From: Alphaproteobacteria bacterium
GTDB taxonomy: Bacteria; Pseudomonadota; Alphaproteobacteria; RF32; CAG-239
Direction: 5' to 3'
DNA length: 64,000 bases
Assembly: GCA_017635595.1 (NCBI GenBank)
Contig: JAGBLF010000026.1
Span: forward strand, 3,008 to 67,007
This document shows, one piece after another, positions 1 through 64,000 of the stretch; within the stretch, counting starts at the first letter, position 1; every line of letters begins with the position of its first letter. The notes beneath the pieces were generated by a model. That model saw only the letters and a program-made list of their open reading frames with translations. It made no database searches and had not been told where the DNA came from. Made by a program: the position numbers and the translations under genes.

Positions 1-506
1 CGAGTAACGGCTTCTTCCTCCGGTTTTTTGGTATCTTTCGGCTTAGGCTCCGGTTTTGGTTTAGGTTTACGCGCCGGAACAGGTGCCGGTTTTTTAGGCG
101 CCGGCTTCGGAACAGGCTTTTGCTCAGGTTCCGGTTTCTTTTCCGGTACCGGCGGTTCCAAGAAATCTTCTTTAACTTCTTCAGGTGTTGCTTCCGGTTC
201 AGGTTCCGATGTCGGCTCGGCGGCCGGTTCTTCTTTTGCCGGTTCAGGTTCAGGCTCCGGTGCGGTATCGTTTGTATATTGCTTATCTTCTTTATGTTCT
301 TCGACAGTTGCCTTACGATCTTCGTCGCCAAATTCGGCTTTAGTCGGCAAATTAGTCATTTCATCAATGCGTACTTGCGACAAATCTACAATTATCGGCG
401 TTTGTCCGAGTGTCATATCATCATGCCAGAAACCTGACAAGTCGATAAGCATCATCAAGCAAACGACCGCATGCAATAAAAGAGACTGTTTTAAGTACTT
501 ATTCAT
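1..506 (-). CDS. tolA: TolA-like protein, N-terminal part (runs off the left edge)
   Basis: Absent from the ORF track because it has no stop in the window. ATG at 506, 6 nt after the tolR stop, opens a minus-strand frame that stays open to base 1. Translation MNKYLKQSLLLHAVVCLMMLI... gives one hydrophobic helix followed by a Pro/Glu/Lys-rich spacer (PEPEPEPAKEEPAAEP...KPKPKPEPKPK). Position after tolQ-tolR fits. Confidence 0.6.
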   Translation of the reverse strand, partial: MNKYLKQSLLLHAVVCLMMLIDLSGFWHDDMTLGQTPIIVDLSQVRIDEMTNLPTKAEFGDEDRKATVEEHKEDKQYTNDTAPEPEPEPAKEEPAAEPTSEPEPEATPEEVKEDFLEPPVPEKKPEPEQKPVPKPAPKKPAPVPARKPKPKPEPKPKDTKKPEEEAVT

Positions 507-512
507 CGCCGC

Positions 513-974
513 CTATTTCTTTTTCTCAATATTTTTGGCATTTTGACTGCCGAAAGGTTTAGACTCCGTTTTCAGCCCGACCTTTTCGTAACCGGCTTCT
601 TTCAGCATAGCCATTAAGCCGATTACACGGCCGTAAGCGGCATCGGTATCGCCGGAAATAGTCACGGTTAAATCGTCGTTTTCGCCTTTAATAGCGGTTA
701 AACGCGGCAAAATTTCTTCATCGGTGACAACAGATTTACCGATATAGTATTGCCCCTCTTGGTCAACGCTGATATTAACCGACGTGCTTTCTCCGGTCAG
801 ATTTTTGCCGCCGACTTTCGGCAGATTAAGCTGAATACCCGATGTCATCAGCGGTGCGGCCACCATAAACACCACCAGCAAAACCATCATCACATCCATC
901 AAATTGGTGATGTTGACATCGGCTTTGCGGCGGGACTGACGGCGGCTGTATGTAGAAGTGCGCATAAAAGACAT
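513..974 (-). CDS. tolR: TolR/ExbD family biopolymer transport protein
   Basis: 153 aa with a basic N-terminus, a single TM segment (ITNLMDVMMVLLVVFMVAAPL) and a periplasmic domain. Lies 3 nt downstream of tolQ. Confidence 0.85.
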   Translation of the reverse strand: MSFMRTSTYSRRQSRRKADVNITNLMDVMMVLLVVFMVAAPLMTSGIQLNLPKVGGKNLTGESTSVNISVDQEGQYYIGKSVVTDEEILPRLTAIKGENDDLTVTISGDTDAAYGRVIGLMAMLKEAGYEKVGLKTESKPFGSQNAKNIEKKK

Positions 975-976
975 GA

Positions 977-1726
977 TTATTCTCCGGCCATATCCGCTTT
1001 CAAAGTTGTTTCATCAATTTCACGAGATAATATGGTTGAAAATTCGGCCATAAAGTTATCAAGCGTTTTAGCGTATTTTTCAATCGAGGTTGAAATGGCA
1101 TTGTATGCGACCACTGCCGGAATAGCGGCAATCAAACCGAATGCCGTGGTAAACAATGCTTCGGCAATACCCGGTGCCATTGAGGTCAGAGAATTGCTTT
1201 GGGTTATGGCAATAGCGTTAAAGCTGTTAATAATACCCCATACCGTACCAAACAAACCGATAAGCGGTGCAACCGAACCGGTCGTTGCCAAAAAGCCCAA
1301 GTGTGTATCCAAGTTATCCAACTCTTTATCGATAGACACTGACATTGCTTTTTCGATACGCTGTTGTAACGATACACCGCGGATACCGCGATCAGCTTTA
1401 CCTTTAATCAATGTGTTGCGTTTCCATTCGCGCATGGCGGCGCAAAAAATAGCCGACATCGGGTCACGCGGACGATTGCCGATAGCTTCATACAGCCGAT
1501 CGAGCGAACCGCCGGACCAAAACGCTTCTTCAAATTTTTTCGATTGTCTTCTGACCTGGCGCAGCGTAGCAAACTTTTCCAAAATGATTGCCCACGACCA
1601 CACCGAAGCAGCGATTAAACCTATCATAACAACTTTGGTAATGGTATCAGAAGACCAAACTAAATCCCATAAAGACATTTTTTCTGTTGCTGTCTGCGCA
1701 ACATCAGAAAGTGCACTTGTTTCCAT
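977..1726 (-). CDS. tolQ: TolQ (MotA/TolQ/ExbB proton channel)
   Basis: Three TM helices and the TolQ/ExbB-type C-terminal half (GSVAPLIGLFGTVWGIINSF...APGIAEALFTTAFGL). The ORF is open to 1798, but the METSAL start at 1726 has an AAGG upstream and removes an implausible leader. Confidence 0.9.
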   Translation of the reverse strand: METSALSDVAQTATEKMSLWDLVWSSDTITKVVMIGLIAASVWSWAIILEKFATLRQVRRQSKKFEEAFWSGGSLDRLYEAIGNRPRDPMSAIFCAAMREWKRNTLIKGKADRGIRGVSLQQRIEKAMSVSIDKELDNLDTHLGFLATTGSVAPLIGLFGTVWGIINSFNAIAITQSNSLTSMAPGIAEALFTTAFGLIAAIPAVVAYNAISTSIEKYAKTLDNFMAEFSTILSREIDETTLKADMAGE

Positions 1727-1822
1727 TTGTATAACCTTTATAAATTGCAATTTACATATTATTTTGGCGTAACATAACACAAATTGTTTAATATGCAATT
1801 AATTTATCAATAAAAATAAAAA

Positions 1823-2066
1823 GTCATTCTTGGGCGAGCGTTGTTTTTCTATTATGTCATTCTCGGGCGAGCGTTGTGTTTTTATTATGTCATTCTCGGG
1901 CGAGCGTTGTGTTTTTATTATGTCATTCTTGGGCGAGCGTTGTGTTTTTATTATGTCATTCTTGGGTGAGCGTTGTGTTTTTATTATGTCATTCTTGGGC
2001 GAGCGTTGTGTTTTTATTATGTCATTCTTGGGCGAGCGACAGCGAGAACCGAGAATCTCCAGACAC
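1823..2066. repeat. Tandem array of a 33-bp unit (6 full copies) ending in a complete REP-like hairpin element
   Basis: The unit gtcattcttgggcgagcgttgtgtttttattat starts at 1823, 1856, 1889, 1922, 1955 and 1988, with 0-3 substitutions per copy. A 7th copy at 2021 continues as the hairpin attcttgg...ccgagaat. Confidence 0.95.
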
Positions 2067-2090
2067 AGGCAACGTGCTAAAATGCTAGAG

Positions 2091-2224
2091 ATGCCCGATC
2101 AGGTCGGGCATGACGGTAAGGGACGGTCGGGCATGACAGTAAGGGGCGGTCGGGCATGACGGTAAGGGGCGGTCGGGCATGACGGTAAGGGGTGGTCGGG
2201 CATGACGGTAAGGAACGGTCATGA
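2091..2224. repeat. Hairpin plus tandem array of a 23-bp unit (5 copies and a partial)
   Basis: Hairpin atgcccga-tcag-gtcgggcat at 2091-2111. The unit gtcgggcatgacggtaaggggcg then starts at 2103, 2126, 2149, 2172 and 2195, with a truncated copy at 2218. Confidence 0.95.
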
Positions 2225-2239
2225 CATAAAAACATAATA

Positions 2240-2380
2240 GTCATTCTTGACCGGCGAAGCCGTGTCGAGAATCCCAGCATTATCTAGTGTCATTCTTGAG
2301 CCGCAGGCTCGAGAATCCCGGCTACTTTATAATGATTCGGCCGAGATCCTCGCCTTCGCTTCGCTCGGCAAGGATGACAG
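2240..2380. repeat. Three dispersed REP-like palindromic elements (two direct, one inverted)
   Basis: gtcattcttgaccggcgaagccgtgtcgagaatccc at 2240-2275. gtcattcttgagccgcaggctcgagaatccc at 2289-2319. An inverted relative (reverse complement gtcatccttgccgagcgaagcgaaggcgaggatctcgg) at 2334-2380. Each has arms attcttg.../...cgagaat able to pair. Confidence 0.85.
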
Positions 2381-2424
2381 TAAAAAATAAAAGTGCAAGG
2401 AGGACTGTGAAAAGTAAAAAACAA

Positions 2425-2476
2425 GGCAGTCTGATTTTAGAAAGAATGTTAAGTTCTTAATAAAAATCAGACTGCC
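2425..2476 (-). terminator. Rho-independent terminator candidate for the 2496-2717 gene
   Basis: 14-bp inverted repeat ggcagtctgatttt (2425-2438) / aaaatcagactgcc (2463-2476). On the minus strand it is followed by ttgtttttt. Confidence 0.5.
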
Positions 2477-2495
2477 TCGATAAGGTGTTTACTCT

Positions 2496-2717
2496 TTAAT
2501 CCCTGAAAAGTACCCAAAGAATAAAGAGTATAATTATTACATCAATAACTCCCCAAACCGAAAGGCCGAAGCCTAACAAACCGAGGAGCCAGCATAGTAT
2601 CTTAAATCCTAACCAAAGCAGAAGGCCTAGGCATAGGAAAGACACTATAGTTTTAATGCCGTTGCGGAAAAAGCAAACGAGCACCAAAGCAATCAACATT
2701 ATGATTGTTGTTCCCAT
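2496..2717 (-). CDS. Small hydrophobic membrane protein (hypothetical)
   Basis: 73 aa, almost entirely two or three hydrophobic helices. A terminator-like hairpin lies downstream. No family recognised. Confidence 0.4.
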   Translation of the reverse strand: MGTTIIMLIALVLVCFFRNGIKTIVSFLCLGLLLWLGFKILCWLLGLLGFGLSVWGVIDVIIILFILWVLFRD

Positions 2718-3040
2718 ATTATGTATTTTTTTTGTTTAACTTCCTTTTAATATTCTCCGTAACTTTTCTTTTTTACTGAAATAAAGGTTCTTAAGCTCTA
2801 CTCGTTCAAAAAAGAAAAGTATTTTAGAAGACATTATTAAAATAAGACGGTAAAACAAAATCAAAGAAAGAGACAAACAATCTTTCTTTAATGTAATAAA
2901 ACACCGAAAATAATTTAATAATGTCAACTAAAATACTTATGAGAAACTAACTTATTTTAATATAATTTTGTCATATTTGCAACAAAAAAAGGAGCTTATC
3001 GCCCCATTTTTTGTCAATTTTATATTTAAGCGATGCTTTA

Positions 3041-3739
3041 TCAGTGTCGATTAAACCAATGAACCGCATCAGCACACTTATCTTCGCTCATTCCTCTGAC
3101 ACGGCAGCGATTAACTTCGATAACCGGTGTTTTATCCATCGTAAAACAGCCGTCACCCAAAAGCAATGTATCAACGTGAGTTCTTACCCCGGGATTAACT
3201 TTGTTCATACTAATACCGGCGCTGATACCCGGCCAAATGATTTTGAAACCGAGACTACTGATACGCTCAACCATATCGTTAAAAACATATACACGGATAG
3301 AACATCTGACCATACCGTCCATACCTTTAATAACGTTGTAATTTTCGTACCAAACCAAAACTTTTCGGTCTGTATTGTCTTCAAATTCTATCTTACCGTC
3401 CTTCATTCTAAAGGTAAACACGCTACCAGCTCGGTTATCATATTTTTTTTCGCTGTATGACGGGCGTTCGTTGCCAATATTTTTTATGCTTTTTTGCAGT
3501 TGTTCATCTTTAAAATCGCCCTTATCTTTTTCAGGCGAAGGAACCGAACTTTCCGCTATTTTTGCGGCAGCTTTTTTGGCATCGACGGTCGCCTTGGTTG
3601 CTACAGGGTTTTTACCGTTTGTCTGGCTTAAACTCGTGTTGTTGCCGACAGACGAGCCTACCGAAAACGTCTGTGCAACGGCAGGCTGTTGCAGCAGGCA
3701 ACAGCATAAACAAATCAGAACGACAACACTTTTTTTCAT
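3041..3739 (-). CDS. Secreted hypothetical protein (paralog of 3749-4465)
   Basis: Sec signal peptide MKKSVVVLICLCCCLLQQPAVAQT. Shares with its neighbour a block ...RCS[IF]xVxVxNxM...W... and a Cys-containing C-terminal part. Confidence 0.7.
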   Translation of the reverse strand: MKKSVVVLICLCCCLLQQPAVAQTFSVGSSVGNNTSLSQTNGKNPVATKATVDAKKAAAKIAESSVPSPEKDKGDFKDEQLQKSIKNIGNERPSYSEKKYDNRAGSVFTFRMKDGKIEFEDNTDRKVLVWYENYNVIKGMDGMVRCSIRVYVFNDMVERISSLGFKIIWPGISAGISMNKVNPGVRTHVDTLLLGDGCFTMDKTPVIEVNRCRVRGMSEDKCADAVHWFNRH

Positions 3740-3748
3740 TTTTCAGCC

Positions 3749-4465
3749 TTATTTAATTTTATTCAAAATCTCATTAACGTTTTTAAGTTGGTTCATAATA
3801 GAATTTTGCTTTTCATTAACCTTAGCCAATTCGCTTTTCTTTTCTTCTTCGGCCTGTTTTTCTAAAACGCTTTCCGGAACATCTTTAAATTCGGAATAGT
3901 ATTCCGGATTTTTAGAATTGATATAGTTAAAGTTGCTCGTACAGCCACCTGCATTAACAATTTTACTATCCTTCATCTCAATCGATTCACCGTCACTGAT
4001 ACAAGACTTAACGTTGTATTCAACATTATCTAACAACGTAAAGCATTTATCGGTAGCTACTTCCGACGAAAAACTCTTTTGGCGATGTGGCATAATCGAT
4101 GATATTTTTACGTTTTTGGTAATTTCCGTTGTTGCTTCTTCGTCTTCGTCATCATTGACGATAATTTCACCTTTTTGAATATCATACTTTTTAGAAATAG
4201 TATCCTTCCAGGTAAGCTCCAAGACGGCTTCTTTAACTTCTTTTTCCATACGGTTGTAAACGGTTACCATAAAAGAGCATCTGTCGATAAAGCCGTCTTT
4301 GTTACGTATCGGCTCAATATTTTCAATACGGAAAAGAATCGCCCCCTCATCAGAAGTATCTTCTTTTTGGTTTTTCCGACTAGGCGCCGCATTTGCATTA
4401 ACAGCCGCACCCAAAACCATTGCAGCGGCCAAACTTAAAGAAACTACTTTGTTTAATAATGTCAT
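3749..4465 (-). CDS. Secreted hypothetical protein (paralog of 3041-3739)
   Basis: Signal peptide MTLLNKVVSLSLAAAMVLGAAVNANA. Core FIDRCSFMVTVYNRMEKEVKEAVLELTWKD resembles MVRCSIRVYVFNDMVERISSLGFKIIWPG in the neighbour. Coiled-coil-like C-terminal tail. Confidence 0.7.
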   Translation of the reverse strand: MTLLNKVVSLSLAAAMVLGAAVNANAAPSRKNQKEDTSDEGAILFRIENIEPIRNKDGFIDRCSFMVTVYNRMEKEVKEAVLELTWKDTISKKYDIQKGEIIVNDDEDEEATTEITKNVKISSIMPHRQKSFSSEVATDKCFTLLDNVEYNVKSCISDGESIEMKDSKIVNAGGCTSNFNYINSKNPEYYSEFKDVPESVLEKQAEEEKKSELAKVNEKQNSIMNQLKNVNEILNKIK

Positions 4466-4543
4466 TTTTCCACTCCGAAATTTAAATTTTTTTTCAGCAT
4501 ACGCAATTAGTGTTTAATTTTTCTTAATTTTTCAAAAAAACTT

Positions 4544-5311
4544 CTACTCCGCCAATTTTCTTTGTAACCGCATCATATCTGACCAAGCTTTAGCTTTTTG
4601 AGCCGGACTGCGCAGCAAAAACGCCGGATGGAAGCTGGCCAGTGCCGGTATAACAGTCCCGTTTGCCGTTGTGTAATCCATAAAATGCCCGCGCATGCCG
4701 GAAATACTTTCAGCATTTCCCAGTACGGCATTGGCGGCACTTCCGCCGAGCAAAAGTAAGACTCGCGGTTTCACCAGTTCGATTTGTCGTTGTAAGAACG
4801 GCAGACAAACAGCGACTTCACCGTCTGTCGGTGTACGATTTCCGGGTGGCCGCCACAGCAGAACATTGGTTATAAAACAATCTTCCCGATGTATGGCAAC
4901 CGACTGCAGCATTTTATCCAAAAGATGACCGCTACGGCCGACAAACGGCTCACCTACTCTATCTTCATCGGCACCCGGTGCTTCACCGATAATCATCACT
5001 TCGGCTTGCGGATTGCCGTGCCCGAACACGGTTGAATTTGCCGAAAACTTAAGCGAACATCCTTCAAAAGTTTCGACCATAGCTTTTAAGTCTTCCAACG
5101 TTTGTGCTTTATCGCATATTTCGCGGGCATTATTGCAGGCAGCCGTATTTTCTTGAGCCAAGAGTGTTGTGGCCGGTCTGCCGGAATTCGGAATTTCATG
5201 ACTTACCTGTTTATCATTCTTGGCAGATAGTAAATTCATCGGTTCTTCGCCGCATATTTCATCGACACCTGACAGCACGTACCAAGATAAAATTTTTTCC
5301 GGATTATCCAT
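4544..5311 (-). CDS. Family 4 uracil-DNA glycosylase with N-terminal extension
   Basis: Motifs [23 protein letters not shown] and HPAFLLR are typical of family-4 UDG. Start MDNPEK at 5311 is preceded by AAGGGG; the ORF is open to 5359. Confidence 0.85.
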
Positions 5312-5446
5312 TTGCACCCCTTTTTTGATAACTATATTATTAAATACTTTTTTTTGCAATATCGCTGTGCGTATTTACACATTTATAATTTCTATTTTAT
5401 AATATTGTTATATACTGATTTTTGGTTAGTTGGGATTTTGAAAGTT

Positions 5447-7318
5447 ATGAAAAATATTATATTAAAAGCTTTAAGCATAATTGTTGTTGCCGCAGCCGTC
5501 GTATATGCATGTATGCAAAGTTTGTATCCGAATCTGCATAAAGAAGAAAATCTTTCTTTGAACCCGCAGTTTGACAGCGCCGGTTATTGGAACACGCCTT
5601 CGTTTACGGTTAAAGAAAACAGTGACAGCACTTATTCCGTGTTTGGCAAAAATTCTGTTTACGGTGCATATTTGGCCGGTCGTATTGCGCATTTGCGCCA
5701 AGATTTTGACAATGCTGCCGAGTATTACAAAATCGTAGCCGAAAAAGATAAGGACAACGACAAAGTTAATCGTGCGACTTATGTTATACTGTCTTCTTTA
5801 GGTAAAATTGATGAAGCCGCTGTTTATGCCGCCAAGGAAATTGAAAGCGGACAAAGTGATACGTTGGCTCCGCTTGTTGTTGCCATTAAAGATTTTGCCG
5901 ACGGAGATTATGCAAAATCACGCCAAACCATAGGTACTTTAACGGATAAAATACATCAAATTCTGATTAACCCGCTTTTTGATGCCTGGACTTATGCCGG
6001 CGAAAAAAATGAAGAAGAGGCCTTAAAAAGCTTGGATAGAATCCATACCGAACCATCCGTTGTCGGCTTAAAATTAATGCATCAGGCCATGATATATGAT
6101 CTCTTGGGCAACACCGCTAAAGCCGAAGAAAAATTTGCCGAGCTTATTCAAAAACATCCACAAGAAGTAACTTACCGCAATTTGGAAATCATTGCCGATT
6201 TCTATGTCCGAAGCGGCAATAAAGATATGGCTCGCAAAATTTCAAGCCGATACAATGATAACAGTATGCTCGCGCTCTTGTTAAAAAATATCAATAACAA
6301 AATCGAAAATTCCGAACCGAATAAAGCCCCGATTATCGACACCCCGCAAAAAGGTTTGGCCGAGGCTTTATTCAATGTCGGCACAATGTTTCGCCTTTCT
6401 AACGGCGGCGCCGAATTTGCGCAAATATATATCGCCGCTTCGTCTTATTTGAACCCGTCTTACGATATTTCAAAAATTGCTCTGGCCAACGTTTTGGAAG
6501 AACTCGGATTAATTAAAGAAGCCAATAAATATTATGAGCAAATTCCGCAAGAATCCGGTTCGTATTTTATTGCGCAGATTAAGCGAATAGAAAACCTTAA
6601 TAATATCCAAGATTACGCCGAAGCCGAAAAAAGCTTGCGCCATTTACTGACCATATACCCGGACAACACCCAGTTGTTAAATGATTTGGGTGACATTATG
6701 GCTAATCAAAACAAACACGATGAGGCTATTAAAATTTATCTTAAAGCAATCGAAAACATTAAAGATGTTCAATATGATACCTGGCCGGTTTACTATGCTC
6801 TGGCCGTATCTTACCATCGTAGCAACCAAAAAGATTTGGCGGAAAGGTATATGCTTAAAGCTCTTGAGCTGAGTAATCGTAACGCCAACGTCTTAAACTA
6901 TTTAGGATACATGTGGCTGGATGAGGGCCGCAATATTGACCAGGCTGTCCAAATGATTCTCGACGCGTACACACAGTATCCGTATGAAGGGCATATTATA
7001 GACAGTTTGGGATGGACTTATTACCGTATCGGCAACTATACAAAGGCCATCGAATTTTTGGAACGGGCTGCCGATATGAACTCTGGTAATGCTGTCATTA
7101 ATGACCATTTAGGTGATGCTTATTGGTTTATAGGCCGCAGAAACGAGGCCGTTTTCCAGTGGAAACATGCGCTTGTGTTAAAAGAAGATGCCGAATCGCT
7201 CGATAAAAAAGCCGTTGAAGCTAAAATAGACGAAGGTTTACAGCAAAATAACATTTTGCAAGTAACCGATTCCGAGCTTTTGAAACAACTTGATAATTTA
7301 TCAATTGAAGAAAAATAA
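5447..7318 (+). CDS. TPR-repeat protein with N-terminal membrane anchor or signal
   Basis: Multiple TPR-like repeats (e.g. AEYYKIVAEKDKDN, ALELSNRNANVLNYLGYMWLDEG, AIEFLERAADMNSGNAVINDHLGDAYW). ATG at 5447 (MKNIILKALSIIVVAAAVVYA) is preferred over the track start at 5312, which overlaps the divergent UDG gene. Confidence 0.8.
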   Translation: MKNIILKALSIIVVAAAVVYACMQSLYPNLHKEENLSLNPQFDSAGYWNTPSFTVKENSDSTYSVFGKNSVYGAYLAGRIAHLRQDFDNAAEYYKIVAEKDKDNDKVNRATYVILSSLGKIDEAAVYAAKEIESGQSDTLAPLVVAIKDFADGDYAKSRQTIGTLTDKIHQILINPLFDAWTYAGEKNEEEALKSLDRIHTEPSVVGLKLMHQAMIYDLLGNTAKAEEKFAELIQKHPQEVTYRNLEIIADFYVRSGNKDMARKISSRYNDNSMLALLLKNINNKIENSEPNKAPIIDTPQKGLAEALFNVGTMFRLSNGGAEFAQIYIAASSYLNPSYDISKIALANVLEELGLIKEANKYYEQIPQESGSYFIAQIKRIENLNNIQDYAEAEKSLRHLLTIYPDNTQLLNDLGDIMANQNKHDEAIKIYLKAIENIKDVQYDTWPVYYALAVSYHRSNQKDLAERYMLKALELSNRNANVLNYLGYMWLDEGRNIDQAVQMILDAYTQYPYEGHIIDSLGWTYYRIGNYTKAIEFLERAADMNSGNAVINDHLGDAYWFIGRRNEAVFQWKHALVLKEDAESLDKKAVEAKIDEGLQQNNILQVTDSELLKQLDNLSIEEK

Positions 7319-7338
7319 TTTATTCGTTTAAAAAATTT

Positions 7339-7373
7339 CAGCCTCACCAAACAAATGGGGTGAGGCTGTTTTT
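7339..7373 (+). terminator. Rho-independent terminator after the TPR gene
   Basis: cagcctcacc (7339-7348) / ggtgaggctg (7359-7368), followed by ttttt. Confidence 0.7.
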
Positions 7374-7383
7374 ATTGATTATT

Positions 7384-7830
7384 TTAATGTTTGTAAGGGT
7401 GCGAAACCGTCCAACGGACAAAAATCGCTTTGCCTTTGCCGCGCATTTTGAGTTTTTCGGCGGCGGCATCGGCTGCTTCGGTCAAATCCACCGGCGGAGG
7501 TGTTGTCCAACTGCCGCCAATACGCTCGCATTTAAACTCGGCATCAACACCGGCCATGTTATGTTCATCGACATAAACTTTGCATACTTCATACGCTTTC
7601 ACACAGACGTCTTGCAAGCGTTTAGAATAATGTGCCTTCACAATAAGCATTCCCGGTGTTACGCGAAACATGGCTTGCTTTCCGTCTACAATTTCTTCTC
7701 GTTTAAAAACATGTAGTGCCTTGCACTTTTCGCCATTCGCTGAGGCAATAACTGTCGCAAAATCTCTTTCACCCTCTTCACAAAGTGCAATGTGCCCTTT
7801 GTTAGTCTTGACTGCTAAAAATGTAATCAT
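7384..7830 (-). CDS. Hypothetical protein, one copy of an unrecognised ~125-aa domain
   Basis: 148-aa ORF in a visibly more G+C-rich stretch. Homologous by eye to each half of the 7965-8786 product (QAMFRV...VCVKAYEV...YVD...GGSW...AAAEKL). Has its own promoter-like and terminator-like signals. Confidence 0.7.
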   Translation of the reverse strand: MITFLAVKTNKGHIALCEEGERDFATVIASANGEKCKALHVFKREEIVDGKQAMFRVTPGMLIVKAHYSKRLQDVCVKAYEVCKVYVDEHNMAGVDAEFKCERIGGSWTTPPPVDLTEAADAAAEKLKMRGKGKAIFVRWTVSHPYKH

Positions 7831-7869
7831 ATCTTGATAATTTTAATAATTATTCATTTGATTCTCTTT

Positions 7870-7898
7870 ACTATAAGTTATTTTGTGTATTTTGTCAA
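7870..7898 (-). promoter_or_regulatory. Sigma-70-like promoter for 7384-7830
   Basis: On the minus strand, TTGACA (7893-7898), a 17-nt spacer, then TATAGT (7870-7875), about 40 nt upstream of the ATG. Confidence 0.45.
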
Positions 7899-7929
7899 TG
7901 TTTTAGTCAAAAAAAATTTAAAATGCAAA

Positions 7930-7954
7930 GTCCGCCTGCCTTACGCAGACGGAC
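7930..7954 (-). terminator. Terminator candidate after 7965-8786
   Basis: gtccgcctgc (7930-7939) / gcagacggac (7945-7954) with one mismatch. On the minus strand it is followed by a T-rich tract. Confidence 0.5.
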
Positions 7955-7964
7955 CTTGCTTTGT

Positions 7965-8786
7965 TTACTTCATCTTTGAATAAAGCGTTTCGGTGTCGGT
8001 CATCTCTATTTTCTCAATTAAGAGTTCGACGACCGGCCGCAGGTTACGAGAAACCTCCTGCTGCCACTTGCCGTTGAGACAATGGTTAAGAAGTTCGACC
8101 TCTGCCTGGGGACCGCCTTTGTCAACGAAGGTACGAACCACATTGTAGATGGAAATCTCCTGACCCTCGTCCGTCTGGTGACCGCGCAAGATTTTGTACC
8201 TGCCGAAAACGGGGACAATTGCTTGTCGACCGGGCTTGCCTTTTTCTTTGTCAAAAACGAAGACTGAAGTTGCTTCGCCACCGCCGGGCGTACAGACAAT
8301 TGTCGATTCGTCGGCGCCGCAATTTTCGTACAGGGCAAAGAAGCCTTTCTTAGTGCGGGACAGCGGCAAAGTTGCCGGCATATTTGCCACAACGCGTTGG
8401 CTAAAACCACGCAACTTGGATAGCAGGACATCCACCATATAGGATAGTTCTTTTGGCAGCTGCTTGTTCCACATACCGTTTTGCAGCTTGCATATCTCCT
8501 CCACTTTCACCAGGTGAACACCATGGCTGTTGGTAAAAGGATAAACAACTCTGTATACGGAAACCGTCTCGCCTTCGCCACTGGTTCCAATCAAAACATA
8601 TTGATTTTTCTTTACGGGAACCAGTGCTTGCTTCGGAGCCGCAACAGGTTTGTTCAAGTGCATGGCATTGGCGGGGCTACCATCTGCTTTGCAGATAATA
8701 ACCGCTTCATCTTTGCTTTGCGTTTCCCACAGAGCATAGACATTTTTCTCTGTTTTAAACGCTTTTAAATACTGATTCATAGGCAT
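7965..8786 (-). CDS. Hypothetical protein, tandem duplication of the same unrecognised domain
   Basis: 273 aa. Residues ~14-125 and ~146-260 align to each other (FALYE/YALWE ... QA[LI]VPV ... [VI]S[VI]Y.VV ... NG.W ... L[LI].K[LI]). CTG/CCC-rich codon usage unlike neighbouring genes. Confidence 0.75.
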   Translation of the reverse strand: MPMNQYLKAFKTEKNVYALWETQSKDEAVIICKADGSPANAMHLNKPVAAPKQALVPVKKNQYVLIGTSGEGETVSVYRVVYPFTNSHGVHLVKVEEICKLQNGMWNKQLPKELSYMVDVLLSKLRGFSQRVVANMPATLPLSRTKKGFFALYENCGADESTIVCTPGGGEATSVFVFDKEKGKPGRQAIVPVFGRYKILRGHQTDEGQEISIYNVVRTFVDKGGPQAEVELLNHCLNGKWQQEVSRNLRPVVELLIEKIEMTDTETLYSKMK

Positions 8787-8856
8787 GAATTTTATTCTTG
8801 ATTGCCGAAGCGCTCAAGAGGGTTAATAATTATCTAAATAAATTCTTGTTGAAGGC

Positions 8857-8884
8857 AGTATATCATAGACAATATTTTTGTCAA
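8857..8884 (-). promoter_or_regulatory. Sigma-70-like promoter for 7965-8786
   Basis: On the minus strand, TTGACA (8879-8884), a 16-nt spacer, then TATACT (8857-8862). Confidence 0.45.
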
Positions 8885-8909
8885 GTTACAAAAAGCACAG
8901 GGTATAAAA

Positions 8910-8937
8910 AAATCCGCCGAATTTCTTCGACGGATTT
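8910..8937 (-). terminator. Terminator after secF
   Basis: aaatccgccgaa (8910-8921) / ttcgacggattt (8926-8937) with one mismatch. A T-run follows on the minus strand. Confidence 0.6.
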
Positions 8938-8956
8938 CTTTTAAAAGTCTATATTA

Positions 8957-9895
8957 CTAGCCGACATTGCCGAACGGATTTACGTCTTCTTCTTTCGGTT
9001 GTTTGTGCAAATCAAAGAAATTCAGCACCGGAACCGAAACAAATATGGAAGAATATGTACCGATAACAACACCTGCCGTAATAACAAACGCAAAACTGCG
9101 CAGTGCTTCACCGCCGAATACCAACAATGCAACCGAAGCAAGCAACGTCGTAATGCTGGTTAAAATCGTACGTGAGAAAATATCGTTAATACTCTTGTTG
9201 AGCATATCATACTGCGGCATTTTTTTGTATTTTTGCAAATTTTCTCTGATACGGTCATATGTAACCACCGTATCATTAACCGAATAACCGGCCAAAGTCA
9301 GAATAGCGGCGATTGTCGTTAAGCTGAAATCAAAATGCATTATTGATAACAAGCCGACCGTAATCAATATATCATGGAACAAGCCGATAAGTGCGCCCAG
9401 AGCAAAACGCCATTCAAAACGAAACCAGATATACAAGCTGATGGCTATGCAGGCAAACACCGAAGCCAAAACGCCGGATGTTTTTAATTCATCACCGACC
9501 TGAGGACCGACGGATTCTATACGTTCAAACGTAAATCTATCGCCTAAAATTTCCTTAATTTGATTAACGGCAATACGTTGACTTTCTTCATCAGCATTAT
9601 TTGCTTGTGCGCGAATCATCAACTGTTCGTTATTCTGGCCGATAGATTGCAGATTCAATTCATCAAGTTTTAATACCGATAAATCTTTACGAACCTGATC
9701 TACATTGACCGGACCTTTTTTACTCTGAACCTCAATTAATACACCGCCGGAGAAATCAATACCCCAGTTGAAGCCTTTGACAACCATACTGGCAATAGAA
9801 GCGGCGATCAGCACTGCCGATATAGCATATGCTATACGGCGGTATTTTAAGAAATCGATTGTGGTATCTTTAATAATCCAACTAAACATTTTCAT
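8957..9895 (-). CDS. secF: Protein translocase subunit SecF
   Basis: 312 aa with six TM helices and the SecD/SecF family C-terminal block. Immediately downstream of secD. Confidence 0.9.
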   Translation of the reverse strand: MKMFSWIIKDTTIDFLKYRRIAYAISAVLIAASIASMVVKGFNWGIDFSGGVLIEVQSKKGPVNVDQVRKDLSVLKLDELNLQSIGQNNEQLMIRAQANNADEESQRIAVNQIKEILGDRFTFERIESVGPQVGDELKTSGVLASVFACIAISLYIWFRFEWRFALGALIGLFHDILITVGLLSIMHFDFSLTTIAAILTLAGYSVNDTVVTYDRIRENLQKYKKMPQYDMLNKSINDIFSRTILTSITTLLASVALLVFGGEALRSFAFVITAGVVIGTYSSIFVSVPVLNFFDLHKQPKEEDVNPFGNVG

Positions 9896-9912
9896 CTTTT
9901 TATTCCTTTTTA

Positions 9913-11463
9913 TTATAATGGTAATTTAGTCGGCTTAAATTTCGCCAACCACGCTTCGACCATCAAACGGCTGACGGTTACCGAAGTAAACATTGAGGTT
10001 AAAATGCCGATTGTTAATGTGACGGCAAAGCCGCGAACCGGACCGCTGCCGAAATAAAACAAAATTGCACCGGCCACCAATGTTGTTAAGTTCGAATCGA
10101 CAATTGTCCGATATGCTTCGGTAAAGCCGACCGATATCGAATCACGAATCGAACGACCGCGGTTAACTTCTTCCCTGATGCGCTCGAAAATCAAAATATT
10201 GGCATCCACCGCCATACCGATTGTCAAGATGATACCGGCAATACCCGGCAAGGTTAAGGTTGTCCCCATAAAGCTCATGGCACCGAGCATAATGGCTAAA
10301 TTCAAGAACAATGTGATATCAACCATCAATCCGAACAAGTTGTATGCCAAAAGCATAAAGATGATAACAGCAGCAAAACCGACTATCGAAGCGACAACGC
10401 CGTCATGAATGGAATCGGCACCCAAGCCGGCACCAACCGTACGTTCTTCCATAACCTCAAGCGGTGCCGGTAAAGCACCTGAACGCAGCAATAAAGCCAA
10501 ATCATTAGCCGATTTTGTGGTAAAGTTGCCGGTAATAACACCGCTGCCGCCGGTAATGGCCGTTTGAATATTCGGCGCGGAAATAACTTCGTTATCCAAA
10601 ACGATAGCTAAACGTTCACCGATATGGTTGCTTGTGACTTCGGCAAATTTACGGCCACCGATTGTATTAAAGCGGAAGCTGACAACCGGTTGTCCTTCTT
10701 GGAACGAAACACGGGCATCGGTTAAATTTTCACCGCCGACGACCGGTTTACGGATAACCACGTACTGTTCGCCTTCCGAACCGTTCATAATACGAGAAGT
10801 TTTGCTGATTTTACCTCTTTTGGCCTGAACAACCGAAGTTGTTTCATCTACCAAATGGAAGGCCATTTTAGCGGTTTTACCGAGCAAAATTTTAACACTT
10901 TCCGGATTTTGAACACCCGGTAATTGAACCAAAATACGATCCGAACCCTGTCCTTGAATAATCGGTTCTTTGGTACCCAGTTCATCAATACGGCGACGAA
11001 CGATGCTGACAGATTGGTCAATTACGCGAAGTTTCAGCTGAGCCACAGCCTGTTCATTATACGTCAGGGTAACAACACCTTCGCCGTTTTCATCCTCGGT
11101 AACAACCACGCCGTCATCAAGTTTACGAAAAGCTTCTTTAGCTTTATCGCGCGCTGCATAATCGGCTATAACAACCGTGACACCGTCTTTGGATGAGTTC
11201 AAGTCCTTATAGCGTACCTTATGTTCACGCAATGACTGACGAACAGAATCTTCCAAAGTAGACATTTTATCTTTTAAGACGTCTTCCATTTTAACCTGCA
11301 AAAGCAAGCTTGAGCCGCCCTGCAAATCCAAACCGAGATTTACCGGTTGCCACCATTTTGGCAGGCTCGTTTTATCAGGTACAACGTTCGGAATGGCATA
11401 AAAAATACCGACCAAACAAATACCTATAATTATCAAAATTCGTTGAAGTGATAATTTATACAT
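9913..11463 (-). CDS. secD: Protein translocase subunit SecD
   Basis: 516 aa with a large periplasmic domain and a C-terminal 5-TM block (GIAGIILTIGMAVDANILIFERIREE). Confidence 0.95.
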   Translation of the reverse strand: MYKLSLQRILIIIGICLVGIFYAIPNVVPDKTSLPKWWQPVNLGLDLQGGSSLLLQVKMEDVLKDKMSTLEDSVRQSLREHKVRYKDLNSSKDGVTVVIADYAARDKAKEAFRKLDDGVVVTEDENGEGVVTLTYNEQAVAQLKLRVIDQSVSIVRRRIDELGTKEPIIQGQGSDRILVQLPGVQNPESVKILLGKTAKMAFHLVDETTSVVQAKRGKISKTSRIMNGSEGEQYVVIRKPVVGGENLTDARVSFQEGQPVVSFRFNTIGGRKFAEVTSNHIGERLAIVLDNEVISAPNIQTAITGGSGVITGNFTTKSANDLALLLRSGALPAPLEVMEERTVGAGLGADSIHDGVVASIVGFAAVIIFMLLAYNLFGLMVDITLFLNLAIMLGAMSFMGTTLTLPGIAGIILTIGMAVDANILIFERIREEVNRGRSIRDSISVGFTEAYRTIVDSNLTTLVAGAILFYFGSGPVRGFAVTLTIGILTSMFTSVTVSRLMVEAWLAKFKPTKLPL

Positions 11464-11474
11464 TCTCGTTTCCT

Positions 11475-11837
11475 TTATTTTTTCTTGTTATTTTTATCGG
11501 TTGCACTTTTTTTTGTTTCTTTTTTATCTTTAGAAACAACACCGCTGACCGACATACGATCAACAACGATCTCTACCGTAGGAGCAATTTCCAAGGATAT
11601 TTCTGTTTCATCAACCTTAGAAACCGTACCGTAAATACCGCCATTGGTTAAAACTCTGTCACCTTTTTTCAAAGCGTTGACCATATCTGCATGTTCTTTG
11701 ATTTTTTTCTGTTGCGGTCTGATTAAAAAGAAATAAAAAATCAACAAAATCAGAGCCAGCTGTACCAATGTACCGCCGAGCGAACCGACATTCGGCGCGG
11801 TTGCGGCAGTTGCGGCAAAAGCATCATTTATAAACAT
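11475..11837 (-). CDS. yajC: Preprotein translocase subunit YajC
   Basis: YajC core LILLIFYFFLIRPQQKK...KGDRVLTNGGIYGTV. ATG at 11837 is preceded by GGAG; the ORF is open to 11858. Confidence 0.85.
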   Translation of the reverse strand: MFINDAFAATAATAPNVGSLGGTLVQLALILLIFYFFLIRPQQKKIKEHADMVNALKKGDRVLTNGGIYGTVSKVDETEISLEIAPTVEIVVDRMSVSGVVSKDKKETKKSATDKNNKKK

Positions 11838-11945
11838 ATTTTTCTCCTTTTCACACAATATGTAGGTATTTGTATATCATAATTGCAAGAGAAAAAACTA
11901 AAATTTCAAGTTATTAACGGATTTTTTATAAAACGAAGAGCCTGT

Positions 11946-12848
11946 TTACGGCAAATATGCACGCGGATTAACGGCTTTTTTGCCGGTACGCACTTCAAAG
12001 TGCAGTTGCGGCGACGTTACACTGCCGGTACTGCCGACCGTAGCGATTTTTTCGCCGCGTTTAACCTTTTGCCCTTTTTTAACAAACATTTTGTCGTTAT
12101 GAGCATAAGCCGTTATCCAACCGTCGGCGTGTTTAATCAATATAAGATTGCCGAAACCTTTTAACTCATTACCGGCATAAGCCACCGTACCGGCATCACC
12201 GGCCAAAACGGCCGTTCCAAGAGCTGCTTTGATATTAATACCGTCGTTTTTGCGGCCGCTACCTAAATTACCGTAACCGGAAATAACCGTTCCCTTTACC
12301 GGCCATAAGAATTTACCCGAGCGATATTTAACCGGTGCATTCGTCGGCACAGAGGCATTAGATGTATAATTTTGTTTGGTTGAAGAGGTTGTTTGCGCTG
12401 TTTTGCTTGTCGCATTTTTAGCGGCGGACGATGAATATGCCGTTGTCGCCGGTGTTGATGAAACCGAAGCAGGCAATAAAAGTTTTTGCCCGACAGACAA
12501 CGAATACGGCGTTTGTAACTTATTGACTTTACTCAATGTTGTAATATCGACATTATAAGTACGGGCAATCGAATACAAACTTTCGCCGCGTTTTACAACG
12601 TGATACTGCTTAATCGGTAAACGCAATTTTTGTCCCACATACAGCGTGTACGGTGCGGATAATCGATTGGCATTAATCAAGTCTTTAATCGGCACGCCGT
12701 AGCTGCGAGATATACTATACAGCGTATCTCCTTTGCGAACGGTTACCGTATTCGAGCCCCATCTGCCCCACCAATTAAGGTTGGCACAACCGCTCAAACA
12801 CAGTACCATCAGCAATATAGCCAAAAAATTTTTCACGCACTTCTCCAT
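11946..12848 (-). CDS. nlpD: LysM-domain M23 peptidase lipoprotein (NlpD-like)
   Basis: Lipobox LSGC, two LysM repeats (VRKGDTLYSISRSYGV..., VVKRGESLYSIARTYNV...) and an M23 domain (GFGNLILIKHADGWITAYAHND). Confidence 0.8.
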   Translation of the reverse strand: MEKCVKNFLAILLMVLCLSGCANLNWWGRWGSNTVTVRKGDTLYSISRSYGVPIKDLINANRLSAPYTLYVGQKLRLPIKQYHVVKRGESLYSIARTYNVDITTLSKVNKLQTPYSLSVGQKLLLPASVSSTPATTAYSSSAAKNATSKTAQTTSSTKQNYTSNASVPTNAPVKYRSGKFLWPVKGTVISGYGNLGSGRKNDGINIKAALGTAVLAGDAGTVAYAGNELKGFGNLILIKHADGWITAYAHNDKMFVKKGQKVKRGEKIATVGSTGSVTSPQLHFEVRTGKKAVNPRAYLP

Positions 12849-12940
12849 TTTGAGTCAGCTTACGCCGAAAATATTTATTTTTGATTAACTCCGTGATTTT
12901 GCGCTTTACTTTTCAGCGCAACGATTATATATTGGTTTCG

Positions 12941-13142
12941 TGGGCAGAACGCTGTCCATAGGGCCTAGAAAACCCGTAAAAATAGACATAGTCGTCTGGC
13001 ATAAGCGACTTTAAGCATTATCTATGCCGATATCTGTCACGGACGGATGTCGGCGAATAAGGCTTAGCCAAATCAGTCGAGCCGTCATGTCTATACGGTT
13101 TTCTAGCATCCGCCCGCTTTCTTTCGATTGCGGGATTTTTTT
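12941..13142 (+). ncRNA. Candidate structured RNA or leader with intrinsic terminator (family not identified)
   Basis: Possible promoter TTTACT-17-TATATT (about 12907-12935). 5' hairpin gggcag/ctgtcc (12942-12957). Long-range helix ctagaaaacccgt...atagacat (12965-12989) pairing with atgtctat-acggttttctag (13087-13106) and enclosing branched hairpins. Terminator cccgc (13113-13117) / gcggg (13130-13134) followed by 7 T. A CDS with a strong RBS starts 26 nt later. Confidence 0.35.
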
Positions 13143-13167
13143 AACTTGCAACAAAGGAGAAAAAACG

Positions 13168-13422
13168 ATGTCCGGCAACCGCAGAAATTTAGACGGCACC
13201 ATATCTGTCAGAAGAACAATTGAATTCTACGAAACCATGTCGGAGCTTGAATATGAAATCAAGATGGTTTTAGACACTCTTTCGGATGCAGATAAAGAAA
13301 AGCTGAAAAAATATCTTACCCGCTTAACCAAAGGTAAAGTTCAATTTACCAAAAAAAGAAAATACAGCATCAAAGGTCTTCGAGCCGTCGACGCCAAATG
13401 TCGGGAAATTTATGACTTATAG
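13168..13422 (+). CDS. Small basic hypothetical protein
   Basis: ATG at 13168 is preceded by AAAGGAGA. The longer track ORF (from 13024) would translate through the structured RNA region. 84 aa, helical, Lys-rich. Confidence 0.5.
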   Translation: MSGNRRNLDGTISVRRTIEFYETMSELEYEIKMVLDTLSDADKEKLKKYLTRLTKGKVQFTKKRKYSIKGLRAVDAKCREIYDL

Positions 13423-13486
13423 CTTTTATCTTGATTTTTTGAATTATATTGTTATGATACACGCGAATTTAAAATAAGAGTGCATC

Positions 13487-14932
13487 ATGGCAGAAAAAGC
13501 GGAAATATTAAAAAACTTGGATGAAAAATACAAATACGGCTTTGTTACGGATATTGAAGCCGATACCGTTCCGTGCGGTTTAAATGAAGATATCATCCGC
13601 CTGATTTCCGCCAAAAAAAATGAGCCTCAGTGGCTGCTGGAATGGCGCTTAAAAGCATATCACCATTGGCTGACGATGAAAGAACCTTCGTGGGCAAAAC
13701 TTTCTTATGACAAAGTTGATTTTCAGGCCTTGAGTTACTATGCCGCACCGGTACAAAAAAAACAGCCGAAAAGCTTGGATGACGTCGATAAAGATTTACT
13801 CGACACCTACAACAAACTCGGTATTCCGCTGAAAGAACAAGAGGCTTTAGCCGGTGTTGTCGCCGTAGATGCCGTGTTTGACAGCGTATCGGTTGCCACC
13901 ACTTACCGCGCACAGCTCGCCGAAAAAGGTATTATTTTCTGCTCGATTTCCGAGGCCGTCAAAGATCATCCGGATTTGGTGCAAAAATACTTGGGTTCGG
14001 TTGTACCGTACACCGATAATTTCTATGCCTGTTTGAACTCTGCCGTGTTTACCGACGGTTCGTTTGTGTACATTCCGAAAGGTGTCAAATCTCCTATCGA
14101 ACTATCGACTTATTTCCGTATCAATGCCAAAAATACCGGTCAATTTGAGCGCACGTTGATTGTCGCCGAAGATGACAGCTATGTTTCGTATTTAGAGGGT
14201 TGTACCGCACCGCAACGCGATGAAAATCAGCTACACGCCGCGATTGTTGAAATTGTGGTGATGAACAATGCCGAAGTTAAATACTCGACCGTCCAAAACT
14301 GGTATCCGGGCGATAAAGACGGTAAAGGCGGCGTTTATAACTTTGTAACCAAACGTGCCGCTTGTCGCGGGGTTAATTCTAAAATTTCGTGGACACAGGT
14401 GGAAACCGGTTCTGCCGTCACCTGGAAATATCCGTCGTGTATTTTGCAGGGCGATAACTCGGTCGGCGAATTTTATTCGGTTGCCATTACGCATAACAAA
14501 CAACAGGCCGATACCGGTACCAAAATGATTCACATCGGCAAAAACACCCGTTCGAAAATTATATCCAAAGGTATTTCCGCCGGATTTTCAAATCAAACTT
14601 ACCGCGGCTTGGTAGATGTCGGCGCAAACGCGGACAATGCCCGCAACTACTCGCAATGTGACAGTCTGTTAATCGGCTCGACCTGCGGCTCGCACACCGT
14701 ACCGTATGTTCGTAACCGCAACAAATCTGCCGTTTTGGAGCATGAAGCGACAACCTCTAAAATCAGCGACGAGCAATTATTCTATTGTCAACAGCGCGGT
14801 TTAACCGAAGAAGAATCCATCGGCTTAATCGTCAACGGTTTTTGTAAGGAAGTTATGCAGAATTTGCCGATGGAATTTGCCATCGAGGCCGCAAAACTTA
14901 TTAACATCAGCTTGGAAGGGAGTGTCGGATAA
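13487..14932 (+). CDS. sufB: Fe-S cluster assembly protein SufB
   Basis: 481 aa with conserved SufB blocks ([39 protein letters not shown]). Confidence 0.95.
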
Positions 14933-15234
14933 TGGACAACAACGATAAAATAAATGAAAATGAATTATACCACCGCACCATCCGCGTTTGGGGCAAAGAG
15001 CCGCAAATGCTGCAGGTTATTGAAGAAATGTCCGAGTTGACCAAAGAAATTTTAAAAAATGTCAATCGCAAAAAAGACAATATTAAAGAACTTATCGAAG
15101 AAGCTGCCGACGTCGAAATTATGCTCGGTCAGCTCAAAGTCTGCTACGACATTGAAAAACAGGTTGCCGACTATAAAGCCGCCAAATTAAAAACAATTCA
15201 ACAAAGATTAGATGATTGGGAAGCGAAAAAATAA
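14932..15234 (+). CDS. MazG-like all-alpha NTP pyrophosphohydrolase family protein
   Basis: 100 aa with the EExxE ... EExxD signature (IEEMSELTKEI ... LIEEAADVEIML). Its start overlaps the sufB stop (TAATG) and its stop overlaps the sufC start (TAATG). Confidence 0.7.
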   Translation: MDNNDKINENELYHRTIRVWGKEPQMLQVIEEMSELTKEILKNVNRKKDNIKELIEEAADVEIMLGQLKVCYDIEKQVADYKAAKLKTIQQRLDDWEAKK

Positions 15235-15992
15235 TGTCCGAACCGATTTTAGAAATTAAAAATTTATCCGCAACCGTTGCCGATAAAGAAATTATCAAAA
15301 ACCTTAACCTGACGATTAATCCGGGGGAAGTGCATGCTCTTATGGGGCCGAACGGTGCCGGAAAGTCGACTCTTTCCTATATTTTAACCGGCAAACCGGG
15401 GTATGAAGTTACCGGCGGCGAAGTTATGTTTTGCGGCAAAAATTTATTGGCAATGAAACCTGATGAACGCGCTTGTGCCGGCTTATTTTTAAGCATGCAG
15501 TATCCGGTGGCCATTCCGGGTGTGGCTACCAACAATTTTTTAAAGCATGCCCTTAATGCCAAACGCAAATACGAAGGTCTGCCGGAACTTGATGCCGCCG
15601 AATTTTTGAAAATCTTGCGCACCGAAGCTAAAAACTTAAATATCGGTGCCGATATGCTTAAACGTGAAATTAATGTCGGCTTTTCCGGCGGTGAAAAAAA
15701 GCGTATGGAAATTTTACAAATGAGTTTGTTAAAGCCGAGTTTGGCTATTTTGGATGAGGCCGATTCCGGCTTGGATATCGATGCCTTAAAACTCGTTGCC
15801 GATGGCGTTAATAAGCTGCATAATGAAAATAATGCATTGCTGATTATTACCCATCACTTGGATTTACTCAACCATATTCAGCCGGATATCGTCCATATTT
15901 ATGCCGACGGTCACATTGTCAAATCAGGCGATAAGAGTTTGGCGATTGAGTTGGAAAAATCAGGTTACAAAACTTTCGTGGATGCCGAATAA
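15234..15992 (+). CDS. sufC: Fe-S cluster assembly ATPase SufC
   Basis: Walker A GPNGAGKST, ABC signature FSGGEKKR, Walker B ILDEADSGLD. Start MSEPILEIKN at 15234 is preferred over 15216. Confidence 0.95.
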   Translation: MSEPILEIKNLSATVADKEIIKNLNLTINPGEVHALMGPNGAGKSTLSYILTGKPGYEVTGGEVMFCGKNLLAMKPDERACAGLFLSMQYPVAIPGVATNNFLKHALNAKRKYEGLPELDAAEFLKILRTEAKNLNIGADMLKREINVGFSGGEKKRMEILQMSLLKPSLAILDEADSGLDIDALKLVADGVNKLHNENNALLIITHHLDLLNHIQPDIVHIYADGHIVKSGDKSLAIELEKSGYKTFVDAE

Positions 15993-17230
15993 TGAGTTTA
16001 GCTGAGCAAAACATAACCTTATGGGGCGATGATATTCCATGGTTGGCCGGCTTACGCGAAAAAGGCTTGATTGCCTTCAACAAATCCGGACTGCCGACCG
16101 CCAAAACCGAAGCATGGAAATATTCCTTCAAAGCTGTCGGGCAAACCGAAAATCTGCAAATTGATGCATCGGCGCACGAATGTGACGGCCATTGTCATCA
16201 CCAATGCGATTTGCCTTTTGAAGCATACCAAATTCATTTTTGCGACGGTAAATTGCATGGCGAACATTTCGATTTGCCGCAGGGTGTCAGTTTAAAACCA
16301 TTGGTTGAGGCTATTTACGACGGCGATGTCAAACCTTACTTAAACAAATCTTTTGATACGGAAAACTTTCCGTTTGCCGCTTTAAACACCGCTTATCTGG
16401 AACAGGGATTTATGCTTATTATTGAGCGCGGAATCGTTGTTGATAAACCGATATTCATTCGTTATCATACCGAACATAATACCGATACGTTCAATAATAT
16501 CCGCAACATCATTGTTGTCGAGAGCCGTGCTAAGGCAGAAATAATCGAATTTTTTGACGGCGACAGCACTGGCAATTTCAACAATGTTGTCAATGAGATT
16601 TTTTTGGCCGCCGACAGTTCGCTGAGACATTATAAATTGCAAAGCGAATCGGCTTTGACACGGCATATTTCATTCAACAGCGTTCAGCAAAAAAGTAATA
16701 GTTCTTATAAATGTTTTGTTGCGCAAAAAGAATGTATTTTGGCGCGCCACGAAAGTTATATCAAATTATTGCAGGAAGGTGCTTTTGCCGAAGTTAACGG
16801 TATTTATAAACTAAACGAAAACGGCGTTTCGGATATCACAACAAACATTCGTCACTTAGCACCGCATACGACATCAAATCAGTTGGTTAAAGGCGTTGTC
16901 GACGGTCACGCTAAGGGTGTTTTTCAGGGGCAGATTCATATTGCGCCCGAGGCTCAGCAGACCGAAGGTTATCAGTTGCACCGTGCCTTGTTGCTCAGTG
17001 ATAGCGGCGAAGTCGATTGCAAACCGGAATTGGAAATTTTTGCCGATGATGTTAAATGCTCGCACGGTGCCACTTGCGGTGACTTGGATAAAGAACAGTT
17101 ATTTTATATGCAATCGCGCGGCATAAACTCAGAAGATGCCCGCCGTATTTTGATTGAAGCTTATCTGCAAGAAGTTTTAAATAAAATTGATAATATTGAA
17201 GTTGCCGAATGGATTAAAGCGCAATTTTAA
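15992..17230 (+). CDS. sufD: Fe-S cluster assembly protein SufD
   Basis: 412 aa with a SufB/SufD family C-terminal beta-helix (PELEIFADDVKCSHGATCGDLD). Start overlaps the sufC stop. Confidence 0.85.
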   Translation: MSLAEQNITLWGDDIPWLAGLREKGLIAFNKSGLPTAKTEAWKYSFKAVGQTENLQIDASAHECDGHCHHQCDLPFEAYQIHFCDGKLHGEHFDLPQGVSLKPLVEAIYDGDVKPYLNKSFDTENFPFAALNTAYLEQGFMLIIERGIVVDKPIFIRYHTEHNTDTFNNIRNIIVVESRAKAEIIEFFDGDSTGNFNNVVNEIFLAADSSLRHYKLQSESALTRHISFNSVQQKSNSSYKCFVAQKECILARHESYIKLLQEGAFAEVNGIYKLNENGVSDITTNIRHLAPHTTSNQLVKGVVDGHAKGVFQGQIHIAPEAQQTEGYQLHRALLLSDSGEVDCKPELEIFADDVKCSHGATCGDLDKEQLFYMQSRGINSEDARRILIEAYLQEVLNKIDNIEVAEWIKAQF

Positions 17231-17241
17231 TTTTGCTAATA

Positions 17242-17715
17242 TTACTTTTGTTCGGTTACCCTCTCCAATGCTCTGAATAAGGCCGGGCGCATAAATTTTC
17301 CCTGCCAGATACCGCGTTTATCCGCCTCGGCCTCATCTTGCAATTCATCATATTTTGCATCGCGATAACTCATTGCCCAGCCGGATTGAACCAACGTTTT
17401 GTTTAAGGATGTATCATCAACAAAACATTCGCATAATTCGCGGCCGTAGCGATCTTTTTCAGGCAAGCAACGGCAATCGACCGGCTTGTCTTTTATCAGT
17501 TCTTCAGCAAAATTCAAGGCCTCTTTTCCGCAAGCATATTCATCACCCGATGGGGTAAAACAAGTTTGTACAAGTTCCGGTGCATCAATGCCGTCAAGAC
17601 GAATCCGACGGTCGCCGATTTCCAAAGAATCCCCGTCAACAACCTTGACCTGTGCCAAAGCAGAATTTGCCGCAACGCACAATAAAACCGCTAAAAAAAG
17701 ATATTTCATTAACAA
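17242..17715 (-). CDS. Secreted thermonuclease (SNase-like) family protein
   Basis: Signal peptide followed by VVDGDSLEIGDRRIRLDGIDAPE ... RYGRELC ... GWAM, the staphylococcal-nuclease-like pattern. Confidence 0.8.
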   Translation of the reverse strand: MLMKYLFLAVLLCVAANSALAQVKVVDGDSLEIGDRRIRLDGIDAPELVQTCFTPSGDEYACGKEALNFAEELIKDKPVDCRCLPEKDRYGRELCECFVDDTSLNKTLVQSGWAMSYRDAKYDELQDEAEADKRGIWQGKFMRPALFRALERVTEQK

Positions 17716-17842
17716 ATTTTCTCCTTCAACGTATTGTAATCTGCATTTTTTTTGCGTGCAACATTAATTTATTTACTTTTCATTCATATAATCTTGTTAT
17801 GTTATGCTAAAGATATCTGTAAACTAGTTTAAGGGTAAAACC

Positions 17843-18829
17843 ATGTTGAAAAAATCAGGAATCCTTTCCGTTATGTGCTTATCGCTGGTAAGCTGCGGCA
17901 CTATGTGGGGAGAACCGGCTTATAATTCAGAGATGATTATGCAAGCGCAATCTCGCCAGCCGGAAATTAAAATGCCGTCATCAATTGTTTTCTGCCGGGC
18001 CAAACAATGTGCGCCGACACAGCTTTCTATGTCCAAAGAGTTTATTTACAACACTCTTTTACACATGTTTGACAGCAATGCGCGTGAAAAAGCCCTCATC
18101 TGCACCGGCAACCCGAACACACATGCCTGCACGGAAGACTTTATTTCACTACCGGTTACGGTTGGCGTAACACCGGCTTATATGTATATTGATGACGTTA
18201 AAATTTCCGACGTATCGGTTAACCAGCAAAATACGATGGCTTTGAACCTGATGCTTAATTGGAATGTTACTTATAACGGCCAAACACCGACTTGCCGTCC
18301 GAGCAAAACGCTTTTGTATGCCAAAAACGTCAACAACATCATTATGGAAGACGACGGATATACCTGCAAAATGACAACCATCGGCACAACCACCATTAAA
18401 ACAATGTTTGCCATAGACTATATTGATATGGACTACGGCTACATCGGTGGTTTCTATTCCATCGGTTTGTCCGGTCCGGCATACGGCGGCGGCTCGGGTT
18501 ATATGATTTTACGTTTACCTAAAGATATTTCTATCGACTCGAAAGATTATTCCGTTGCACCTCAGACAAATACAATGAGCTACAAACAGGCGGCTCAAGC
18601 TTTTGATAGGGATTTGCCGACACCGAAAGCCGTTCCGCAAACCGACGGGCCTATCCCTAACGTCGATACGATTATCCGCTATAATCATCCGGCACAATCG
18701 TATGACACGGCTAAAAAAGCCGAGGCAGAGAAAAAGAAGATGGAGGCTCAAGCCGTTGACTTCGGCGGGGCTAAAGTTTTCCCGCTTCCGGCAAAATCGC
18801 AAAACGATAACAAATCGGACAAAAAATAA
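17843..18829 (+). CDS. Hypothetical lipoprotein
   Basis: Lipobox SLVSC at residues 14-18. Codon usage matches the backbone. No family recognised. Confidence 0.65.
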   Translation: MLKKSGILSVMCLSLVSCGTMWGEPAYNSEMIMQAQSRQPEIKMPSSIVFCRAKQCAPTQLSMSKEFIYNTLLHMFDSNAREKALICTGNPNTHACTEDFISLPVTVGVTPAYMYIDDVKISDVSVNQQNTMALNLMLNWNVTYNGQTPTCRPSKTLLYAKNVNNIIMEDDGYTCKMTTIGTTTIKTMFAIDYIDMDYGYIGGFYSIGLSGPAYGGGSGYMILRLPKDISIDSKDYSVAPQTNTMSYKQAAQAFDRDLPTPKAVPQTDGPIPNVDTIIRYNHPAQSYDTAKKAEAEKKKMEAQAVDFGGAKVFPLPAKSQNDNKSDKK

Positions 18830-18874
18830 TTTTTTGAGCTTTGTAACATCTTTTATAAACGTTCAACGCATTGA

Positions 18875-18906
18875 AAATCGCTGTATTTGTGTACGGCGAT
18901 TTTTTT
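18875..18906 (+). terminator. Terminator after the 17843-18829 lipoprotein gene
   Basis: aaatcgc (18875-18881) / gcgattt (18896-18902) followed by a T-run. Confidence 0.55.
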
Positions 18907-18919
18907 GTATAAAATAATT
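18898..18919 (+). promoter_or_regulatory. Conserved 22-nt box, copy 1 (gatttttttgtataaaataatt)
   Basis: 21 of 22 nt identical to 50752-50773. Both copies lie 135-215 nt upstream of the two foreign-composition lipoprotein loci. Confidence 0.35.
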
Positions 18920-19131
18920 GATATTTCAAAAAATATATGCTAAAATGTCTGTGTTCATCTACGAATTATAGACAATTATTTTTGCTATAATTAAGAAAAG
19001 AACTGCTTTATGCGGTTTAATCTTTTCGCAGGTGATTTTTTTGTGATACTCCGGTCAGCTATTGTTGACAAGGATTTTTGCCCAATTTAATCATACATAT
19101 AATCCAGCAAACTATCAAAAACTCTTAGAAT

Positions 19132-22100
19132 ATGGAAAACTTTATGAGATTTTCGAGGTACTTCCTCGTAGTTTTCGTGGCCATTTTCATGGCCGCCGGT
19201 ATTTTAACCTCATGCCAAGAGGACGAGATGGCTAAGGCACGTGTCACTTCTATGGCTGACACAACCGAAGTTTATCTCGGTTATGCGCATGAAGCTCTAC
19301 TTGTTCATCACTGGGATTCGACTCGTCGCGTCTCGGTTGAGGATCCGATGGATGCTTCCTTAAAGGTCTGGCAGACTGAGGATGGAGCGAAAACTCATCT
19401 TATCTGCAACAACATGGTTAACCCTGTGTTGAAGGCAAAGAGTGGTGTGCGCTATGCCGAGTACAATGTCACTGAGGACCAGCTTAATCCGAAGGTGACA
19501 GCCACTTGGCTGGCGCGGTCGACAGGCGACAACACGGAGCTCGACACATTGTTCGTTGACTTCTCCGATGGTCAGCGGGATTCTATACCTGTTGACATCA
19601 CGAGTTTCGAAACAGAGGTGAACGGTAACAAGTACCAGTATGGTACGCTGACTGTTGTTGACGCTAATTTCGTTAGCCTGACAAATCTACCTCTTGAGAC
19701 TCGTGCCACACGTGCCGGCGCTATGCGCGCTCCTTACGTTGCCAATACCGTTAACACGGAATACAAGGTCATGCTAAAGGTGCGTGAAAAGAACGTGCAC
19801 GGAGACAATGTCACACCTAAAACGTTTGACGTTCCGGTATATGCTTATGCAACCCGTCATATCTTGAAGGATGATGCGATTAAAAGCATCGTTGCCGAGA
19901 ACAAGAACCGCGTGGTGTTGACCGACTCGACCGAACGTTGCTCGTTTGAAAAGGTAATCACTTACGAATCCGGCGATGTAATACGTGAGCCGATTCAGAT
20001 TATCTTAAATCGCGAGTTCAAGGGTATCGATACTTATGAAAAGACCGTATCGAACTTTGATTTCACATTTAATCGAGCAAAAGGTGTCAGCAAGGGTACC
20101 GATGCAGCTGTCCGTGAGGATGGCAAGTGGCTGGTAAGCGGTCGTACCGATCGTTATGCGGCTACCATCACCAACGGTGTGGCTGCCGACGTCATCACAA
20201 CCGATTACTCACTCTATCACGAGCGTGCCGTCTACACTGACAGTACCTTCGTTGTGGAGTTCGGTTACGAAGATGTAAGATGTAACGAGCTTGAGACAAC
20301 TGTTACCAAGCAGGAGTCCTCGGAGGCCGGCAAATCTAAGGCATTGGAGCATAACAAGATCCAGACCGTTTACATCGGTCATACCCAGGATCTGGCTGAA
20401 GATGTCATTCTCGTAATGACATCTAAGCTTGTGACCGGTTATGAAATTGCTAACCCTCTTTTGAAGGTTTTCAATGATTCCGTAACTGCTACTCTGGACT
20501 TCATCACGAAGTACTCTGACGGCACCAAGGAAACCGAGCACGAGCGTTTCAGCGCACCGCGTTCCTTAGTTTGCACGACGGACTGGTCGTCCACTCAGAT
20601 TGCTGCTACGCAGACAACGGATGAGACTATAGCTATCACCACAACTTCTTCCAACGAGAAGAAGCAGGGCTACTGGAAGTTCACTGAACAGACACGCCGC
20701 CTCGATAACTATGCTCACCTTTCGGATGCATCAAAGCAGCACAACAGTTGGACAGCCGTTGTCCCCAACAGCATCAGCTATACGCGTGAGGGTAAGACGC
20801 ATGACTTTGGTGTTTTGGCATTCGCTGCTACGCACACTAAGGCTACGCTTGTTTCCACAGGTAAGACTTCCGGCGGTGAGTCCTATAAGTACACTGAAGA
20901 AATTAAGGTGCGCTATCAGGACAACAACCAGAGCATCACAGCTCCCGGTAAGTTGTTGGTCAACGGCTCAGAGGTTCGCGGCTTTGAGATTCGCGACAAG
21001 AAGCTGGTGGTTGAAAACGATAAGGTTACGGCAAGTTTGACTTTTGTTACCGTCTTTATGAACGGTACCGAGGACAAGGATATGGTCTCTAAGACATTCC
21101 CTCGTTCCTTAAAAGTCAACACAAACTGGACCGCCATCGAAAAAACAACCGCCGATCAGACCACGGGACAGCCGACGGTAACCAAAACCGGTTCGCAGTC
21201 TAAGACCGATGATGAGTGGAAGTGGAATGAGGAAACGCGCTCGATCACAACAGTTGCAACTCTGGCTTCTTCGAAGCAGAACAACAACTGGACTTCTGTT
21301 GATCCGAACAGCATCGTATTCACTCGCAACGGTCAGACGGCTGACTTTGGTACACTGGCCTTCAGTGCGGCGTACGTCAATGCAACGGCTGTGCAGACGA
21401 GCAAGTCAGGTCTTGTTGAAGTCTATGATTACACAAATGCAATCAGTGTATCGTTAGGCGACAACATCCAGACGACAACGGCTCCCGGTACTATCCGTGT
21501 TGAAAAGGATAAGGTTGTAACTGACCACGAAATCCGTGATGCCAAGATGGTTATCTCGGACAACAGTGTCGATTGCAGTCTGACCTTTGTAACGCTTTGG
21601 AATGATGGTACAGAGACGACAGAACCTGTTAACAAGTCCTTCCCGCGTACATTGAGTCCTTACACCAATTGGACGGTAGAAGCAAAGGACGGCAATGAGC
21701 AGACAGGCGCCGCTAACGTCGTTGACTTCGTTAAGAAGAACATGACGGACGGTGATTGGTCTTACGTTCGTGAAGAGCGTGACATCGTCACCAAAGTAGT
21801 GGTTGCAGGCCTGACCAAAGAAAACGGTTGGACTTCTGTTGAACCTAACAGCATCGTGTTTACCCGTGAGGGCAAGACTCATGCTTTCGGTGAGGTTAAT
21901 TTCAATGCCAAGGAAGACGGCCATAGCGCAGTCTTAGGAAACTCCTCCGCAACACTTGACGTTTACAATTATACCGATAAGCTGACTGTGACTTTTGGTT
22001 CTAACACCAAGTCTTCAACAGCTCCCGGCACAATCAATGTCAAAAAGGAAATTGTTCCCGTCGGCTACGAAATCATTAACCAGAATCTGGATGTTCAGCA

Positions 22101-23067
22101 AAACGGTGTAACTGCCAGCCTTGACTTTGTGACAAAGTTCTCGGACGGCTCGACAACCAGCGAGAAAATCTCTAAGTTCTTCGCAAGACGTTTTGAGGTT
22201 TTAACCAACTGGAGTTCTGTTGAGACCAGCAATTCTCAGAATACCGGCGCCGCAACCGTGACGCTCAACAACTCGGAGAACAAGAAGGACGGTGACTGGA
22301 GCTACGTTAATGAAACACGCAGCATCAACACAACCGCCACCCTCGCCGGTTCTACGCAGAACAACGGATGGAAGTCAGTTGACCCGAATGCTATCACCTT
22401 CACCAAGAACGGTCAGACTTATTCGTTCCAAACTTTGAGCTTCGATGCTTCGGAGACCGGTGCGAATGTCAACAAGACCGGTGAAGATGATGACAAGACT
22501 GTTTATTCTTACACGGATAACATCAGCGTCACATTCGGTTCTAACAACTTTGCCAGCCAGGCTCCCGGTAAGATTACGGTAAATAAGCCTTGGGATTCCG
22601 ATTTCCCGAAGGAGTGGGGTAAGTTTGTTGCTTGCAAATTTACCGTTGCCCCCGACGAAAACCGCAAGACCTGGGTTTATACTTGGAGTATGCACTTCGA
22701 AAACGGCACATTGCCTGTTGTCGTTCGCAAGAATGCTTCAGAGGCCGAAATCAACCAGAGTTACTTCACTTCCGAGACCGATTCTCGTTTGAACGGCGGT
22801 TACTATCTCAAGTCTAAGAAGGCTTGGGTGAACACCATAGCCGGCGACGGAACCGATTGGATGGAGTGGCTGAACACCGCCAACCAGAATCAGGGCAACA
22901 TGGCATATTCAACTGCCACCGCCTGGGGTTGGGATGACGGAGCTCGGACGAACGGACATCCTTCTGTCTTCACAAATCGTTTCACTGCCAAGATTACAAA
23001 CAATGGTCTGGTGCTGACGATTTACAAGGAAGGCAAGGAGTTTGCTTCTTACAAAGCCGGAAAGTAA
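19132..23067 (+). CDS. Giant repeat-containing surface lipoprotein, Bacteroidota-like
   Basis: 1311 aa. Signal peptide with lipobox LTSC (Cys28) followed by QEDE. Four ~180-aa repeats and a distinct ~160-aa C-terminal domain. AAG/GAG/CTC/ACC-rich codons, no SD before the ATG, own terminator. Confidence 0.85.
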   Translation: MENFMRFSRYFLVVFVAIFMAAGILTSCQEDEMAKARVTSMADTTEVYLGYAHEALLVHHWDSTRRVSVEDPMDASLKVWQTEDGAKTHLICNNMVNPVLKAKSGVRYAEYNVTEDQLNPKVTATWLARSTGDNTELDTLFVDFSDGQRDSIPVDITSFETEVNGNKYQYGTLTVVDANFVSLTNLPLETRATRAGAMRAPYVANTVNTEYKVMLKVREKNVHGDNVTPKTFDVPVYAYATRHILKDDAIKSIVAENKNRVVLTDSTERCSFEKVITYESGDVIREPIQIILNREFKGIDTYEKTVSNFDFTFNRAKGVSKGTDAAVREDGKWLVSGRTDRYAATITNGVAADVITTDYSLYHERAVYTDSTFVVEFGYEDVRCNELETTVTKQESSEAGKSKALEHNKIQTVYIGHTQDLAEDVILVMTSKLVTGYEIANPLLKVFNDSVTATLDFITKYSDGTKETEHERFSAPRSLVCTTDWSSTQIAATQTTDETIAITTTSSNEKKQGYWKFTEQTRRLDNYAHLSDASKQHNSWTAVVPNSISYTREGKTHDFGVLAFAATHTKATLVSTGKTSGGESYKYTEEIKVRYQDNNQSITAPGKLLVNGSEVRGFEIRDKKLVVENDKVTASLTFVTVFMNGTEDKDMVSKTFPRSLKVNTNWTAIEKTTADQTTGQPTVTKTGSQSKTDDEWKWNEETRSITTVATLASSKQNNNWTSVDPNSIVFTRNGQTADFGTLAFSAAYVNATAVQTSKSGLVEVYDYTNAISVSLGDNIQTTTAPGTIRVEKDKVVTDHEIRDAKMVISDNSVDCSLTFVTLWNDGTETTEPVNKSFPRTLSPYTNWTVEAKDGNEQTGAANVVDFVKKNMTDGDWSYVREERDIVTKVVVAGLTKENGWTSVEPNSIVFTREGKTHAFGEVNFNAKEDGHSAVLGNSSATLDVYNYTDKLTVTFGSNTKSSTAPGTINVKKEIVPVGYEIINQNLDVQQNGVTASLDFVTKFSDGSTTSEKISKFFARRFEVLTNWSSVETSNSQNTGAATVTLNNSENKKDGDWSYVNETRSINTTATLAGSTQNNGWKSVDPNAITFTKNGQTYSFQTLSFDASETGANVNKTGEDDDKTVYSYTDNISVTFGSNNFASQAPGKITVNKPWDSDFPKEWGKFVACKFTVAPDENRKTWVYTWSMHFENGTLPVVVRKNASEAEINQSYFTSETDSRLNGGYYLKSKKAWVNTIAGDGTDWMEWLNTANQNQGNMAYSTATAWGWDDGARTNGHPSVFTNRFTAKITNNGLVLTIYKEGKEFASYKAGK
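20428..22587 (+). repeat. Four in-frame ~540-bp (180-181 aa) divergent tandem repeats inside the 1311-aa gene
   Basis: Anchor motifs recur with a 180-181 aa period. G[YF]EI/DHEI at aa 436, 617, 798, 978. N.W..V.PN[SA]I.[FY]T..G.T at aa 537, 717, 897, 1077. [TQ]APG at aa 603, 783, 963, 1143. Confidence 0.85.
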
Positions 23068-23097
23068 CAAGAAACAACCTGCGTAAACTATAAAAAG

Positions 23098-23132
23098 CAG
23101 CGTCCCTCTTTTATGAGAGACGCTGTTTTTTT
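23098..23132 (+). terminator. Terminator after the 1311-aa gene
   Basis: cagcgtc (23098-23104) / gacgctg (23119-23125) with additional inner pairs, followed by ttttttt. Confidence 0.7.
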
Positions 23133-23147
23133 ATCTTTGATTTTTTC

Positions 23148-23699
23148 TTATAATAGTGTCTGAACTTTTTGATAGATTTCATCGGCCGACATTTTATCAA
23201 ATACCGCCTTTTCTACTTTCAATTTATGCCATATTTCGGGTGCAATCTTCGGCGCATTTATCACTTGCAGCGTAAAGTTTTCCGCCAGCATTTCCGACCA
23301 ATTATCCGCCGTTAATAAACATAAATCGCCGGCCCCTAAAAACGGCAAGCCTAATTTTTCGACCACCGGCAAATGTGTTACCATATGGTAATAACAATCA
23401 TCATCTTTCGTATTTTGCAACACGGCATTAATAAACTTTTGCACGGTATTTTTGGGCGCATCTTCATCTAAAAATTCGGTTTCGACTAAATGATTACACT
23501 TTAATCCCAACGCTTCAAAGCGTGCCGTTTCAAAAGCGCGCGCCAATGGTGAATGATACACCGTCGCGCAAGGCGGCAGAATCGCGGCCAGCATTTTGCC
23601 GGTTTGATAAGCCACCAACATATCTTCACGTTCGATAGCCGTATCAAAACCATAATGCTCGTGCCGACCGACGGTTATATATACCTTATTTTGCTTCAT
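23148..23699 (-). CDS. Histidine phosphatase superfamily protein (SixA-like)
   Basis: VGRHEH near the N-terminus, SPLARAFETA, and a late MVTHLP histidine. This matches the RHG...SPL.RA.QT...H pattern loosely. Confidence 0.5.
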   Translation of the reverse strand: MKQNKVYITVGRHEHYGFDTAIEREDMLVAYQTGKMLAAILPPCATVYHSPLARAFETARFEALGLKCNHLVETEFLDEDAPKNTVQKFINAVLQNTKDDDCYYHMVTHLPVVEKLGLPFLGAGDLCLLTADNWSEMLAENFTLQVINAPKIAPEIWHKLKVEKAVFDKMSADEIYQKVQTLL

Positions 23700-24648
23700 T
23701 CGGTTTTTTAATCACAGACAGCAACATTCCGCCGGCCAACAAACCGACCGTTACGGTCAAAGATTGCCATTCTTTAACTTCAATACCGAATTCCGGCAAA
23801 AATATCTTGATACCGATAAAGATTAAAATAATCGAGATTGCAGGTTTCAAATAAGCAAATTTGCTGATAATGGCCGCAAGTAAAAAGTACAAAGCACGCA
23901 AGCCGAGAATAGCGAAAATATTACTGGTATATACAACGTAAATATCCGTTGTTACCAAAAAAATTGCCGGAATACTGTCAAGCGCAAACACAACATCCAT
24001 TGTTTCGATAATCAGTAAAGCCAAAAACAATGGTGTCATATAATTTTTACCTTGTTGATTAATAAAGAAATGTTCACCGTGAATTTCGGGCGTGACGTGG
24101 AATATTTTAGAAAGATTCTTATAGATTTTGTTATCTTTGATATCAACTTCCTTATCATGCTTAGTGAACAGCATTTTTGCACCCGTATAAATCAAGAATA
24201 AAGAGAATAAATATAAAATCCAATGAAAACGCAACACCAAAGCATCGCCGACGTAAATAAGTATGCCGCGCATTACCAAAGCACCCAAAATACCCCAAAA
24301 CAGTACTCGGTGTTGATATTTTGACGGTACGCCCAATGCGGCAAATACCATCGACATAACAAAGATATTATCCATAGATAAGCTTTTTTCCAGCAAGTAG
24401 CCGGTAAAATAATCCATACCTTTTTCCGGTCCGTCTTCTACCCAGACAAAAACACCGAAAAGCAGAGCCACCGCTATATACGCCACACAAATCCATAGTG
24501 TATGCCAAAAATGCGGTTCTTCGTTTTTACGATTGAACCAAAACAAGTCCGCCGCCAACAACAGCACAACGGAAATTCCGAAAGTAGTCCACAACGCAAC
24601 GGGTGATAAGTGTTCATGCACAGAAAACAGAGATGTTAAAGTTTCCAT
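23686..24648 (-). CDS. terC: TerC family integral membrane protein
   Basis: Multi-TM protein with TerC-type blocks (EKSLSMDNIFV, LDSIPAIF). Start METLTS at 24648 is preferred; the ORF is open to 24669. Confidence 0.85.
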   Translation of the reverse strand: METLTSLFSVHEHLSPVALWTTFGISVVLLLAADLFWFNRKNEEPHFWHTLWICVAYIAVALLFGVFVWVEDGPEKGMDYFTGYLLEKSLSMDNIFVMSMVFAALGVPSKYQHRVLFWGILGALVMRGILIYVGDALVLRFHWILYLFSLFLIYTGAKMLFTKHDKEVDIKDNKIYKNLSKIFHVTPEIHGEHFFINQQGKNYMTPLFLALLIIETMDVVFALDSIPAIFLVTTDIYVVYTSNIFAILGLRALYFLLAAIISKFAYLKPAISIILIFIGIKIFLPEFGIEVKEWQSLTVTVGLLAGGMLLSVIKKPNEAK

Positions 24649-25622
24649 TATTTTTCTTCCAAATTCCAAGTTGTTTTAATTATTTCATCAATATCGGTAT
24701 ATTGCGGTTCCCAGCCAAGCAATTGCTTAGCCAAAGCGTTAGAAGCCAGCACCACGGCCGGATCGCCGGCACGGCGCGGTGCAAAATCAAAATTCACCTT
24801 GCGTCCCGTAACACGTTCGGCTGACCGGATAATTTCCAACACCGATGTTCCCTTATTTGTTCCCAAATTAATAATATGAGATTGAGGTTCTTGCAACAAT
24901 TTTCGAATTGCCGCCACATGGGCGCGCCCCAAATCTTCGACGTGGATATAATCGCGAATACAGGTACCGTCCGGCGTATCATAATCATTACCGAAAACAT
25001 GTAAAATATCGCGTTTTCCGGTAGCGACTTCCATTACAATCGGCAACAGATTCTGCGGATTTTTTTCCTTGCCTTTGATGCTGCCGTCGGCCGCATAACC
25101 GACCGCATTAAAATAGCGCAGTGCAATATAATGAAAATCTTTCAAACGGCTGTACCAATCCATTACGCGTTCAATTTCAATCTTAGTGAAGCCGTAAAAA
25201 TTAATCGGTTCAAGAGGATGTTTTTCATCAAGCGGCAGATATTGCGGCATACCATAAGATGCTGCAGTTGATGAAAAAACAATATTTTTAACCCCATTAT
25301 CAACCATAGCATTAAAAATATTTATCGAACCGCAAATGTTGTTTATAGCATACTTTTGCGGATTTTCCATCGATTCTCCGACAGCTTTTTTGGCGGCCAA
25401 GTGCACGACTGCATCAAACCTCTGTGCCATAACGTCATTTAATTTTGCTTCATCTAAAATATCACCTTCGATAAACTCTGCATCCGCAAATAAATTGCAA
25501 CGCTGACCGGTCGATAAGTTATCATAAACCGTTACGGCAAAATTTTCATTTAACAATGCCCTGACAACGTGGCTTCCTATGTACCCCGCACCGCCGATAA
25601 CTAAAACTTTAGGCTGAACCAT
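24648..25622 (-). CDS. galE: UDP-glucose 4-epimerase
   Basis: GGAGYIGSH Rossmann motif and the SDR extended family YxxxK region, in a GalE-length protein (324 aa). Confidence 0.9.
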   Translation of the reverse strand: MVQPKVLVIGGAGYIGSHVVRALLNENFAVTVYDNLSTGQRCNLFADAEFIEGDILDEAKLNDVMAQRFDAVVHLAAKKAVGESMENPQKYAINNICGSINIFNAMVDNGVKNIVFSSTAASYGMPQYLPLDEKHPLEPINFYGFTKIEIERVMDWYSRLKDFHYIALRYFNAVGYAADGSIKGKEKNPQNLLPIVMEVATGKRDILHVFGNDYDTPDGTCIRDYIHVEDLGRAHVAAIRKLLQEPQSHIINLGTNKGTSVLEIIRSAERVTGRKVNFDFAPRRAGDPAVVLASNALAKQLLGWEPQYTDIDEIIKTTWNLEEK

Positions 25623-25649
25623 TTTTTCTCCTTATAAATTTTATACCCG

Positions 25650-25658
25650 TTATCCACA
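25650..25658 (+). promoter_or_regulatory. Perfect DnaA-box 9-mer TTATCCACA upstream of dnaB
   Basis: Exact match to the E. coli-type consensus, 85 nt upstream of the dnaB ATG. It is a single copy and could occur by chance. Confidence 0.3.
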
Positions 25659-25742
25659 AGATTAAAAATATTTCACTAAACTTTCTTATGGTTTTAATTA
25701 TAACTAACATAAATTAAAAAATTATATATGCAAGGATAAAAA

Positions 25743-27215
25743 ATGGACAAACCGGACGTAACGAAACTGCCGAAAAATATTGAGGCAGAACAAGCTTTGT
25801 TGGGCGCACTTTTAGCAAACAACCGTGCTTATGAAAAAATTGCCGATATTTTAAAAGCGGAATATTTTGCCGACTCGACACACCAAAAAATATATGCCGT
25901 CATTGCCAAATTGTTGGCAAGCAACCATACCGCCGATGTTATTACATTGCGCGATTATTTTAATCAGGAGGGGACCTTAGATCAGGTCGGCGGGTTTCCG
26001 TATTTGGTCAAACTGGCGGAAAGTGCCTCTCCTCTGACCAACGTCGAACATTATGCCCAGTTTATTTATGATAAATATCTGCGCCGCGAACTTATCGGCA
26101 CCGGTTATGAAATTGTCAACAGTGCCATGACCGAAAGTTTGGATAATACAGCCCTTGACCAAATCGCCGAAGCGGAAAAATCTTTGTATAATTTGGCCGA
26201 TCAAGGCTCTCCGCAAGGCGGATTTGTTGATTTTTCGGCGGCCTTGAATTCTTCACTTGAAAATATTCAGCAGGCCTATCAAAAAGGCGGTCGTATTTCG
26301 GGTATTCCGACCGGTTTAACTCAGCTCGATTACAAAATCGGCGGCTTAAATCCGTCCGAATTGATTATTATCGCCGGTCGTCCGGCTATGGGTAAAACGG
26401 CTCTGGGTACAAATATTGCCTATAATGTCGCCGAATTTTTCTCGCGTGATAAAGATACGCCGCCCGAAAACCGCGGTGTTGCTTTTTTCTCGCTTGAAAT
26501 GTCATGTGAAGAATTGGGCGCACGTGTTTTATCAACCGTTACGCAAACTTCAAGCCACCGTATGCGTACCGGTAACCTCGATGAAGCCGAATTTACCCGA
26601 ATCGCCGCCGCCGTACGCGAACTCGAAAATATTCCGCTTTACATTGATGATACGCCGGGCGCAACCATCAACTCCATCCGTGCGCGGGCGCGTCGCTTAA
26701 AACGCAGCAAAGGTTTGGGGTTGGTTGTAATCGACTATATCCAACTCATCGGCGGTACCGGCGATAAAAAAAGCGAAGGCAACCGTGTTCAGGAAGTTTC
26801 GGAGATTTCCCGCGGATTAAAAATTTTAGCCAAAGAATTAAAAATACCGGTTATTGCGCTTTCGCAGTTAAATCGTAGTGTTGAAGCCCGTGAAGATAAA
26901 CAGCCGCAAATGTCCGATTTGCGCGAATCCGGATCAATCGAGCAAGATGCCGATATCGTTATGTTTGTGTTCCGTGAAAATTACTATATTCATAATTCCG
27001 AACCGAAACAGAGTGAAAACGAATCGGCTGAAGCCTTTGCAAAAAAACATGCCGAATGGGAAATCAGAGACCGCCAAACCGCCAATTTGGCCGAGGTTAT
27101 TGTCGGCAAGCAACGTCACGGTCCGACAGGCACCGTCAAACTGTATTGGAACGGCGAATTTACTCAATTCGGCAACCTGGCGGAAGATGAAAAATTACCG
27201 GAACGGCACGGATAG
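25743..27215 (+). CDS. dnaB: Replicative DNA helicase DnaB
   Basis: N-terminal LPKNIEAEQALLGALL, Walker A GRPAMGKT, and LSQLNR and ESGSIEQDAD blocks. Confidence 0.95.
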   Translation: MDKPDVTKLPKNIEAEQALLGALLANNRAYEKIADILKAEYFADSTHQKIYAVIAKLLASNHTADVITLRDYFNQEGTLDQVGGFPYLVKLAESASPLTNVEHYAQFIYDKYLRRELIGTGYEIVNSAMTESLDNTALDQIAEAEKSLYNLADQGSPQGGFVDFSAALNSSLENIQQAYQKGGRISGIPTGLTQLDYKIGGLNPSELIIIAGRPAMGKTALGTNIAYNVAEFFSRDKDTPPENRGVAFFSLEMSCEELGARVLSTVTQTSSHRMRTGNLDEAEFTRIAAAVRELENIPLYIDDTPGATINSIRARARRLKRSKGLGLVVIDYIQLIGGTGDKKSEGNRVQEVSEISRGLKILAKELKIPVIALSQLNRSVEAREDKQPQMSDLRESGSIEQDADIVMFVFRENYYIHNSEPKQSENESAEAFAKKHAEWEIRDRQTANLAEVIVGKQRHGPTGTVKLYWNGEFTQFGNLAEDEKLPERHG

Positions 27216-27220
27216 AATCG

Positions 27221-27724
27221 ATGACAGACGAATTAAAAATAGAAGATGACTATAATCCGCAAGACCGTGTTGATGCTTTTGACAAGCTTGAACCGGAATT
27301 CTGGAAACACAAAAAGCTTGATGAAATGTCTACCGAGGAATGGGAAGCTTTATGCGACGGCTGCGGTAAATGCTGCTTAAACAAACTTGAAATCAAAGGT
27401 CGGGTGTATTTCACCAATGCCTATTGCCGTTTTTTGGATTGCGACAGTTGCTTATGCAAAATATATCCGCACCGTTTTGAGGTTGTACCGGATTGCCGCA
27501 ATATCGATTTAGCGGCCGTGCGCGAACATCCGAGGTGGTTACCTAAAACTTGTGCCTATCTTTTGTTGGACAACGGTTATGATTTACCGGCATGGCACCC
27601 GCTTGTCACCCGCAAAGCCGACAGTGTACATCAGGCTAAGATGTCACTAAAAGGTCGCGAACTCACCAATGAATCAAAGGTAAAAGACTATGAAGATCAC
27701 ATTGTTGACTGGCAAGACCTTTGA
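27221..27724 (+). CDS. ycgN: YcgN (UPF0260) family protein
   Basis: Close pattern match to E. coli YcgN: FW..K.LDEMS..EWE.LCDGCG.CCL.KLE, YFTN, WLP.TCAY.LL, DLPAWHPL. Confidence 0.85.
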   Translation: MTDELKIEDDYNPQDRVDAFDKLEPEFWKHKKLDEMSTEEWEALCDGCGKCCLNKLEIKGRVYFTNAYCRFLDCDSCLCKIYPHRFEVVPDCRNIDLAAVREHPRWLPKTCAYLLLDNGYDLPAWHPLVTRKADSVHQAKMSLKGRELTNESKVKDYEDHIVDWQDL

Positions 27725-28400
27725 TATCAGCGAAGCTTTTGATTTTGATATTAAAATCATCCAATCGCCATCGAGTCGTAAATTGATTTTGAGAATCGAC
27801 CAAAAAGAGCGTATTCCCGTGTTGACTGTTCCGAAATATTGCAGCCGCAAGCGCGCCATCGAATTTGTAAACGAAAACATGGATTGGATTATCAATACCA
27901 TAGGCCGCTTGCCGCAAAGTAGGCAATTTTGTGACGGCGAAAAGTTTTTATTGTTTGGGCAAGAAGTAACGATTAAGCACCAAGCCGATGCCCGACGCGG
28001 TGTTTGGCTTGAAGACAACATATTATATGTGTCCGGCACACCGGAATTTTTACATCGCCGCGTGCGTGATTACATTAAAAAGCAGGCTGCCGAAAAATTT
28101 TATAAGCTATCTGCCGAACTTGCAAACCGAATCGGATGCAAATTGTCCGGAGTCTCGATTAAAGACACAAAATCACGCTGGGGAAGCTGTTCATCCTTAA
28201 ATCACATCAATTACAGCTGGCGCATAGCTTTAGCCCCTGAATACGTTATCAACTATCTGATGGCTCATGAAGTATCACATTTGAAACATCCGGACCACTC
28301 CGAAGACTTTTGGTTATGCGTTGCCACCCTGTATCCAAACTGGAAAGAAGGTCGCGACTGGCTGAAAAAACACGGCAAAATCCTCTACACTTATCAATAA
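27690..28400 (+). CDS. ygjP: YgjP-like (DUF45/M48-type) metal-dependent hydrolase
   Basis: SRWGSCS ... INYSWRIALAP ... YLMAHEVSHLKHPDHSEDFW, the HExxH...FW signature of the YgjP family. Overlaps the ycgN end by 35 nt. Confidence 0.8.
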   Translation: MKITLLTGKTFDISEAFDFDIKIIQSPSSRKLILRIDQKERIPVLTVPKYCSRKRAIEFVNENMDWIINTIGRLPQSRQFCDGEKFLLFGQEVTIKHQADARRGVWLEDNILYVSGTPEFLHRRVRDYIKKQAAEKFYKLSAELANRIGCKLSGVSIKDTKSRWGSCSSLNHINYSWRIALAPEYVINYLMAHEVSHLKHPDHSEDFWLCVATLYPNWKEGRDWLKKHGKILYTYQ

Positions 28401-28599
28401 ATAATATTTTTAACATTTTGAAACAATTTATGAAACAAAGGAATAACCGCGGTTTTACACCTAAAGGTTAAGTAAACGTAAATAAACAAGGGCTTTTTCT
28501 GATAAAAATTTGCTTGACTATTGGGTTTTATAGTTCTAAAGTTAGGGCGTTACTATACGAAAGTATATTGTTGTTCAACAGTAATAAAGGAAAAAACTT

Positions 28600-29214
28600 A
28601 TGAAAAAATTTTTGTTATTAGCCGGTGTGGCTTGCTTATTGAGCGCTAATGCGCAAGCCGGAGTTTCTCAATATGTATCCGGTAAATTGTCTTATGACTT
28701 CAACAAAGTTAAAATGAAAGCTGCTGGTGAAGGCATCAATGATGTAGCTCATGCTAAATTAAACAAAGTTTTGGTTGGTTCTACACACGTTGCTTACGGT
28801 GTTCGTGCCGGCTATGTTCGTGGCGAAATTGAATTGAACAATTCTCGTGACGTTAAACGTAACTGGGTTAAAGATGAAGGTATCGAATTAGAGCACTTCA
28901 GACTTTACAAGCACTCTTTCATGGCTAACGCTTACTTTGATTATTTGACATGCACACCGTGGACACCGTATGTTGGTGCCGGTTTGGGTGTTTCTTACTT
29001 GAAGGCTGACTTCGGCGATGTTGCTAAATCTGTTTACAATTTGGGTTGGCAAGTTATGGGTGGTGTAACCTATGACATTAACTCTAACTGGACTTTGGAT
29101 TTAGGTTATCGTTATGCTGACTTAGGTCGTGTTCGTAAACACATGGACGGTAAGGTTGCTAAAGTTTCTGCTCGTGACCACGAAATTTTGTTCGGTGTAA
29201 GATACGAATTCTAA
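28600..29214 (+). CDS. Small outer-membrane beta-barrel protein (Omp25/OmpW-like size class)
   Basis: Signal peptide ...LSANAQA, alternating amphipathic strands and a terminal GVRYEF. Confidence 0.75.
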   Translation: MKKFLLLAGVACLLSANAQAGVSQYVSGKLSYDFNKVKMKAAGEGINDVAHAKLNKVLVGSTHVAYGVRAGYVRGEIELNNSRDVKRNWVKDEGIELEHFRLYKHSFMANAYFDYLTCTPWTPYVGAGLGVSYLKADFGDVAKSVYNLGWQVMGGVTYDINSNWTLDLGYRYADLGRVRKHMDGKVAKVSARDHEILFGVRYEF

Positions 29215-29240
29215 TCGGCTAAATAGCAGATTATTTGAAA

Positions 29241-29269
29241 AGAGGTGCCAAGCGGTGCCTCTTTTTTTT
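29241..29269 (+). terminator. Terminator after the OMP gene
   Basis: agaggtgcc (29241-29249) / ggtgcctct (29254-29262) with two G-U pairs, followed by a T-run. Confidence 0.65.
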
Positions 29270-29369
29270 GTGTATTGTCACAATTCGTAATTTTTTGTGT
29301 GTTGCGACATAACTAAAAAAGATGTAAATTTCATACCAGTTGAAACAATTTTAATAAGGACAATGAAAT

Positions 29370-30530
29370 ATGACGAATAAACCAAGTGATCCGATTTATC
29401 TTTTTGACTGCAAAACCACGCAACAAGTTATCGGACAGGAAAAATTTTTAGAATCATTCAAAACCATTTTAAACCACGGCGGTTACTGCCAAGGTCCGGA
29501 AACCAAGGAGTTAGATCAAAAACTTGCCGAATACTGCGGTTCCAAATATTGTTCGACCAACGGTTCGGGTACCGATGCTTTAACTTTGGGCTTAATGGCT
29601 TGGGGCGTTAAACCGGGTGATGCCGTATTCGTTTCGTCGTTTACATTTGTTGCTTCGGCCGAAGCACCGGTTATTTTGGGGGCCACTCCGATTTTCGTAG
29701 ACTCTGATCCGGATACCTACAATATGGACCCTGAAGACTTGAAACGCGCCATTGCTCAGGTTAAAGCCGAAGGTAAATTGAACCTGAAAGCCGTTGTTGC
29801 CGTTGATATTTTCGGTTCGCCTTGCAACTATGATGAAATTATCAAAATTGCCCATGAAAACGGCATGAAAGTTATGGCCGATTCGTGCCAAAGCTTCGGT
29901 TCGGTATACCATGGCAAAAAAGCCGGTTCAATTGCCGATATGACCGCAACTTCTTTCTACCCGACAAAGCCGCTCGGCGGTTATGGTGACGGCGGTGCAA
30001 CATTCTGCAGAACCGAAGAAGAAAATGCTTTGGTTCAATCTTGCCGCGTTCACGGTATGAGCCCTGAAGACCACTATGATAACGTTCGTTTGGGCATGAC
30101 AGGCCGTATGAACTCTTTCCAGGGTGCTGTTTTGTTATTAAAAATGACGGTATTTGATGAAGAATTGAAAAACAGATATCGTGTTGCCAAACGCTATGAC
30201 AACGAACTCAGCTCTTACTACGGCAAGCAAAAGATTTTGGACAACTGTCAATCGGCTTACGCATTATACACCATTCATTGCGAAGACAGAGATGAATTAA
30301 TGGCTTACTTAAAAGCTAACGGTATTCCATGCGGCGCTTACTATCCGAGACCTGTTAACACACAGACAGCTTATGCTAAGTGGAACACACGTTCTTTACC
30401 GGTTTGCGAAAAATTATCCAAGACCGTTTGCAGTATTCCGATGACTCCGTATTTAACTGACGAACAGTTAGACTACATCATCGAGAAGATGAACGAATTT
30501 GCCGCAACAAAAATGAAAAAAGCCGCATAA
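29370..30530 (+). CDS. DegT/DnrJ/EryC1/StrS family sugar aminotransferase
   Basis: GSGTDALTLGL, FVSSFTFVASAEA, and an SFYPTKPLG lysine motif. Confidence 0.85.
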   Translation: MTNKPSDPIYLFDCKTTQQVIGQEKFLESFKTILNHGGYCQGPETKELDQKLAEYCGSKYCSTNGSGTDALTLGLMAWGVKPGDAVFVSSFTFVASAEAPVILGATPIFVDSDPDTYNMDPEDLKRAIAQVKAEGKLNLKAVVAVDIFGSPCNYDEIIKIAHENGMKVMADSCQSFGSVYHGKKAGSIADMTATSFYPTKPLGGYGDGGATFCRTEEENALVQSCRVHGMSPEDHYDNVRLGMTGRMNSFQGAVLLLKMTVFDEELKNRYRVAKRYDNELSSYYGKQKILDNCQSAYALYTIHCEDRDELMAYLKANGIPCGAYYPRPVNTQTAYAKWNTRSLPVCEKLSKTVCSIPMTPYLTDEQLDYIIEKMNEFAATKMKKAA

Positions 30531-30549
30531 TTTCGTTGATTTTGCAAAA

Positions 30550-30578
30550 AGGCAGCCCGACAACAGGCTGCCTTTTTT
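30550..30578. terminator. Bidirectional terminator between convergent genes
   Basis: aggcagcc (30550-30557) / ggctgcct (30566-30573), flanked by an A-run and a T-run. Confidence 0.7.
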
Positions 30579-30589
30579 ATATATTCATT

Positions 30590-31180
30590 TCAGTCTTTGA
30601 AATAGTAATTGGGAATCCGATCGAATTTATCTTTTAATTTTTGATACGCTTCGGAAATCTGTTTAAACTTTTCCTCGGCATTTTGGTCTTCTTTATTAAT
30701 ATCCGGATGATATTTTTTTGCCATTTTTTTATATTGCTTTTTCAAATTTTCGGGATTGATTTCTTTAAGGCTCATTTCCAAAACCTGCACGTATTTGCGC
30801 TCTTCAACGGTAAAATAAATGCCGTCGTCCGAATATTCGCCGTTACTGTCCGAATTGCGTGTATAACCGGTATCAAAAAACGATGCATCTTCCCATAAAT
30901 CATATCCGAACTGATAATGGATTTTGGATTTATAGCCCTGACGAAAGTGCATCCGGCGTTTTATTTCTTCAGCCTCTTCATCGGGATTGGTGCCGTCATA
31001 GTAATTCCACTTGGCATTATATTCTTGAACGTGCTTAAGACAAAACCAATAATACTCCTTCAAGCGTCTGTCTTTCGGCGCACGATATTCACCCTTTTCG
31101 GTGCACCCCGGATGATCACACCGGTGGGCTTCATTTTCGTTTTGCGGCGCATAATATTTCTTGGTACGTTTAATCATCAA
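30590..31180 (-). CDS. J-domain protein with N-terminal Cys/His-rich region
   Basis: C-terminal J domain ([33 protein letters not shown]). N-terminal CDHPGC...[17 protein letters not shown]. Confidence 0.7.
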
Positions 31181-31286
31181 TTCTTTCTTTCAAGCACTTT
31201 TACCAATGTAACCCTGTTTATAAACAAAGGCAAGAAATTTGCAAAATATTTTTGCTAAGATATCATATCGCTAAAGGAGAGAATTT

Positions 31287-32126
31287 ATGCCCGAATTACC
31301 GGAAGTTGAAACTATTAAAAATACCGTAGCCGCAGCCGTTGACGGTGCCGTTATCCTTAATGTAATCGTTAATCAGCCTAAATTGCGCTTGCCTGTTCCG
31401 AACGATTTTACAAAGCAAATCGTCGGTGCTCGAATCGAATCATTTAAACGAATCGCCAAATATATGCTGATAAACTTAAATAACGGACAAACGATAATCT
31501 GGCATTTCGGGATGAGCGGTAAAATTAAAATCAAATCGCAAATGCCGACAACCTTTGAAAAGCATGACCATTTAATTATCGAAACCGACAAAGGTACGCT
31601 TATTTATAACGATCCGCGGCGATTCGGTTTGGTTGTTCTTTGCGAATCCGATAAAATAAAACAGCATAAATTATTTGCCGATTTGGGACCTGATCCGTGG
31701 GATAAAGAATTTAATACCGAGTATCTTTTGCAAAAATTTAAGAATAAAAAAGCGGCGATTAAAGTTGCTCTTCTGAATCAAACCATTGTATGCGGAATCG
31801 GTAATATCTATGCTTCCGAAATTTTGTACTACGCGCGAATCCTGCCGAATCGAACATCCGAATCGATTACAAAAGCCGAAGCCGAGCTTATTGTAAAATT
31901 TACCCGCCAAGTTTTAGAAGAAGCAATTGAAGCCGGCGGTTCAACGATTCATGATTACAAAAAACCTGACGGTGATATAGGATATTTTCAACAAAAACAT
32001 TGCGTTTATAATAAAACGGGGCAAAAATGTCCTCAATGCCGTTGCAATATCCGCAAAACCGGCGGTATACAAAAAACGGTTTTAGGCGGTCGTTCGACTT
32101 TTTATTGCAACACTTTGCAAAAATAG
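31287..32126 (+). CDS. mutM: Formamidopyrimidine-DNA glycosylase
   Basis: MPELPEVET N-terminus, H2TH region and a C-terminal zinc finger CPQC...RSTFYC. Confidence 0.95.
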   Translation: MPELPEVETIKNTVAAAVDGAVILNVIVNQPKLRLPVPNDFTKQIVGARIESFKRIAKYMLINLNNGQTIIWHFGMSGKIKIKSQMPTTFEKHDHLIIETDKGTLIYNDPRRFGLVVLCESDKIKQHKLFADLGPDPWDKEFNTEYLLQKFKNKKAAIKVALLNQTIVCGIGNIYASEILYYARILPNRTSESITKAEAELIVKFTRQVLEEAIEAGGSTIHDYKKPDGDIGYFQQKHCVYNKTGQKCPQCRCNIRKTGGIQKTVLGGRSTFYCNTLQK

Positions 32127-32136
32127 GAGATGTGTT

Positions 32137-32532
32137 ATGCGTAAAATTATAAGCACCTTTATCTTTGCGGCTTTATTGCTGTTAGCTCATCAGGCGAAAG
32201 CAACGCAATTTATCGACGGTATGGAAGATGTCCCGTTGCCGGACGGTATGGCACAAATCACCCAAGACGATTTTTCGTTCGGTAATGAAGAAACGCGTCT
32301 GTTGGAAGCGCATCTGACGGAAATCCGTTCCTCAAAAAAATCGAAGTATCCTAAAATAACTTTTTCAAAAATCGGTAATTTTTATCAGGAATCGTTGCCG
32401 CAACTCGGTTGGATCTATCAGGGGAATCGGGGAAATAACCTGTTATTTTACCGCGACGGCGAGACGTTGGAAGTGGTCAGAGAATCCGTTTCTCCCTTAA
32501 TTGTACGCATTACGGTCAAAACAAAGCCGTAA
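32137..32532 (+). CDS. Secreted hypothetical protein
   Basis: GGAG RBS and signal peptide ...LLLAHQAKA. No family recognised. Confidence 0.55.
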   Translation: MRKIISTFIFAALLLLAHQAKATQFIDGMEDVPLPDGMAQITQDDFSFGNEETRLLEAHLTEIRSSKKSKYPKITFSKIGNFYQESLPQLGWIYQGNRGNNLLFYRDGETLEVVRESVSPLIVRITVKTKP

Positions 32533-32633
32533 AATCATAAAAAATGTAAATTTTTAGTTGACTTTATACCTTTGTCGTGGTTATAACATTCTCCAGAATA
32601 TATTTGTATTAACAGTTTTATAGGAAGAAAAAT

Positions 32634-32894
32634 ATGGCCAATCATAAATCGGCAAAAACAAGAATAGTAAGAAATAATAAGCGTGCCGTTATTAACGGTG
32701 CTCGCAGAAGTCGTGTCAGAACATTCGTTAAAGCAGTTGATGCTTTAATCGCAGCTAAAGATAAAGAAGGCGCAGCTAATGCTTTCAAAACTGCTGAATG
32801 TGAAATGATGAGAGCTGCTCAAAAAGGTATCTTTAAAAAGAATATGGCTTCTCGTACTATTTCTCGTTTAGCTCAAAAAATTAAAGCTCTTTAA
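32634..32894 (+). CDS. rpsT: 30S ribosomal protein S20
   Basis: MANHKSAKTRIVRNNKRAVINGARRSRVRT is the typical S20 N-terminus. 86 aa. Confidence 0.95.
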   Translation: MANHKSAKTRIVRNNKRAVINGARRSRVRTFVKAVDALIAAKDKEGAANAFKTAECEMMRAAQKGIFKKNMASRTISRLAQKIKAL

Positions 32895-32924
32895 TTTTCA
32901 TTAAAGACTTACACAACTAAAAAA

Positions 32925-32964
32925 ATGCAAATCGATTCCGATGGGTATTGATTTGCATTTTTTT
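32925..32964 (+). terminator. Terminator after rpsT
   Basis: atgcaaatc (32925-32933) / gatttgcat (32950-32958) followed by tttttt. Confidence 0.7.
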
Positions 32965-33310
32965 GTGTAAATTCATAGTGTTACACTACGACTCTATGAA
33001 AATACGTTGTCAAGATATTTAATTGCAATGTTCCTAAAATGTTCTATTGAATTTTATTTTTTTATTCGTTAAAAATTTATTTACGTTCTCACTGATGTGA
33101 AAAAATCGAATCTTAAAGATTTGGAGTTTAGGTGAAACAAATTGTTTGGTGTTTTATTCTGATGTCTCTTAAAATATTTTAAGCCGAGCGGTTTAAATAT
33201 AGGGAACAGGCGGGATAAAATGCAGAACCTTTCAGTACCGATACGAATGAACAATAATGCGTGCTGAAAATTTGTTTTGTAGTGGTAATTTTTAGATATG
33301 GACAGGAAAT

Positions 33311-34735
33311 ATGGCTGAAGAAGCAATCTATAATGAATTAGAATTATCAATTAACGAACAATGGGATGAAATTTGTAACCAATTAAAAATGGAATTCGGT
33401 GCAACCGCTTTTGACAGTTGGTTGAAACCTCTGAGTATCAGCTCTTTTGATGACGGTGTTATGAATATATGTGCACCGACGACCTTTATGAAAAACTGGG
33501 TTATCGCACACTATTCCGACAGAATTCACCGTATTTGGGAAAGAAAGAATCCGGCAATCAAACAAGTCAACTTTATTGTGCAAAATCTTTCGTCCGGAAC
33601 AACCAATAATATTGATAATTCACTGATTAAGCGCGTTCCGTCGACACCGACTTCACAAAGTTTATACAGCTTTAGTAATGTTGCCAATACCTATAACGAA
33701 TCAGAATCTTACTTCGGTTCTAAATTAAATACGGCTTACACTTTCGATAACTTTGTTGTCGGCAAAACAAATGAATTTGCTTATGCGGCCGCACGCAAAG
33801 TTGCCGAATCCAGAAACATTTCTTTTAATCCGCTTTTTTTGTATTCCGGTGTCGGCTTGGGCAAAACACACTTAATGCACGCTATTGCGCAGCACATTAA
33901 ACAAAATGATCCGTCACGCACCGTTGTATATATTTCGGCCGAACAATTCTTGTATAAATTTGTTAATGCTTTGCGCTACAAAGATACCGATGCTTTCAAA
34001 GAGCAGTTCCGTTCGGTTGACGTTTTGATGATTGATGATGTTCAGTTTTTGGCCAACAAAACCAAAACTCAGGATGAATTTTTCTACACTTTTACATCTT
34101 TAATCGAAAGCGGAAAACAGATTATTCTCTCGGCAGATAAATCTCCGAATGATTTGGATGGTATCGAGTCGCGCTTAAAGTCACGTTTAAACAGCGGCTT
34201 GGTCGCCGATATTATGCCGACCGACTTTGATTTAAGATTGGGCATTTTGCATAAAAAAGCCGAACAGCTCGGAATTACCTTGCCGGAAAACGTTGCCGTA
34301 TTTTTAGCGCAAAAGATTACAGCCAGCACCCGTGAACTGGAAGGTTCATTAAAACGAATCGCCGCTCATTGTATGTTGCTCTCCGGTCATGAAATCACTC
34401 TTGATATGACTCAAGATGTTTTGAAAGACATGCTCCGTTCGATTGACCGCAAAACAACGATTGATGAAATTCAAAAGAAAGTCGCCGAATACTTCAACAT
34501 TTCGGTTAAGGAAATGCAATCTTCCCGTCGTGCCCGCAACGTGGCCAGACCACGCCAGATAGCCATGTATTTGGCTAAACAACTGACATCACGTTCATTA
34601 CCGGAAATCGGCCGCAAGTTTGACCGCGATCATACCACCGTTATGCACGCCGTTCGCAAGGTTGAAGAATTAATTATCGAAGACACCTCTATGTCCGAAA
34701 GTATTGAAGCTTTGCGTCACTTACTTGAAAACTAA
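33311..34735 (+). CDS. dnaA: Chromosomal replication initiator DnaA
   Basis: Walker A GVGLGKTHL, box VII/sensor regions and a C-terminal DNA-binding helix (DHTTVMHA). Confidence 0.97.
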   Translation: MAEEAIYNELELSINEQWDEICNQLKMEFGATAFDSWLKPLSISSFDDGVMNICAPTTFMKNWVIAHYSDRIHRIWERKNPAIKQVNFIVQNLSSGTTNNIDNSLIKRVPSTPTSQSLYSFSNVANTYNESESYFGSKLNTAYTFDNFVVGKTNEFAYAAARKVAESRNISFNPLFLYSGVGLGKTHLMHAIAQHIKQNDPSRTVVYISAEQFLYKFVNALRYKDTDAFKEQFRSVDVLMIDDVQFLANKTKTQDEFFYTFTSLIESGKQIILSADKSPNDLDGIESRLKSRLNSGLVADIMPTDFDLRLGILHKKAEQLGITLPENVAVFLAQKITASTRELEGSLKRIAAHCMLLSGHEITLDMTQDVLKDMLRSIDRKTTIDEIQKKVAEYFNISVKEMQSSRRARNVARPRQIAMYLAKQLTSRSLPEIGRKFDRDHTTVMHAVRKVEELIIEDTSMSESIEALRHLLEN

Positions 34736-34825
34736 AAAAGCTGTTGAATACTCGTTTTTTTAGTTTCTGATTCCGCCGTATATTTGGTATTTTGGTGTTA
34801 CAGATAATTTTTAGGTGATAAAGAA

Positions 34826-35944
34826 ATGAAATTTGCTATTGAAAAATCAGTTTTATTAAAAACTTTAGGTCATGTACAAAACATTGTTGAACGCAGAAAC
34901 ACGGTTCCGGTTTTATCCAACGTCAGAATCGAAGCAGATAACAAGGGTATCAGCTTTAAGGCAACCGATATGGATATTGAAATTACCGAAATCGTTGATG
35001 CAAAAATTTTGGAAAACGGCGCCATTACCGCTCCGGCACACATGCTGTATGATATTGTCAGAAAACTCTCGGACGGCGCAGATGTCGAACTTGTTTATCC
35101 GGATGAAAAAGAACAATTGGCCATTGTATCCGGTCGTTCAAAATTTTCTTTACCGACTATCGGGGTTGAAGATTTTCCGGCTATTTCGACCGACAGCTTG
35201 CCGACAAACTTCTCTATGAAATGCGAAGAATTAAAAGATGTTATAGACCGTACACAATTCGCCGCTTCTACAGAAGAAACCAGATACTATTTGAACGGTT
35301 TATATATTCATCCGAAAGATGAAGGCGAAACAAAGGTTTTGCGCATTGTTGCCACCGACGGCCATAGACTTGCCTGTGTCGAAACGCCATTGCCTGCAGG
35401 ATCAGAAAATATGGAAGGCGTTATTTTGCCGCGTAAAACCGTTGGTGAAATTTGCAAACTTCTCGATGATACGTCTGTCGAGTCGGTTCAAATTTCTTTA
35501 TCCGACAGCAAGGTCCGCTTTATGCTCGAAGATATTACATTGGCTTCTAAATTAATTGACGGAACTTATCCGGATTACGAACGCGTTATTCCAACGAACA
35601 ACCACAAAATTTTACAAATCAATGTTAAGGAATTATCCAAAGCGGTTGACCGCGTGTCGGTTGTGGCTGAAAGAACACGCGCTATCAAAATGATTGCCAA
35701 TAAAAATCATGTTATATTGACAACCTCCAGTCCGGATTTAGGCAGTGCCATTGAAGAAATTGAAGCTTCTTATGACAGCGAATCACTTGAAATCGGCTAC
35801 AATTTCAGATATTTGTTGGATATCTTAAACGAAATTAAAGGTGAAACGGTTGAATTCAGTTTCAGTGACAGTGCATCACCTTCGGTTATTCATGATATTT
35901 CCGGCTCCGGCGCACTTTATGTATTAATGCCTATGAGAGTTTGA
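34826..35944 (+). CDS. dnaN: DNA polymerase III beta sliding clamp
   Basis: 372 aa with a three-domain clamp pattern and a terminal LMPMRV. Confidence 0.95.
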   Translation: MKFAIEKSVLLKTLGHVQNIVERRNTVPVLSNVRIEADNKGISFKATDMDIEITEIVDAKILENGAITAPAHMLYDIVRKLSDGADVELVYPDEKEQLAIVSGRSKFSLPTIGVEDFPAISTDSLPTNFSMKCEELKDVIDRTQFAASTEETRYYLNGLYIHPKDEGETKVLRIVATDGHRLACVETPLPAGSENMEGVILPRKTVGEICKLLDDTSVESVQISLSDSKVRFMLEDITLASKLIDGTYPDYERVIPTNNHKILQINVKELSKAVDRVSVVAERTRAIKMIANKNHVILTTSSPDLGSAIEEIEASYDSESLEIGYNFRYLLDILNEIKGETVEFSFSDSASPSVIHDISGSGALYVLMPMRV

Positions 35945-37158
35945 TATTGAGTGAGTTAGCCGCAAAATTACAAAATATAACCAGGTTAAAGTCAGGTATT
36001 CAACGCCTGACTTTAACTGACTTTAGGAATTATAAAAATCTGCGGATTAACGCCGAAATAACGCCTATCATTATTACCGGTGAAAACGGTTCGGGCAAAA
36101 CCAATATTTTAGAGGCCATATCTTTTTTAACACCGGGACGCGGTTTACGCAGTGCCAAACTCAGTGACATCAAACGAATCCGCTCATCTGATGAAGATGA
36201 AAATATTTTGGCCGGTAATGCCTGGACGGTTGCCGCCGATATTTTGAAAAATGACGAAGAGTTTACAGTCGGTACGGCTTTGCAAAAAGTAACACGCGAA
36301 GACACAGAGGATGAAAATCTGCACAGTATCGATCGGCGAATCGTTAAAATTAATCAACAAAAGATTACCCAACAAGCCGAACTCGGAAAATACATATCGG
36401 CAATATGGATTACCCCGCAAATGGATCGTCTCTTTTTAGGCGGCCCTCAGCCGCGCCGCAGTTTTTTAGATCGTCTGGTTTATGCGTTTGATTTAGAACA
36501 CGCCAAGCGCACCGCTAACTTTGAGCATCTGTACCGACAATGGATGCAGCTCATTAAATCAGGCTGTCAGGATAACACTTGGTTACAGTCAATTGAGGCG
36601 GATATGGCGGCTTTAGGTGTTGCGATTGCGGCAGCACGTCGTGAACAAATCGCCCGTTTAAATACGTTTATCACACACGAACCGGATGATATTTTTCCGG
36701 ATGTCCGGTTGGAACTTGCCGGCACGATTGAACAAATGCTGGATGAAAAAGCGGCTATAAAAGTTGAAGATTTTTATAGCGAAAATTTAAGAAAACAACG
36801 GCAAAATGTTTTGTATAATGATAACATCGACGGCGTTAACCGTACAGACTTTAAGGTTTTCTTCAAAAAGAAAAATATGCCGGCCGAACTCTGTTCAACC
36901 GGCGAACAAAAGGCCCTCTTGGTCAGTATTATTTTGGCGCAAACCAAGTGCCAGATTTTGGATAAAGGATTTGCCCCTATTCTTCTGCTTGACGAAGTGA
37001 CAACGCACTTGGATACCCAAAAACGCGATGCTTTACTGACTAAAATAAAGGATCTTAATTTGCAGGCATGGATAACATCTACCGAACCGCAGAATTTTAA
37101 ATTGCTTGAAAATGAGGCTCAATTTTTCCAAATTGAAAACGGCACACTTATTCAATAG
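35941..37158 (+). CDS. recF: DNA replication/repair protein RecF
   Basis: LTDFRNY, Walker A GENGSGKTNILEAI, signature STGEQK, and LLLDEV. TTG start overlaps the dnaN stop (TTGA). Confidence 0.9.
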   Translation: MILSELAAKLQNITRLKSGIQRLTLTDFRNYKNLRINAEITPIIITGENGSGKTNILEAISFLTPGRGLRSAKLSDIKRIRSSDEDENILAGNAWTVAADILKNDEEFTVGTALQKVTREDTEDENLHSIDRRIVKINQQKITQQAELGKYISAIWITPQMDRLFLGGPQPRRSFLDRLVYAFDLEHAKRTANFEHLYRQWMQLIKSGCQDNTWLQSIEADMAALGVAIAAARREQIARLNTFITHEPDDIFPDVRLELAGTIEQMLDEKAAIKVEDFYSENLRKQRQNVLYNDNIDGVNRTDFKVFFKKKNMPAELCSTGEQKALLVSIILAQTKCQILDKGFAPILLLDEVTTHLDTQKRDALLTKIKDLNLQAWITSTEPQNFKLLENEAQFFQIENGTLIQ

Positions 37159-37258
37159 CTTTCATCTTGATTTTTATGCATAAATAGCGTAGCATAATGG
37201 CAATAACGCTATCATTATGTAAGTTTGCTATCATTAATCCGCATGTAATTATCCGCCT

Positions 37259-37666
37259 ATGAATACAACTTATCTTTACAGTCTGCTTAAACAGTTTTCG
37301 TGTCGGCCACTGGAATGTCTGACACACAAAAAACTCGAAAAGCTTTATGGAATTTTACTTAATTTTTTGTTGGAGCACGACGAAGAACTGAGTGATGAAG
37401 TTCATAACCTTTTGGAACAGAGCATCGAAGCGATTGCCCGTGAGTTGGAACGTCAAGACAAAAAACTGCATGGTCTTGCCAAACAATTGATTAAAGATCC
37501 GGGAGCGGTTGAATTGATTTTATCGCAAATGACTTTAGAAGAACTTTTGGAAGCTGAAAAGCGCGGATCAAAAATCAAACCGTTGGCGCTCCGCCAACAA
37601 TTTGCCAATATGGTTTTGCGCAGTATGCAAAATTTGGTTAACCCGTACAGTTTTCCTCCATGTTAA
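37259..37666 (+). CDS. Hypothetical helical protein
   Basis: 135-aa ORF with backbone-like codon usage. No family recognised. Confidence 0.45.
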   Translation: MNTTYLYSLLKQFSCRPLECLTHKKLEKLYGILLNFLLEHDEELSDEVHNLLEQSIEAIARELERQDKKLHGLAKQLIKDPGAVELILSQMTLEELLEAEKRGSKIKPLALRQQFANMVLRSMQNLVNPYSFPPC

Positions 37667-37670
37667 AAAA

Positions 37671-37701
37671 AGAGAAGCTTAAAAAAGCTTCTCTTTTTTT
37701 G
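37671..37701. terminator. Bidirectional terminator between 37259-37666 and eno
   Basis: agagaagctt (37671-37680) / aagcttctct (37685-37694), flanked by an A-run and a T-run. Confidence 0.75.
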
Positions 37702-37720
37702 TTATCAAATCTGTTACAGA

Positions 37721-39007
<1,287 letters not shown>

Positions 39008-39142
39008 CTATTCATAAGTTTTAAGTGTTGGCTATAACTTAGTTTATTTTTGGTTAATGTCAAGATAAAACAATGAACGGAGCTCAGATTTAAAAAACTT
39101 AAGGCCTTGGTGTATTTCAACCAAAGCCTTTTAACTAATCTG

Positions 39143-39514
39143 TCAACATAATGCCCAGACTACCGCGCCAATCGCTAAAATTTCGGCGACACAGCCGATA
39201 CCCAAGCACCACCGCGCCAACAAATACTGCACTTCATATTGGAATTGCAAATTGTCGAAACGCACAATCGAGTACCCGTAAAGACACAGCATCAGCACAT
39301 TGAAGAGAATATGCAATCCAATCCAATGGGGCACCCCGCCACTAATCGGCACATCAGGGTACATCAGAATTGCCCACAGGATTACGGCCACTACTATGCC
39401 GCTAAACAAATACTTGATCTTAATCTTCTCATAGTACTTGCTCTCTAACACTCCGCTGAAAGCTGCAAGCGCGCCAAGTGCGGCAAACTCACAGAGAATA
39501 ATAATAAAATCCAT
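39143..39514 (-). CDS. Hypothetical 4-TM membrane protein
   Basis: 123 aa with four hydrophobic segments. Confidence 0.5.
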   Translation of the reverse strand: MDFIIILCEFAALGALAAFSGVLESKYYEKIKIKYLFSGIVVAVILWAILMYPDVPISGGVPHWIGLHILFNVLMLCLYGYSIVRFDNLQFQYEVQYLLARWCLGIGCVAEILAIGAVVWALC

Positions 39515-39650
39515 ACGCAGAACAATTTAAATTAATGATTTGAGAATTGTTTGTATTATACATTTATCCCAAAATTTGTCAAGCCTGCCATATTCTGTTG
39601 AAATCAAAAATTTTTATGCTAAAATCAGTTTGTTGTTTATGGAGGGGCTT

Positions 39651-40112
39651 ATGTTTTCGGAAAAATGGAATTATCGCTTTTTAGAATTGGCTGAACTTAT
39701 TGCCTCATGGTCTAAAGATCCGTCGACTAAAACCGGCGCGGTCGTTGTCGGTCCGGATAAGGAAATCCGCGCAACCGGTTATAACGGTTTGGTTCGCGGC
39801 GTTAAAGATGATGTTCCCGAGCGTATGGAACGCCCGACAAAATATGACTTTTTCGAACATGCCGAGCGTAATGCCGTTTATAATGCCTGCCTGACCGGCA
39901 CATCACTCCGCGACTGCACAATTTATTGCACGCTTACACCATGCACCGATTGTGCCCGCGCTATCATCCAAGCCGGCATCAAAACCGTTGTCACTTATGA
40001 GTTCAAGCTTGATGATAATGATCCTAAAAACACATGGCGCGATAAATTAAATTATTCGGCCGAAATGTTTAAGGAAGCCGGCGTAAACTATATCGCACTA
40101 CCTAAAAGATAA
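39651..40112 (+). CDS. dCMP deaminase family protein
   Basis: Zinc motifs HAERNA and PCTDCARAI. ATG at 39651 is preceded by GGAGGGG; the track ORF starts earlier at 39540. Confidence 0.85.
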   Translation: MFSEKWNYRFLELAELIASWSKDPSTKTGAVVVGPDKEIRATGYNGLVRGVKDDVPERMERPTKYDFFEHAERNAVYNACLTGTSLRDCTIYCTLTPCTDCARAIIQAGIKTVVTYEFKLDDNDPKNTWRDKLNYSAEMFKEAGVNYIALPKR

Positions 40113-40200
40113 CCGAACTATTCTTTATCGAACGTCTTTAAATGCGACTAATCGACAATATATAGTTTGTCGAGTAAAATTCATTTGAAGGAGATTAGTT

Positions 40201-40827
40201 ATGAAAATTTTGATTGCGGACGACCATGCCTTGTTTCGTGACGGCCTGGCTATACGGCTTGAACAAATTTTGCCCGATGCAACCATATCTCAAGCCGGCG
40301 GATATTCACAGGTTTTGAAAAACTTAAGAGAAATCCCGCCCGTCGACTTGCTTATAATGGATGTTGAAATGCAAGATATGCCGTGGTTAGAAGCCTTAAA
40401 GCAAATAAGAGAGTTGGCTCCGCAAACCAAAATAATTGTTATTTCTGCCTCCGAAGACAGCCGCACCATCCGCACCATTCTGGCATCAGGTGTCAAGGGC
40501 TATATTCCAAAACGATCGGAAGTTAAAGTATTCAATAATGCCGTAAAATTAGTGATTGATGGAGGAACATACGTCCCGCCCGATTTACTTGATAGTGCAC
40601 CCGTTAACAATTTAAGCGGCCGCAGCGGCGGTGTAAAAATGCTGACAAACAGACAATTTCAGGTGCTTGACCTGATTGCTCAGGGAAAATCAAATAAGCA
40701 AATTGCCTATGATATGGGGGTTTCCGAATCGACGGTCAAATTACATATCAACGCTCTGTTACGCTCATTGCATGTGACAAATCGCACACAGGCCGTTGTT
40801 ACCGCGCAAAAAATCGGGCTTATTTAG
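40201..40827 (+). CDS. NarL/LuxR-type two-component response regulator
   Basis: Receiver domain (ILIADDH...DLLIMDVEM) plus a LuxR HTH (LTNRQFQVLDLIAQGKSNKQIAYDMGVSESTVKLH). No adjacent histidine kinase. Confidence 0.85.
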   Translation: MKILIADDHALFRDGLAIRLEQILPDATISQAGGYSQVLKNLREIPPVDLLIMDVEMQDMPWLEALKQIRELAPQTKIIVISASEDSRTIRTILASGVKGYIPKRSEVKVFNNAVKLVIDGGTYVPPDLLDSAPVNNLSGRSGGVKMLTNRQFQVLDLIAQGKSNKQIAYDMGVSESTVKLHINALLRSLHVTNRTQAVVTAQKIGLI

Positions 40828-41899
40828 CAGCTTTGTCTTCTTGATCTTTTTTGGATTTCAACTGACCGCAGGCGGCTAAAATATCCTGTCCGCGAGCTAC
40901 CCGAACCGGCGCGGCAAATCCGGCCTTTTCCAACTCGGCGGCAAACACGCGCACCCTGTTGTTCGAACTCGGCTGAAAAGCACACCCCGGCCACGGATTA
41001 AACGGGATCAAATTAAACGTGGCACGCAGCTGGTATTTTTTCATTAAAGCGATGAGTTCGCGCGCACATTCTAAAGTATCATTCAGTTGATTGAGCAATA
41101 AATACTCGAAAGTTATATACCGGCTGCCGTCATTGCCCTGATATTCCCGACAAGCCGAAAGTACTTCTTCAAGCGGATATTTATCATTAATCGGCATAAT
41201 TTGCGAGCGCAACTTATTATTCGGCGCGTGCAGTGAAACCGCAAGACGAACACCGGTTTCTTTTAGGGCACGAACAATATTCGGCGCAATACCTGATGTC
41301 GACATTGTAACGCGCCGCCGTGAAATGGCTATACCGTCGCCGTCTGTCAAAATATTTAAGGCTTTTATCGTGTTTTCGATATTATGCAGAGGCTCACCCA
41401 TTCCCATCACGACAATATTGGAAAGATAGCGTGTTTCATTGGTCGGGCTCGGCCATTCTTTATATGTATCGCGTGCCACCATAAACTGACTGACAATCTC
41501 CGCGGTCGTTAAGTTGCGTGTCAACTTCTGACTGCCGGTGTGGCAGAATTTGCAGCCCACCGCACAACCAACCTGTGTTGAAATGCAAACGGCGCCCCTA
41601 TCCTCTTCAGGTATGTAAACCATTTCAACACGCTGGCCGTCGGCAAATTCCAACAACCATTTGCGGGTTTTATCGCTTGAAAGCTGCTCGGTCACAATTT
41701 TAGGGCGGGTAATCGTAAAGTTATCGGCTAATTTTTGGCGCAAAACCTTTGAAAGATTGCTCATCTTTTCGAAATCGGTCTCGCCGAAATAATACAGCCA
41801 TTGCCACAGCTGTTTTGCACGAAAAGGCTTTTCACCGATATCGGTTAAAGCCTTTTGCAATTCTTCTTTACTTAAGCCTATGAGTTCTGTTTTGGCCAT
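40820..41899 (-). CDS. rlmN: 23S rRNA/tRNA A-C2 methyltransferase RlmN (radical SAM)
   Basis: FRAKQLWQWLY N-terminus, radical SAM CAVGCKFCHTG and GMGEPL. Confidence 0.9.
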   Translation of the reverse strand: MAKTELIGLSKEELQKALTDIGEKPFRAKQLWQWLYYFGETDFEKMSNLSKVLRQKLADNFTITRPKIVTEQLSSDKTRKWLLEFADGQRVEMVYIPEEDRGAVCISTQVGCAVGCKFCHTGSQKLTRNLTTAEIVSQFMVARDTYKEWPSPTNETRYLSNIVVMGMGEPLHNIENTIKALNILTDGDGIAISRRRVTMSTSGIAPNIVRALKETGVRLAVSLHAPNNKLRSQIMPINDKYPLEEVLSACREYQGNDGSRYITFEYLLLNQLNDTLECARELIALMKKYQLRATFNLIPFNPWPGCAFQPSSNNRVRVFAAELEKAGFAAPVRVARGQDILAACGQLKSKKDQEDKAAK

Positions 41900-41901
41900 T
41901 A

Positions 41902-42411
41902 TTATTTTTTCTTACATTTAGCTGAAATTGCCTGATAAGCTGCCGAGAAACCTTTTAACGAATAGGTATCTTTGGTAGCCGTACCGCGGCTCGATTTACC
42001 ATCAACAATCATCCGATCACCGCGTTTCATAGCCGCAATCAATCGACGGTCTTCACTATCGTTAACCATCCAGCCTTTGTCCCCTTGGGTAAAGGTTTTA
42101 TTGAACGTTTCTTTGCCGATTTTTACCGTCAACGGTGCTTTAGTATCAAAATTATAGCCGGCAACAAATGTTGCGACATCAAATGTTTTTTCGGCAGGAC
42201 GGTGCGCAATTTGTATGTAGATATCGCCGCGTTTTGTATATTTGCCCTCATCCTTTTTCGGAAAAGAGGATATATAGCACATCATATTACCGTTTTCATT
42301 ATAAACCCATGCCGTCCAATCACCATATTCTCCGAGAGCTTTCGGTTGCTCGGCAGCTTGAGCTGCCGTTGAAATCAGAAGACCGCAAATAACCAATAAA
42401 TATTTAAACAT
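41902..42411 (-). CDS. Invasion-associated locus B (IalB)-like periplasmic protein
   Basis: Signal peptide, W..W......C pattern and a terminal Cys, matching the size and layout of the alphaproteobacterial IalB family. Lies upstream of rlmN in the same operon. Confidence 0.65.
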   Translation of the reverse strand: MFKYLLVICGLLISTAAQAAEQPKALGEYGDWTAWVYNENGNMMCYISSFPKKDEGKYTKRGDIYIQIAHRPAEKTFDVATFVAGYNFDTKAPLTVKIGKETFNKTFTQGDKGWMVNDSEDRRLIAAMKRGDRMIVDGKSSRGTATKDTYSLKGFSAAYQAISAKCKKK

Positions 42412-42487
42412 CTTATTTTCCTTTTTTATTAAATTTTGCTTGGATTATATAAAAAATTTATATATAAACTATTAAGATTTAATAAAA

Positions 42488-43723
42488 ATGCAAAGGATTT
42501 TTAACCTTATGTTTAAATCAAATTATCTGGATACATCAAAACTCTTGCGTACATCACACATTGTTAAGCTGTTCAATGCTGTGGAAGATCACGGAGGCAT
42601 AATCCGTTTTGTCGGCGGTGCCGTGCGTGATACCATTGCCGGTTTAAGTAATTTTGACCTGGATTTAGCGACCGATTTATCGCCGGACGAACTGGTGGAA
42701 GCTTGTCAAGACTATGGTCTTAAAACGACTCCCATCGGCTTAAAACTTGGGACCATCGGTGTTGTTATCGATAATCAGATTATTGAGGTTTCATCCTTGC
42801 GCCGTCGTATCAAAACAACAGGAAAACAAGCCGAATACGAATATACCGATGACTGGAGTGCTGATGCTTCGCGCCGCGATTTGACCATTAATGCCGTATA
42901 TGCCGATTTAGACGGCAATGTTTTTGATTATTATGACGGAATTCATGATTTGGAAAATGGTGTTATCCGTTTTATCGGCGATCCGGAAGAACGAATCCAA
43001 GAAGACTATTTGCGTATTATGCGTTTTTTCCGTTTTTATTCGCTTTTCGGTAAAGGTGAACCCGATACAGAATCACTGGCAGCCTGCATTAAATACAAAA
43101 ACAAATTGCGCACGGTTGCCATTGAACGTGTGCGTGACGAGTTGTTTAAGTTGCTTGTTACACCGAATATTACACAAACCATGCGCCTTATTTATGATAA
43201 TGATATTTTGAGCTTCTTTTTGCCGAAATCACGGCATCTGGATGCTTTGCAACGCTTAACAAAAGTTGTGGAAGATGCCAAATATGAAGGTAATTTTTTA
43301 CGCCGCTTATTTGTATTGTATCAACCTAACGCCGCGTTTGCCGAAAAAATTGCCAATTCATTGCGCCTGACGAAAAAGCAAAAGGAAGACTTTGTCCGTT
43401 GGGCTAAAATCGAACTTTCAGAAGACAATGTCTTATCCGCAAATGACAGATTGCGCTTTGTTTATCGCTATGGTAAGCAATTCTGTATTGATAAAATTTT
43501 GCTGACAATTGCTATTCATAATCTGTCTGTTCCGAATTTGAATATTCTGCTGAAAGAAATTGAAAATTACATTGTTCCTATTTTCCCGTTGCACGGTCGC
43601 GATTTGGTTAATCTCGGCATTACCGACAACCGCAAAATCGGGCAAATACTCGGGTTTCTCGAGCAACGCTGGATGGATAGCAATTTTACGTTAACACGTG
43701 ATGAATTGCTGAACGAAGTGTAA
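42488..43723 (+). CDS. cca: CCA-adding enzyme / poly(A) polymerase family nucleotidyltransferase
   Basis: FVGGAVRD, DLDLAT and RRDLTINA head-domain motifs. Confidence 0.8.
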   Translation: MQRIFNLMFKSNYLDTSKLLRTSHIVKLFNAVEDHGGIIRFVGGAVRDTIAGLSNFDLDLATDLSPDELVEACQDYGLKTTPIGLKLGTIGVVIDNQIIEVSSLRRRIKTTGKQAEYEYTDDWSADASRRDLTINAVYADLDGNVFDYYDGIHDLENGVIRFIGDPEERIQEDYLRIMRFFRFYSLFGKGEPDTESLAACIKYKNKLRTVAIERVRDELFKLLVTPNITQTMRLIYDNDILSFFLPKSRHLDALQRLTKVVEDAKYEGNFLRRLFVLYQPNAAFAEKIANSLRLTKKQKEDFVRWAKIELSEDNVLSANDRLRFVYRYGKQFCIDKILLTIAIHNLSVPNLNILLKEIENYIVPIFPLHGRDLVNLGITDNRKIGQILGFLEQRWMDSNFTLTRDELLNEV

Positions 43724-43725
43724 TC

Positions 43726-44163
43726 TTAAAAATACATTTTTACCTTATTGCCTGTACTGCGGCAATCACCACCGCCGTTGATTTCGACCTTGCGCGCATT
43801 CCATTCCGGATTTTTGCATGAAAAGCAGGTTTGACCGTCTATATTACTTAATTCAATATAGTATTGCCCGCCGGCGGCCGGTCCGACATCCCACGTTATG
43901 CCCCGTAATCCCTCAAAATTCAGCACATCTTTACTTAAACCGGTATAATTACCCATAAATGTGATTTGAATTTGCGCATTCAGCATAGCTAAATCTTGTA
44001 TTAATTGCACGCGCCCTAAGGCTTGTTGCATTTGTCCGACTCCGCGATAACTGCCTTGCGTTAAAGCACCGTCAACCGCCATCGAGCCCAATACATCGGC
44101 CATTTGAGCCTCGGCATTACCGCATAAAAATACAGCCGTTAAAATCATTAAATATTTTTTCAT
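43726..44163 (-). CDS. Small secreted protein with pilin-like globular domain (by eye)
   Basis: Sec signal MKKYLMILTAVFLCGNAEA followed by LNAQIQITFMGNYTGLS ... QYYIELSNIDGQTCFSC ... C..., ending in YF. Starts 2 nt after the ROK gene stop. Confidence 0.6.
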   Translation of the reverse strand: MKKYLMILTAVFLCGNAEAQMADVLGSMAVDGALTQGSYRGVGQMQQALGRVQLIQDLAMLNAQIQITFMGNYTGLSKDVLNFEGLRGITWDVGPAAGGQYYIELSNIDGQTCFSCKNPEWNARKVEINGGGDCRSTGNKVKMYF

Positions 44164-44164
44164 A

Positions 44165-44968
44165 TTACTTTCCTTTCATTTTTTCGGCACACAAAAGCGC
44201 GGCCCCGATTAAACCGGCATTTGTCCCGCACTCGGCCGTTTTGACTGTCGGCGGATTATGATGTTCTAAAATTTTCAAAGCCGTATTGATTTTGGCGTAG
44301 TCCACAATTTTGGAAACACTGCCCGACAGCGCAAACATCTCAACATCCAGCAAGCGATTAAGCATACTCATGGCATCGAGTATACGCTCTTCCCACAGAC
44401 GATAAATCGTCCGAGCCGCTTCATTACCCTGTTTGACCTGTTGCAAAATTTCAAAGCAATCTATTTGTTCTAACTTGTGCTCTCGCGCCAGTTTTTGCAG
44501 TGCCCTACCCGAAAAATCAAACTGATATTCGCCGGCTGCTCCCGTTTTACCGCGCACAATTTGCCCGTTGCAAATAATGCCGCAACCGACATCGGTTCCT
44601 AAGGTCAGCATCACACCATAGTTAACGCCCCTTAACGCTCCGATACGCCACTCGGCATACAACGCCGATGTTGCATCATTTTCGACAATATATGGCGCGC
44701 CGAATAAAGCGGCAAAATCGATTTTTTCGTAGCCTGCCGGCAGATTATTCGGTTTTCCCTGCAGATGATTATTAAAAACGACTCCGGCTGTTGCCACCGC
44801 GAATCCGTCAACCTGATGTTCAGCAACCGTTTTTTTGAAAAAATCTTCAATTTCGGTAGCATTTTGCGGTGTTGGTATCGAGCAAACCTCCGAAAGCAGT
44901 GTTCCGCTTTCATCAACAATTCCCCAAGCGATTTTTGTACCGCCGACATCAAACGATAGTATCTTCAT
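44165..44968 (-). CDS. ROK family sugar kinase
   Basis: MKILSFDVGGTKIAWGIV N-terminal ATP-binding motif and an ENDA block. Lacks an obvious zinc Cys cluster. Confidence 0.75.
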   Translation of the reverse strand: MKILSFDVGGTKIAWGIVDESGTLLSEVCSIPTPQNATEIEDFFKKTVAEHQVDGFAVATAGVVFNNHLQGKPNNLPAGYEKIDFAALFGAPYIVENDATSALYAEWRIGALRGVNYGVMLTLGTDVGCGIICNGQIVRGKTGAAGEYQFDFSGRALQKLAREHKLEQIDCFEILQQVKQGNEAARTIYRLWEERILDAMSMLNRLLDVEMFALSGSVSKIVDYAKINTALKILEHHNPPTVKTAECGTNAGLIGAALLCAEKMKGK

Positions 44969-45026
44969 CGTTCATTCTCCTTGTGAATATACTAAAACAT
45001 AAATTTAATCATTGGCAACAAAAAAA

Positions 45027-45048
45027 CACTCCCGTTTGTACGGAAGTG
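45027..45048 (-). terminator. Terminator after the 1450-aa gene
   Basis: cactcccg (45027-45034) / cggaagtg (45041-45048) with one mismatch, flanked by an A-run and a T-run. Confidence 0.55.
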
Positions 45049-45078
45049 TTTTTTACGGTTTAAGAAAAGATAATTAAA

Positions 45079-48000
45079 TTATTCTCCCATACCTCCTCTT
45101 TTCTTCGGATTAGGCATCGGCCCGGTCTTACCATCTTTAACACCTCTACCTTTATTTGAGGTCTGTCCTGCAACTTTGCCGGTACCGACATCAAATCTGC
45201 CGCTGGACGGACGCTTACCGTATTTATCATCCTGTGAACGACCGGTCGAATTATCGTGCGCTGCCGTTACCCGACCTCTGTCTGCACCATTACTCAAAGC
45301 AAAAGTAACAAACTTAGTAAACTTCTGCAAAGTCATATGGTTGCGCGGTAAGTCTTGACCATTAAATGACAAGTTGGTTTGGAACATATCTTGTCTGGCC
45401 TGAGCTGTTGCCTCTTTACCTTTTTTGGTTTCATGATAACCTTTGGTTTCAGCCAACCGATCAATGGTTGTAGCCAAAGCTTTGTCGTATGTTGCTTTAC
45501 GTTCGGTAATGTAATCGACCAAATTATCTGCCTTTGTCTTACCGGCTTCACGATCGGCTTTAAGTTCTTCCATAACGAGTTTTTTGTAAGCAATTTCTTC
45601 TGCCTGAGTCGGCTCAATACCATAGACGATTTTAAACTCATCGGCCAACAGATTTTTAACATCCATTTCCGGTGGAATGTATTTCTTCTTCGGCTTCGGA
45701 TCCGGTGTCGGCGTCTGGGTCGGAGTCTGGGTCGGTTTTGGCTTAAAGACACTGAATAATCTGTCGGCAATGGCACCGGCACGTTTTCTCATACCGCCGA
45801 ACATACCTTTAACCGGTTCCCAATAACCTGCCCCCCATAACTTATGACCCTGAACAATGTCACCCGGAATATTTTCACCAGGTACCGTCGTTACATGTGT
45901 TCCTGCACTCCAACCGGCTTCAGCATCAGCATTATACGACTGTACCGGACTGGCATTAGGACCTGTACCGAATAATGTAAGTTTACCGGCATGATTAAAT
46001 AACGAACCATCCGCCCTTGGCGCATCATCAATTTGTCCACCAACGACATTTTCAATTTTGCCCAACATATCGGCAAGACCCGCCGGATTGGATGATTTTC
46101 CGGTTGATACAATTTCTCTTAAAGCATCCATATAGTTCATTGTAGAACCATCAGGTGCCTTAAATGATAAGTAATCACCGACTGTCGTTCCGGCCGGCAG
46201 ATGATGTGCTGCCGCAAATGCAGGGTCAACCGGTGCATTCGGGTTCGGAGCCAAGTAGGCCAATTGCTCAAACTTATATCCCAACATATCGGTATTCATA
46301 ACAAAGCTAGGATTTTTCGGGTCATTAGCAATATCAGTAAAAAATGCCTTATCATCACCGGTTGCATGAATGGCACTTTCAATACCGGCTCGTAAATTTG
46401 TTACCGCATCGGCAGATACTTTATTCGGATCTGCACTATCTTGCAAATCATGAGCAACATGGAACTTATTTAAGAATTCACTGTATCTCGGATCATCAAG
46501 ACGATTGGTTGCATGTGCTCTCTCTGTTTCGGAATAGTCATGTGAAGTCGGTCCGGCTTTTTCTTGATCCGGCGTACTCGTACCATCTTTTTGATAAGAA
46601 GGTGTTACACCCAGCAACGAGCCGACATAGCTACCGGCAGCCCCACCAAGAGCGATAGCCGAACCTTTCTTAACCGCTTGCCAAAAAGCTTTACCCGCGG
46701 ATAAGCCATGCGCCTTGGCATCTTTATACGTACCATAACCGGCTACAAGCAAACAGCCGACGCCTAACGCTGTTGCTGCCGGAATATTACCGGTCATCAA
46801 ACAAGCACCAGCGGCAAATCCGAGTGCAGAAGCTGTATTTGTTGTTGCATACGGTTGTTTGAAGCAAAATTCCTTAAATTTCGGTTTCTGACCGGCAGCT
46901 TTGGCCTCTTTCTTATAGTTTTGGTAATTCATATACACACCGACAGCAGCCATCGCCATACTGGTTACACCGGCAACATAAGGTAAAGCAGCCGTTACCG
47001 CAGCTGCCGGAGTCGCACTGGTCAAACCTAATGCACAAGCAGCTTTAACGCCACCGACAGTCACACCGTAAGTTGCCAATTTTTGTCCCAAGCTGGCGGC
47101 AAATGTCCATCCTGCTGTTTTCAACCAATTTACGTTGAACTCACCATCATTACCGAAACGAGTTGCAGCACGCGGATCATACTTGGCAATCGGCTGATGC
47201 ATCCGTTTTAACATATCATCTTTAGGGCCGGAAACTTTACTGATTCGGCTGATTGCGCCCATCGTATCGTTCACCGACAATTTGATTGCTGCATCAGCGC
47301 CTTGTTTTGAGATATTCAGCGGACGATTCGGATCCATCATACGTGTTTTGAATTCTTCTAAGAATTTCGGATCCGTATAGCGGTCATGTCTTTCGATAGC
47401 CTTTCTGACATTATTTTCGGCACCGTCCCAAGCAAAAGCCTGCATTTTAACTCTGTTAGCAAATTCCGTTTGTAAATCATCATCCGATAATGATTTAACG
47501 TCTGCGGCAACATGCGAAATGATTGTATTGTTGCGAGCCAAATCGACCATGGCTTCCAGTTGGCTACCCGGCTTGATTTCAAAACCTTTCTGCCATGTTA
47601 CGGATTCTTCGTTGGTTTCCGGATTTATAAATTGCGGAATGGCAATTTCTTCTTTGCAGTATTTATCCAACAGTGCATCAATATCGCCGTTCCCGATCAT
47701 ATCATCTTTCGGTAAATGATCCGACAGATATTGGCTGAATTCCGGTGTACGACGAATTTCTTCTTTTTCCTCCGGAGAAAATTCGTGCGTTTCATCATGG
47801 AATCTGATATTGCCGAGGAATTGCATGGTTTCATCATCTAATGTGATGTTTGCCATTCTCTTGGTTAAAGTTGTATGATTTTCACGAACCTGACCAATAT
47901 TATCTTTGGTAATATTTTCTATTCCCCAGTATTTATCATACTCCTTGATATCCGAATCTAATTTCGCGGATACGGCATCAATTTTTTGTTGTTGAGCCTC

Positions 48001-49431
48001 TTCAACATCCGGACGGCGTTTTTCAATCATTTCTTTGTAACCGTCATACACATCCGACATGTTGGTATTATCATCATAATTAAAGTAGTCACGGGTAATG
48101 TTACTTACACCTGTATAATACTGGTCGGTCAAAAAATCCATTTGAGCGCCAACGGCATCTCTTTTAGCCTGAAACGCATTTTTGGTTTCTTCATCCTTAG
48201 CTTTGGCAACTTGCTCACCGTAAACATCATAAGCTTGTGTTAAAACCGTCGGTGGAACAGAGCTGATCTTACCGGTTTCAAGCAAATGATCCATCATTGT
48301 GACGTTGAATTCTTCAATTTCTTTATCATCCAAAGATGAAATTGTTGATTGAACCGTGGCGTAAACAAGGTTTTCATCTTTCAACTGTTCTTCGGTCAGC
48401 TGTTTTTTTATTTTGCCTAAAGCATTCAAAGTATCATAACTCAGCATGTCAATGTTTGCATCATTAGCATCTGAATTCGGTGTTCTGAAGCGGCCAAAGA
48501 AGTCTTCCTCTTCTTGTTCATTTTCTTGACCGCCGCCGTTATCATTGCCGCCATTTCCGCCGTTGCCGCCATTTCCGCCGTTGCCGCCGTTATCTCTATC
48601 ATCGGTATTATCTCTGTTATTTTCATCATCGTTCGACAACATACCGATGGTTAGGGAGTCATTTTCTAGCGATTGAACACCCATAAGGTCGCTTAAGGCT
48701 TTATATTGTTCACGGAACGAATCGCTGATTTGGTAAACATCACTGCCGTAAATCTGATCATCCTTACTGTTTAAGGTAGCATCCAAATGGCTTTCAATTT
48801 CATCTTTTTCTTCAGGATGAGCGACAATATATGCATTTTTATTTCTAATAAATTCTTCAATTTCTTCTTTAGGAGCTTCGCCATATTGGTTATCGGCAAG
48901 TCTTAAAAAGTCTTCATATACAGCATCTTTATTATTAAATTTTGTTTGGACTTCAGTTTTTTTGTTATCTTTTTCTTCAGTCTCTTTGGCTGCTTTAGCT
49001 TTTTCTTCTTCCTCTATTTCACGAGCCAGGGATTCATCATGTCTTTTCTCGATATCTTCTGCTGTCACACCGCGTTCGGCCGCCGTTCTCTGAGCAATTC
49101 TTGCAAAGATTTCCTGCTCTACGGTTAGTTTATCAAAGTCTTTTCCCCAATAGGCATGAGCGAAACTGTTTAACGACTCTTTATAGGTTTCAGAATACTC
49201 TTCCGCGTTTAAAATGTTGTCTAATTCTTCTTCTGACAAATCCCCTTTTTCGCTTCGAAACATCCAATACGCAGCCATAGAATCGATAAACGCTACATTG
49301 TCTTTCGAACCTTCAGGATCTCGCTCTATGATACTCACGTGTTTTCCGAATTTATTCCGCACATATTCCTCGAACTCTTGTCTGAATTCCCCGTTACCAT
49401 CAAGCACATTTCCCTTTGTATACTTAGCCAT
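45079..49431 (-). CDS. Giant leaderless protein with central hydrophobic/glycine-zipper block (effector-like)
   Basis: 1450 aa with no signal peptide. Acidic coiled N-terminal part, (GGN)5 tract, hydrophobic Gly/Ala-rich block encoded at about 46600-47125, PTQTPTQTPTPDPKPKKK linker, and a basic Gly-rich tail ending KKRGGMGE. Confidence 0.85.
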   Translation of the reverse strand: MAKYTKGNVLDGNGEFRQEFEEYVRNKFGKHVSIIERDPEGSKDNVAFIDSMAAYWMFRSEKGDLSEEELDNILNAEEYSETYKESLNSFAHAYWGKDFDKLTVEQEIFARIAQRTAAERGVTAEDIEKRHDESLAREIEEEEKAKAAKETEEKDNKKTEVQTKFNNKDAVYEDFLRLADNQYGEAPKEEIEEFIRNKNAYIVAHPEEKDEIESHLDATLNSKDDQIYGSDVYQISDSFREQYKALSDLMGVQSLENDSLTIGMLSNDDENNRDNTDDRDNGGNGGNGGNGGNGGNDNGGGQENEQEEEDFFGRFRTPNSDANDANIDMLSYDTLNALGKIKKQLTEEQLKDENLVYATVQSTISSLDDKEIEEFNVTMMDHLLETGKISSVPPTVLTQAYDVYGEQVAKAKDEETKNAFQAKRDAVGAQMDFLTDQYYTGVSNITRDYFNYDDNTNMSDVYDGYKEMIEKRRPDVEEAQQQKIDAVSAKLDSDIKEYDKYWGIENITKDNIGQVRENHTTLTKRMANITLDDETMQFLGNIRFHDETHEFSPEEKEEIRRTPEFSQYLSDHLPKDDMIGNGDIDALLDKYCKEEIAIPQFINPETNEESVTWQKGFEIKPGSQLEAMVDLARNNTIISHVAADVKSLSDDDLQTEFANRVKMQAFAWDGAENNVRKAIERHDRYTDPKFLEEFKTRMMDPNRPLNISKQGADAAIKLSVNDTMGAISRISKVSGPKDDMLKRMHQPIAKYDPRAATRFGNDGEFNVNWLKTAGWTFAASLGQKLATYGVTVGGVKAACALGLTSATPAAAVTAALPYVAGVTSMAMAAVGVYMNYQNYKKEAKAAGQKPKFKEFCFKQPYATTNTASALGFAAGACLMTGNIPAATALGVGCLLVAGYGTYKDAKAHGLSAGKAFWQAVKKGSAIALGGAAGSYVGSLLGVTPSYQKDGTSTPDQEKAGPTSHDYSETERAHATNRLDDPRYSEFLNKFHVAHDLQDSADPNKVSADAVTNLRAGIESAIHATGDDKAFFTDIANDPKNPSFVMNTDMLGYKFEQLAYLAPNPNAPVDPAFAAAHHLPAGTTVGDYLSFKAPDGSTMNYMDALREIVSTGKSSNPAGLADMLGKIENVVGGQIDDAPRADGSLFNHAGKLTLFGTGPNASPVQSYNADAEAGWSAGTHVTTVPGENIPGDIVQGHKLWGAGYWEPVKGMFGGMRKRAGAIADRLFSVFKPKPTQTPTQTPTPDPKPKKKYIPPEMDVKNLLADEFKIVYGIEPTQAEEIAYKKLVMEELKADREAGKTKADNLVDYITERKATYDKALATTIDRLAETKGYHETKKGKEATAQARQDMFQTNLSFNGQDLPRNHMTLQKFTKFVTFALSNGADRGRVTAAHDNSTGRSQDDKYGKRPSSGRFDVGTGKVAGQTSNKGRGVKDGKTGPMPNPKKRGGMGE

Positions 49432-49785
49432 GACTTTTCTCCTAAAATAGTCTTATAATAATTGCAGTATAAATCATTTTGTCAATTTTTGCAACAATTT
49501 TTTTATAAGTCTAATACGATTTTGTTAACATTCGTTTAACACGTCTAATACACTGCTGTTTAAGACTTTTTTTGGCTTTATCCGTGTCTTTTTTCCCGCT
49601 CAAATTCAAATGGTTACATAATAAAAATTTGACATTTTTTACACAAAAAATTTTTTCATCATCATTTATTGCTTATCTTAAGCCGATTTTCCGTTATTTT
49701 TTTGTTAATTACTGCTAAAGCTTATTGATTTTCTTAGTTTTTTATCGTACACAACAACATAACGTCGTATTGTAGAATTGTACTT

Positions 49786-50688
49786 ATGAAAAATAAACTT
49801 CTTTTATTGATTATATGTTTTTTTGTCTGTGAAGTGTCAGTTATTTTCTGTTTTATCAACCATACACGGCAGGTTGATGAAAAAAAGATAGAAATTTATG
49901 TAGCTTATCATAAAAACTCTCCTTTGTATCAAACGGATATATTAATTCCTATCCAAGGCGGGCGAGCACTCCATTCCTCGCAAGGAAAAATTCTTGAAAA
50001 CATAATGATAGGCGATGATACCGGTGACAATATATCTTATTTAAATGACAGATACTCCGAATTAACGGTTTTATATTGGATTTGGAAAAACTCAAAAGCC
50101 GATTATGTCGGATTGATGCATTATCGGCGTTTTCTAAATCTGGCTCACAATGACCGACAATTTATTAATCGTGATAAATTTTTATATTATGGATTTACCT
50201 CGCAGCACATTGCCAAACTTATGCAAAATGCAGATATAGTTATAGCCCGTCCGGAACCTCTGAATGTCGGCAAAAATTTATATGACCACTATGCACATCA
50301 TCACTTTAAACAGGATCTTGATACCATTATTTATTATGCCAAACAGAATGATATGAAAATCGGACAGGCACTTGATTACTATTTACATCATGCCAACAGA
50401 TACAATCCGCGCAACATCTTTATAGCAAAAAAAGAAGTTATCGATGCATATTGCGAATGGCTGTTTGATATTTTAGCCAGAGCCGATAACCGACTAAAAA
50501 AGAATCATCTGTCAGAGGATAATAGCTATAAATGGTCACCGCGAAAATGGGACTATCAAAAGCGTTCTCCGGGTTTTATTGCGGAAAGATTATTTTCTTT
50601 CTGGGCGCATTTTAACAAAAACAAATATAGAGTTATCGAAAAGCCTTTTATCTTGCTGGATACAAACAGTAATTTAATATATATTTAA
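49786..50688 (+). CDS. DUF4422-like putative glycosyltransferase
   Basis: YSELTVLYWIWKN ... YVGLMHYRRF is the hallmark I associate with DUF4422. Markedly AT-rich compared with neighbours. Confidence 0.65.
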   Translation: MKNKLLLLIICFFVCEVSVIFCFINHTRQVDEKKIEIYVAYHKNSPLYQTDILIPIQGGRALHSSQGKILENIMIGDDTGDNISYLNDRYSELTVLYWIWKNSKADYVGLMHYRRFLNLAHNDRQFINRDKFLYYGFTSQHIAKLMQNADIVIARPEPLNVGKNLYDHYAHHHFKQDLDTIIYYAKQNDMKIGQALDYYLHHANRYNPRNIFIAKKEVIDAYCEWLFDILARADNRLKKNHLSEDNSYKWSPRKWDYQKRSPGFIAERLFSFWAHFNKNKYRVIEKPFILLDTNSNLIYI

Positions 50689-50751
50689 CACGGTATTCGG
50701 CCGCTTCTGCTCTTTAAAATCGATTTTTTATTTTTATGACAAAAAATACTT

Positions 50752-50773
50752 GATTTTTTTGTACAAAATAATT
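50752..50773 (+). promoter_or_regulatory. Conserved 22-nt box, copy 2 (gatttttttgtacaaaataatt)
   Basis: 21 of 22 nt identical to 18898-18919. Lies 137 nt upstream of the 50910 lipoprotein gene. Confidence 0.35.
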
Positions 50774-50909
50774 ACAATACACTCTATCAAAAAGTAATTT
50801 AAATAGCTATGATGCCTACTATTGTTCAAAAGTATAAAAGCTTTTTCATAAAGTTTTATTGTGAGCGTCATAACAAATTCAATCGTTAAATTTTCAAAAT
50901 TACCAATAT

Positions 50910-51500
50910 ATGAAAAACAGATTTTTGTTGGGAATATTTGCGACGATAGTCGGAATATTCACGCTTACGTCCTGCGACAAGGATGAGTACTTAAAAGCTG
51001 AACCTCAGCCGTATTTCTTTAAGATTGTGGATAAAAGCCACATCAACCTCTATGACCAATACGATATTCTATACGAAGAGGGTCGAGAGGCTGAGTTCAA
51101 AATCTCCCCGCAATTCACTATTAATCGATGGAGCACGCAAGCATTGGCTCCCATTGATGGAGAGCAGTTGAACCAAGAAATCGACCCTATAGACGTCAGG
51201 AGGTCAGATGGCTCATTCATCGTTGAAGTAAAATTCAACTTGTTTGAGAACCGGCTCAAAATCTCCGGCCTTAACATAGAGGGGACGGATGCCCAGGGAG
51301 AGAAGTTCTATGTATTTTGCCTTGATGAAGTTTACCTGCAAGGCGAAATCGAAATCGAGGAAGAACGCGCTTCTCCGTTTCTCCAAGAGGGAAAAATTCA
51401 TTATAAACTGGTAAAAGTCAGCAGGAAAGATTCCTTGGTGTTGGCTGAAGCCGACCAGGAGTTTATCATCTTTGATGACCCTGATGATCTTGGATTCTAA
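50910..51500 (+). CDS. Small lipoprotein, Bacteroidota-like
   Basis: Lipobox LTSC (Cys22) followed by DKDE. No SD. AAG/GAG/CTC/CCC codon usage like the 1311-aa gene. Lies 14 nt upstream of the barrel gene. Confidence 0.75.
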   Translation: MKNRFLLGIFATIVGIFTLTSCDKDEYLKAEPQPYFFKIVDKSHINLYDQYDILYEEGREAEFKISPQFTINRWSTQALAPIDGEQLNQEIDPIDVRRSDGSFIVEVKFNLFENRLKISGLNIEGTDAQGEKFYVFCLDEVYLQGEIEIEEERASPFLQEGKIHYKLVKVSRKDSLVLAEADQEFIIFDDPDDLGF

Positions 51501-51514
51501 AAAAAATAAACATT

Positions 51515-53203
51515 ATGAAAAAGATAATATTTATGCTGTTAGCTGTGGCAGCAATATCCGCGCAGGCGCAAACCTGTAAGGTATCTGCCACCAAAAACAA
51601 CGGTAAAATAATCCAGATTTCAGTAAATTTGGATTCTCTTAAGGGTAAAACCTTAGTCACAACAATCAGCCAAAAAAAGAGCGATGTCGTTCTTAACATG
51701 GCTTATGAAGGTGATAATACTGATTCTATTGCCGTTGTTGCTCGTGAAGACAGTAGCGAGGCAGCAGACACGTTGGCTACAACCGGTGCGTTAGCTAAAG
51801 CTGATACGTTAGCCGAAGCTGATACGTTGGGACTGGACTCTTTGACGACGTCCGATGCGGAAGTTTCCGAATCCGCAACAGGTGGAAGCACCTCTATTCT
51901 GGGAACGGCACTAAACATTATAGGACTTGGCGGTCTTGTTTCAGGTTCTCAGAGTGCCCAGTACGAAGAATACGCCGCAAAAGCTTTAACGGAGATAACT
52001 ATGGTCGACTCGACCAAATATATTCCCCAATACAAGCAAAGAAAGTGGAAATGGTTGAGAAAGTACAAGTCTTATTCAACCTTAGAACTTTCAGGTATCT
52101 TCGGTAAAGACTTCGGAGATAATGAGGACAAAGGAGAAGAGGATATTGATGCCGAAGACTACGGCATGGACCCCGAGAAGAAATTTAATCTTGGTGGTAG
52201 CGCCAAGTTTTCTCAGGTATTTATCCCCGGTACCTATGCCGAAGACGGCACTTTTAAGCCTAACAGGCTTAACTTCGGATGGTCAATCGGAGCTTTGTTT
52301 GCTGTTGACGTCCAGAAAAATTACGGATGGTCAACAGACTTCATGGCAAAGGTTGGCATCCAGGCCGGTAACGGATTGACACTCGGTGTCGATGCCTTGG
52401 TCGGTGGTGGTACAACGCCTTATGCTATCTACTCGTCCGATGGTATTAACTATCGCTCGGTATTGCATAATCAGTTGTGTTTCAAATACGGCGTACAAGT
52501 TTGGGTATCTTCCAACTTTGGCAGTAACACCTATACCGCTCTGTTTGCAAGATTGGTCAGAAGTGTTGCGCCTAATTCGGTGTATGAGCATCCGACGGCC
52601 CAATTTTGGGAGAACGAGCTCATCGATTTCGATGAAGGCAGTTGGCAAGTCGGAATCGCAGTCGGATACAAGTTCGGTTATAACCCGGATTTGCAATCTA
52701 AGAGACTGCAGGCTACCTTGTCCAGCGGCTATTCCCTCACCGGCCACGATAAGGCCATGTTGAGAGTGGAATTGGAGAAAATCAACCAGATTTCTCCAAA
52801 ACTTGATTTCTCATATGGTCTGGGCTTCGGTCAGACATTGGGAGAAGAGCGTCTGAAGCATCTGACCATCAACGGTGGATGGTTTTACCGTCTCAAGCCT
52901 ACACACAAATTCGGCTATATTGCAAAAGTATATGCCGGTTTCGGTGAATTTATGATCACCAAGAATTTGTGCTCTGAAGATGGTGAGTTTGAAATGTCTC
53001 ACACTGTCAGAAAGCTTGGCTTGATGGGTGGTACCAACCTTGGTGTCGGTTTCCGATTCAAGTGCAGTACTATATCTGCTACAATGCGAATCGGGTATCA
53101 TTATTGTTTCTCTCCCGAATACAATGGATACGAAACAAATATTGACACTGGCCTAAGAGGATGGGATATTGCTCCGATGATAGGATACACTCTAAACTTC
53201 TAA
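51515..53203 (+). CDS. Outer-membrane beta-barrel protein with low-complexity N-terminal region
   Basis: Signal peptide MKKIIFMLLAVAAISAQAQT. Ala/Asp/Thr-rich region with three ADTL repeats. About 400 aa of alternating amphipathic strands ending GYTLNF (terminal Phe). Confidence 0.8.
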   Translation: MKKIIFMLLAVAAISAQAQTCKVSATKNNGKIIQISVNLDSLKGKTLVTTISQKKSDVVLNMAYEGDNTDSIAVVAREDSSEAADTLATTGALAKADTLAEADTLGLDSLTTSDAEVSESATGGSTSILGTALNIIGLGGLVSGSQSAQYEEYAAKALTEITMVDSTKYIPQYKQRKWKWLRKYKSYSTLELSGIFGKDFGDNEDKGEEDIDAEDYGMDPEKKFNLGGSAKFSQVFIPGTYAEDGTFKPNRLNFGWSIGALFAVDVQKNYGWSTDFMAKVGIQAGNGLTLGVDALVGGGTTPYAIYSSDGINYRSVLHNQLCFKYGVQVWVSSNFGSNTYTALFARLVRSVAPNSVYEHPTAQFWENELIDFDEGSWQVGIAVGYKFGYNPDLQSKRLQATLSSGYSLTGHDKAMLRVELEKINQISPKLDFSYGLGFGQTLGEERLKHLTINGGWFYRLKPTHKFGYIAKVYAGFGEFMITKNLCSEDGEFEMSHTVRKLGLMGGTNLGVGFRFKCSTISATMRIGYHYCFSPEYNGYETNIDTGLRGWDIAPMIGYTLNF

Positions 53204-53208
53204 CTAAA

Positions 53209-53249
53209 AGAGGCAAACACTGTAACAAGTGCTTGCCTCTTTGGTTTTT
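53209..53249 (+). terminator. Terminator after the barrel gene
   Basis: agaggcaa (53209-53216) / ttgcctct (53233-53240) with an inner cact/agtg pair, followed by ttggttttt. Confidence 0.65.
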
Positions 53250-53299
53250 AAATATGGAAGTTTCCTTAAAAATCCAATCTTCTTACGCTGCTTATGGAT

Positions 53300-55825
53300 T
53301 TAAAAGTACTTCCAAGTAATTGAACAAGTGTCTTGTCCTTCACAATTACAAGCCTCCACCGCCGTATTGATTTGCATCGGTACACTCATTTTCGAACCGT
53401 CAACACAAGCGATTACTCTGTCTGAAAAAATTAATGCCGAACCGCTGCAAGGTGTCATACCGTCACGAACTAAATCCTTGTCTTCTTTGTTGGCTTTGGT
53501 CAAAGAATAACCATATACCCCTATACCGACAAATCCGTCGGCGGAAGATCCCCAATCATCCGTTGCCATAGTCACACAGGCTTCTCTCGATAAACCGGAA
53601 AAAGTGACGACAAATGCTTTATCCCCAAGCGGATCTTCCGTACTATCGGAAGACAATTTTGCCGAGCTTATATATACCGGACCGCCCAAGGCATGAACCA
53701 ATGTGCCGCTTTCGGCATCTTTACCCATTTCATCGGGAACAATTCCCATTTTAACGGCCGATACATTATCCAAACCGTTGTAAGACTGCTGTTGGGCATA
53801 CATTGTACGGATATTAGCCGCAAGCATTGTTGCTTGATTAGCGGCCTTATTAATATTATATGCGCTCGAGGCTTTTGAATAACCGGCAACAGCTCCGATT
53901 GTTATCACGCCCAGTACGGGACTGGCGCTTATATCCAGTTTACCTTCTTTTATACGGTGTTGGATTTCCTTAAAATCTTTATTTAATCCGTTCGTAATAT
54001 TATCCACTTCTTCTTTTCCGATAATATTAAGTAATTCTTGTCCGGAAATAATCTTACCATCGGAATAAAAACCATCTTTAGTAGCCTTAAAAACATTAGC
54101 CGGTTTATTATTGCCGTCGTATGTATAGATGCTCAGCTCAAATTTTTCCGGCAGTGCTAAATTTTTATCGTTGATATCTGCACCCGGTCTGATTTTAGCC
54201 ACAGCCGAAGCAATTTTTTTACCTTTATCATTTACTAAAGTAGCATCAGCCGATTCCAGCGAATTAGCCAAATTTGTCGCCAACTTACCCGTTTGTTCCA
54301 GTTGTTCCGATTTCGGTTTTTGAGATTTCATATTTTGTAAAATCGTACTGACTGTTTTTTTGTAACTTTCTGCAAAATTTTCTTTAAATCTGACATTAAA
54401 ATCACCGAGCGGTTTATCCGATAACGGGTAGTTTACCCTAATATTCAAGTGTCGTCCTTTTAACATAAGATTTGCAAATATTTTATCGTTGATATATCCT
54501 TTTGAACTAAATACACCGGAAAAACCATCCGTAAAATTGAAACTTCCGTCAAGTTTGCTCACCGTTTTTCCGTTTATCACGGTTTCCAAATTAGATATGG
54601 TATAATTTCGCAAAAATCCTTTGATGAATTTTATATTATCGTCTTCATTCTGTTTGGAAAAGGCATATTGTACAAATATCGGAATTAATTTCTTCACACC
54701 TTTGTTTGTTATTTTTACCGACATTTTTTCATTATCTGTTTTGTTGGTATATGACAGTTCGTCATTTTCGGCTGTATAAGTCAGCGAAGTATTAATTCTC
54801 TCCACACCTGCCATAGAAGACAAGAATACTTTTGCTTCAGGATGTATTTTTAACAGTTCTTCAATTTTATCGGAATCGGCTTCAGCACTACACTCCAGTT
54901 TTGAATCTTTGACAAAGCCCGGATATTTAAAACCGCCGCTATATGTACAATTTACGTCCGGATGAGTCAATTTAGCCTCAGTTAACTCTATTTTACCGGC
55001 CAACTCTTCAAATGCTTTATAGTCAAATTTGTCATCTTTTGCCTTCTTATAGGCGGCAATAAAGGCATTAGCAGCTTCTTCGTTACCGCCGTTGATATTG
55101 CCGGAAATTTCGATATTTCCTTTTTCATCACCGTACTTTATTTTGATATCTTTATCAGATACGGTAAATTCGGTAGCCGTCATTTCAGTCGGATTATCAA
55201 AATCGGGAGCCTTAATGGAAACAGTAGTTGTATTCTTAAAATCAGGATACTGAAAACCGCCGTTCATATCAAAATCATAATTACCATCATCTTCGGTATA
55301 TCTGAACTTTTCGACTTTTAAGCATTTGGCAAATTGTATAAAATTATCTGTATTTCTTTCATCGGCCAATTTTTGCAGCGCCAAAATAAACGGCTCATCC
55401 GCGCATACTATTTGTCCCGTTAATTTAAAAGAAGAATCATCATTTTTCTTTTGAATTTCAAGTGTTCCGTCATTGGCTGAGATCTTTAAATCGGCAAAGT
55501 CTTTTACATTTTCATCAGCCTGAACTTTCATATCGCCCATAATATTATTATCAAAATATCCGAATTTTATTTCACCCTCACCGAATGTTACCGATGCCGA
55601 ACCGTTTTTCTTGCCTCCGATAACATTATAAGTATGAATAAGTTTTCCTTGTTCGTCATACAATTTTCCGGCACCGTTTTCTTTAAAAAACTTACGTTCG
55701 ACAAAGGTTTTCATTTTCCCGTCGGGATAATACGTGATATTCGGTTGATTACCGTACCAGTAAACAGCACCGGCAGCACCTGCAAGAATTAAAACAAAAG
55801 ATATTACTAAAACATTTTTATTCAT
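53300..55825 (-). CDS. Membrane-anchored protein with MORN/YwqK-like repeats and a type IVb-pilin-like C-terminal domain
   Basis: N-terminal anchor VLVISFVLILAGAAGAVYWY, then YYPDGKMK...GKLYDEQGKL repeats. An internal hydrophobic helix (VLGVITIGAVAGY) is followed by KAANQATMLAANIRTMYAQQQSYNGL ... HALGGPVYI ... KAFVVTFSGLSREACVTMAT, which resembles the TcpA-type pilin core by eye. Confidence 0.8.
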   Translation of the reverse strand: MNKNVLVISFVLILAGAAGAVYWYGNQPNITYYPDGKMKTFVERKFFKENGAGKLYDEQGKLIHTYNVIGGKKNGSASVTFGEGEIKFGYFDNNIMGDMKVQADENVKDFADLKISANDGTLEIQKKNDDSSFKLTGQIVCADEPFILALQKLADERNTDNFIQFAKCLKVEKFRYTEDDGNYDFDMNGGFQYPDFKNTTTVSIKAPDFDNPTEMTATEFTVSDKDIKIKYGDEKGNIEISGNINGGNEEAANAFIAAYKKAKDDKFDYKAFEELAGKIELTEAKLTHPDVNCTYSGGFKYPGFVKDSKLECSAEADSDKIEELLKIHPEAKVFLSSMAGVERINTSLTYTAENDELSYTNKTDNEKMSVKITNKGVKKLIPIFVQYAFSKQNEDDNIKFIKGFLRNYTISNLETVINGKTVSKLDGSFNFTDGFSGVFSSKGYINDKIFANLMLKGRHLNIRVNYPLSDKPLGDFNVRFKENFAESYKKTVSTILQNMKSQKPKSEQLEQTGKLATNLANSLESADATLVNDKGKKIASAVAKIRPGADINDKNLALPEKFELSIYTYDGNNKPANVFKATKDGFYSDGKIISGQELLNIIGKEEVDNITNGLNKDFKEIQHRIKEGKLDISASPVLGVITIGAVAGYSKASSAYNINKAANQATMLAANIRTMYAQQQSYNGLDNVSAVKMGIVPDEMGKDAESGTLVHALGGPVYISSAKLSSDSTEDPLGDKAFVVTFSGLSREACVTMATDDWGSSADGFVGIGVYGYSLTKANKEDKDLVRDGMTPCSGSALIFSDRVIACVDGSKMSVPMQINTAVEACNCEGQDTCSITWKYF

Positions 55826-55940
55826 GATAATTTACTCACTGATAGAAAAATAACAACTAAGGAGAATATATGTAATCATCCGACAAATTGCAACAGAAAA
55901 CTGACAACAAAAAACTTTGATTTGACACCATGAACTGTTT

Positions 55941-56459
55941 CTATAATTTCGGCGTTTTAACTATTTTCAAAAATGACATTTTATCGTCTATTACTGCTTG
56001 TGCACCACGCATAAACGCAAAAAATTCCACGGTTTGTCCGTTATGCAAAAAAATCTGCACGCATAAGCACAAAAACGGATATTTAAGAGGATTTCCGTAG
56101 CAACTGAAATAATCATAACCTTCGATATCCGCCAAAAAAATAATTTCATTTTTGCCGGAAGATTTAACGTGTAAATAAGTGTGTGCTTTATTAATATACA
56201 ATTTCGGTGCACGAAACATATAACATACTATATAGATTACATATCCAGCTGTTGCCAAAAACATTGAAAACAGCACTATTTTTCCTTCAGATGCGTGAAC
56301 TGCCATAAAAAGCAACAAAGAAAGCCCGCTCAAAATTGTCGCAAGCACAATAAAACGCCACCATATTTCACTGTTATCCGGATAAAAAAGCTCTTCTTTT
56401 TCCGCCGTCGCGGATATTGTTTTTTTATCAATCATCTTACTCTCTGCATAGTTTATCAT
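55941..56459 (-). CDS. Hypothetical two-TM membrane protein
   Basis: 172 aa with two adjacent hydrophobic helices followed by a soluble domain. Confidence 0.5.
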   Translation of the reverse strand: MINYAESKMIDKKTISATAEKEELFYPDNSEIWWRFIVLATILSGLSLLLFMAVHASEGKIVLFSMFLATAGYVIYIVCYMFRAPKLYINKAHTYLHVKSSGKNEIIFLADIEGYDYFSCYGNPLKYPFLCLCVQIFLHNGQTVEFFAFMRGAQAVIDDKMSFLKIVKTPKL

Positions 56460-56658
56460 CGGACATTTTTACCGGTGACAGCCGTCATCAATAGTTTTTT
56501 TGATTTTAATGCAACACCCGAGCATTATCAATAAAAAACTTATCGATAAATTCAAATATCCGGCAAGATGCTTTTTTTTACGCTGGACAGAAGAACTTTT
56601 TTTTGCTAACGTTTCTGCAAACTGATGTGTTCGTACTTTTGCAGATCGGAGTAATGTC

Positions 56659-59600
56659 ATGAAGAATGATTTAATAGCCCTAACCGCCTTGTCCTTATGT
56701 TATGCAAATACAAGTTATGCTGTCGATAATTATTTAATCAACGGAGATAATTTTTCTTACAGCTATGATGTTTATCAGGCCGGTGAAGCCTTTGTCTTAG
56801 GCGACGAGTCAAAAATAAGTACTTTTAATATCCCCAACAGCTATTTATCACCGTTGTTTACGGCTTCAAAAAGTTGGGCAAGTGTTATTAACAGTCCGGC
56901 AAATGTAAATCCGGTTACTTATGCGCTTTTATCTGAAAATGAGTATAACGCTTCGGCCGGAAGTCTGTATGTAGATGTTGAAGGAAAGCCATACAGAGTG
57001 ACTATGGTTAATGCCGCAATTAACGGGCTTAAACCGACCGGTCCGAAAGAAATTTTGGAGGCATCATCCGTTGACGGTTTCGTATTTTTAGGTTTGGGTG
57101 TTGAAGAAGACCAACCGGGTTGGGAACCATATTCCGGTCTTCATTCATTATATCACGGTAAATTACCTGACTTACATGTTGTCATGTTACATGAAATTAT
57201 GCACTCTTTGGGTATATCTTCAGCAGCCTCGCAAGTTAATGAAGATCAGGGAGACGAGGCCTACTATTTTACGGAAAAAGGCGGTAATTTATCGGTATTC
57301 GACAAAGACTTGCGAATTTACACCGGTAAAACATCGGCAGTATTTAATCCGGCTTTGGAAATTAAAGCGAAACCCTATATGTCTATCGGTGAAGGCGAAG
57401 ATTTTGACGTTATGACATACGCACCTTATTATGTCGGTGACAACACTTTGAAAGTACTTTCCGGCAAAGCCGATTATAATGATGCCAAACAAGCGATTAT
57501 CGATAACGGCGGTCTGACCAATTATTCCATTTCTTACGGAACGCCGCTTTCCCCTTATCCGCAGGTTTTCGGTTTGCCTATTCATAATGCCGATGATGAC
57601 GAAATTGATTTATCGCATATCGAGCTCAGAAACAGTTTTATGTCGCACCAAAATTACAGAAACTGGATGGTTCCGATGGAAGCGGAATTGGCCGTTTTAA
57701 AAGATATCGGATACGATATAGATTTAAGAAAATATTTCGGTAAATCCTATTATTTAAATGACATAACCGATACTTTCACAACCGGATATTCCGAATGGAA
57801 CGGTAGCGCCTACACAGGTGCTTTCAGCAATGTAGCACAAGGTGTCGGCTTACATATATACGGCGACCGCAACAATATTACCCAAGATTCGGATATAGCG
57901 ACTTCCGGTGAAGGTGCTATCGGTGCCAGAATAGACGGTGTTAAAAACAAATACACTCTCGCCGACGGCAACTCAATTCAGACCAGCGGTAAAGAGAATT
58001 TGGGTATTGCCGTCACATGGGGACAAGATCATATTATTAATGTCGAACAAAATACGTCCGTAATTGCCAACGGTGAAAACGGTAAAGCCGTCAGCTTTGA
58101 CTTCGGTGCTAATTTATTCGGCAGCCTTGATACCGCAAAAGGTTCGTACATAAATTATGATTCCGATTTCGGGTATAACAAAACACCGGGGGCCGAGACA
58201 TCTTCGGCGCTGGTTGATACCTTCAACGTTGCCGGAATACTGCAGGGCTCCAAAGCTGCTATTTATATCTCGGATAACGCCCATGTCAGAAATATCAACA
58301 TTCATGCCGGCGCGCAAATAACCGGTGACATTATATCCGAGTGGAACTCCGTTCAGTCCGGTCAAAAAGCCAAAGTCCAGAGATATAACGGTTCTTACTG
58401 GGTACCGGTTAATCCTTATGACGAAAGCCAGATTTATTACACAAACATCAATGTTTACTCGGCTTTCAACGGTGTTATTAACGGCAATATCGTCGGTGAT
58501 AGCGAAGTGTATAACACCTTAAAATTGAACAACCTCGGTAATTTGACTATTGCCGGTGACACCATTGACGTTGCCGCACTCGACAACAGCGGTGTTCTTA
58601 ATGTCTATGATGCCGATTTAACCGTTCAGAGCGGTGAAATTACCGGCGGCGGCACATTGAACGTTAATCAAAAACTGGCGGTTGATTCCGATTTAGCAAC
58701 CATCGACAATACCGTTAATCTGGCAACCGCTTCATTGTTCTCTGCCATGAACGGCGGCGTTCAGAATATCGAATTCTACAAGTTAAACGCCGATGATGCC
58801 AAAATATCCTTTGATGTCGGCGATACCTTCCTTTTGGCTAATGCTTCATCGGCCGATACGGCAAGCATTGCTCAGCTTAAAACCGATGAAGAAATCGCTG
58901 TACAGTTGCGTGACGGAACTCAGATTGAATTGTTTGCCTCGGATAATACTTTAGATTTAGGCACATCATCAGCTAATATTTATTATGGCGGCAATAAGTA
59001 TACATTAACACAAAATACGAGTAATATGCGTATGTTAGACATTAATCTCACGGCAACCGATGTCGAACTGGGTGATGCCGTTGCCGATGAAACAGCCTCA
59101 AATTATATCGTCACTGAAGCTAAACTGAACAAAGATGCCGGAACGGTTCATGGTGATGATTTTGAAATAAGCGGAGACAGCATTGATGTTAACGGCCATA
59201 AAGGTTTGGTGATCGATGGCTTGCTGAATGCCAACGGCACAAAATTGAAAACGGATATTTTCGGCGCTTCCGACAGCGATTTAACGCTGGTCAACGGCGG
59301 CAAATTACTGGTTGATGCCGCACAAAAGAGCATCACTTTGGGCCAAAAAGGCGAGAACGCTCTCCAAATAAATAACGGTGAAGCTATACTTTATGCCGAA
59401 AATGATGATATTTATGTCGGCGGCGATGTCAAAGGTACGGATAATCAAACCGATACGTTAACTTTGACCGGCGGCAATATTGCTTTGAATAACGTTCAAA
59501 ATGTCAAGATTGATATAAATAATGCCAATACCCACTTAAACGGTATGTCTGTCAACGGTATATGGCAGGCCGACAATGGTGTTTTAACGGTTAAAAAAGA

Positions 59601-60981
59601 AGCTTATCTGTCGTCAGACGGTTCAAATCAGTTGATTGCCGACGGCGGTGCCGTTAGTTTGGTTAATAACGAAACCGGCGATATAACTTTATCGAAATTA
59701 ACCTTAAACAAAACACTGGAAACAGCATTGGATGTCGATTTTGTTAATCTTGAAGCAGACCGTTTTGTATTTGCCGACAGCTCCGACTTAGAGACAAATA
59801 ACAACTCTGTTACCATTTCGAAAATGAATTTACTGAATTCGGATGTTATTCTTTCGGCTCCGAAATATGCCGTTCCGTTTGTGGGTGCGGAATATAACAG
59901 TGAAGATTTGATAAACAGTGTTGTTTTGAATGTTGATACCGATACGCTCGTATCACCTATTTTCAACTATCAATTAGGTTATCAAAAAGACGAAAACACC
60001 GGAAGTATTGTTTTAAGCCGCGGTCCGGCTTCGGATTACAAGAGCTACAATTCTTCCGTTTTAGCCGCACCTGTTGCCGCTCAAACCGGTAATTATTTAG
60101 CGCAATTAAGCATTTACGATAAAGTTTTCGGCGGCATAGATACTCTGATGCTACCTGTTAAGCAAAACAATGCCGCACGCGGAATTTCTTCAGGAGACAG
60201 ACCGATATCCTTCAACATCGGCACGGTTTGGTTTAACCCGTCATACACGCATGAAAGGGTTGATTTAAAGAAAGGTCCGAATGTTAAAAACAAAATGTAC
60301 AATGCATTGGCCGGTCGTGATTCCGGTATTCTTTCCGCCAACGGTTGGAACTATCAATATTCGGTTTATGCCGGATACGACGGTTCGCAGCAACGTTATA
60401 GCGGTAATTCGATACACCAAAACGGCGGTATTGTCGGTGTAACCGGTGCCTGGTACAAAAATAATTTCTTTACAGCCTTAACGGCCGATGCCGGTATGAG
60501 TTTTGCCAAAGCACGCACTATGTACGGCAGTGAAAAATTCAAAACCGTCAATGCCGGTATTGCCTCTAAGAGCGGATATAACTGGTTGTTTGCGGACGGC
60601 AGATTTATCATTCAGCCGAATTACACGATGAGCTACACCTACGTTAAAACGCTGAAGTACAAAAACGCCGGCGGCGTTCATATTAAGCCGGATCCGTTGC
60701 ACGCCATCAACATCGCACCGGGTATTAAAACCGTTTATAACTTTGCCAACGGTTTCAAGCCTTATGCTCAGGCATCTATGGTTTGGAATTTAATGGATAA
60801 AACCAAGTTTAAGGCTCAAGATGTTAAAATGCCGGAAATGAGTGTTAAACCTTATGTTAAATATGGTTTAGGTTTGCAAAAAGACTGGTGCACAAAAGTT
60901 TCGGCCTTTGGTGAAGTTATGCGCCTTGACGGCGGTCGAGAAGGTTTTGATTTCTCAGCCGGCTTCAAATGGACATTCTGA
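56659..60981 (+). CDS. Autotransporter with zincin (HExxH) passenger
   Basis: GGAG RBS and signal peptide ...CYANTSYA. HEIMH at 57190-57204. Long beta-helix-like Gly/Asn/Asp-rich passenger. C-terminal barrel ending FSAGFKWTF. Confidence 0.9.
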   Translation: MKNDLIALTALSLCYANTSYAVDNYLINGDNFSYSYDVYQAGEAFVLGDESKISTFNIPNSYLSPLFTASKSWASVINSPANVNPVTYALLSENEYNASAGSLYVDVEGKPYRVTMVNAAINGLKPTGPKEILEASSVDGFVFLGLGVEEDQPGWEPYSGLHSLYHGKLPDLHVVMLHEIMHSLGISSAASQVNEDQGDEAYYFTEKGGNLSVFDKDLRIYTGKTSAVFNPALEIKAKPYMSIGEGEDFDVMTYAPYYVGDNTLKVLSGKADYNDAKQAIIDNGGLTNYSISYGTPLSPYPQVFGLPIHNADDDEIDLSHIELRNSFMSHQNYRNWMVPMEAELAVLKDIGYDIDLRKYFGKSYYLNDITDTFTTGYSEWNGSAYTGAFSNVAQGVGLHIYGDRNNITQDSDIATSGEGAIGARIDGVKNKYTLADGNSIQTSGKENLGIAVTWGQDHIINVEQNTSVIANGENGKAVSFDFGANLFGSLDTAKGSYINYDSDFGYNKTPGAETSSALVDTFNVAGILQGSKAAIYISDNAHVRNINIHAGAQITGDIISEWNSVQSGQKAKVQRYNGSYWVPVNPYDESQIYYTNINVYSAFNGVINGNIVGDSEVYNTLKLNNLGNLTIAGDTIDVAALDNSGVLNVYDADLTVQSGEITGGGTLNVNQKLAVDSDLATIDNTVNLATASLFSAMNGGVQNIEFYKLNADDAKISFDVGDTFLLANASSADTASIAQLKTDEEIAVQLRDGTQIELFASDNTLDLGTSSANIYYGGNKYTLTQNTSNMRMLDINLTATDVELGDAVADETASNYIVTEAKLNKDAGTVHGDDFEISGDSIDVNGHKGLVIDGLLNANGTKLKTDIFGASDSDLTLVNGGKLLVDAAQKSITLGQKGENALQINNGEAILYAENDDIYVGGDVKGTDNQTDTLTLTGGNIALNNVQNVKIDINNANTHLNGMSVNGIWQADNGVLTVKKEAYLSSDGSNQLIADGGAVSLVNNETGDITLSKLTLNKTLETALDVDFVNLEADRFVFADSSDLETNNNSVTISKMNLLNSDVILSAPKYAVPFVGAEYNSEDLINSVVLNVDTDTLVSPIFNYQLGYQKDENTGSIVLSRGPASDYKSYNSSVLAAPVAAQTGNYLAQLSIYDKVFGGIDTLMLPVKQNNAARGISSGDRPISFNIGTVWFNPSYTHERVDLKKGPNVKNKMYNALAGRDSGILSANGWNYQYSVYAGYDGSQQRYSGNSIHQNGGIVGVTGAWYKNNFFTALTADAGMSFAKARTMYGSEKFKTVNAGIASKSGYNWLFADGRFIIQPNYTMSYTYVKTLKYKNAGGVHIKPDPLHAINIAPGIKTVYNFANGFKPYAQASMVWNLMDKTKFKAQDVKMPEMSVKPYVKYGLGLQKDWCTKVSAFGEVMRLDGGREGFDFSAGFKWTF

Positions 60982-61039
60982 TAATAACTCCAACATCGGT
61001 TATTCATAAATCATGGTAAACCGGTGTCAGATATAAAAA

Positions 61040-61074
61040 AACATTGCTTACCCTATCGTAGGCAATGTTTTTTT
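61040..61074. terminator. Bidirectional terminator between the autotransporter and the 650-aa gene
   Basis: aacattgc (61040-61047) / gcaatgtt (61062-61069), flanked by an A-run and a T-run. Confidence 0.65.
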
Positions 61075-61194
61075 GTTTATGTTAACCTCTGTCGGAAGTT
61101 GTATACCATGGCATTTTTCAAAAACCAAGCTGTGTTTTTTAGAATGTATCAGATTATGCCATAAAATCAAATGAGGTATAAGGATGACAAAATC

Positions 61195-63147
61195 TTACAT
61201 TTCCATTCCGCCTCTTCTTTGAGGTATAAAGTTTTTATAGCCGGAAGAATTATTATTGCTTACCGGTGTTTGTGCCTGAGCTTGAGCCTGGGTCTGAGTC
61301 TTTGTCTTTGTTTTTGTTTGATAATAATGAGCAACCTCACGCTCTGCATTGTGCGCTGCGTTTGAATCACGTTTCATACGTGATTTCATGCCATCTTTGT
61401 CTTTATTGTTATTTTGTGTTGACGGCTGTGCATTGTCCAAAGAAACTTCTTTTTCAATTGTATTTTTAACCGCTTCAGTTTGTTTTTCTGCATTAAAGAA
61501 GTTTGGCATATTTTTCAGTATGGTCAATAAATTGTTCTCTTCCAACCATTTGTCATATCCTTCCGGTTGCGCAATCATTACCGGCATAGGCTTACGGATA
61601 ACATCTTTACGCAAATCCAATATCTCCTTTTCCATAACCGGAGAAACGCGGGAACCATTCTCATCTTTATAGTCGCGAAACTCTCCGTGATATATCGGAT
61701 TTATAACTTCATTTTTAACCTCGGCTTTTTCTTCTTTTTTGAACAGGCTTAAAAACTTGTTTTTCAATCCGCTGACTTTTTCGCTAAAAGGTTTATCAAT
61801 CCATTTTTCAGCTTTATCTTTTTTATCAGCCACCCAGTTTTTCGCTTTTTGCCACCAACTGTTGTGTGTATCAATAGTTTGCTTAATATTTTTTAACTGA
61901 GTTGTTACCATATTTTGATTATATATAGGTAATTTATCCTCCGGATTTAGAACATTGATTATGGATATTCTTTCTTTTTTGCCTGTTTTGTTATCAGTAA
62001 TATCAAAAGTAAGCAGATTATCTAATTCTTTTTTATAAGTCGTGCCATCGGATTTCGGGAACTTTCCGTTTTTTTCATAACACTCGCGTGCTGCTGTTTT
62101 AAGAGCAATCAGTACCGCAGCGTTATCGTCAGCAGATGAATTATGGCTGATAGATTGATTATAGTCTTCCTTAAACTGCGGATTTTGCATTATATCTTGA
62201 AAACTGCCTGCTTTAGAAGCATAATCACTTTCGTTAACCTTTGATATAAAGTCTGTAACCGTTAAATGGTGCTCTAACAGCTTTCCGTATTCTTCCAAAC
62301 TCATACCATCTTTATAAACAGGAAGCCCGTATTTTTGCGTTATTTCTGCATTTGTATATTCTGTAAGACTTTCGTAGGAATCACTCCCGGCGGCTTTGTT
62401 AAATCTTTCTGCCTCTTTTTCAGAATACAGTTTTGCCAATCCGTCTTTTGGTATTTCCACATCCTGTTGCATATATTGCGAAAAATCTATGCCGCCGATA
62501 GTATAGCAATTCTTTACCGCATTAGCATAGTTTTGGTCGTAGAATTGTGCATATTTTCCTTCTGCATCATTAAACTTTGTAGAATCGTATAGTTTTGCAG
62601 CGCCGAAATTTTGCTCAATGTATTGTTCCGAATATTTTTCCATCCACATTTTTTGAGTGCCGTTGACCAGAAACGCCATTTCTTTGGTAAATTCAGCCGG
62701 GTCGTCACTATTCGGTTCTATTACACCGTTTTTAATTGCTTCACCGTAGAAGGAAAAGTGCCCGTCATTTTCTCTTTCAAAAATAGAAATATCCCCGGTT
62801 TTCAGATATTGATCACGCAAATAAACCAAAGAAGCTAAATTTGCAGAGATTTCATCGTGCATATTAATCTTATAGATTTGTTCCTCGCTCATAGGATAGG
62901 CATAAACTCCTCGGTCATTATTATCATTATGTTTTACCTCATGCTCTATCACCAGAGCTGAATTTGCCCAATTATTAAACTCATCTTCCCCTTTAACATG
63001 ATTTATGGTTACGGCACCCCATCCGGAACTGGCACCGACACTTGTGGACTCTTCGAGAGTGTCATATTGAACATTCACCACACGATTTTCATATTCTTTT
63101 GCGGCGGCTTCCATTGCTGCTTTTTGCTCTTCTGTTAATTCAACCAT
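61195..63147 (-). CDS. Leaderless 650-aa protein with N-terminal HExxH motif (effector-like)
   Basis: No signal peptide. HEVKH is encoded at 62929-62943. (KT)3(QT)2(QA)3 tract near the C-terminus. Tail ends QRRGGMEM. Confidence 0.8.
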   Translation of the reverse strand: MVELTEEQKAAMEAAAKEYENRVVNVQYDTLEESTSVGASSGWGAVTINHVKGEDEFNNWANSALVIEHEVKHNDNNDRGVYAYPMSEEQIYKINMHDEISANLASLVYLRDQYLKTGDISIFERENDGHFSFYGEAIKNGVIEPNSDDPAEFTKEMAFLVNGTQKMWMEKYSEQYIEQNFGAAKLYDSTKFNDAEGKYAQFYDQNYANAVKNCYTIGGIDFSQYMQQDVEIPKDGLAKLYSEKEAERFNKAAGSDSYESLTEYTNAEITQKYGLPVYKDGMSLEEYGKLLEHHLTVTDFISKVNESDYASKAGSFQDIMQNPQFKEDYNQSISHNSSADDNAAVLIALKTAARECYEKNGKFPKSDGTTYKKELDNLLTFDITDNKTGKKERISIINVLNPEDKLPIYNQNMVTTQLKNIKQTIDTHNSWWQKAKNWVADKKDKAEKWIDKPFSEKVSGLKNKFLSLFKKEEKAEVKNEVINPIYHGEFRDYKDENGSRVSPVMEKEILDLRKDVIRKPMPVMIAQPEGYDKWLEENNLLTILKNMPNFFNAEKQTEAVKNTIEKEVSLDNAQPSTQNNNKDKDGMKSRMKRDSNAAHNAEREVAHYYQTKTKTKTQTQAQAQAQTPVSNNNSSGYKNFIPQRRGGMEM

Positions 63148-63357
63148 ATTATATCTCCGGACTCACTTTCGTCTATTCTACCACAGGATATTTATTTTGG
63201 CAAATATTTTATGCTCTTTTGCTGAGGGGTAATGATTAACGAATATTAGGACATATGCATGATAACGAAAGTATATTAATTTAAAAAAAATTTATTGAAA
63301 GTCTTAAATAACATCTATCAGATTTTGACATGGCTTACTTGATTCGAGCATTATTAT

Positions 63358-63921
63358 GTGTTAGCTCTTTTTTCAAGTAAAGATTATATCATCAAGTTCC
63401 ACGCTCGCGGTGGGGCCTATATCGTGCTTGACACTGAAACAAAAGACCTTATTGATAAGCAGTTTATCGGCAGCGTTTGGGAAGGTTTTCCGATTTGGTC
63501 GCATAACGCTCTGCGGCTGTTTACCTATGCCGTCGGATTTCATTCAGGAACAATTAAAGATGATGAAAAAATTATCTTCAACACCGATGATTCCAAGCTA
63601 TTTGACCGCGTCGCCAAAGCCAATCGTGAAGTATATTTTAAGCCATACATCGTCAATGATACTGCAATGCCGGCACAATTACTTTTGATGTATATAAGAC
63701 TAATCAAAAACGCCGATAATTATTTATCCGAATCGCAGTTGGCAGCCTTAAAATCTGCCGTATCCGAAAATGTTAAATCAGGTAAGGCCGAGCGAGCCAA
63801 TGTTAAAGGTGTAAACGTGTCAGGATTAGGCTCTACAACCGGTAAAACCAAAGACGGTAAAGAAGTTTATACGGTCTTTATGGGAGAGTTTGAAGTAAAC
63901 AGCAAAAGTTATGCGTCTTGA
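63358..63921 (+). CDS. Hypothetical protein, possibly a chimera ending in autotransporter-derived sequence
   Basis: 187-aa ORF with a GTG start and no clear RBS. Its last ~30 codons look derived from an autotransporter barrel (GLG..K.....V..F.GE). Confidence 0.4.
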   Translation: MLALFSSKDYIIKFHARGGAYIVLDTETKDLIDKQFIGSVWEGFPIWSHNALRLFTYAVGFHSGTIKDDEKIIFNTDDSKLFDRVAKANREVYFKPYIVNDTAMPAQLLLMYIRLIKNADNYLSESQLAALKSAVSENVKSGKAERANVKGVNVSGLGSTTGKTKDGKEVYTVFMGEFEVNSKSYAS

Positions 63922-63973
63922 CGGCGGTCGGGAGGGCTTTGATTTCTCAGCCGGTTTAAGATGGACATTCTAA
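63906..63973 (+). pseudogene. Remnant of an autotransporter C-terminus (last ~21 codons plus stop)
   Basis: About 86 percent nucleotide identity to 60914-60981. Translates in another frame as VMRLDGGREGFDFSAGLRWTF*, versus VMRLDGGREGFDFSAGFKWTF* in the intact gene. Confidence 0.6.
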
Positions 63974-64000
63974 CTTAAAACAAAATCCGGTCTGATAAAA

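What the first reader, a model, noticed from the sequence alone, without database searches (positions are those of the whole stretch)
7384..8786. Two-gene islet carrying three copies of an unrecognised ~125-aa domain between the TPR gene and secF
The 273-aa product is an internal duplication (aa ~14-125 versus ~146-260), and the adjacent 148-aa product is a third copy.

Shared pattern: [FY][FAL]A[LV]...(7-10)...[IV].C ... QA[LIM][VF][PR]V ... [VI].[VIK].Y.V ... [FY]VD ... G.W ... L......EK[LI].

The segment is visibly more G+C-rich than its neighbours and uses CTG and CCC, which are rare in the backbone. Each gene has its own near-consensus sigma-70 promoter (TTGACA-17-TATAGT and TTGACA-16-TATACT) and its own hairpin terminator, but no SD.

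I see no catalytic motif, signal peptide or TM segment, so these look like cytoplasmic binding or structural modules. Independently transcribed paralogs inserted into a housekeeping neighbourhood are typical of small accessory functions such as phage-related or anti-defence/defence accessories. That functional idea is pure inference.
Basis: partly seen in the sequence, partly recalled or inferred. Interest (0 to 1): 0.7.

Follow-up and report, generated by a model that had tools for sequence, protein, structure and literature searches.

The report
Domesticated phage-family domain, three chromosomal copies
Two small, separately transcribed genes next to secF in an uncultured rumen alphaproteobacterium carry three old copies of a protein domain with no name or known function, whose other relatives sit mostly on phages and other mobile elements, and the bacterial copies have lost that family's probable zinc site.

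Summary
Gene A (7965-8786, minus strand, 273 aa) is a tandem duplication of a ~130-aa domain. Gene B (7384-7830, minus strand, 148 aa) is a third copy. Pairwise BLASTP gives 22-31% identity and E 1e-17 to 4e-12.

Each gene has a near-consensus sigma-70 promoter and a hairpin terminator. Neither has an SD, a TM segment or a signal peptide.

The domain matches nothing in Pfam, PHROGs, NCBIfam, PADLOC or PDB sequences. A profile search of 1.84 billion proteins found 255 relatives, mostly ~145-aa single-domain proteins. Every inspected context outside this clade was a phage, prophage or integrative element.

AlphaFold models are confident (pLDDT 95 and 89): eight β-strands plus a C-terminal helix. 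Foldseek found no significant PDB or BFVD match.

Most phage members carry a covarying His/Cys cluster, probably a zinc site. All three window copies lack it.

Gene A is vertically inherited and syntenic in one subclade, with dN/dS about 0.07-0.15. One relative has an empty site, and another has a single-domain gene there. Gene B is dispensable.

The best reading is a domesticated, moron-like phage gene that expanded in place and now encodes non-catalytic binding modules. The function is unknown.

The parts
7965..8786 (-). Gene A: 273-aa ORF (probably 271 aa from the ATG at 8780) encoding two tandem copies of the domain
   Evidence: ORF list; 8 orthologous clusters at 92-46% identity; dN/dS about 0.07-0.15 where dS could be estimated; AlphaFold pLDDT 88.6, pTM 0.71
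8388..8780 (-). Gene A N-terminal domain copy (aa 3-133)
   Evidence: Domain HMM hit, i-Evalue 1.8e-55; BLASTP against the other copies
7968..8381 (-). Gene A C-terminal domain copy (aa 136-273), with a conserved acidic tail EMTDTETLYSKM
   Evidence: Domain HMM hit, i-Evalue 2.1e-58; tail residues invariant in the orthologue alignment
7384..7830 (-). Gene B: 148-aa single-domain paralogue with a conserved basic tail MRGKGKAxFxRWT
   Evidence: ORF list; HMM hit 1.4e-50; orthologues at 57-77% identity; dN/dS 0.16-0.21; AlphaFold pLDDT 95.0, pTM 0.89
8857..8884 (-). Gene A promoter: TTGACA-16-TATACT with TG extended -10
   Evidence: 11/12 consensus match; TTGACA and the -10 hexamer conserved in all gene A loci, including the 46%-identity homologue L120
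8821..8830 (-). Conserved ATTATTAACC box in the gene A 5' UTR
   Evidence: Identical in six of the seven distinct upstream sequences aligned (ATTATTAATC in L003); ATATTAACC in L120
8796..8819 (-). 5' UTR hairpin (UCUUGA...UCAAGA, UUCG loop) directly after the box, about 10 nt before the ATG
   Evidence: Predicted in the MFE fold. Four lineages have different stems at the same position. Whole-UTR z-scores are not significant, and L120 has no hairpin
7925..7959 (-). Gene A intrinsic terminator: 15-bp stem followed by a T-rich tail
   Evidence: Terminator scan; an equivalent hairpin follows gene A in L001, L002, L006 and L008
7870..7898 (-). Gene B promoter: TTGACA-17-TATAGT
   Evidence: 11/12 consensus match; TTGACTAAA..ATTGACAAAA arrangement conserved in L006 and L008
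7339..7368 (.). Bidirectional terminator hairpin shared by gene B and the convergent TPR gene
   Evidence: Inverted repeat I12, 10-bp arms, 100% complementary; T-runs on both sides
8910..8938 (-). secF terminator hairpin, which marks the upstream edge of the islet
   Evidence: Read directly from the sequence; the same hairpin is conserved in L002, L006 and L008

Best explanation
The two genes are chromosomally fixed descendants of a small accessory gene family carried by phages and other mobile elements.

Origin and history:
- One copy, built like a phage 'moron' (its own strong promoter, the gene, its own terminator), entered the junction between secF and a convergent TPR gene in an ancestor of one subclade of uncultured rumen Alphaproteobacteria (inferred).
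- It then diversified in place. One relative still has a single-domain gene at that site (shown).
- In the window's lineage the gene duplicated in tandem and fused into the two-domain gene A (inferred).
- A further paralogue, gene B, sits beside it as a separate transcription unit and is dispensable (shown).

The proteins:
- They are soluble, basic, cytoplasmic proteins. Each domain has about eight β-strands and a C-terminal helix (shown by prediction).
- Most mobile-element relatives carry a covarying His/Cys cluster that probably binds zinc and staples the C-terminal tail to the barrel (inferred).
- All three window copies have lost this cluster. They keep the family-wide Glu, Gly, Ala, Trp and Lys.

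Likely mechanism (inferred):
- They act as non-enzymatic binding modules.
- Gene A is a covalent pseudo-dimer of a unit that otherwise works as a homodimer.
- They bind a nucleotide-like, nucleic-acid or protein ligand through the conserved Glu/Gln/Trp/Lys/Tyr surface.
- Given where the family lives, their most probable role is in phage-host conflict, for example competing with or neutralising the phage-borne homologue or its target. This last step is speculation.
For: Three copies of one domain.

Wider family:
- 255 proteins at E<=1e-3, mostly ~145-aa single-domain.
- Contexts are phage early or nucleotide-metabolism regions (Thy1, Tmk, Dam, RNase H, DNA methylase, GmrSD_N), a prophage with an S24 repressor and recombinases, and an integrative mobilisable element with relaxase, D5 primase and integrase.
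- 30 IMG/VR contigs carry it, as do four cultured Fusobacterium phages.

Cassette design: promoter-gene-terminator in the window and also in L017, with the promoter conserved in all loci.

Site states: empty in L019, where secF and TPR are 74 nt apart with one terminator; single-domain in L017; two-domain in L001 and L002; two-domain plus gene B in the window, L006, L008 and L118.

Selection: dN/dS about 0.07-0.15 for gene A and 0.16-0.21 for gene B, with no internal stops.

Gene B dispensable: absent in L001 and L002, split into two ORFs in L119.

Single clade: the NJ tree groups A-N, A-C, B and the L017-type gene apart from most phage members, and all share the Q-type signature.

His/Cys cluster:
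- His58 and Cys135 co-occur 141:6:12:37 (124:12:12:32 after redundancy filtering).
- Coupled pairs C132-H139, G22-C135, G23-C135 and G22-H58 rank 2, 3, 9 and 16 of 8,653 by MI-APC.
- The window copies have 0 of the 5 ligand positions.

Physical properties: pI about 9, no TM segment.

Structure: confident models.

Other tandem two-domain members exist in the family, for example P0018 and P0050.
Against: - No function is shown for any member of the family.
- No conserved partner gene was found across the phage loci.
- There is no defence or anti-defence library hit.
- The zinc site is inferred from conservation and covariation only. The covariation is not corrected for phylogeny, and I could not inspect the model coordinates.
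- The dimer or pseudo-dimer idea is inferred only from the recurrence of tandem fusions and a pTM of 0.71.
- The direction of transfer (mobile element to chromosome) is inferred from distribution, not from a rooted tree.
- The NJ tree is shallow and has no support values.
- Constant adjacency to secF could reflect a housekeeping link.
Confidence: 0.55

Rival explanations
1. The genes encode a lineage-specific housekeeping accessory of the YajC-SecDF translocon or of the neighbouring TPR protein. They would be cytoplasmic chaperone-like or adaptor modules that co-evolved with secF, and the presence of relatives on phages would be incidental.
For: Gene A sits directly after secF, between it and the TPR gene, in every genome that has it, down to 46% identity. 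It is under purifying selection.
Against: It has its own promoter and is separated from secF by a terminator. About 25 species-level relatives have SecF at 78-86% identity and an intact yajC-secDF operon but no copy of the domain near secF. L019 has secF and TPR adjacent with nothing between them. The secF 3' flank is a general synteny breakpoint, with 15 different first neighbours among 22 genomes. The rest of the family is on mobile elements with no Sec genes nearby.
Confidence: 0.1
2. The domain is an enzyme, for example a metal-dependent nuclease or hydrolase distantly like AFV1 ORF157. The family-wide Glu and Lys would be catalytic residues, and the window copies would be active enzymes acting on nucleic acid.
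For: The best PDB Foldseek hit of the gene B model is the AFV1 ORF157 nuclease (3ild; E 1.3e-2, probability 0.97, TM 0.41), and a related 'putative nuclease' appears among the BFVD hits. Glu20 is present in 219 of 219 domain instances, and Lys129 is nearly invariant. The proteins are basic. ORF157 uses a catalytic Glu (PMC4187194). The core His58/His134/Cys135 set in canonical members could be a three-ligand catalytic metal site.
Against: No fold hit reaches E<=1e-3 or TM 0.5. hhalign of the family profile against ORF157 gives probability 0.14%. ORF157 is described as a β-sheet with a layer of helices, whereas this domain has one terminal helix. The window copies have none of the His/Cys positions.
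Confidence: 0.12
3. The genes are decaying remnants of an old mobile-element insertion with no present function.
For: Gene B is absent from some close relatives and split by a frameshift in L119. The probable metal site has been lost. Neither gene has an SD.
Against: Gene A is intact in all nine sequences with dN/dS <=0.15 while synonymous sites are saturated. Gene B has dN/dS about 0.16-0.21. The promoters are conserved at near-consensus strength. The C-terminal tails of both proteins are strongly conserved.
Confidence: 0.06
4. The proteins are PilZ-like second-messenger receptors, with gene A resembling the two-barrel YcgR/MotI/MrkH proteins that bind c-di-GMP.
For: With the full two-domain model, the top PDB hits are MotI, MrkH, VCA0042 and YcgR. 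Like PilZ, each domain is a β-barrel-like unit ending in a helix.
Against: Those hits have E 2e-3 or worse and TM about 0.2. No PilZ protein is in the top 50 for the single-domain model. There is no Pfam PilZ or YcgR hit. No RxxxR or D/NxSxxG motif appears in the alignments.
Confidence: 0.04

Closest known systems
Phage 'morons' (autonomous promoter-gene-terminator cassettes inserted between conserved genes; concept recalled from the lambdoid phage literature, not tested against a database)
   Same: Each copy has its own near-consensus promoter and its own terminator. The cassette lies between two genes that are adjacent in a relative. The gene family is otherwise carried by phages and integrative elements.
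   Different: The cassettes are in a bacterial chromosome among housekeeping genes, not in a prophage. They are vertically inherited over a whole subclade and have expanded to three domain copies, including a fusion.
AFV1 ORF157 nuclease (PDB 3II2 / 3ILD)
   Same: It is the best structural neighbour of the gene B model (probability 0.97). Both are small viral proteins built on a β-sheet, and both have an important Glu.
   Different: TM is only 0.41, rmsd 7.2 A and E 1.3e-2. There is no profile similarity (hhalign probability 0.14%). The helix content differs, and equivalence of the catalytic residue could not be tested.
Two-barrel PilZ proteins (YcgR, MotI/DgrA, MrkH)
   Same: Two tandem β-rich domains in a protein of about 230-270 aa. 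They are the top hits for the full gene A model.
   Different: TM is about 0.2. The PilZ motifs and the Pfam match are absent, and the single-domain model does not retrieve PilZ.
Small phage anti-defence 'sponge' proteins such as Tad1, Tad2 and Acb2 (comparison from memory, about how it might work, not about membership)
   Same: Small, soluble, non-enzymatic-looking proteins encoded singly in phage early or accessory regions, with strong expression signals and a few invariant aromatic and charged residues.
   Different: No sequence or fold similarity to any solved structure, and the PDB copy searched runs to April 2026. No ligand is known, and here the genes sit in a bacterial chromosome.

Membership tests
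Unnamed mobile-element-borne 'WE...W...K' domain family (255 members) | Significant match to the family profile over the whole ~130-aa domain | tested here: met
   With the wide-family HMM, A-N scores 1.1e-23, A-C 4.4e-27 and B 2.7e-34. The reciprocal search, with a profile built only from the alphaproteobacterial copies, retrieved the wide family.
Unnamed mobile-element-borne 'WE...W...K' domain family (255 members) | Family-wide core residues: Glu20, Gly39, Ala59, Trp111, Lys129 | tested here: met
   All are present in all three window copies.
Unnamed mobile-element-borne 'WE...W...K' domain family (255 members) | His/Cys cluster (His58, Cys132, His134, Cys135, His139) and the GG loop of the canonical subgroup | tested here: not met
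   The window copies read Q-G-S-Q-gap, Q-M-D-T-Y and Q-M-G-K-I at these five positions. They belong to a 'Q-type' minority with 0 of 5 ligand positions.
Unnamed mobile-element-borne 'WE...W...K' domain family (255 members) | Location on a phage or other mobile element | tested here: not met
   The window neighbours are suf, LysM-M23, yajC-secDF, TPR, UDG and ExbBD. No integrase or phage genes are nearby.
Phage moron-type cassette | Own promoter and own terminator around a single gene | tested here: met
   These are consensus matches and conserved footprints; transcription itself was not measured.
Phage moron-type cassette | Inserted between genes that are adjacent in related genomes | tested here: met
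   In L019, secF and TPR are separated by 74 nt containing one terminator.
Phage moron-type cassette | Composition different from the host backbone | tested here: inconclusive
   Gene A is +1.5 to +1.9 sd in GC and GC3, within the range of other genes. Gene B is not different.
PilZ domain (c-di-GMP receptor) | Pfam PilZ profile match and the RxxxR / D/NxSxxG motifs | tested here: not met
   No Pfam hit. The motifs are absent from the alignments.
PilZ domain (c-di-GMP receptor) | Fold match to solved PilZ domains | tested here: not met
   TM is about 0.2 for the two-domain model. No PilZ appears in the top 50 for the single domain.
AFV1 ORF157 nuclease class | Fold match (TM >= 0.5, significant E-value) | tested here: not met
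   Best hit 3ild: E 1.3e-2, TM 0.41, rmsd 7.2 A.
AFV1 ORF157 nuclease class | Sequence or profile similarity | tested here: not met
   hhalign probability 0.14%, E 0.42.
AFV1 ORF157 nuclease class | Catalytic Glu86 equivalent in the same structural position; nuclease activity | not testable with these tools
   The model coordinates and the structural alignment are not exposed, and no assay is possible.
Known anti-phage defence system components (PADLOC 2.0) | Profile match to a defence protein model | tested here: not met
   No hit for the window proteins. Only three isolated single-member hits among 86 family members.

The most novel reading that the evidence does not exclude
The domain is a new protein fold that defines a new family of mobile-element accessory proteins held together by a zinc site. 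The rumen alphaproteobacterial chromosome has captured zinc-free copies, one of them fused into a pseudo-dimer, and uses them as a constitutive single-gene defence: decoys or competitors that bind the target or ligand of the phage-borne homologue. This would be a new kind of anti-phage immunity derived from a phage counter-defence gene.
Probability: 0.1. Interest if true: 0.75.

Novelty: new variant of a known kind. Interest (0 to 1): 0.5.

Why it matters
The finding brings to light a protein family that no database names. It has at least 255 clusters at 50% identity, confident structure predictions and no significant structural neighbour. It is carried by gut, rumen and oral phages, including phages of Fusobacterium nucleatum.

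The locus also shows, in related genomes, the successive states of one site: empty, one domain, a fused two-domain gene, and a further paralogue with later decay. That is a clean natural series for studying how bacteria domesticate phage accessory genes.

The contrast between phage copies with the His/Cys cluster and chromosomal copies without it gives a direct experimental handle on what the family does.

Tried and rejected
- Single-sequence scans of both proteins against Pfam, PHROGs, NCBIfam, PADLOC and PDB sequences found nothing meaningful.
- The same libraries run on 53 or 86 members of the wider family gave only scattered single-member hits.
- The family profile against PDB sequences gave only a chance GroES segment, E 1.3.
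- Ten long fusion proteins of the family carry no Pfam domain, so fusions gave no functional clue.
- Searching genome contigs with gene A alone found nothing, because the peptide patterns need exact matches. I used SecF as an anchor instead.
- The 86-sequence alignment was too diverse for a viral-contig scan. An 11-sequence subset worked.
- Conserved-neighbour analysis over 36 phage loci found no partner shared beyond one group of related phages.
- PilZ lead: rejected.
- AFV1-157 lead: rejected as membership. The original paper, PMC2863821, is not held.
- The 14-nt direct repeat bracketing gene B (7375-7388 / 7834-7847) is not conserved in L006 or L008, so it is probably chance.
- A CtrA-box reading of the TTAACC motif did not fit across the loci (read directly from the sequences).
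- RNAalifold on the 5' UTRs found no consensus structure because MAFFT did not align the stems.
- The plasmid collection has no family member. Gene B itself has no match in cultured phages.
- Rfam finds nothing in the window.
- The literature on the JD-Fnp phages gives no function for the homologue.
Full report
**1. What is in the sequence**

The interval holds two minus-strand ORFs: gene A (7965..8786, 273 aa) and gene B (7384..7830, 148 aa). They lie between secF (8957..9895, minus strand) and a convergent 623-aa TPR gene that ends at 7318.

The triplication is real:
- The N- and C-halves of gene A align at 31% identity (E 1e-17).
- Gene B aligns to the two halves at 27% (E 2e-11) and 25% (E 4e-12).
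- An alignment of the three paralogue groups from all orthologues keeps E, G, QA, Y, W and K invariant.
- A domain HMM finds exactly these three copies in the 64-kb window and no others.

The expression signals are as described:
- Both near-consensus promoters are present: TTGACA-16-TATACT with TG (8884..8857) and TTGACA-17-TATAGT (7898..7870).
- A 15-bp hairpin follows gene A.
- Gene B ends at a 10-bp hairpin (7339-7368) that it shares back-to-back with the TPR gene.
- Neither gene has an SD, although only 22 of 54 genes in the window have a strict one.

The composition claim is weaker than stated. Gene A is +1.5 to +1.9 sd in GC and GC3, gene B is ordinary, and the CTG/CCC excess rests on few codons. 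The products are basic (pI about 9) and have no hydrophobic segment.

**2. Organism and distribution at the locus**

SecF used as an anchor retrieves about 27 species-level MAGs at 78-99% identity. All are uncultured Alphaproteobacteria from the rumen or gut of cattle, sheep, goat, yak and roe deer, and some records are labelled Rhodospirillaceae.

Gene A has only eight homologous clusters among 5.8 billion proteins, at 92-46% identity, none of them named. Every one lies directly after secF, and wherever the contig extends further it is followed by the TPR gene.

Across the clade the secF-TPR site exists in four states:
- Empty in L019: 74 nt with one bidirectional terminator.
- A single-domain 147-aa gene with its own TTGACA-17-TAAAGT promoter and terminator in L017.
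- The two-domain gene alone in L001 and L002.
- The two-domain gene plus gene B in the window, L006, L008 and L118.

In L119, gene B is split into 78-aa and 91-aa ORFs. In the remaining relatives secF is followed by something else, with 15 different first-neighbour clusters in 22 genomes. The end of the yajC-secDF operon is therefore a variable junction.

**3. The genes are functional**

Where synonymous divergence could be estimated, dN/dS is 0.065-0.15 for gene A and 0.16-0.21 for gene B. No sequence has an internal stop. The promoter hexamers are conserved in all gene A loci, including the 46%-identity homologue. The C-terminal tails are highly conserved within each orthologue group: acidic EMTDTETLYSKM in gene A and basic MRGKGKAxFxRWT in gene B.

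**4. The wider family**

A profile of the three paralogue groups, searched exhaustively against 1.84 billion representative proteins, found 255 proteins at E<=1e-3 and 32 at E<=1e-10. Most are single-domain proteins of about 145 aa. Their signature is TKxGxPALWExGG ... GxAxIIA ... G ... NGxHALxPV ... IxxYxI ... GEW ... AxxAAxxKxxxYHCR.

No member has a consistent match in Pfam, PHROGs, NCBIfam or PADLOC. The profile matches no PDB sequence.

Every context I could inspect outside the alphaproteobacterial clade is a mobile element:
- A 130-kb phage-like contig with ProQ-like, DNA methylase and GmrSD_N genes.
- A prophage with S24 repressor, ORF6N, integrase and serine recombinase.
- Phage nucleotide-metabolism modules with Thy1, Tmk, Dam, RNase H or SNF2 helicase.
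- An integrative mobilisable element with relaxase, D5 primase and integrase.
- 30 IMG/VR contigs.
- Four cultured ~180-kb Fusobacterium nucleatum phages, where the domain is the N-terminal part of a 346-aa 'hypothetical protein'.

No partner gene is shared across unrelated phages. No plasmid in PLSDB carries the family.

**5. Structure**

- Gene A, from a 9-sequence alignment: pLDDT 88.6, pTM 0.71.
- Gene B, from an 86-sequence alignment: pLDDT 95.0, pTM 0.89.
- Each domain has about eight β-strands followed by one C-terminal helix. In gene B a short final strand follows the helix.

Foldseek found no match at E<=1e-3 in PDB or BFVD.

The full gene A model weakly retrieved two-barrel PilZ proteins (TM about 0.2), but the single-domain model did not, and the PilZ motifs are absent. 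I rejected that lead.

The best single-domain hit is the AFV1 ORF157 nuclease (E 1.3e-2, probability 0.97, TM 0.41). ORF157 is described as a β-sheet with one layer of helices and a catalytic Glu86 (PMC4187194). hhalign of the family profile against ORF157 gives probability 0.14%. It remains a loose resemblance only. AlphaFold DB was not available, so 'new fold' is possible but not established.

**6. A lost metal site**

Across 237 domain instances, Glu20 is present in 219 of 219, and Trp111 and Lys129 are nearly invariant.
- His58 and Cys135 occur together or not at all: 141:6:12:37, or 124:12:12:32 after filtering at 80% identity.
- By MI with APC correction, the pairs C132-H139, G22-C135, G23-C135 and G22-H58 rank 2, 3, 9 and 16 of 8,653, and H58-C135 ranks 47.
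- The commonest pattern at columns 58/132/134/135/139 is H-C-H-C-H.

I read this as a zinc site that ties the CxxC...H tail and the GG loop to strand 5. This is inferred. The covariation is not corrected for phylogeny and I could not examine the coordinates.

All three window copies, the L017 gene and all their orthologues have Gln at 58, no GG loop and none of the five His/Cys positions. This shared derived state, together with an NJ tree that groups them, favours one acquisition followed by duplication in place. The four groups are only 22-31% identical to one another, so the duplications are old.

**7. Interpretation**

The descriptive core is well supported. These are chromosomally fixed, expanded, zinc-free descendants of a mobile-element accessory family, built as autonomous promoter-gene-terminator cassettes at a variable junction.

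The mechanism is inferred: non-enzymatic binding modules, with gene A a covalent pseudo-dimer. Other tandem members exist. A role in phage-host conflict is plausible from where the family lives, but no result here shows it.

Rivals considered:
- A Sec- or TPR-linked housekeeping factor. Against it: the separate transcription unit, the absence from most relatives, and the empty site.
- An active enzyme or nuclease. The fold evidence is weak, and the His/Cys positions are missing.
- A decaying remnant. Purifying selection contradicts this for gene A.
- A PilZ-like receptor. Rejected.

**8. Novelty and score**

The family and its possible new fold are undescribed in every library I could query. 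That makes it more than an ordinary hypothetical protein, and the locus gives a neat domestication series. However, no function or system-level behaviour is demonstrated, and lineage-specific domesticated phage genes are a familiar phenomenon. I rate it a new variant of a known kind, with interest 0.5.

Noticed in passing
window ~8790-8960 (secF / gene A boundary), compared with L006 and L008: There is a sharp discontinuity in divergence. secF is almost identical at synonymous sites between the window and L006 (dS 0.055) and L008 (dS 0.143). In the same pairs, the adjacent gene A, gene B and TPR genes have dS from 1.3 up to saturated. Protein identities along the locus are mosaic: sufB 99, LysM 86, yajC 74, secD 95, secF 98, gene A 74, gene B 57, TPR 73 and ExbB-like 98%. 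This suggests recombination breakpoints, or chimeric assembly.
   Followed up: partly
window 8787-8850, minus strand (gene A 5' UTR); same region in L001, L002, L006, L008, L118, L120: A near-invariant ATTATTAACC box lies 35-45 nt before the start codon. It is followed directly by a hairpin whose stem sequence is completely different in four lineages (with UUCG or GAAA loops). The most divergent homologue has no hairpin. Whole-UTR folding z-scores are only -0.8 to -1.2, and RNAalifold found no consensus on the MAFFT alignment. The gene B UTR shares the palindrome AATAATTATT with the gene A UTR.
   Followed up: partly
L009-L034, immediately 3' of secF: The gene after secF differs in almost every related species: 15 different first-neighbour clusters in 22 genomes, many of them small unannotated ORFs of 70-175 aa. 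The end of the yajC-secDF operon therefore looks like a hotspot for rearrangement or gene gain in this family.
   Followed up: partly
L119:2463-2913: In the genome carrying P0005, gene B is split into two overlapping ORFs of 78 and 91 aa. This is a probable frameshift pseudogene, or a sequencing error.
   Followed up: no
L121:5980-7020 (Fusobacterium phage JD-Fnp1, JDFnp1_34): In the cultured Fusobacterium phages the domain is the N-terminal third of a 346-aa protein whose remainder is unannotated. It lies at the end of a run of small rightward genes, facing the head-protease and capsid block.
   Followed up: no
family alignment columns 58, 132, 134, 135, 139 (A5 / all.sto): Canonical family members fall into sub-patterns such as H-C-H-C-H (35 members), H-D-H-C-Y (15) and H-K-H-C-V (10). 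The number of possible metal ligands therefore varies from three to five within the family, which might separate structural from catalytic site variants.
   Followed up: partly
window 7375-7388 and 7834-7847: A 14-nt direct repeat (13 of 14 identical) brackets gene B exactly. It is not conserved around gene B in L006 or L008, so it is probably a chance AT-rich match and not an insertion scar.
   Followed up: yes
window 1-64000: No Rfam family reaches its gathering score anywhere in the 64-kb window on either strand.
   Followed up: no

Follow-up and report, generated by a model that had tools for sequence, protein, structure and literature searches.

The question raised by this locus is why a 1311-aa lipoprotein gene so unlike its surroundings in composition lies among alphaproteobacterial genes. 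The window, the whole stretch of DNA that was analysed, comprised 64,000 nucleotides of an uncultured Alphaproteobacteria bacterium (GCA_017635595.1, JAGBLF010000026.1:3008-67007). An earlier note on this DNA had read the gene as a cross-phylum acquisition inserted from the Bacteroidota. The features that it described were largely recovered here, whereas the acquisition was not upheld.

The ORF is real, and the ATG at 19132 is conserved among orthologues (Table 1). No GGAG, AGGA or GAGG was found ahead of either candidate ATG, in agreement with the earlier note, while one of these motifs is correctly spaced in about 19 of the 46 window ORFs. Folding showed the region from -30 to +28 around the start to be unstructured. 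The upstream 328-aa lipoprotein gene ends in its own terminator, and the 1311-aa gene is therefore expected to be transcribed alone. By eye, a TTGCAA-17-TG-n-TTAATA box was seen at the position equivalent to the promoter, itself a prediction, in loci L002, L003, L013, L014, L022 and L029. The strong terminator noted earlier is flanked by an A-run and a U-run and thus serves both convergent genes, in either direction. The neighbours in the window include suf genes, an SNase-like gene, the 328-aa lipoprotein gene, a sixA-like gene, terC, galE and dnaB. No integrase or transposase was present among them, as had been stated, and no tRNA gene was found in the 64-kb window.

Table 1. Features of the lipoprotein locus, in window coordinates.
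Feature	Position	Strand	Details
Upstream partner gene, 328-aa lipoprotein	17843..18829	+	lipobox LVSC; ordinary codon usage
Intrinsic terminator of the 328-aa lipoprotein gene	18868..18908	+	hairpin + U7; dG -18.9 kcal/mol, z = -6.1
Predicted sigma-70-like promoter	18918..18946	+	TTGATA-17-TAAAAT, extended -10 TG
Family-specific structured 5' leader RNA (candidate)	18953..19043	+	covariance-model match 18961-19043, 26.8 bits, E = 0.027 in window
Invariant 15-mer TTCGCAGGTGATTTT	19025..19039	+	3' strands of P2 and P1
A-rich unstructured translation-initiation region without Shine-Dalgarno (SD) site	19102..19131	+	
1311-aa lipoprotein gene	19132..23067	+	ORF, stop codon included
Predicted type II signal peptide	19132..19215	+	lipobox L25-T26-S27-C28; Cys28 predicted lipidated residue
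Acidic mature N-terminus	19216..19230	+	Q-E-D-E-M, positions +2 to +6
N-terminal base domain (NTD)	19216..20424	+	aa 29-431; all-beta; 27/61 invariant alignment columns
Four tandem 180-181-aa modules	20425..22587	+	~13 long beta strands apiece
R1	20425-20964	+	aa 432-611
R2	20965-21507	+	aa 612-792
R3	21508-22047	+	aa 793-972
R4	22048-22587	+	aa 973-1152
C-terminal Trp/Asn-rich domain (CTD)	22588..23064	+	aa 1153-1311; undescribed mobile domain
Bidirectional intrinsic terminator, common to convergent sixA-like gene	23092..23131	.	dG -22.2 kcal/mol, z = -8.4

The gene is richer in G+C than its flanks (0.489), and its GC3 of 0.565 is the highest in the window, the other ORFs of at least 150 aa ranging from 0.32 to 0.54. 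AAG, CAG and GAG were used at 84%, 91% and 55%, where the backbone has 22%, 36% and 18%. CTC and CCC were raised and TTA and CCG lowered, consistent with the codon bias noted earlier; however, the rise claimed for ACC was absent (32% versus 34%). In simulations from the window's own codon model the gene was the strongest outlier (z = -13.3), which makes it statistically foreign to the backbone, and the deviation was even over the NTD, the repeats and the CTD.

Orthologues and paralogues, each compared with its own flanks, again showed the unusual codon usage and the A-rich leader devoid of an SD site. The AAG and CAG preference exceeded that of the flanks in every locus, and an SD site was absent from every homologue with an inspectable start; both features held even in homologues without raised GC3. 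As the signature survives divergence to about 43% protein identity, it must be maintained and is no relic of recent transfer. The codon signature and SD-less start are thus traits of the family, not a transfer scar. High expression alone does not suffice to explain the codons, since likely highly expressed genes trend in the opposite direction, as seen for enolase (z = +6.6; AAG 33%, GAG 3%) and for gap and pgk in L033.

A scan of 185,579 species genomes with three peptide patterns returned 30 loci, all 30 in gut or rumen Alphaproteobacteria/Pseudomonadota MAGs. Four of these were labelled Bacteroidaceae, R. gnavus or Eubacteriales; they came from one 'cleanbin' series and showed the same alphaproteobacterial synteny as the others. 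A word-indexed search found 62 homologues, only two with organism names, both Alphaproteobacteria. The orthologue of the 328-aa lipoprotein, a protein without a match in Pfam or NCBIfam, lies directly upstream on the same strand in L001-L011, L013, L015, L016, L018, L019, L022 and L029, and the long gene is directly 3' of it in 19 of the 20 loci with a full-length multi-repeat gene. This orthologous-locus comparison, which the earlier note had proposed, speaks against insertion. Across 153 genome pairs the divergence of the 1311-aa gene tracked that of its partner (Spearman 0.87). Distant subfamilies adjoin addB-addA-trx and rph-rdgB (L031) or lptG-lptD-surA-ksgA (L033). The family gene evolves faster than its neighbours, being 43-50% identical where the flanking proteins are 55-90% identical. 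Several genomes carry one long and one short paralogue, the short one followed by a gene for a 250-310-aa secreted protein. Inspected by eye, that protein shows hydrophobic residues in the alternation typical of an outer-membrane barrel.

Judged by these comparisons, the gene is best read as long-resident and vertically inherited in uncultured gut and rumen Alphaproteobacteria. A recent insertion from a Bacteroidota donor of Prevotella-like composition, with donor codons, SD-less start and export signal retained, would account for the strongly atypical codon usage and raised GC3, for the start, for a C-Q-E-D-E sequence that agrees with the relaxed pattern of the lipoprotein export signal (LES), and for the gene's own promoter-like site and terminator. 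Of the usual marks of a genomic island, atypical composition was the one found. Presence was not patchy, the gene having been kept behind one neighbour, with which it co-diverged, in 19 genomes; no integrase or transposase was present among the neighbours and no tRNA gene in the window; and the close relatives were alphaproteobacterial. Neither the three-pattern scan nor a search of 1.84 billion cluster representatives gave a close Bacteroidota homologue, the best one checked having 31% identity over 193 aa. The same anomalies, relative to each gene's own flanks, in orthologues down to 43% identity are incompatible with an un-ameliorated recent import, which we regard as highly improbable. The composition contrast was also the sole argument for the suspected assembly chimera, a Bacteroidota fragment in an alphaproteobacterial contig. 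The gene, both junctions and the neighbours repeat in L001-L003 and others from other samples and hosts, L001 being an independent MAG contig in which the gene is 86% identical at the amino acid level, and the identical protein is on record in three contigs. A chimera was refuted by these independent assemblies, without recourse to reads, and its likelihood is negligible.

Transfer may also have been ancient, bringing the whole gene, or the repeat-CTD module only, from Bacteroidota or phage into the ancestor of the clade, with selection since maintaining the acidic N-terminus, initiation without an SD site and the G-ending codons for Lys, Gln and Glu. Repeat and CTD modules are indeed present in phage-like giant proteins, in LRR/dockerin proteins and in L032, a 383-aa lipoprotein (31% identity) in a Bacteroidota context with fused lpxC-fabZ, BatD, DUF2027-Smr and no SD sites. 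The L032 gene is likewise richer in GC3 than its flanks (0.41 versus 0.21-0.35). However, proteobacterial contexts alone yielded the leader RNA and the full NTD-repeat-CTD arrangement, and diversity was greatest there. At these divergences synonymous changes are saturated, which leaves composition silent on origin. We consider an ancient transfer into the clade unlikely, at the level of a serious minority view; an ancient exchange of modules, in either direction, between an L032-type lipoprotein and the family is possible, judging from the shared domains.

The leader is a structured element of roughly 90 nt. Its closing stem P1 is succeeded by an unpaired stretch of conserved sequence (ATTA...TATTATT) and then by P2, a long stem whose tip varies, and the element ends in a U-run; the extension of P1 at its 5' side to 18953 was read by eye. 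The match in the window is weak (26.8 bits). In the 675 kb searched, all 36 of the matches preceded family genes, long and short paralogues alike, and shared their strand. In the alignment fitted to the model, compensatory changes on both sides were observed in 14 of the 20 pairs, 90% of cells were paired (39-59% in slid controls) and 104 cells were compensated (at most 15 in slid controls). None of 500 shuffles attained the observed values, and the compensatory changes thus exceeded both kinds of control, as is generally asked of a conserved structured RNA. The 15-mer TTCGCAGGTGATTTT was exact in L001, L002, L003, L013, L014 and L029, loci with proteins sharing 45-86% identity with that of the window; in L017 and L022 it carried one mismatch. 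Rfam contained no family for the leader, the best matches (E = 0.35-0.98) falling far under the gathering thresholds. The element thus appears to be a previously undescribed structured RNA that marks the lipoprotein family.

An invertible promoter between inverted repeats, acting at the DNA level in phase variation, is suggested by the short paralogues, in which the outer arms, about 80 bp from each other, are inverted repeats that match perfectly over 11 bp (TATCTATGGAT / ATCCATAGATA), with -10-like TATTAT boxes between them. Against this, all 36 copies, from independent assemblies, share one orientation relative to the gene, and the predicted promoter stands upstream of the 5' arm. G-U intermediates occur at many pairs (AU 12, GU 10 and GC 5 at one, for example), and covariation extends to the inner helix with its variable tip; these are RNA-type signals, and the invertible promoter is accordingly very unlikely. 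Structured leaders precede other abundant envelope genes, including the stabilising 5' UTR of E. coli ompA and the long leader of Lactobacillus slpA. The family leader resembles these in its stable structure at or near the predicted mRNA 5' end of a putative major envelope gene, and in the long untranslated region that follows, but has no sequence or Rfam relationship to them. Its conserved unpaired box and terminal U-run would suit an attenuator, or a switch that binds a ligand or protein, equally well.

The protein begins with the signal peptide MENFMRFSRYFLVVFVAIFMAAGILTS-C28, which has the positive n-region, hydrophobic h-region and [LVI][ASTVI][GAS]C motif, about 15-35 residues from the start, of a lipoprotein processed by Lgt and LspA. 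The lipobox Cys is near-invariant in the family alignment. The LTSC lipobox followed by QEDE and the architecture of NTD, four repeats and a distinct CTD were as first described. Pairwise identity among the four repeats was 27-51% in 90-aa windows. The family as a whole is built as NTD-(repeat)1-6-CTD, with a copy number of 1 to 6; in P0004, a relative at about 73% identity, three repeats take the place of four. The family had no sequence match in Pfam, NCBIfam or the PDB, and the CTD, which the earlier note could not assign, had none in Pfam, PHROG or the PDB.

AlphaFold2 gave pLDDT values of 86.8 (aa 29-620) and 93.9 (aa 793-1311), and both models were all-beta with strands 10-19 residues long. 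The top Foldseek matches were the Sap S-layer assembly domain, the CfaB pilin and phage receptor-binding or tail proteins, all with TM-scores below 0.2. The models are confident but have no structural neighbour, and an adhesin or S-layer fold was unconfirmed by Foldseek. The best though weak matches, the B. anthracis Sap assembly domain (6qx4), SbsC (5ftx) and CFA/I pilins (probability 0.87), are likewise chains of beta domains, with variable repeat number and a terminal domain common to binding proteins; however, TM-scores were only 0.1-0.16 (Sap, 0.12) and sequence similarity was nil. Unlike SLH-anchored or T1SS-secreted S-layer and stalk proteins, the window protein is predicted to be lipid-anchored, and no known S-layer family or fold and no SLH, T1SS RTX or T9SS CTD anchor was found in Pfam, NCBIfam, the PDB or Foldseek. 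In agreement with the earlier note, the gene encodes a large repeat protein with a lipid anchor, and a role as surface adhesin or coat is plausible.

The CTD is 30-46% identical to domains of phage-like giant proteins, LRR/dockerin proteins and small proteins. It recurs beside CBM_5_12, beta-flower, BspA-type LRR, dockerin, MBG and Big_2 domains, and in proteins that match PHROGs, including one family of virion structural proteins. Its recurrence in adhesin-type, carbohydrate-module and phage-like proteins suggests a binding domain.

The LES of Bacteroidota lipoproteins follows the +1 Cys as K-(D/E)2 or Q-A-(D/E)2, with the optimum C-X-K-(D/E)2-X (PMC5080379). The C-Q-E-D-E of the window protein satisfies the relaxed form, Q-X-(D/E)2 with X = E, whereas only 4 of the 88 family N-termini comply with the strict rule. 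At least two D/E at +2 to +6 were present in 65 of the 88 distinct N-termini; acidic stretches also follow the Cys in ordinary-codon lipoproteins of these genomes, and the motif is therefore not specific. The Bacteroidota-like appearance of the acidic stretch and SD-less initiation was nevertheless correctly noted. LES lipoproteins such as SusD/E/F-type proteins, BtuG and C. canimorsus MucG have in common with the family a type II signal peptide, polar then acidic residues after the Cys, an SD-less start and a large beta-rich protein of extracellular type, and paralogous family loci likewise pair the gene with an outer-membrane-barrel-like gene. The host differs, being alphaproteobacterial by synteny and gene order (addB-addA-trx; lptG-lptD-surA-ksgA), with SD-bearing neighbours. 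No SusC-like TonB-dependent partner was present, and the 1311-aa protein has no sequence or structural likeness to Sus/Btu proteins; its surface export is a prediction.

Surface lipoproteins are also known from Neisseria, where TbpB and fHbp are exported by Slam, and from Borrelia (OspA/Vsp). The family is like these in N-terminal lipidation in a diderm, fast evolution, paralogues and predicted all-beta folds with long antiparallel strands; the window protein is much larger, is made of 180-aa tandem modules and had no sequence or Foldseek match to them. Most proteobacterial lipoproteins face the periplasm, and Asp at +2, which causes inner-membrane retention in E. coli, occurs in 23 of the 88 family N-termini. 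With no Slam (DUF560) gene or other known surface-lipoprotein translocon adjoining the gene, the protein could be retained in the inner membrane, or sit in the outer membrane facing the periplasm, for instance as a structural spacer of the envelope. Against this, a rod made up, as predicted, of as many as six 180-aa beta modules and two end domains would be long for the periplasm, and the CTD is common to phage receptor-binding-type and to cellulosomal or LRR extracellular proteins. Exposed antigens also typically diverge fast and vary in repeat number; with the paralogues and the barrel-like partner of the short paralogue, we counted these traits in favour of surface, antigen-like behaviour. 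A location away from the surface is thus doubtful, though it keeps appreciable weight.

The lipoprotein family is uncharacterised and typifies uncultured Alphaproteobacteria of the gut and rumen. Taken jointly, vertical inheritance, a surface-exposed stalk-and-tip adhesin or coat and control by the leader form the best explanation, which we hold to be somewhat better than an even proposition. The N-terminal lipid would anchor the protein in the outer membrane, exposed on the cell surface, and its acidic N-terminus may be a signal for sorting. The leader would stabilise or attenuate the mRNA, in the manner of leaders on abundant envelope-protein genes. The repeats would form a stalk, adjustable in length, that keeps the C-terminal binding domain at a distance from the cell, and the 1311-aa protein is best read as an abundant surface adhesin of this stalk-and-tip kind.

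The repeat lipoprotein ORF proposed in the earlier note (here the long gene) was present on the forward strand and encoded 1311 amino acids. As proposed, the lipobox L-T-S-C28 closed the signal peptide and Q-E-D-E came directly after it; four repeats with a period of 180-181 aa were found at residues 432-1152. The ORF was richer in G+C than its flanks (0.47-0.50 versus ~0.41 on either side; four 1-kb windows), and its GC3 of 0.565 was the highest among window ORFs of at least 150 aa. The codon choice was unusual, with AAG at 84%, CAG at 91% and GAG at 55%, compared with 22%, 36% and 18% in the backbone; no remaining window ORF exceeded 53% for AAG or 67% for CAG. When synonymous choice was simulated from a codon model of the window itself, the long gene had a z of -13.3, with an equal deviation across all protein domains. 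GGAG, AGGA and GAGG were absent before both candidate ATGs, in agreement with the proposed lack of a Shine-Dalgarno (SD) site, and lay before about 19 of 46 window ORFs; the start region was unstructured. The gene had its own strong terminator (dG -22.2 kcal/mol). Its neighbours were housekeeping genes, with no integrase, transposase or other mobility gene among them, and a tRNA scan found no tRNA genes in the window. The fourth-strongest codon outlier was a 273-aa ORF (z = -5.1, GC3 0.54) without a family match, SD site or signal peptide. Two further giant ORFs had normal codons, SD sites and no NCBIfam match, and were unrelated to the family by HMM.

Coordinates of the features discussed, in the window or in the homologous loci (L numbers)
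Feature	Sequence	Position	Strand
273-aa ORF, codon outlier	Window	7965-8786	-
328-aa lipoprotein gene (partner)	Window	17843-18829	+
Terminator of the upstream gene	Window	18868-18908	
Promoter-like site with extended -10	Window	18918-18946	
Exact 15-mer of the leader	Window	19025-19039	
TTGACA-18-AATCAT, rejected as a promoter	Window	19065-19094	
Conserved box before the ATG	Window	19089-19098	
Long gene, 1311-aa repeat lipoprotein	Window	19132-23067	+
Enolase gene	Window	37721-38998	-
Giant ORF, 1450 aa	Window	45079-49431	-
Region upstream of the second SD-less pair	Window	50760-50909	
Second SD-less, codon-deviant pair	Window	50910-53203	+
Giant ORF, 1440 aa	Window	56659-60981	+
Short paralogue and the secreted-protein gene after it	L004-L011, L015	about 4320-7650	
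Short paralogue and the secreted-protein gene after it	L018	14005-17194	-
Short paralogue and the secreted-protein gene after it	L023-L026, L028, L030, L031, L033		
285-aa Phage_lysozyme lipoprotein	L005	15828-16688	
285-aa Phage_lysozyme lipoprotein	L008	18044-18901	
285-aa Phage_lysozyme lipoprotein	L010	17728-18585	
285-aa Phage_lysozyme lipoprotein	L015	16480-17337	
Family homologue on a metagenome contig	L032	10001-11152	

The reading of the sequence in the earlier note was accurate; its inference of transfer was not. It had taken the gene for an insertion acquired from another phylum, and this was not borne out. A word-indexed protein search found 62 homologues, and every one with a named organism was 'MAG: Alphaproteobacteria bacterium'; among 30 distant cluster representatives looked up, one had a named organism, and it was alphaproteobacterial. 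An alignment-based word search gave, in essence, relatives of the alignment's first sequence alone. A scan of one genome per species (185,579 species) found 30 loci, all in gut or rumen MAGs and named Alphaproteobacteria, Pseudomonadota, Rhodospirillaceae or Azospirillaceae, save four. These four (L004, L007, L008 and L015) were labelled Eubacteriales, Bacteroidaceae or [Ruminococcus] gnavus and came from a single 'cleanbin' MAG series. Their DnaB, GalE and TerC neighbours were 75-81% identical to those of the window at the amino acid level and followed the order of alphaproteobacterial MAGs. On the basis of this shared synteny, the labels were treated as errors, likely of binning or naming.

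When the orthologous locus was compared in related genomes, the long gene lay directly 3' of the 328-aa lipoprotein orthologue, on the same strand, in 19 genomes, and an SNase-like gene preceded that orthologue in those loci. The identity of the N-terminal domain (NTD, aa 29-431) tracked that of the 328-aa partner (Spearman 0.87, 153 pairs). An assembly chimera was ruled out, as both junctions were reproduced in the independent assembly L001. Given the synteny, the co-divergence and the independent junctions, the long gene is an old resident of this alphaproteobacterial clade rather than an insertion. It evolves faster than its surroundings: the window's copy shared 86% identity with that of L001, 49% with those of L002 and L003 and some 43% with those of L004-L011. 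For the flanking proteins the figures were 72-99% in L001 and as low as 40-81% where the locus was most distant. Enolase, encoded just downstream of the long gene in several of the genomes compared for it (L007, L009, L011, L027 and L029), was 95-96% identical between these and the window, and their other shared proteins were 45-90% identical; either enolase is conserved to an unusual degree or it has been exchanged between lineages.

The codon signature persisted across the family. The homologue preferred AAG and CAG above its own flanks in 30 of 30 loci, and GAG was also raised in all but one. In the very AT-rich genome of L019, AAG reached 0.42 versus 0.15 in the flanks, and the distant subfamilies in L031 and L033 showed the same signature, with the glycolytic genes gap and pgk there resembling the backbone. 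The signature was common to the short paralogues of 750 aa and to the secreted 250-310-aa protein encoded directly after each. No SD site was found in any homologue with an inspectable start, all leaders being A/T-rich, and neighbouring genes of the same loci had clear AGGAG-type sites. Foreign G+C was rejected as the cause, as in L004-L011 AAG and CAG were raised although GC3 equalled that of the flanks. High expression alone was likewise rejected: enolase, taken as a proxy for it, deviated in the opposite direction (z = +6.6, GAA 97%), and enolase, gap, pgk and a small outer-membrane protein used AAA, GAA and CAA. Given the family-wide persistence and the opposite bias of enolase, neither recent transfer nor ordinary expression-linked bias suffices. 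We conjecture either selection on mRNA properties, such as a reduced number of AU-rich cleavage sites where the message is long and abundant, or GC-biased gene conversion in a recombining antigen gene. G-ending Lys, Gln and Glu codons also marked a 285-aa lipoprotein with a Phage_lysozyme domain, whose gene followed the long gene at a distance of a few kb in four loci and had no leader match.

The upstream gene had its own terminator, followed by a promoter-like site with an extended -10. A second candidate promoter closer to the ATG was rejected, as it was not conserved in L001. When the regions 5' of the orthologues were aligned, an exact 15-mer, TTCGCAGGTGATTTT, stood out; it was kept in six further loci with proteins 45-86% identical to the window's, and more distant loci had a variant, TTCRCTGGTAATTTT. 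RNAalifold and two rounds of covariance-model search defined a leader element of about 90-105 nt, comprising, from 5' to 3', a closing stem (P1), an unpaired conserved box (ATTA...TATTATT), a long stem with a variable tip (P2) and a U-run. Both strands of 675 kb were searched, and 36 of 36 covariance matches lay 5' of family genes on the gene's strand, including the long and short paralogues and the one minus-strand copy. Paired cells amounted to 90%, compared with 39-59% with slid partners. Compensatory changes were present in 14 of 20 pairs (within P1, for example, C-G in long genes versus U-A in short genes) and none of 500 shuffles reached the observed values, which were counted on a model-fitted alignment that favours the structure. 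The window's own copy matched weakly, at 26.8 bits (E = 0.027 within the window), and was supported by the exact 15-mer and by a hand-read P1 in which TCATC-TACGAA pairs with TTCGCA-GGTGA.

No Rfam family resembled the element. An invertible promoter was unlikely, as all 36 copies had one orientation and many of the changes ran through G-U pairs. With its position at the predicted 5' end and a long untranslated region after it, the element is reminiscent of the mRNA-stabilising leaders of ompA and S-layer genes; given its terminal U-run, it may be an attenuator instead. A conserved box, AATCATACAT, came after the leader element and ahead of the A-rich start region, some 33-43 nt 5' of the ATG, in the window and at the same place in L001, L013, L014, L022 and L029. 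The more distant long genes and the short paralogues had a different box, AGAAACCAAAT, in a similar position.

Every short paralogue (~750 aa, one repeat) had after it a gene for a secreted protein of 250-350 aa, in which hydrophobic residues were seen by eye to alternate as in a small outer-membrane beta-barrel. In L004-L011 and L015 this pair shared the locus with the long gene, between the sixA-like and SNase-like genes. A second SD-less, codon-deviant pair in the window (z = -6.7 and -7.2) encoded a 196-aa lipoprotein with C-D-K-D-E after the lipobox and a 562-aa secreted protein ending in ...GYTLNF, with the look of an outer-membrane barrel; neither had a Pfam or NCBIfam match. The region upstream of it held ATGATGCCTACTATTGTTCAAAAG, similar to the leader RNA's conserved box, with a covariance-model score of only 14 bits (E = 9.4).

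The protein was ordered as signal peptide and lipobox, NTD, repeats and a C-terminal domain (CTD, aa 1153-1311). Relatives had 1, 3, 4, 5 or 6 repeats, with three in one ~73% identical relative. Confident AlphaFold2 models of aa 29-620 and aa 793-1311 (pLDDT 86.8 and 93.9) were all beta, with about 13 strands per repeat, the longest of 19 residues. Foldseek searches of both models against the PDB and of one against BFVD gave TM-scores all below 0.2. The PDB matches were generic beta-domain chains (the Sap S-layer assembly domain, SbsC, CfaB pilins and cadherins), those in BFVD were phage receptor-binding and tail proteins, and no fold was assignable from such generic multi-beta-domain matches. 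The whole protein matched no Pfam, NCBIfam or PHROGs family, two Pfam matches at E about 0.05 being noise. The CTD, already described as unassignable, indeed had no Pfam or PHROGs match, and neither its profile nor that of the whole family matched the PDB by sequence. The partner proteins had no Pfam match.

When 1.84 billion cluster representatives were searched exhaustively by profile, only 184 relatives emerged. Among the 147 new representatives classified, 45 had the full architecture, 40 had repeat and CTD without the NTD, and 33 had the CTD only. CTD copies elsewhere were 30-46% identical to the window's. They occurred in giant proteins of 1300-2250 aa with up to four matched CTD stretches, some with tail-fibre-like N-termini; signal peptides were absent from P0099, P0110, P0124, P0136, P0138, P0140, P0142, P0162 and P0175, which carried one to four. 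CBM_5_12 or beta-flower domains were carried by three of five giants scanned, and two of five tested had PHROG matches, one to a virion structural protein family. A viral-contig scan with P0124 gave no confirmed match. The CTD was also present in secreted proteins with BspA-type LRR, dockerin, MBG or Big_2 domains and in small proteins. This distribution is what would be expected of an extracellular binding module, and in phages, too, the CTD probably serves to bind receptors.

A distant relative, the 383-aa lipoprotein P0179, had one repeat and the CTD and shared 31% identity with the window protein along 193 aa. It lay on a 115-kb metagenome contig (L032) beside fused lpxC-fabZ, lpxD, BatD and DUF2027-Smr, a context which we take to be that of Bacteroidota, and the genes examined there had no SD sites. 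The modules are therefore common to more than one phylum and to phage-like proteins. The homologue on L032 had a GC3 of 0.41 versus 0.21-0.35 in its neighbours, and a GC3 raised over the host may accompany these modules from phylum to phylum. Only in proteobacterial contexts did we find the full-length family, its diversity and its leader RNA.

In Capnocytophaga canimorsus, the lipoprotein export signal (LES) of surface lipoproteins is K-(D/E)2 or Q-A-(D/E)2 or, in a loose form, two acidic residues after a polar or positive one (PMC5080379). The earlier note had likened C-Q-E-D-E to this signal; the likeness held for the loose form, and the strict motif was present in only 4 of 88 distinct family N-termini. 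At least two acidic residues lay at +2 to +6 in 65 of the 88, and Asp was at +2 in 23. As a discriminating Bacteroidota signal the acidic N-terminus was rejected, since lipoproteins with ordinary codons in the same genomes have it. The motif, though conserved and suggestive, is not diagnostic, and a role for it in Alphaproteobacteria would be putative.

The family is ancestral and syntenic in its clade, modular, lipidated and all-beta, and its CTD is a mobile, binding-type domain. The gene is its own transcription unit, with a specific structured leader, an SD-less start and a maintained odd codon signature. As to function, we lean towards an abundant outer-surface adhesin or coat of stalk-and-tip form, its reach set by repeat number; the short paralogue would work with a small outer-membrane-barrel partner. 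A dedicated surface-coat gene set in gut and rumen Alphaproteobacteria, under leader control, seems to us rather improbable. Such a set would comprise the long and short NTD-repeat-CTD lipoproteins and the small outer-membrane-barrel partners. Three linked features would mark it off from the remaining genome: an undescribed 5' leader RNA, translation independent of SD sites, and a maintained preference for Lys, Gln and Glu codons ending in G. The acidic N-termini would then reflect an LES-like surface route operating outside Bacteroidota, and the coat would be controlled by the leader, acting as a new riboregulator or mRNA stabiliser.

The family adds three undescribed protein domains, and the occurrence of its CTD in both phage tail-fibre-like and LRR/dockerin proteins points to a common gut glycan or cell-surface ligand. 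The leader RNA, specific to the family, is a candidate for a new cis-regulatory motif, and the codon signature, the reverse of what glycolytic genes show, stands as an unexplained instance of atypical usage being maintained. As a caution for similar scans, odd composition, a missing SD site and a self-contained transcription unit can together give an ancestral gene the look of a horizontally transferred one. These Alphaproteobacteria are uncultured and widespread in human, ruminant and other animal guts. To our knowledge nothing is known of their cell surface, and no paper on the surface proteins of this lineage was found in the literature; the family is a strong candidate for the main surface adhesin or antigen of these bacteria.

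Follow-up and report, generated by a model that had tools for sequence, protein, structure and literature searches.

What does a gene for a small lipoprotein, followed almost at once by a gene for a large outer-membrane β-barrel, do in the chromosomal DNA around dnaA of an uncultured rumen or gut alphaproteobacterium, and does it act on a giant lipoprotein encoded 28 kb away in the same window (the whole 64,000-nt stretch that was analysed)? An initial annotation had read the three genes as one surface system of foreign, Bacteroidota-like origin in which the barrel and small lipoprotein anchor or export the giant. Comparative analysis of the sequences indicates instead that the pair is a self-contained outer-membrane module of a lineage of uncultured gut and rumen Alphaproteobacteria, belonging to no described family. 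The window carries the markers of its host, namely separate secD and secF genes and AGGAG-type Shine-Dalgarno (SD) sites before many genes. Megablast of positions 49500-56500 against plasmids and E. coli genomes gave no match, and a known mobile element or enterobacterial DNA was rejected as the identity of the region on that result.

The two open reading frames, the 14-nt gap between them (51501-51514), the lipobox, the ADTL repeats and the C-terminal Phe of the initial annotation were all confirmed on the sequence. The positions of these and other features are collected in Table 1.

Table 1. Genes, protein segments and upstream elements in the window.
Feature	Position	Strand	Details
Small lipoprotein gene	50910-51500	+	196 aa; ORF
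Lipoprotein signal peptide	50910-50972	+	Residues 1-21; lipidated Cys22 next
LES-like C-D-K-D-E-Y	50973-50990	+	Start of mature lipoprotein
Barrel gene	51515-53203	+	562 aa; ORF
Barrel signal peptide	51515-51568	+	Residues 1-18; signal peptidase I type, cleavage AQA↓Q, read from sequence
N-terminal β domain, small, conserved	51569-51709	+	Residues 19-65; mean column conservation 0.71
Ala/Asp/Thr/Glu acidic linker, hypervariable, three ADTL repeats	51710-51919	+	Residues 66-135; mean conservation 0.39
Helical basic/aromatic pre-barrel segment	51920-52063	+	Residues 136-183; includes DSTKYIPQYKQRKWKWL
β-barrel domain	52064-53203	+	Residues 184-562; ~16 long strands, ends ...YTLNF then stop
Promoter-like TTGATT-17 nt-TACAAT	50750-50778	+	Consensus scan; putative promoter
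Palindrome TTTTGTACAAAA in promoter-like spacer	50757-50768	+	Putative operator
Conserved block ATGATG-N3-ATTATT	50809-50823	+	Here ATGATGCCTACTATT; alignment
GATTTTTTTGTATAAAATAATTGA	18898-18921	+	23/24-nt match to 50752-50775, before giant gene
Giant lipoprotein gene	19132-23067	+	1311 aa; four repeats of ~180 aa

The small lipoprotein begins with MKNRFLLGIFATIVGIFTLTS↓CDKDEY, with the lipobox LTS↓C placing the modified Cys at residue 22. The optimal lipoprotein export signal of Bacteroidota has been defined experimentally as C-X-K-(D/E)2-X (Lauber et al. 2016; PMC5080379), and the mature N-terminus C-D-K-D-E-Y is an exact fit to it, which bears out the earlier description of a Bacteroidota-type acidic export signal on this product. 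Of the 13 homologues aligned, 12 retain C-(D/E)-K-D, and no other element of the mature protein is as well conserved; the conserved positions are +3 (Lys) and +4 (Asp), and +2 is Glu in several homologues. The rest of the protein has a variable middle and a β-rich C-terminal half. The AF2 model, which is of low confidence (pLDDT 48.8), places six to seven strands at the C-terminus, and a Foldseek search with this poor query model returned nothing at E ≤ 0.001 (best 0.14).

The barrel protein begins with MKKIIFMLLAVAAISAQA↓QTCK and ends with ...GYTLNF, an aromatic C-terminal signal. The (A/V)QA↓Q cleavage site is conserved across the barrel alignment, and Cys21 is replaced in three homologues, and therefore there is no lipobox at this position. 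The N-terminal domain is modelled, at low pLDDT, as four short strands, and an HMM of the domain run against the open reading frames of the collected loci matched long-form barrels only. The acidic linker that follows varies in length in the alignment, is disordered in the model, and contains its ADTL repeats at residues 84-87, 96-99 and 102-105. The pre-barrel segment has modelled helices at residues 139-142, 147-162 and 179-183, and its motif is nearly invariant among barrel homologues. The barrel domain has AF2 pLDDT values of 70-90 over most of its length and short loops on both sides; the large barrel ending in Phe of the initial annotation thus takes the form of a ~16-strand barrel in the model. 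Conservation is 0.77 in the first half of the domain and 0.65 in the second, with the barrel conserved throughout and lacking long variable external loops. Relatives of ~390 aa, which cross the junction, favour one ~16-strand barrel over two tandem 8-strand barrels.

Searches for known families returned no assignment. Specifically, Pfam (E ≤ 0.01 for the barrel) and NCBIfam gave no match for any of the three proteins, and a profile search of PDB sequences gave none at E ≤ 1, in agreement with the earlier statement that none is a member of a known family. Pfam searches with the distant relatives and with all 40 members of the alignment yielded sub-threshold noise only: Legionella_OMP appeared for 6 of the 40 barrel homologues with a best E-value of 2.4e-4, below the cutoff, the one alignment inspected spanning 45 residues at 12.9 bits against a cutoff of 25.4, and P0047 matched OMP_b-brl at 17.8 bits against a cutoff of 28.7. 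DUF560 was absent among the families matched by the 40 homologues at E ≤ 1 and was not matched by the window protein, and no TPR was matched in the barrel protein or its homologues. Foldseek with the barrel model returned generic barrels alone, with TM-scores of 0.09-0.29 (porins, OmpG, FadL, LamB and OmpM1). For the possibility, raised in the initial annotation, that the barrel belongs to a known porin or FadL/OmpA family, no porin Pfam model reached threshold and no TM-score exceeded 0.29.

The order lipoprotein then barrel is found in the window and in nine of nine independent related loci, comprising eight genome records (L002-L009), named Alphaproteobacteria, Rhodospirillaceae or proteobacterium, and one metagenomic locus (L012, of which L013 is a short duplicate). 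The two genes lie 4-17 nt apart or overlap by 4 nt, and every long-form barrel has a lipoprotein homologue directly upstream; the flanking genes vary, and the upstream non-coding block is kept. The partner module proposed in the initial annotation is, in this part, a conserved and co-inherited pair of a lipoprotein and an outer-membrane barrel. Identity between the window and L003 is 65% for the barrel, 41% for the lipoprotein and 84-90% for the flanking genes; the pair changes much more rapidly than the genes beside it, as is expected of exposed envelope proteins. A word search found 41 barrel relatives, and a profile search of 1.84 billion representatives found 59. All of those found come from Alphaproteobacteria-named genomes or unnamed contigs, and the contexts examined look proteobacterial; matches to the giant family have the same source pattern, and no Bacteroidota homologue of the barrel, small-lipoprotein or giant family was found in the word and profile searches.

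The barrel family extends beyond the long form. Barrel-only relatives of ~390-410 aa, which span roughly strands 3-16, lie directly downstream of large repeat lipoproteins (813, 970 and >691 aa; L010, L014 and L016), and a lipobox gene is thus immediately upstream in three of three short-form loci. Relatives of ~300 aa stop at the equivalent of strand 8 and are solitary, with no lipoprotein gene upstream (L011). The large lipoproteins of L010 and L014 have Gln or Ser at +2. Homology between the small lipoprotein and the large lipoprotein of L010 appears weak, with an HMM E-value of 8e-8 in a small database, to which the signal peptide and lipobox region may contribute part, and an hhalign value of only 6.6%. 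The lipoprotein partners of the family span 183-970 aa and resemble one another little in sequence. That the barrels recur beside lipoproteins of such different size is more in keeping with recognition of a shared lipidated N-terminus than with a fixed enzyme complex.

The non-coding region upstream of the pair contains two recurrent elements. In 7 of 10 pair loci, a palindrome-like element lies 147-164 nt before the start codon of the lipoprotein gene; here, it is a palindrome located within the spacer of a promoter-like sequence. Every pair locus has a single copy of the block ATGATG-N3-ATTATT, ~100 nt before the same start codon; the L004 copy has a 1-nt insertion, visible in the alignment and missed by a pattern search. 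The conserved leader block has no Rfam match and no conserved RNA structure. A conserved upstream open reading frame in the leader was rejected, since reading frames and lengths differ between loci.

Our leading explanation, still a tentative one, is that the pair works at the cell surface, where a lineage-specific barrel would retain or export the lipoprotein that is its cognate partner, by a Slam-like logic and without being a Slam member. In the proposed mechanism, the mature N-terminus C-D-K-D-E would serve as the sorting signal, and the barrel, exported via Sec by its signal peptidase I signal peptide, would have its conserved N-domain in the periplasm, attached through a flexible acidic linker. 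The lipoprotein would first be acylated and carried to the outer membrane. The cognate barrel would then receive it, in a putative complex, and in the last step, which sets the presumed direction of transport, would pass it to the surface or retain it as a surface cap, probably exposed in either case. We propose that this is the same logic as that of Slam with its adjacent surface lipoprotein, carried out by unrelated proteins. Two observations count against display at the surface: the barrel is uniformly conserved without long variable loops, which would be unusual for an exposed protein, and relatives of ~300 aa occur without an upstream lipoprotein gene. In addition, the export signal has been defined in Bacteroidota alone, a phylum in which the barrel has no homologue, and convergence or coincidence may therefore account for the motif match.

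It is unlikely that the barrel is instead a porin-like diffusion or uptake channel, with the lipoprotein as its substrate-binding or plug subunit (compare TbpA/TbpB, BtuB/BtuG and SusC/SusD) and without TonB. The strand count of ~16 is that of a porin, the Foldseek list consists of porins, OmpG, FadL and LamB, the sub-threshold Legionella_OMP signal in 6 of 40 homologues points weakly in the same direction, and the pre-barrel helical segment could serve as a plug. However, TM-scores of just 0.09-0.29 and porin Pfam models all under threshold argue against a channel of known type, the short loops leave no porin-type constriction loop, and partners of 183-970 aa with little similarity are hard to square with one substrate. 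Should the pair prove to be a conventional porin and its accessory lipoprotein, the finding would amount to routine annotation of an outer-membrane protein peculiar to the lineage.

The acidic residue at +2 admits a different topology, which we consider quite improbable, in which the lipoprotein is retained in the inner membrane and contacts the barrel N-domain, which would reach across the periplasm on the acidic linker as a trans-envelope tether. Under the enterobacterial Lol rules, Asp at +2 is an inner-membrane retention signal. Long-form barrels, in which N-domain and linker together come to ~165 aa, pair with small lipoproteins, whereas short forms without the extension pair with lipoproteins of 800-970 aa, and the high conservation of the N-domain is consistent with a periplasmic protein contact. 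The Lol-avoidance rules are not conserved beyond Enterobacteriaceae, however, and the conserved Lys at +3 and Asp at +4 follow the pattern of the export signal and not that of Asp at +2. Moreover, the +2 residue itself is a poor fit to Asp+2 Lol avoidance, being Glu in several small homologues, Gln or Ser in L010 and L014, and Gln, Thr or Ser in the giant family.

The case for adding the giant lipoprotein to the pair begins with expression signatures common to the three genes, and these proved genuine. The synonymous-codon deviation vectors correlate (giant-barrel r 0.62, barrel-lipoprotein 0.50, giant-lipoprotein 0.33), and r with the giant is ≤0.09 for 40 of 41 other genes tested, the exception being 7965-8786 on the minus strand (0.53); the shared codon bias that the initial annotation reported is thus real and specific. 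The dialect favours AAG, GAG, CAG and CCT/CCC over AAA, GAA, CAA and CCG, and runs opposite to both average and highly expressed host genes. High-expression bias was rejected as its source, since enolase and an 8-strand outer-membrane protein prefer the opposite codons. The leaders of the three genes are A/T-rich and, as previously described, have no SD site (0/3), and none was read at the 29 listed starts of homologues. By the same regex, 31 of the 53 ORFs in the window have no SD site either, which leaves three out of three without significance at that level; SD-lessness was rejected as a window-level anomaly and is meaningful only family-wide. When the entire window was scanned, on either strand, with the 221-nt region preceding the pair, the 23/24-nt match before the giant gene ranked first. 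Two close relatives keep the matching stretch at 18898-18921, and in them its 5′ part is a terminator T-tail that belongs to the preceding gene; the motif was not seen upstream of distant giant orthologues.

On these signatures, the pair and the 1311-aa lipoprotein could belong together as a single surface system of three genes that came from Bacteroidota, as the initial annotation proposed. Consistent with this, the giant begins with ...AGILTS↓CQEDE, the lipobox and acidic motif are conserved in its family and are common to both lipoprotein families, and short barrels of the family do pair with large lipoproteins. The distribution of the genes makes the proposal rather improbable, however. 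Outside the window, 28 loci of the giant were examined, 5 of them with flanks of 4-6 kb and 23 metagenomic ones with up to 10 kb, and none has a homologue of the barrel or the small lipoprotein. No giant homologue lies within 10 kb of the pair in L002-L009; the steady neighbour of the giant is a member of the 17843-18829 family, which immediately precedes it in most of the 16 loci compared. Homology of the giant to the large lipoproteins beside short barrels was rejected (best BLASTP E-value 1.9; hhalign 0.6% and 0.9%). The origin from Bacteroidota fares no better. The word and profile searches found no Bacteroidota homologue of any of the three families, the relatives coming from alphaproteobacterial-named genomes or unnamed contigs. 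The giant occupies the same syntenic slot in genomes with a DnaB only 76% identical, and the codon dialect is equally strong in these distant orthologues; the dialect is therefore a maintained property and not a fading scar of transfer, and recent horizontal transfer was rejected as its cause.

A role in exporting or anchoring a surface glycan (LPS or capsule), as in other barrel-lipoprotein pairs for polysaccharide export, is very improbable: a DUF4422 gene lies beside the pair in the window, glycosyltransferase-like neighbours occur in L006 and L008 (judged from N-terminal sequences), a Pfam-confirmed glycosyltransferase occurs in L012 and the L003 neighbour cluster resembles nucleotide-sugar biosynthesis, but the DUF4422 gene is an indel, missing from the syntenic L003, such contexts are few, and they are not independent of one another (L006 and L008 are syntenic, and L012 has thrS in common with them), L002, L004, L005 and L007 have no obvious glycan genes among their listed ORFs, and no polysaccharide export family is matched in Pfam.

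Our preferred explanation, surface retention or export of the lipoprotein by its barrel, has a bolder form that is probably wrong as a whole. It would have the Bacteroidota-type export signal acting outside Bacteroidota, each cassette barrel serving as the translocon for the lipoprotein encoded upstream, and the surface genes, including the giant, forming a selected expression class marked by SD-less leaders and G-ending Lys, Glu and Gln codons.

Surface delivery of lipoproteins is solved for few systems only (for example, Slam and the Borrelia LptD-like protein), the pathway served by the Bacteroidota export signal not being among them. Here, a minimal two-gene cassette from a proteobacterium combines a Bacteroidota-like N-terminal motif with a dedicated, undescribed barrel. 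With the cassette come two or three new protein families, restricted to one uncultured, host-associated lineage of Alphaproteobacteria, and a gene-class-specific codon dialect that persists over deep divergence.

Among known systems, autotransporters (type V), with a β-domain and an N-terminal passenger, differ from the pair: no Pfam match links them to the barrel, they have 12 strands where the barrel has ~16, and EstA and EspP appear only as generic Foldseek matches with TM-scores ≤0.21. General porins and peptidoglycan-tethered porins (Legionella MOMP, OmpM) share with the barrel its size, an N-terminal extension on a linker and the weak Legionella_OMP signal, but the matches are sub-threshold, the barrel has no SLH or OmpA-like domain, and TM-scores do not exceed 0.29. 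LptD/LptE likewise pairs a barrel with a lipoprotein of ~190 aa, and in spirochaetes an LptD homologue (the Borrelia LptD-like flippase) flips surface lipoproteins. The pair differs in having no LptD/OstA or LptE Pfam match, in a barrel far below the 26 strands of LptD, and in the adjacency of its genes, lptD and lptE not being adjacent.

The LES lipoproteins of Bacteroidota, for which the exporter is still unidentified in the literature, are resembled in the fit of C-D-K-D-E-Y to C-X-K-(D/E)2-X, in the similarity of the giant C-Q-E-D-E to the Q-A-(D/E)2 variant, in the SD-less A/T-rich leaders, and in the Gln at +1 of the signal peptidase I substrate. In contrast, the host is an alphaproteobacterium with SD sites and separate secD and secF genes, and the proteins have no Bacteroidota homologues.

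Slam (type XI secretion, DUF560) offers the comparison on which our preferred explanation draws. The differences are in architecture and linkage. Specifically, the barrel here has ~16 strands and that of Slam 14, and the N-terminal part here consists of a small β domain, an acidic linker and short helices, whereas that of Slam is TPR. Coupling to a lipoprotein gene is strict here and holds for about half of Slam genes, ~52% of which adjoin one (PMC5449769). Slam substrates have a C-terminal 8-stranded TbpB-like barrel; at that end of the lipoprotein here, the low-confidence model (pLDDT 48.8) places six to seven strands. The likenesses are in organization: in both systems, a barrel gene is coupled to a lipobox gene (TbpB, HpuA and fHbp in the case of Slam), the barrel carries an N-terminal periplasmic extension, and the lipoprotein partners are diverse.

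Re-reading of the open reading frames of the small lipoprotein and the barrel confirms the coordinates of the pair in the initial annotation, with a spacing of 14 nt. Specifically, the lipoprotein has a signal peptidase II signal (...IFTLTS/C22, followed by D-K-D-E-Y; slash, cleavage), while the barrel protein has a signal peptidase I signal (...AISAQA/QT), an acidic low-complexity stretch with three ADTL repeats, and the C-terminus ...GYTLNF. The pair is a real module, as first proposed: a strict, self-contained cassette in which the barrel directly follows a small-lipoprotein homologue in the window and in nine of nine independent related loci (L002–L009, from genome records, and L012, from a metagenome), with surrounding genes that vary from one locus to another. 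The window and all nine loci share a conserved non-coding block ahead of the lipoprotein gene; RNA structure was sought in it and none was seen, and Rfam gave no match. Sequence change is faster in the pair than in the genes around it: relative to L003, the barrel is 65%, the lipoprotein 41%, and the flanking genes 84–90% identical. The reading that we favour, tentatively, is an outer-membrane module specific to this lineage: the barrel would take over its cognate lipoprotein and expose it at the surface or hold it there.

Features of the pair, the giant lipoprotein gene, and their surroundings in the window
Feature	Coordinates	Strand	Description
Small lipoprotein gene	50910-51500	+	196 aa
Barrel gene	51515-53203	+	562 aa
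Promoter-like element	upstream of lipoprotein gene		TTGATT-17-TACAAT, palindrome TTTTGTACAAAA in spacer; part of conserved upstream block; predicted promoter
ATGATG-N3-ATTATT element	~100 nt before lipoprotein ATG		part of conserved upstream block
Giant lipoprotein gene	19132-23067	+	1311 aa; ...GILTS/C-Q-E-D-E; four repeats of ~180 aa each
Second lipoprotein gene	17843-18829	+	328 aa; LSLVS/CGTMW; Lys-rich C-terminus; no Pfam family
Further dialect gene	7965-8786	-	273 aa
dnaA-dnaN-recF cluster	33311-37158		sign that the window spans the chromosomal replication-origin region
Large protein gene	45079-49431	-	1450 aa; no Pfam or NCBIfam family
DUF4422 gene	49786-50688	+	GC 0.34, well under surrounding DNA
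Pilin-like gene	53300-55825	-	841 aa; convergent with barrel gene
Large protein gene	56659-60981	+	1440 aa; no Pfam or NCBIfam family
Large protein gene	61195-63147	-	650 aa; no Pfam or NCBIfam family

The window (GC ~41%) is chromosomal, with dnaA-dnaN-recF, dnaB, separate secD and secF, sufBCD, enolase, and rlmN among its genes; searches of plasmid and E. coli sequences with positions 49500–56500 gave no match. Eight public genome records contain the barrel gene; each is a metagenome-assembled genome from rumen or gut and bears the name Alphaproteobacteria, Rhodospirillaceae, or proteobacterium. These names, the gene content of the window, and the AGGAG-type ribosome-binding sites preceding many host genes indicate that the host is a proteobacterium, belonging to neither the Bacteroidota nor the Enterobacteriaceae. 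The otherwise syntenic L003 lacks the DUF4422 gene, indicating an indel between the 1450-aa gene and the pair, and also lacks the 841-aa gene, whose product has an N-terminal membrane helix and scores above the Pfam thresholds for two type IVb pilin families, Bundlin and PilS, at C-terminal residues 652–772. In L003 an 84%-identical, longer homologue (1678 aa) of the 1450-aa protein adjoins the pair.

Only 59 barrel relatives emerged when 1.84 billion representative proteins were searched with a profile, and they take three forms. Long-form barrels (~580 aa) are again preceded by a ~198-aa lipoprotein; barrels of ~390–410 aa have no N-terminal extension and directly follow large repeat lipoproteins (813, 970, and >691 aa) that are related to one another; and barrels of ~300 aa stop at the strand-8 equivalent, the one examined standing alone. 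Every context examined looks proteobacterial, and the organism names attached to these proteins are only Alphaproteobacteria or plain "bacterium". The short-form loci, with barrels of 388–413 aa, span L010 5539–9167, L014 2948–7242, and L016 2–3514; the complete N-termini of their large lipoproteins read C-x-K (C-Q-K-W and C-S-K-F). An AlphaFold2 model of the barrel protein, built from a 40-sequence alignment, places a barrel of ~16 long strands with short loops at residues 184–562 (pLDDT 70–90 over most). In front of it the model has, at low confidence throughout, four strands forming a small domain, a disordered acidic linker, and short helices. A porin with an accessory lipoprotein would be another reading of such a pair, and a rather unlikely one; Foldseek returned generic barrels only (TM-scores 0.09–0.29), and Pfam, NCBIfam, and PDB-sequence searches were empty save for sub-threshold Legionella_OMP and OMP_b-brl noise. 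The model of the small lipoprotein is unreliable (pLDDT 48.8), and no structure matches it significantly.

Among 13 aligned homologues of the small lipoprotein, Cys followed by (D/E)-K-D stands out as the set of invariant or near-invariant mature positions. In Capnocytophaga, the optimal lipoprotein export signal is C-X-K-(D/E)2-X, which suffices for localisation at the surface; its variants in Bacteroides (SDDDD) and Flavobacterium (SDDFE) are functional too (Lauber et al., PMC5080379). How such lipoproteins get across the outer membrane has yet to be explained (bioRxiv 10.1101/2024.09.13.612696). In the giant family, positions +3 to +5 retain acidic residues (e.g. C-T-Q-E-E, C-T-D-E-G, C-Q-E-D-E), which housekeeping lipoproteins of the window lack (NlpD-like, C-A-N-L; the 328-aa lipoprotein, C-G-T-M). 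A trans-envelope tether with the lipoprotein in the inner membrane is improbable: residue +2 is Glu, Gln, Ser, or Thr in several homologues, and inner-membrane retention by Asp+2 therefore fits less well.

The giant, barrel, and small lipoprotein genes do share a codon signature, their synonymous-codon deviation vectors being mutually correlated (r 0.62, 0.50, 0.33); r with the giant is ≤0.09 for all but one of the 41 other genes tested. In this dialect AAG, GAG, CAG, and CCT/CCC replace AAA, GAA, CAA, and CCG; Lys, Glu, and Gln make up the three split boxes that xm5s2U34 tRNAs decode. Expression-level bias is ruled out as the cause, since enolase and an abundant-type 8-strand outer-membrane protein prefer the opposite codons. 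The dialect had been taken as a foreign signature; recent import is not borne out, since distant orthologues retain the dialect: homologues of the giant in L017 (syntenic) and L019 (different context), 36–46% identical to the window's giant, use AAG at 0.87–0.96 versus 0.24–0.36 in their flanks, and the slot dnaB-epimerase-terC-183aa-giant is kept in genomes with a DnaB of 76% identity. Synonymous sites are saturated at that distance, and a selective or mechanistic cause must therefore maintain the dialect. Most of the pair loci compared have it in a milder version, and G-ending Lys/Glu/Gln codons with avoidance of CCG also set the L014 large lipoprotein, and the giant homologues of L017 and L019, apart from host-like flanks. 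The exception in the window, the 273-aa gene (r 0.53, 0.41, 0.33 with the giant and the pair), has no SD and no Pfam or NCBIfam match; its product, which has no signal peptide, seems to consist of two ~135-aa halves in tandem. The SD-less starts also hold up: by reading, none of 29 listed lipoprotein, barrel, and giant homologue starts has a Shine-Dalgarno sequence, and A/T-rich leaders precede all 29.

In favour of the proposed link, the giant has its motif class, codon dialect, and SD-less starts in common with the pair, and it is probably of the same class of envelope lipoproteins. Against the link, 28 loci of the giant other than that of the window (5 with 4–6 kb flanks and 23 from metagenomes; ~235 kb in total) contain no barrel of long, short, or small form and no small-lipoprotein homologue, and dependence of the giant on the pair's barrel is not supported. 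A three-gene, Bacteroidota-derived system, as initially annotated, is improbable. Relatedness of the giant to the barrel-adjacent large lipoproteins was sought and is not detectable. A point for the link is that the 221-nt region upstream of the pair finds its closest match within the window, 23/24 nt, upstream of the giant gene; this stretch is partly a terminator T-tail, though, and is missing from distant giant orthologues. The giant's constant neighbour, directly upstream in most of 16 loci compared, is the family of the 328-aa lipoprotein (328–571 aa), whose gene in the window follows host codon usage and is preceded by an SD. Many relatives (L017, L027–L029, L032, L034, L035) carry two giant paralogues (~750 and ~1286 aa), with a 305-aa gene, an SNase gene, and that lipoprotein family between them; the window carries one copy. 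ATTATGCTTATTATT, resembling the pair's upstream block, lies ~320 nt upstream of the 1286-aa paralogue (L017 11310; L018 7027), a likeness that may hint at a shared regulator.

Glycan export by the pair is highly improbable. What surprises is the export-signal match in a proteobacterium, together with the persistent codon dialect. All functions considered here for the pair are ones that we infer from uncultured genomes. For the favoured reading, a barrel that would expose or hold its own lipoprotein, the proposed logic is like that of Slam (PMC5449769), although the barrel protein shows no match to the DUF560 or TPR domains of Slam members; the protein families are new, and the kind of system, a barrel plus a dedicated lipoprotein, is already known.
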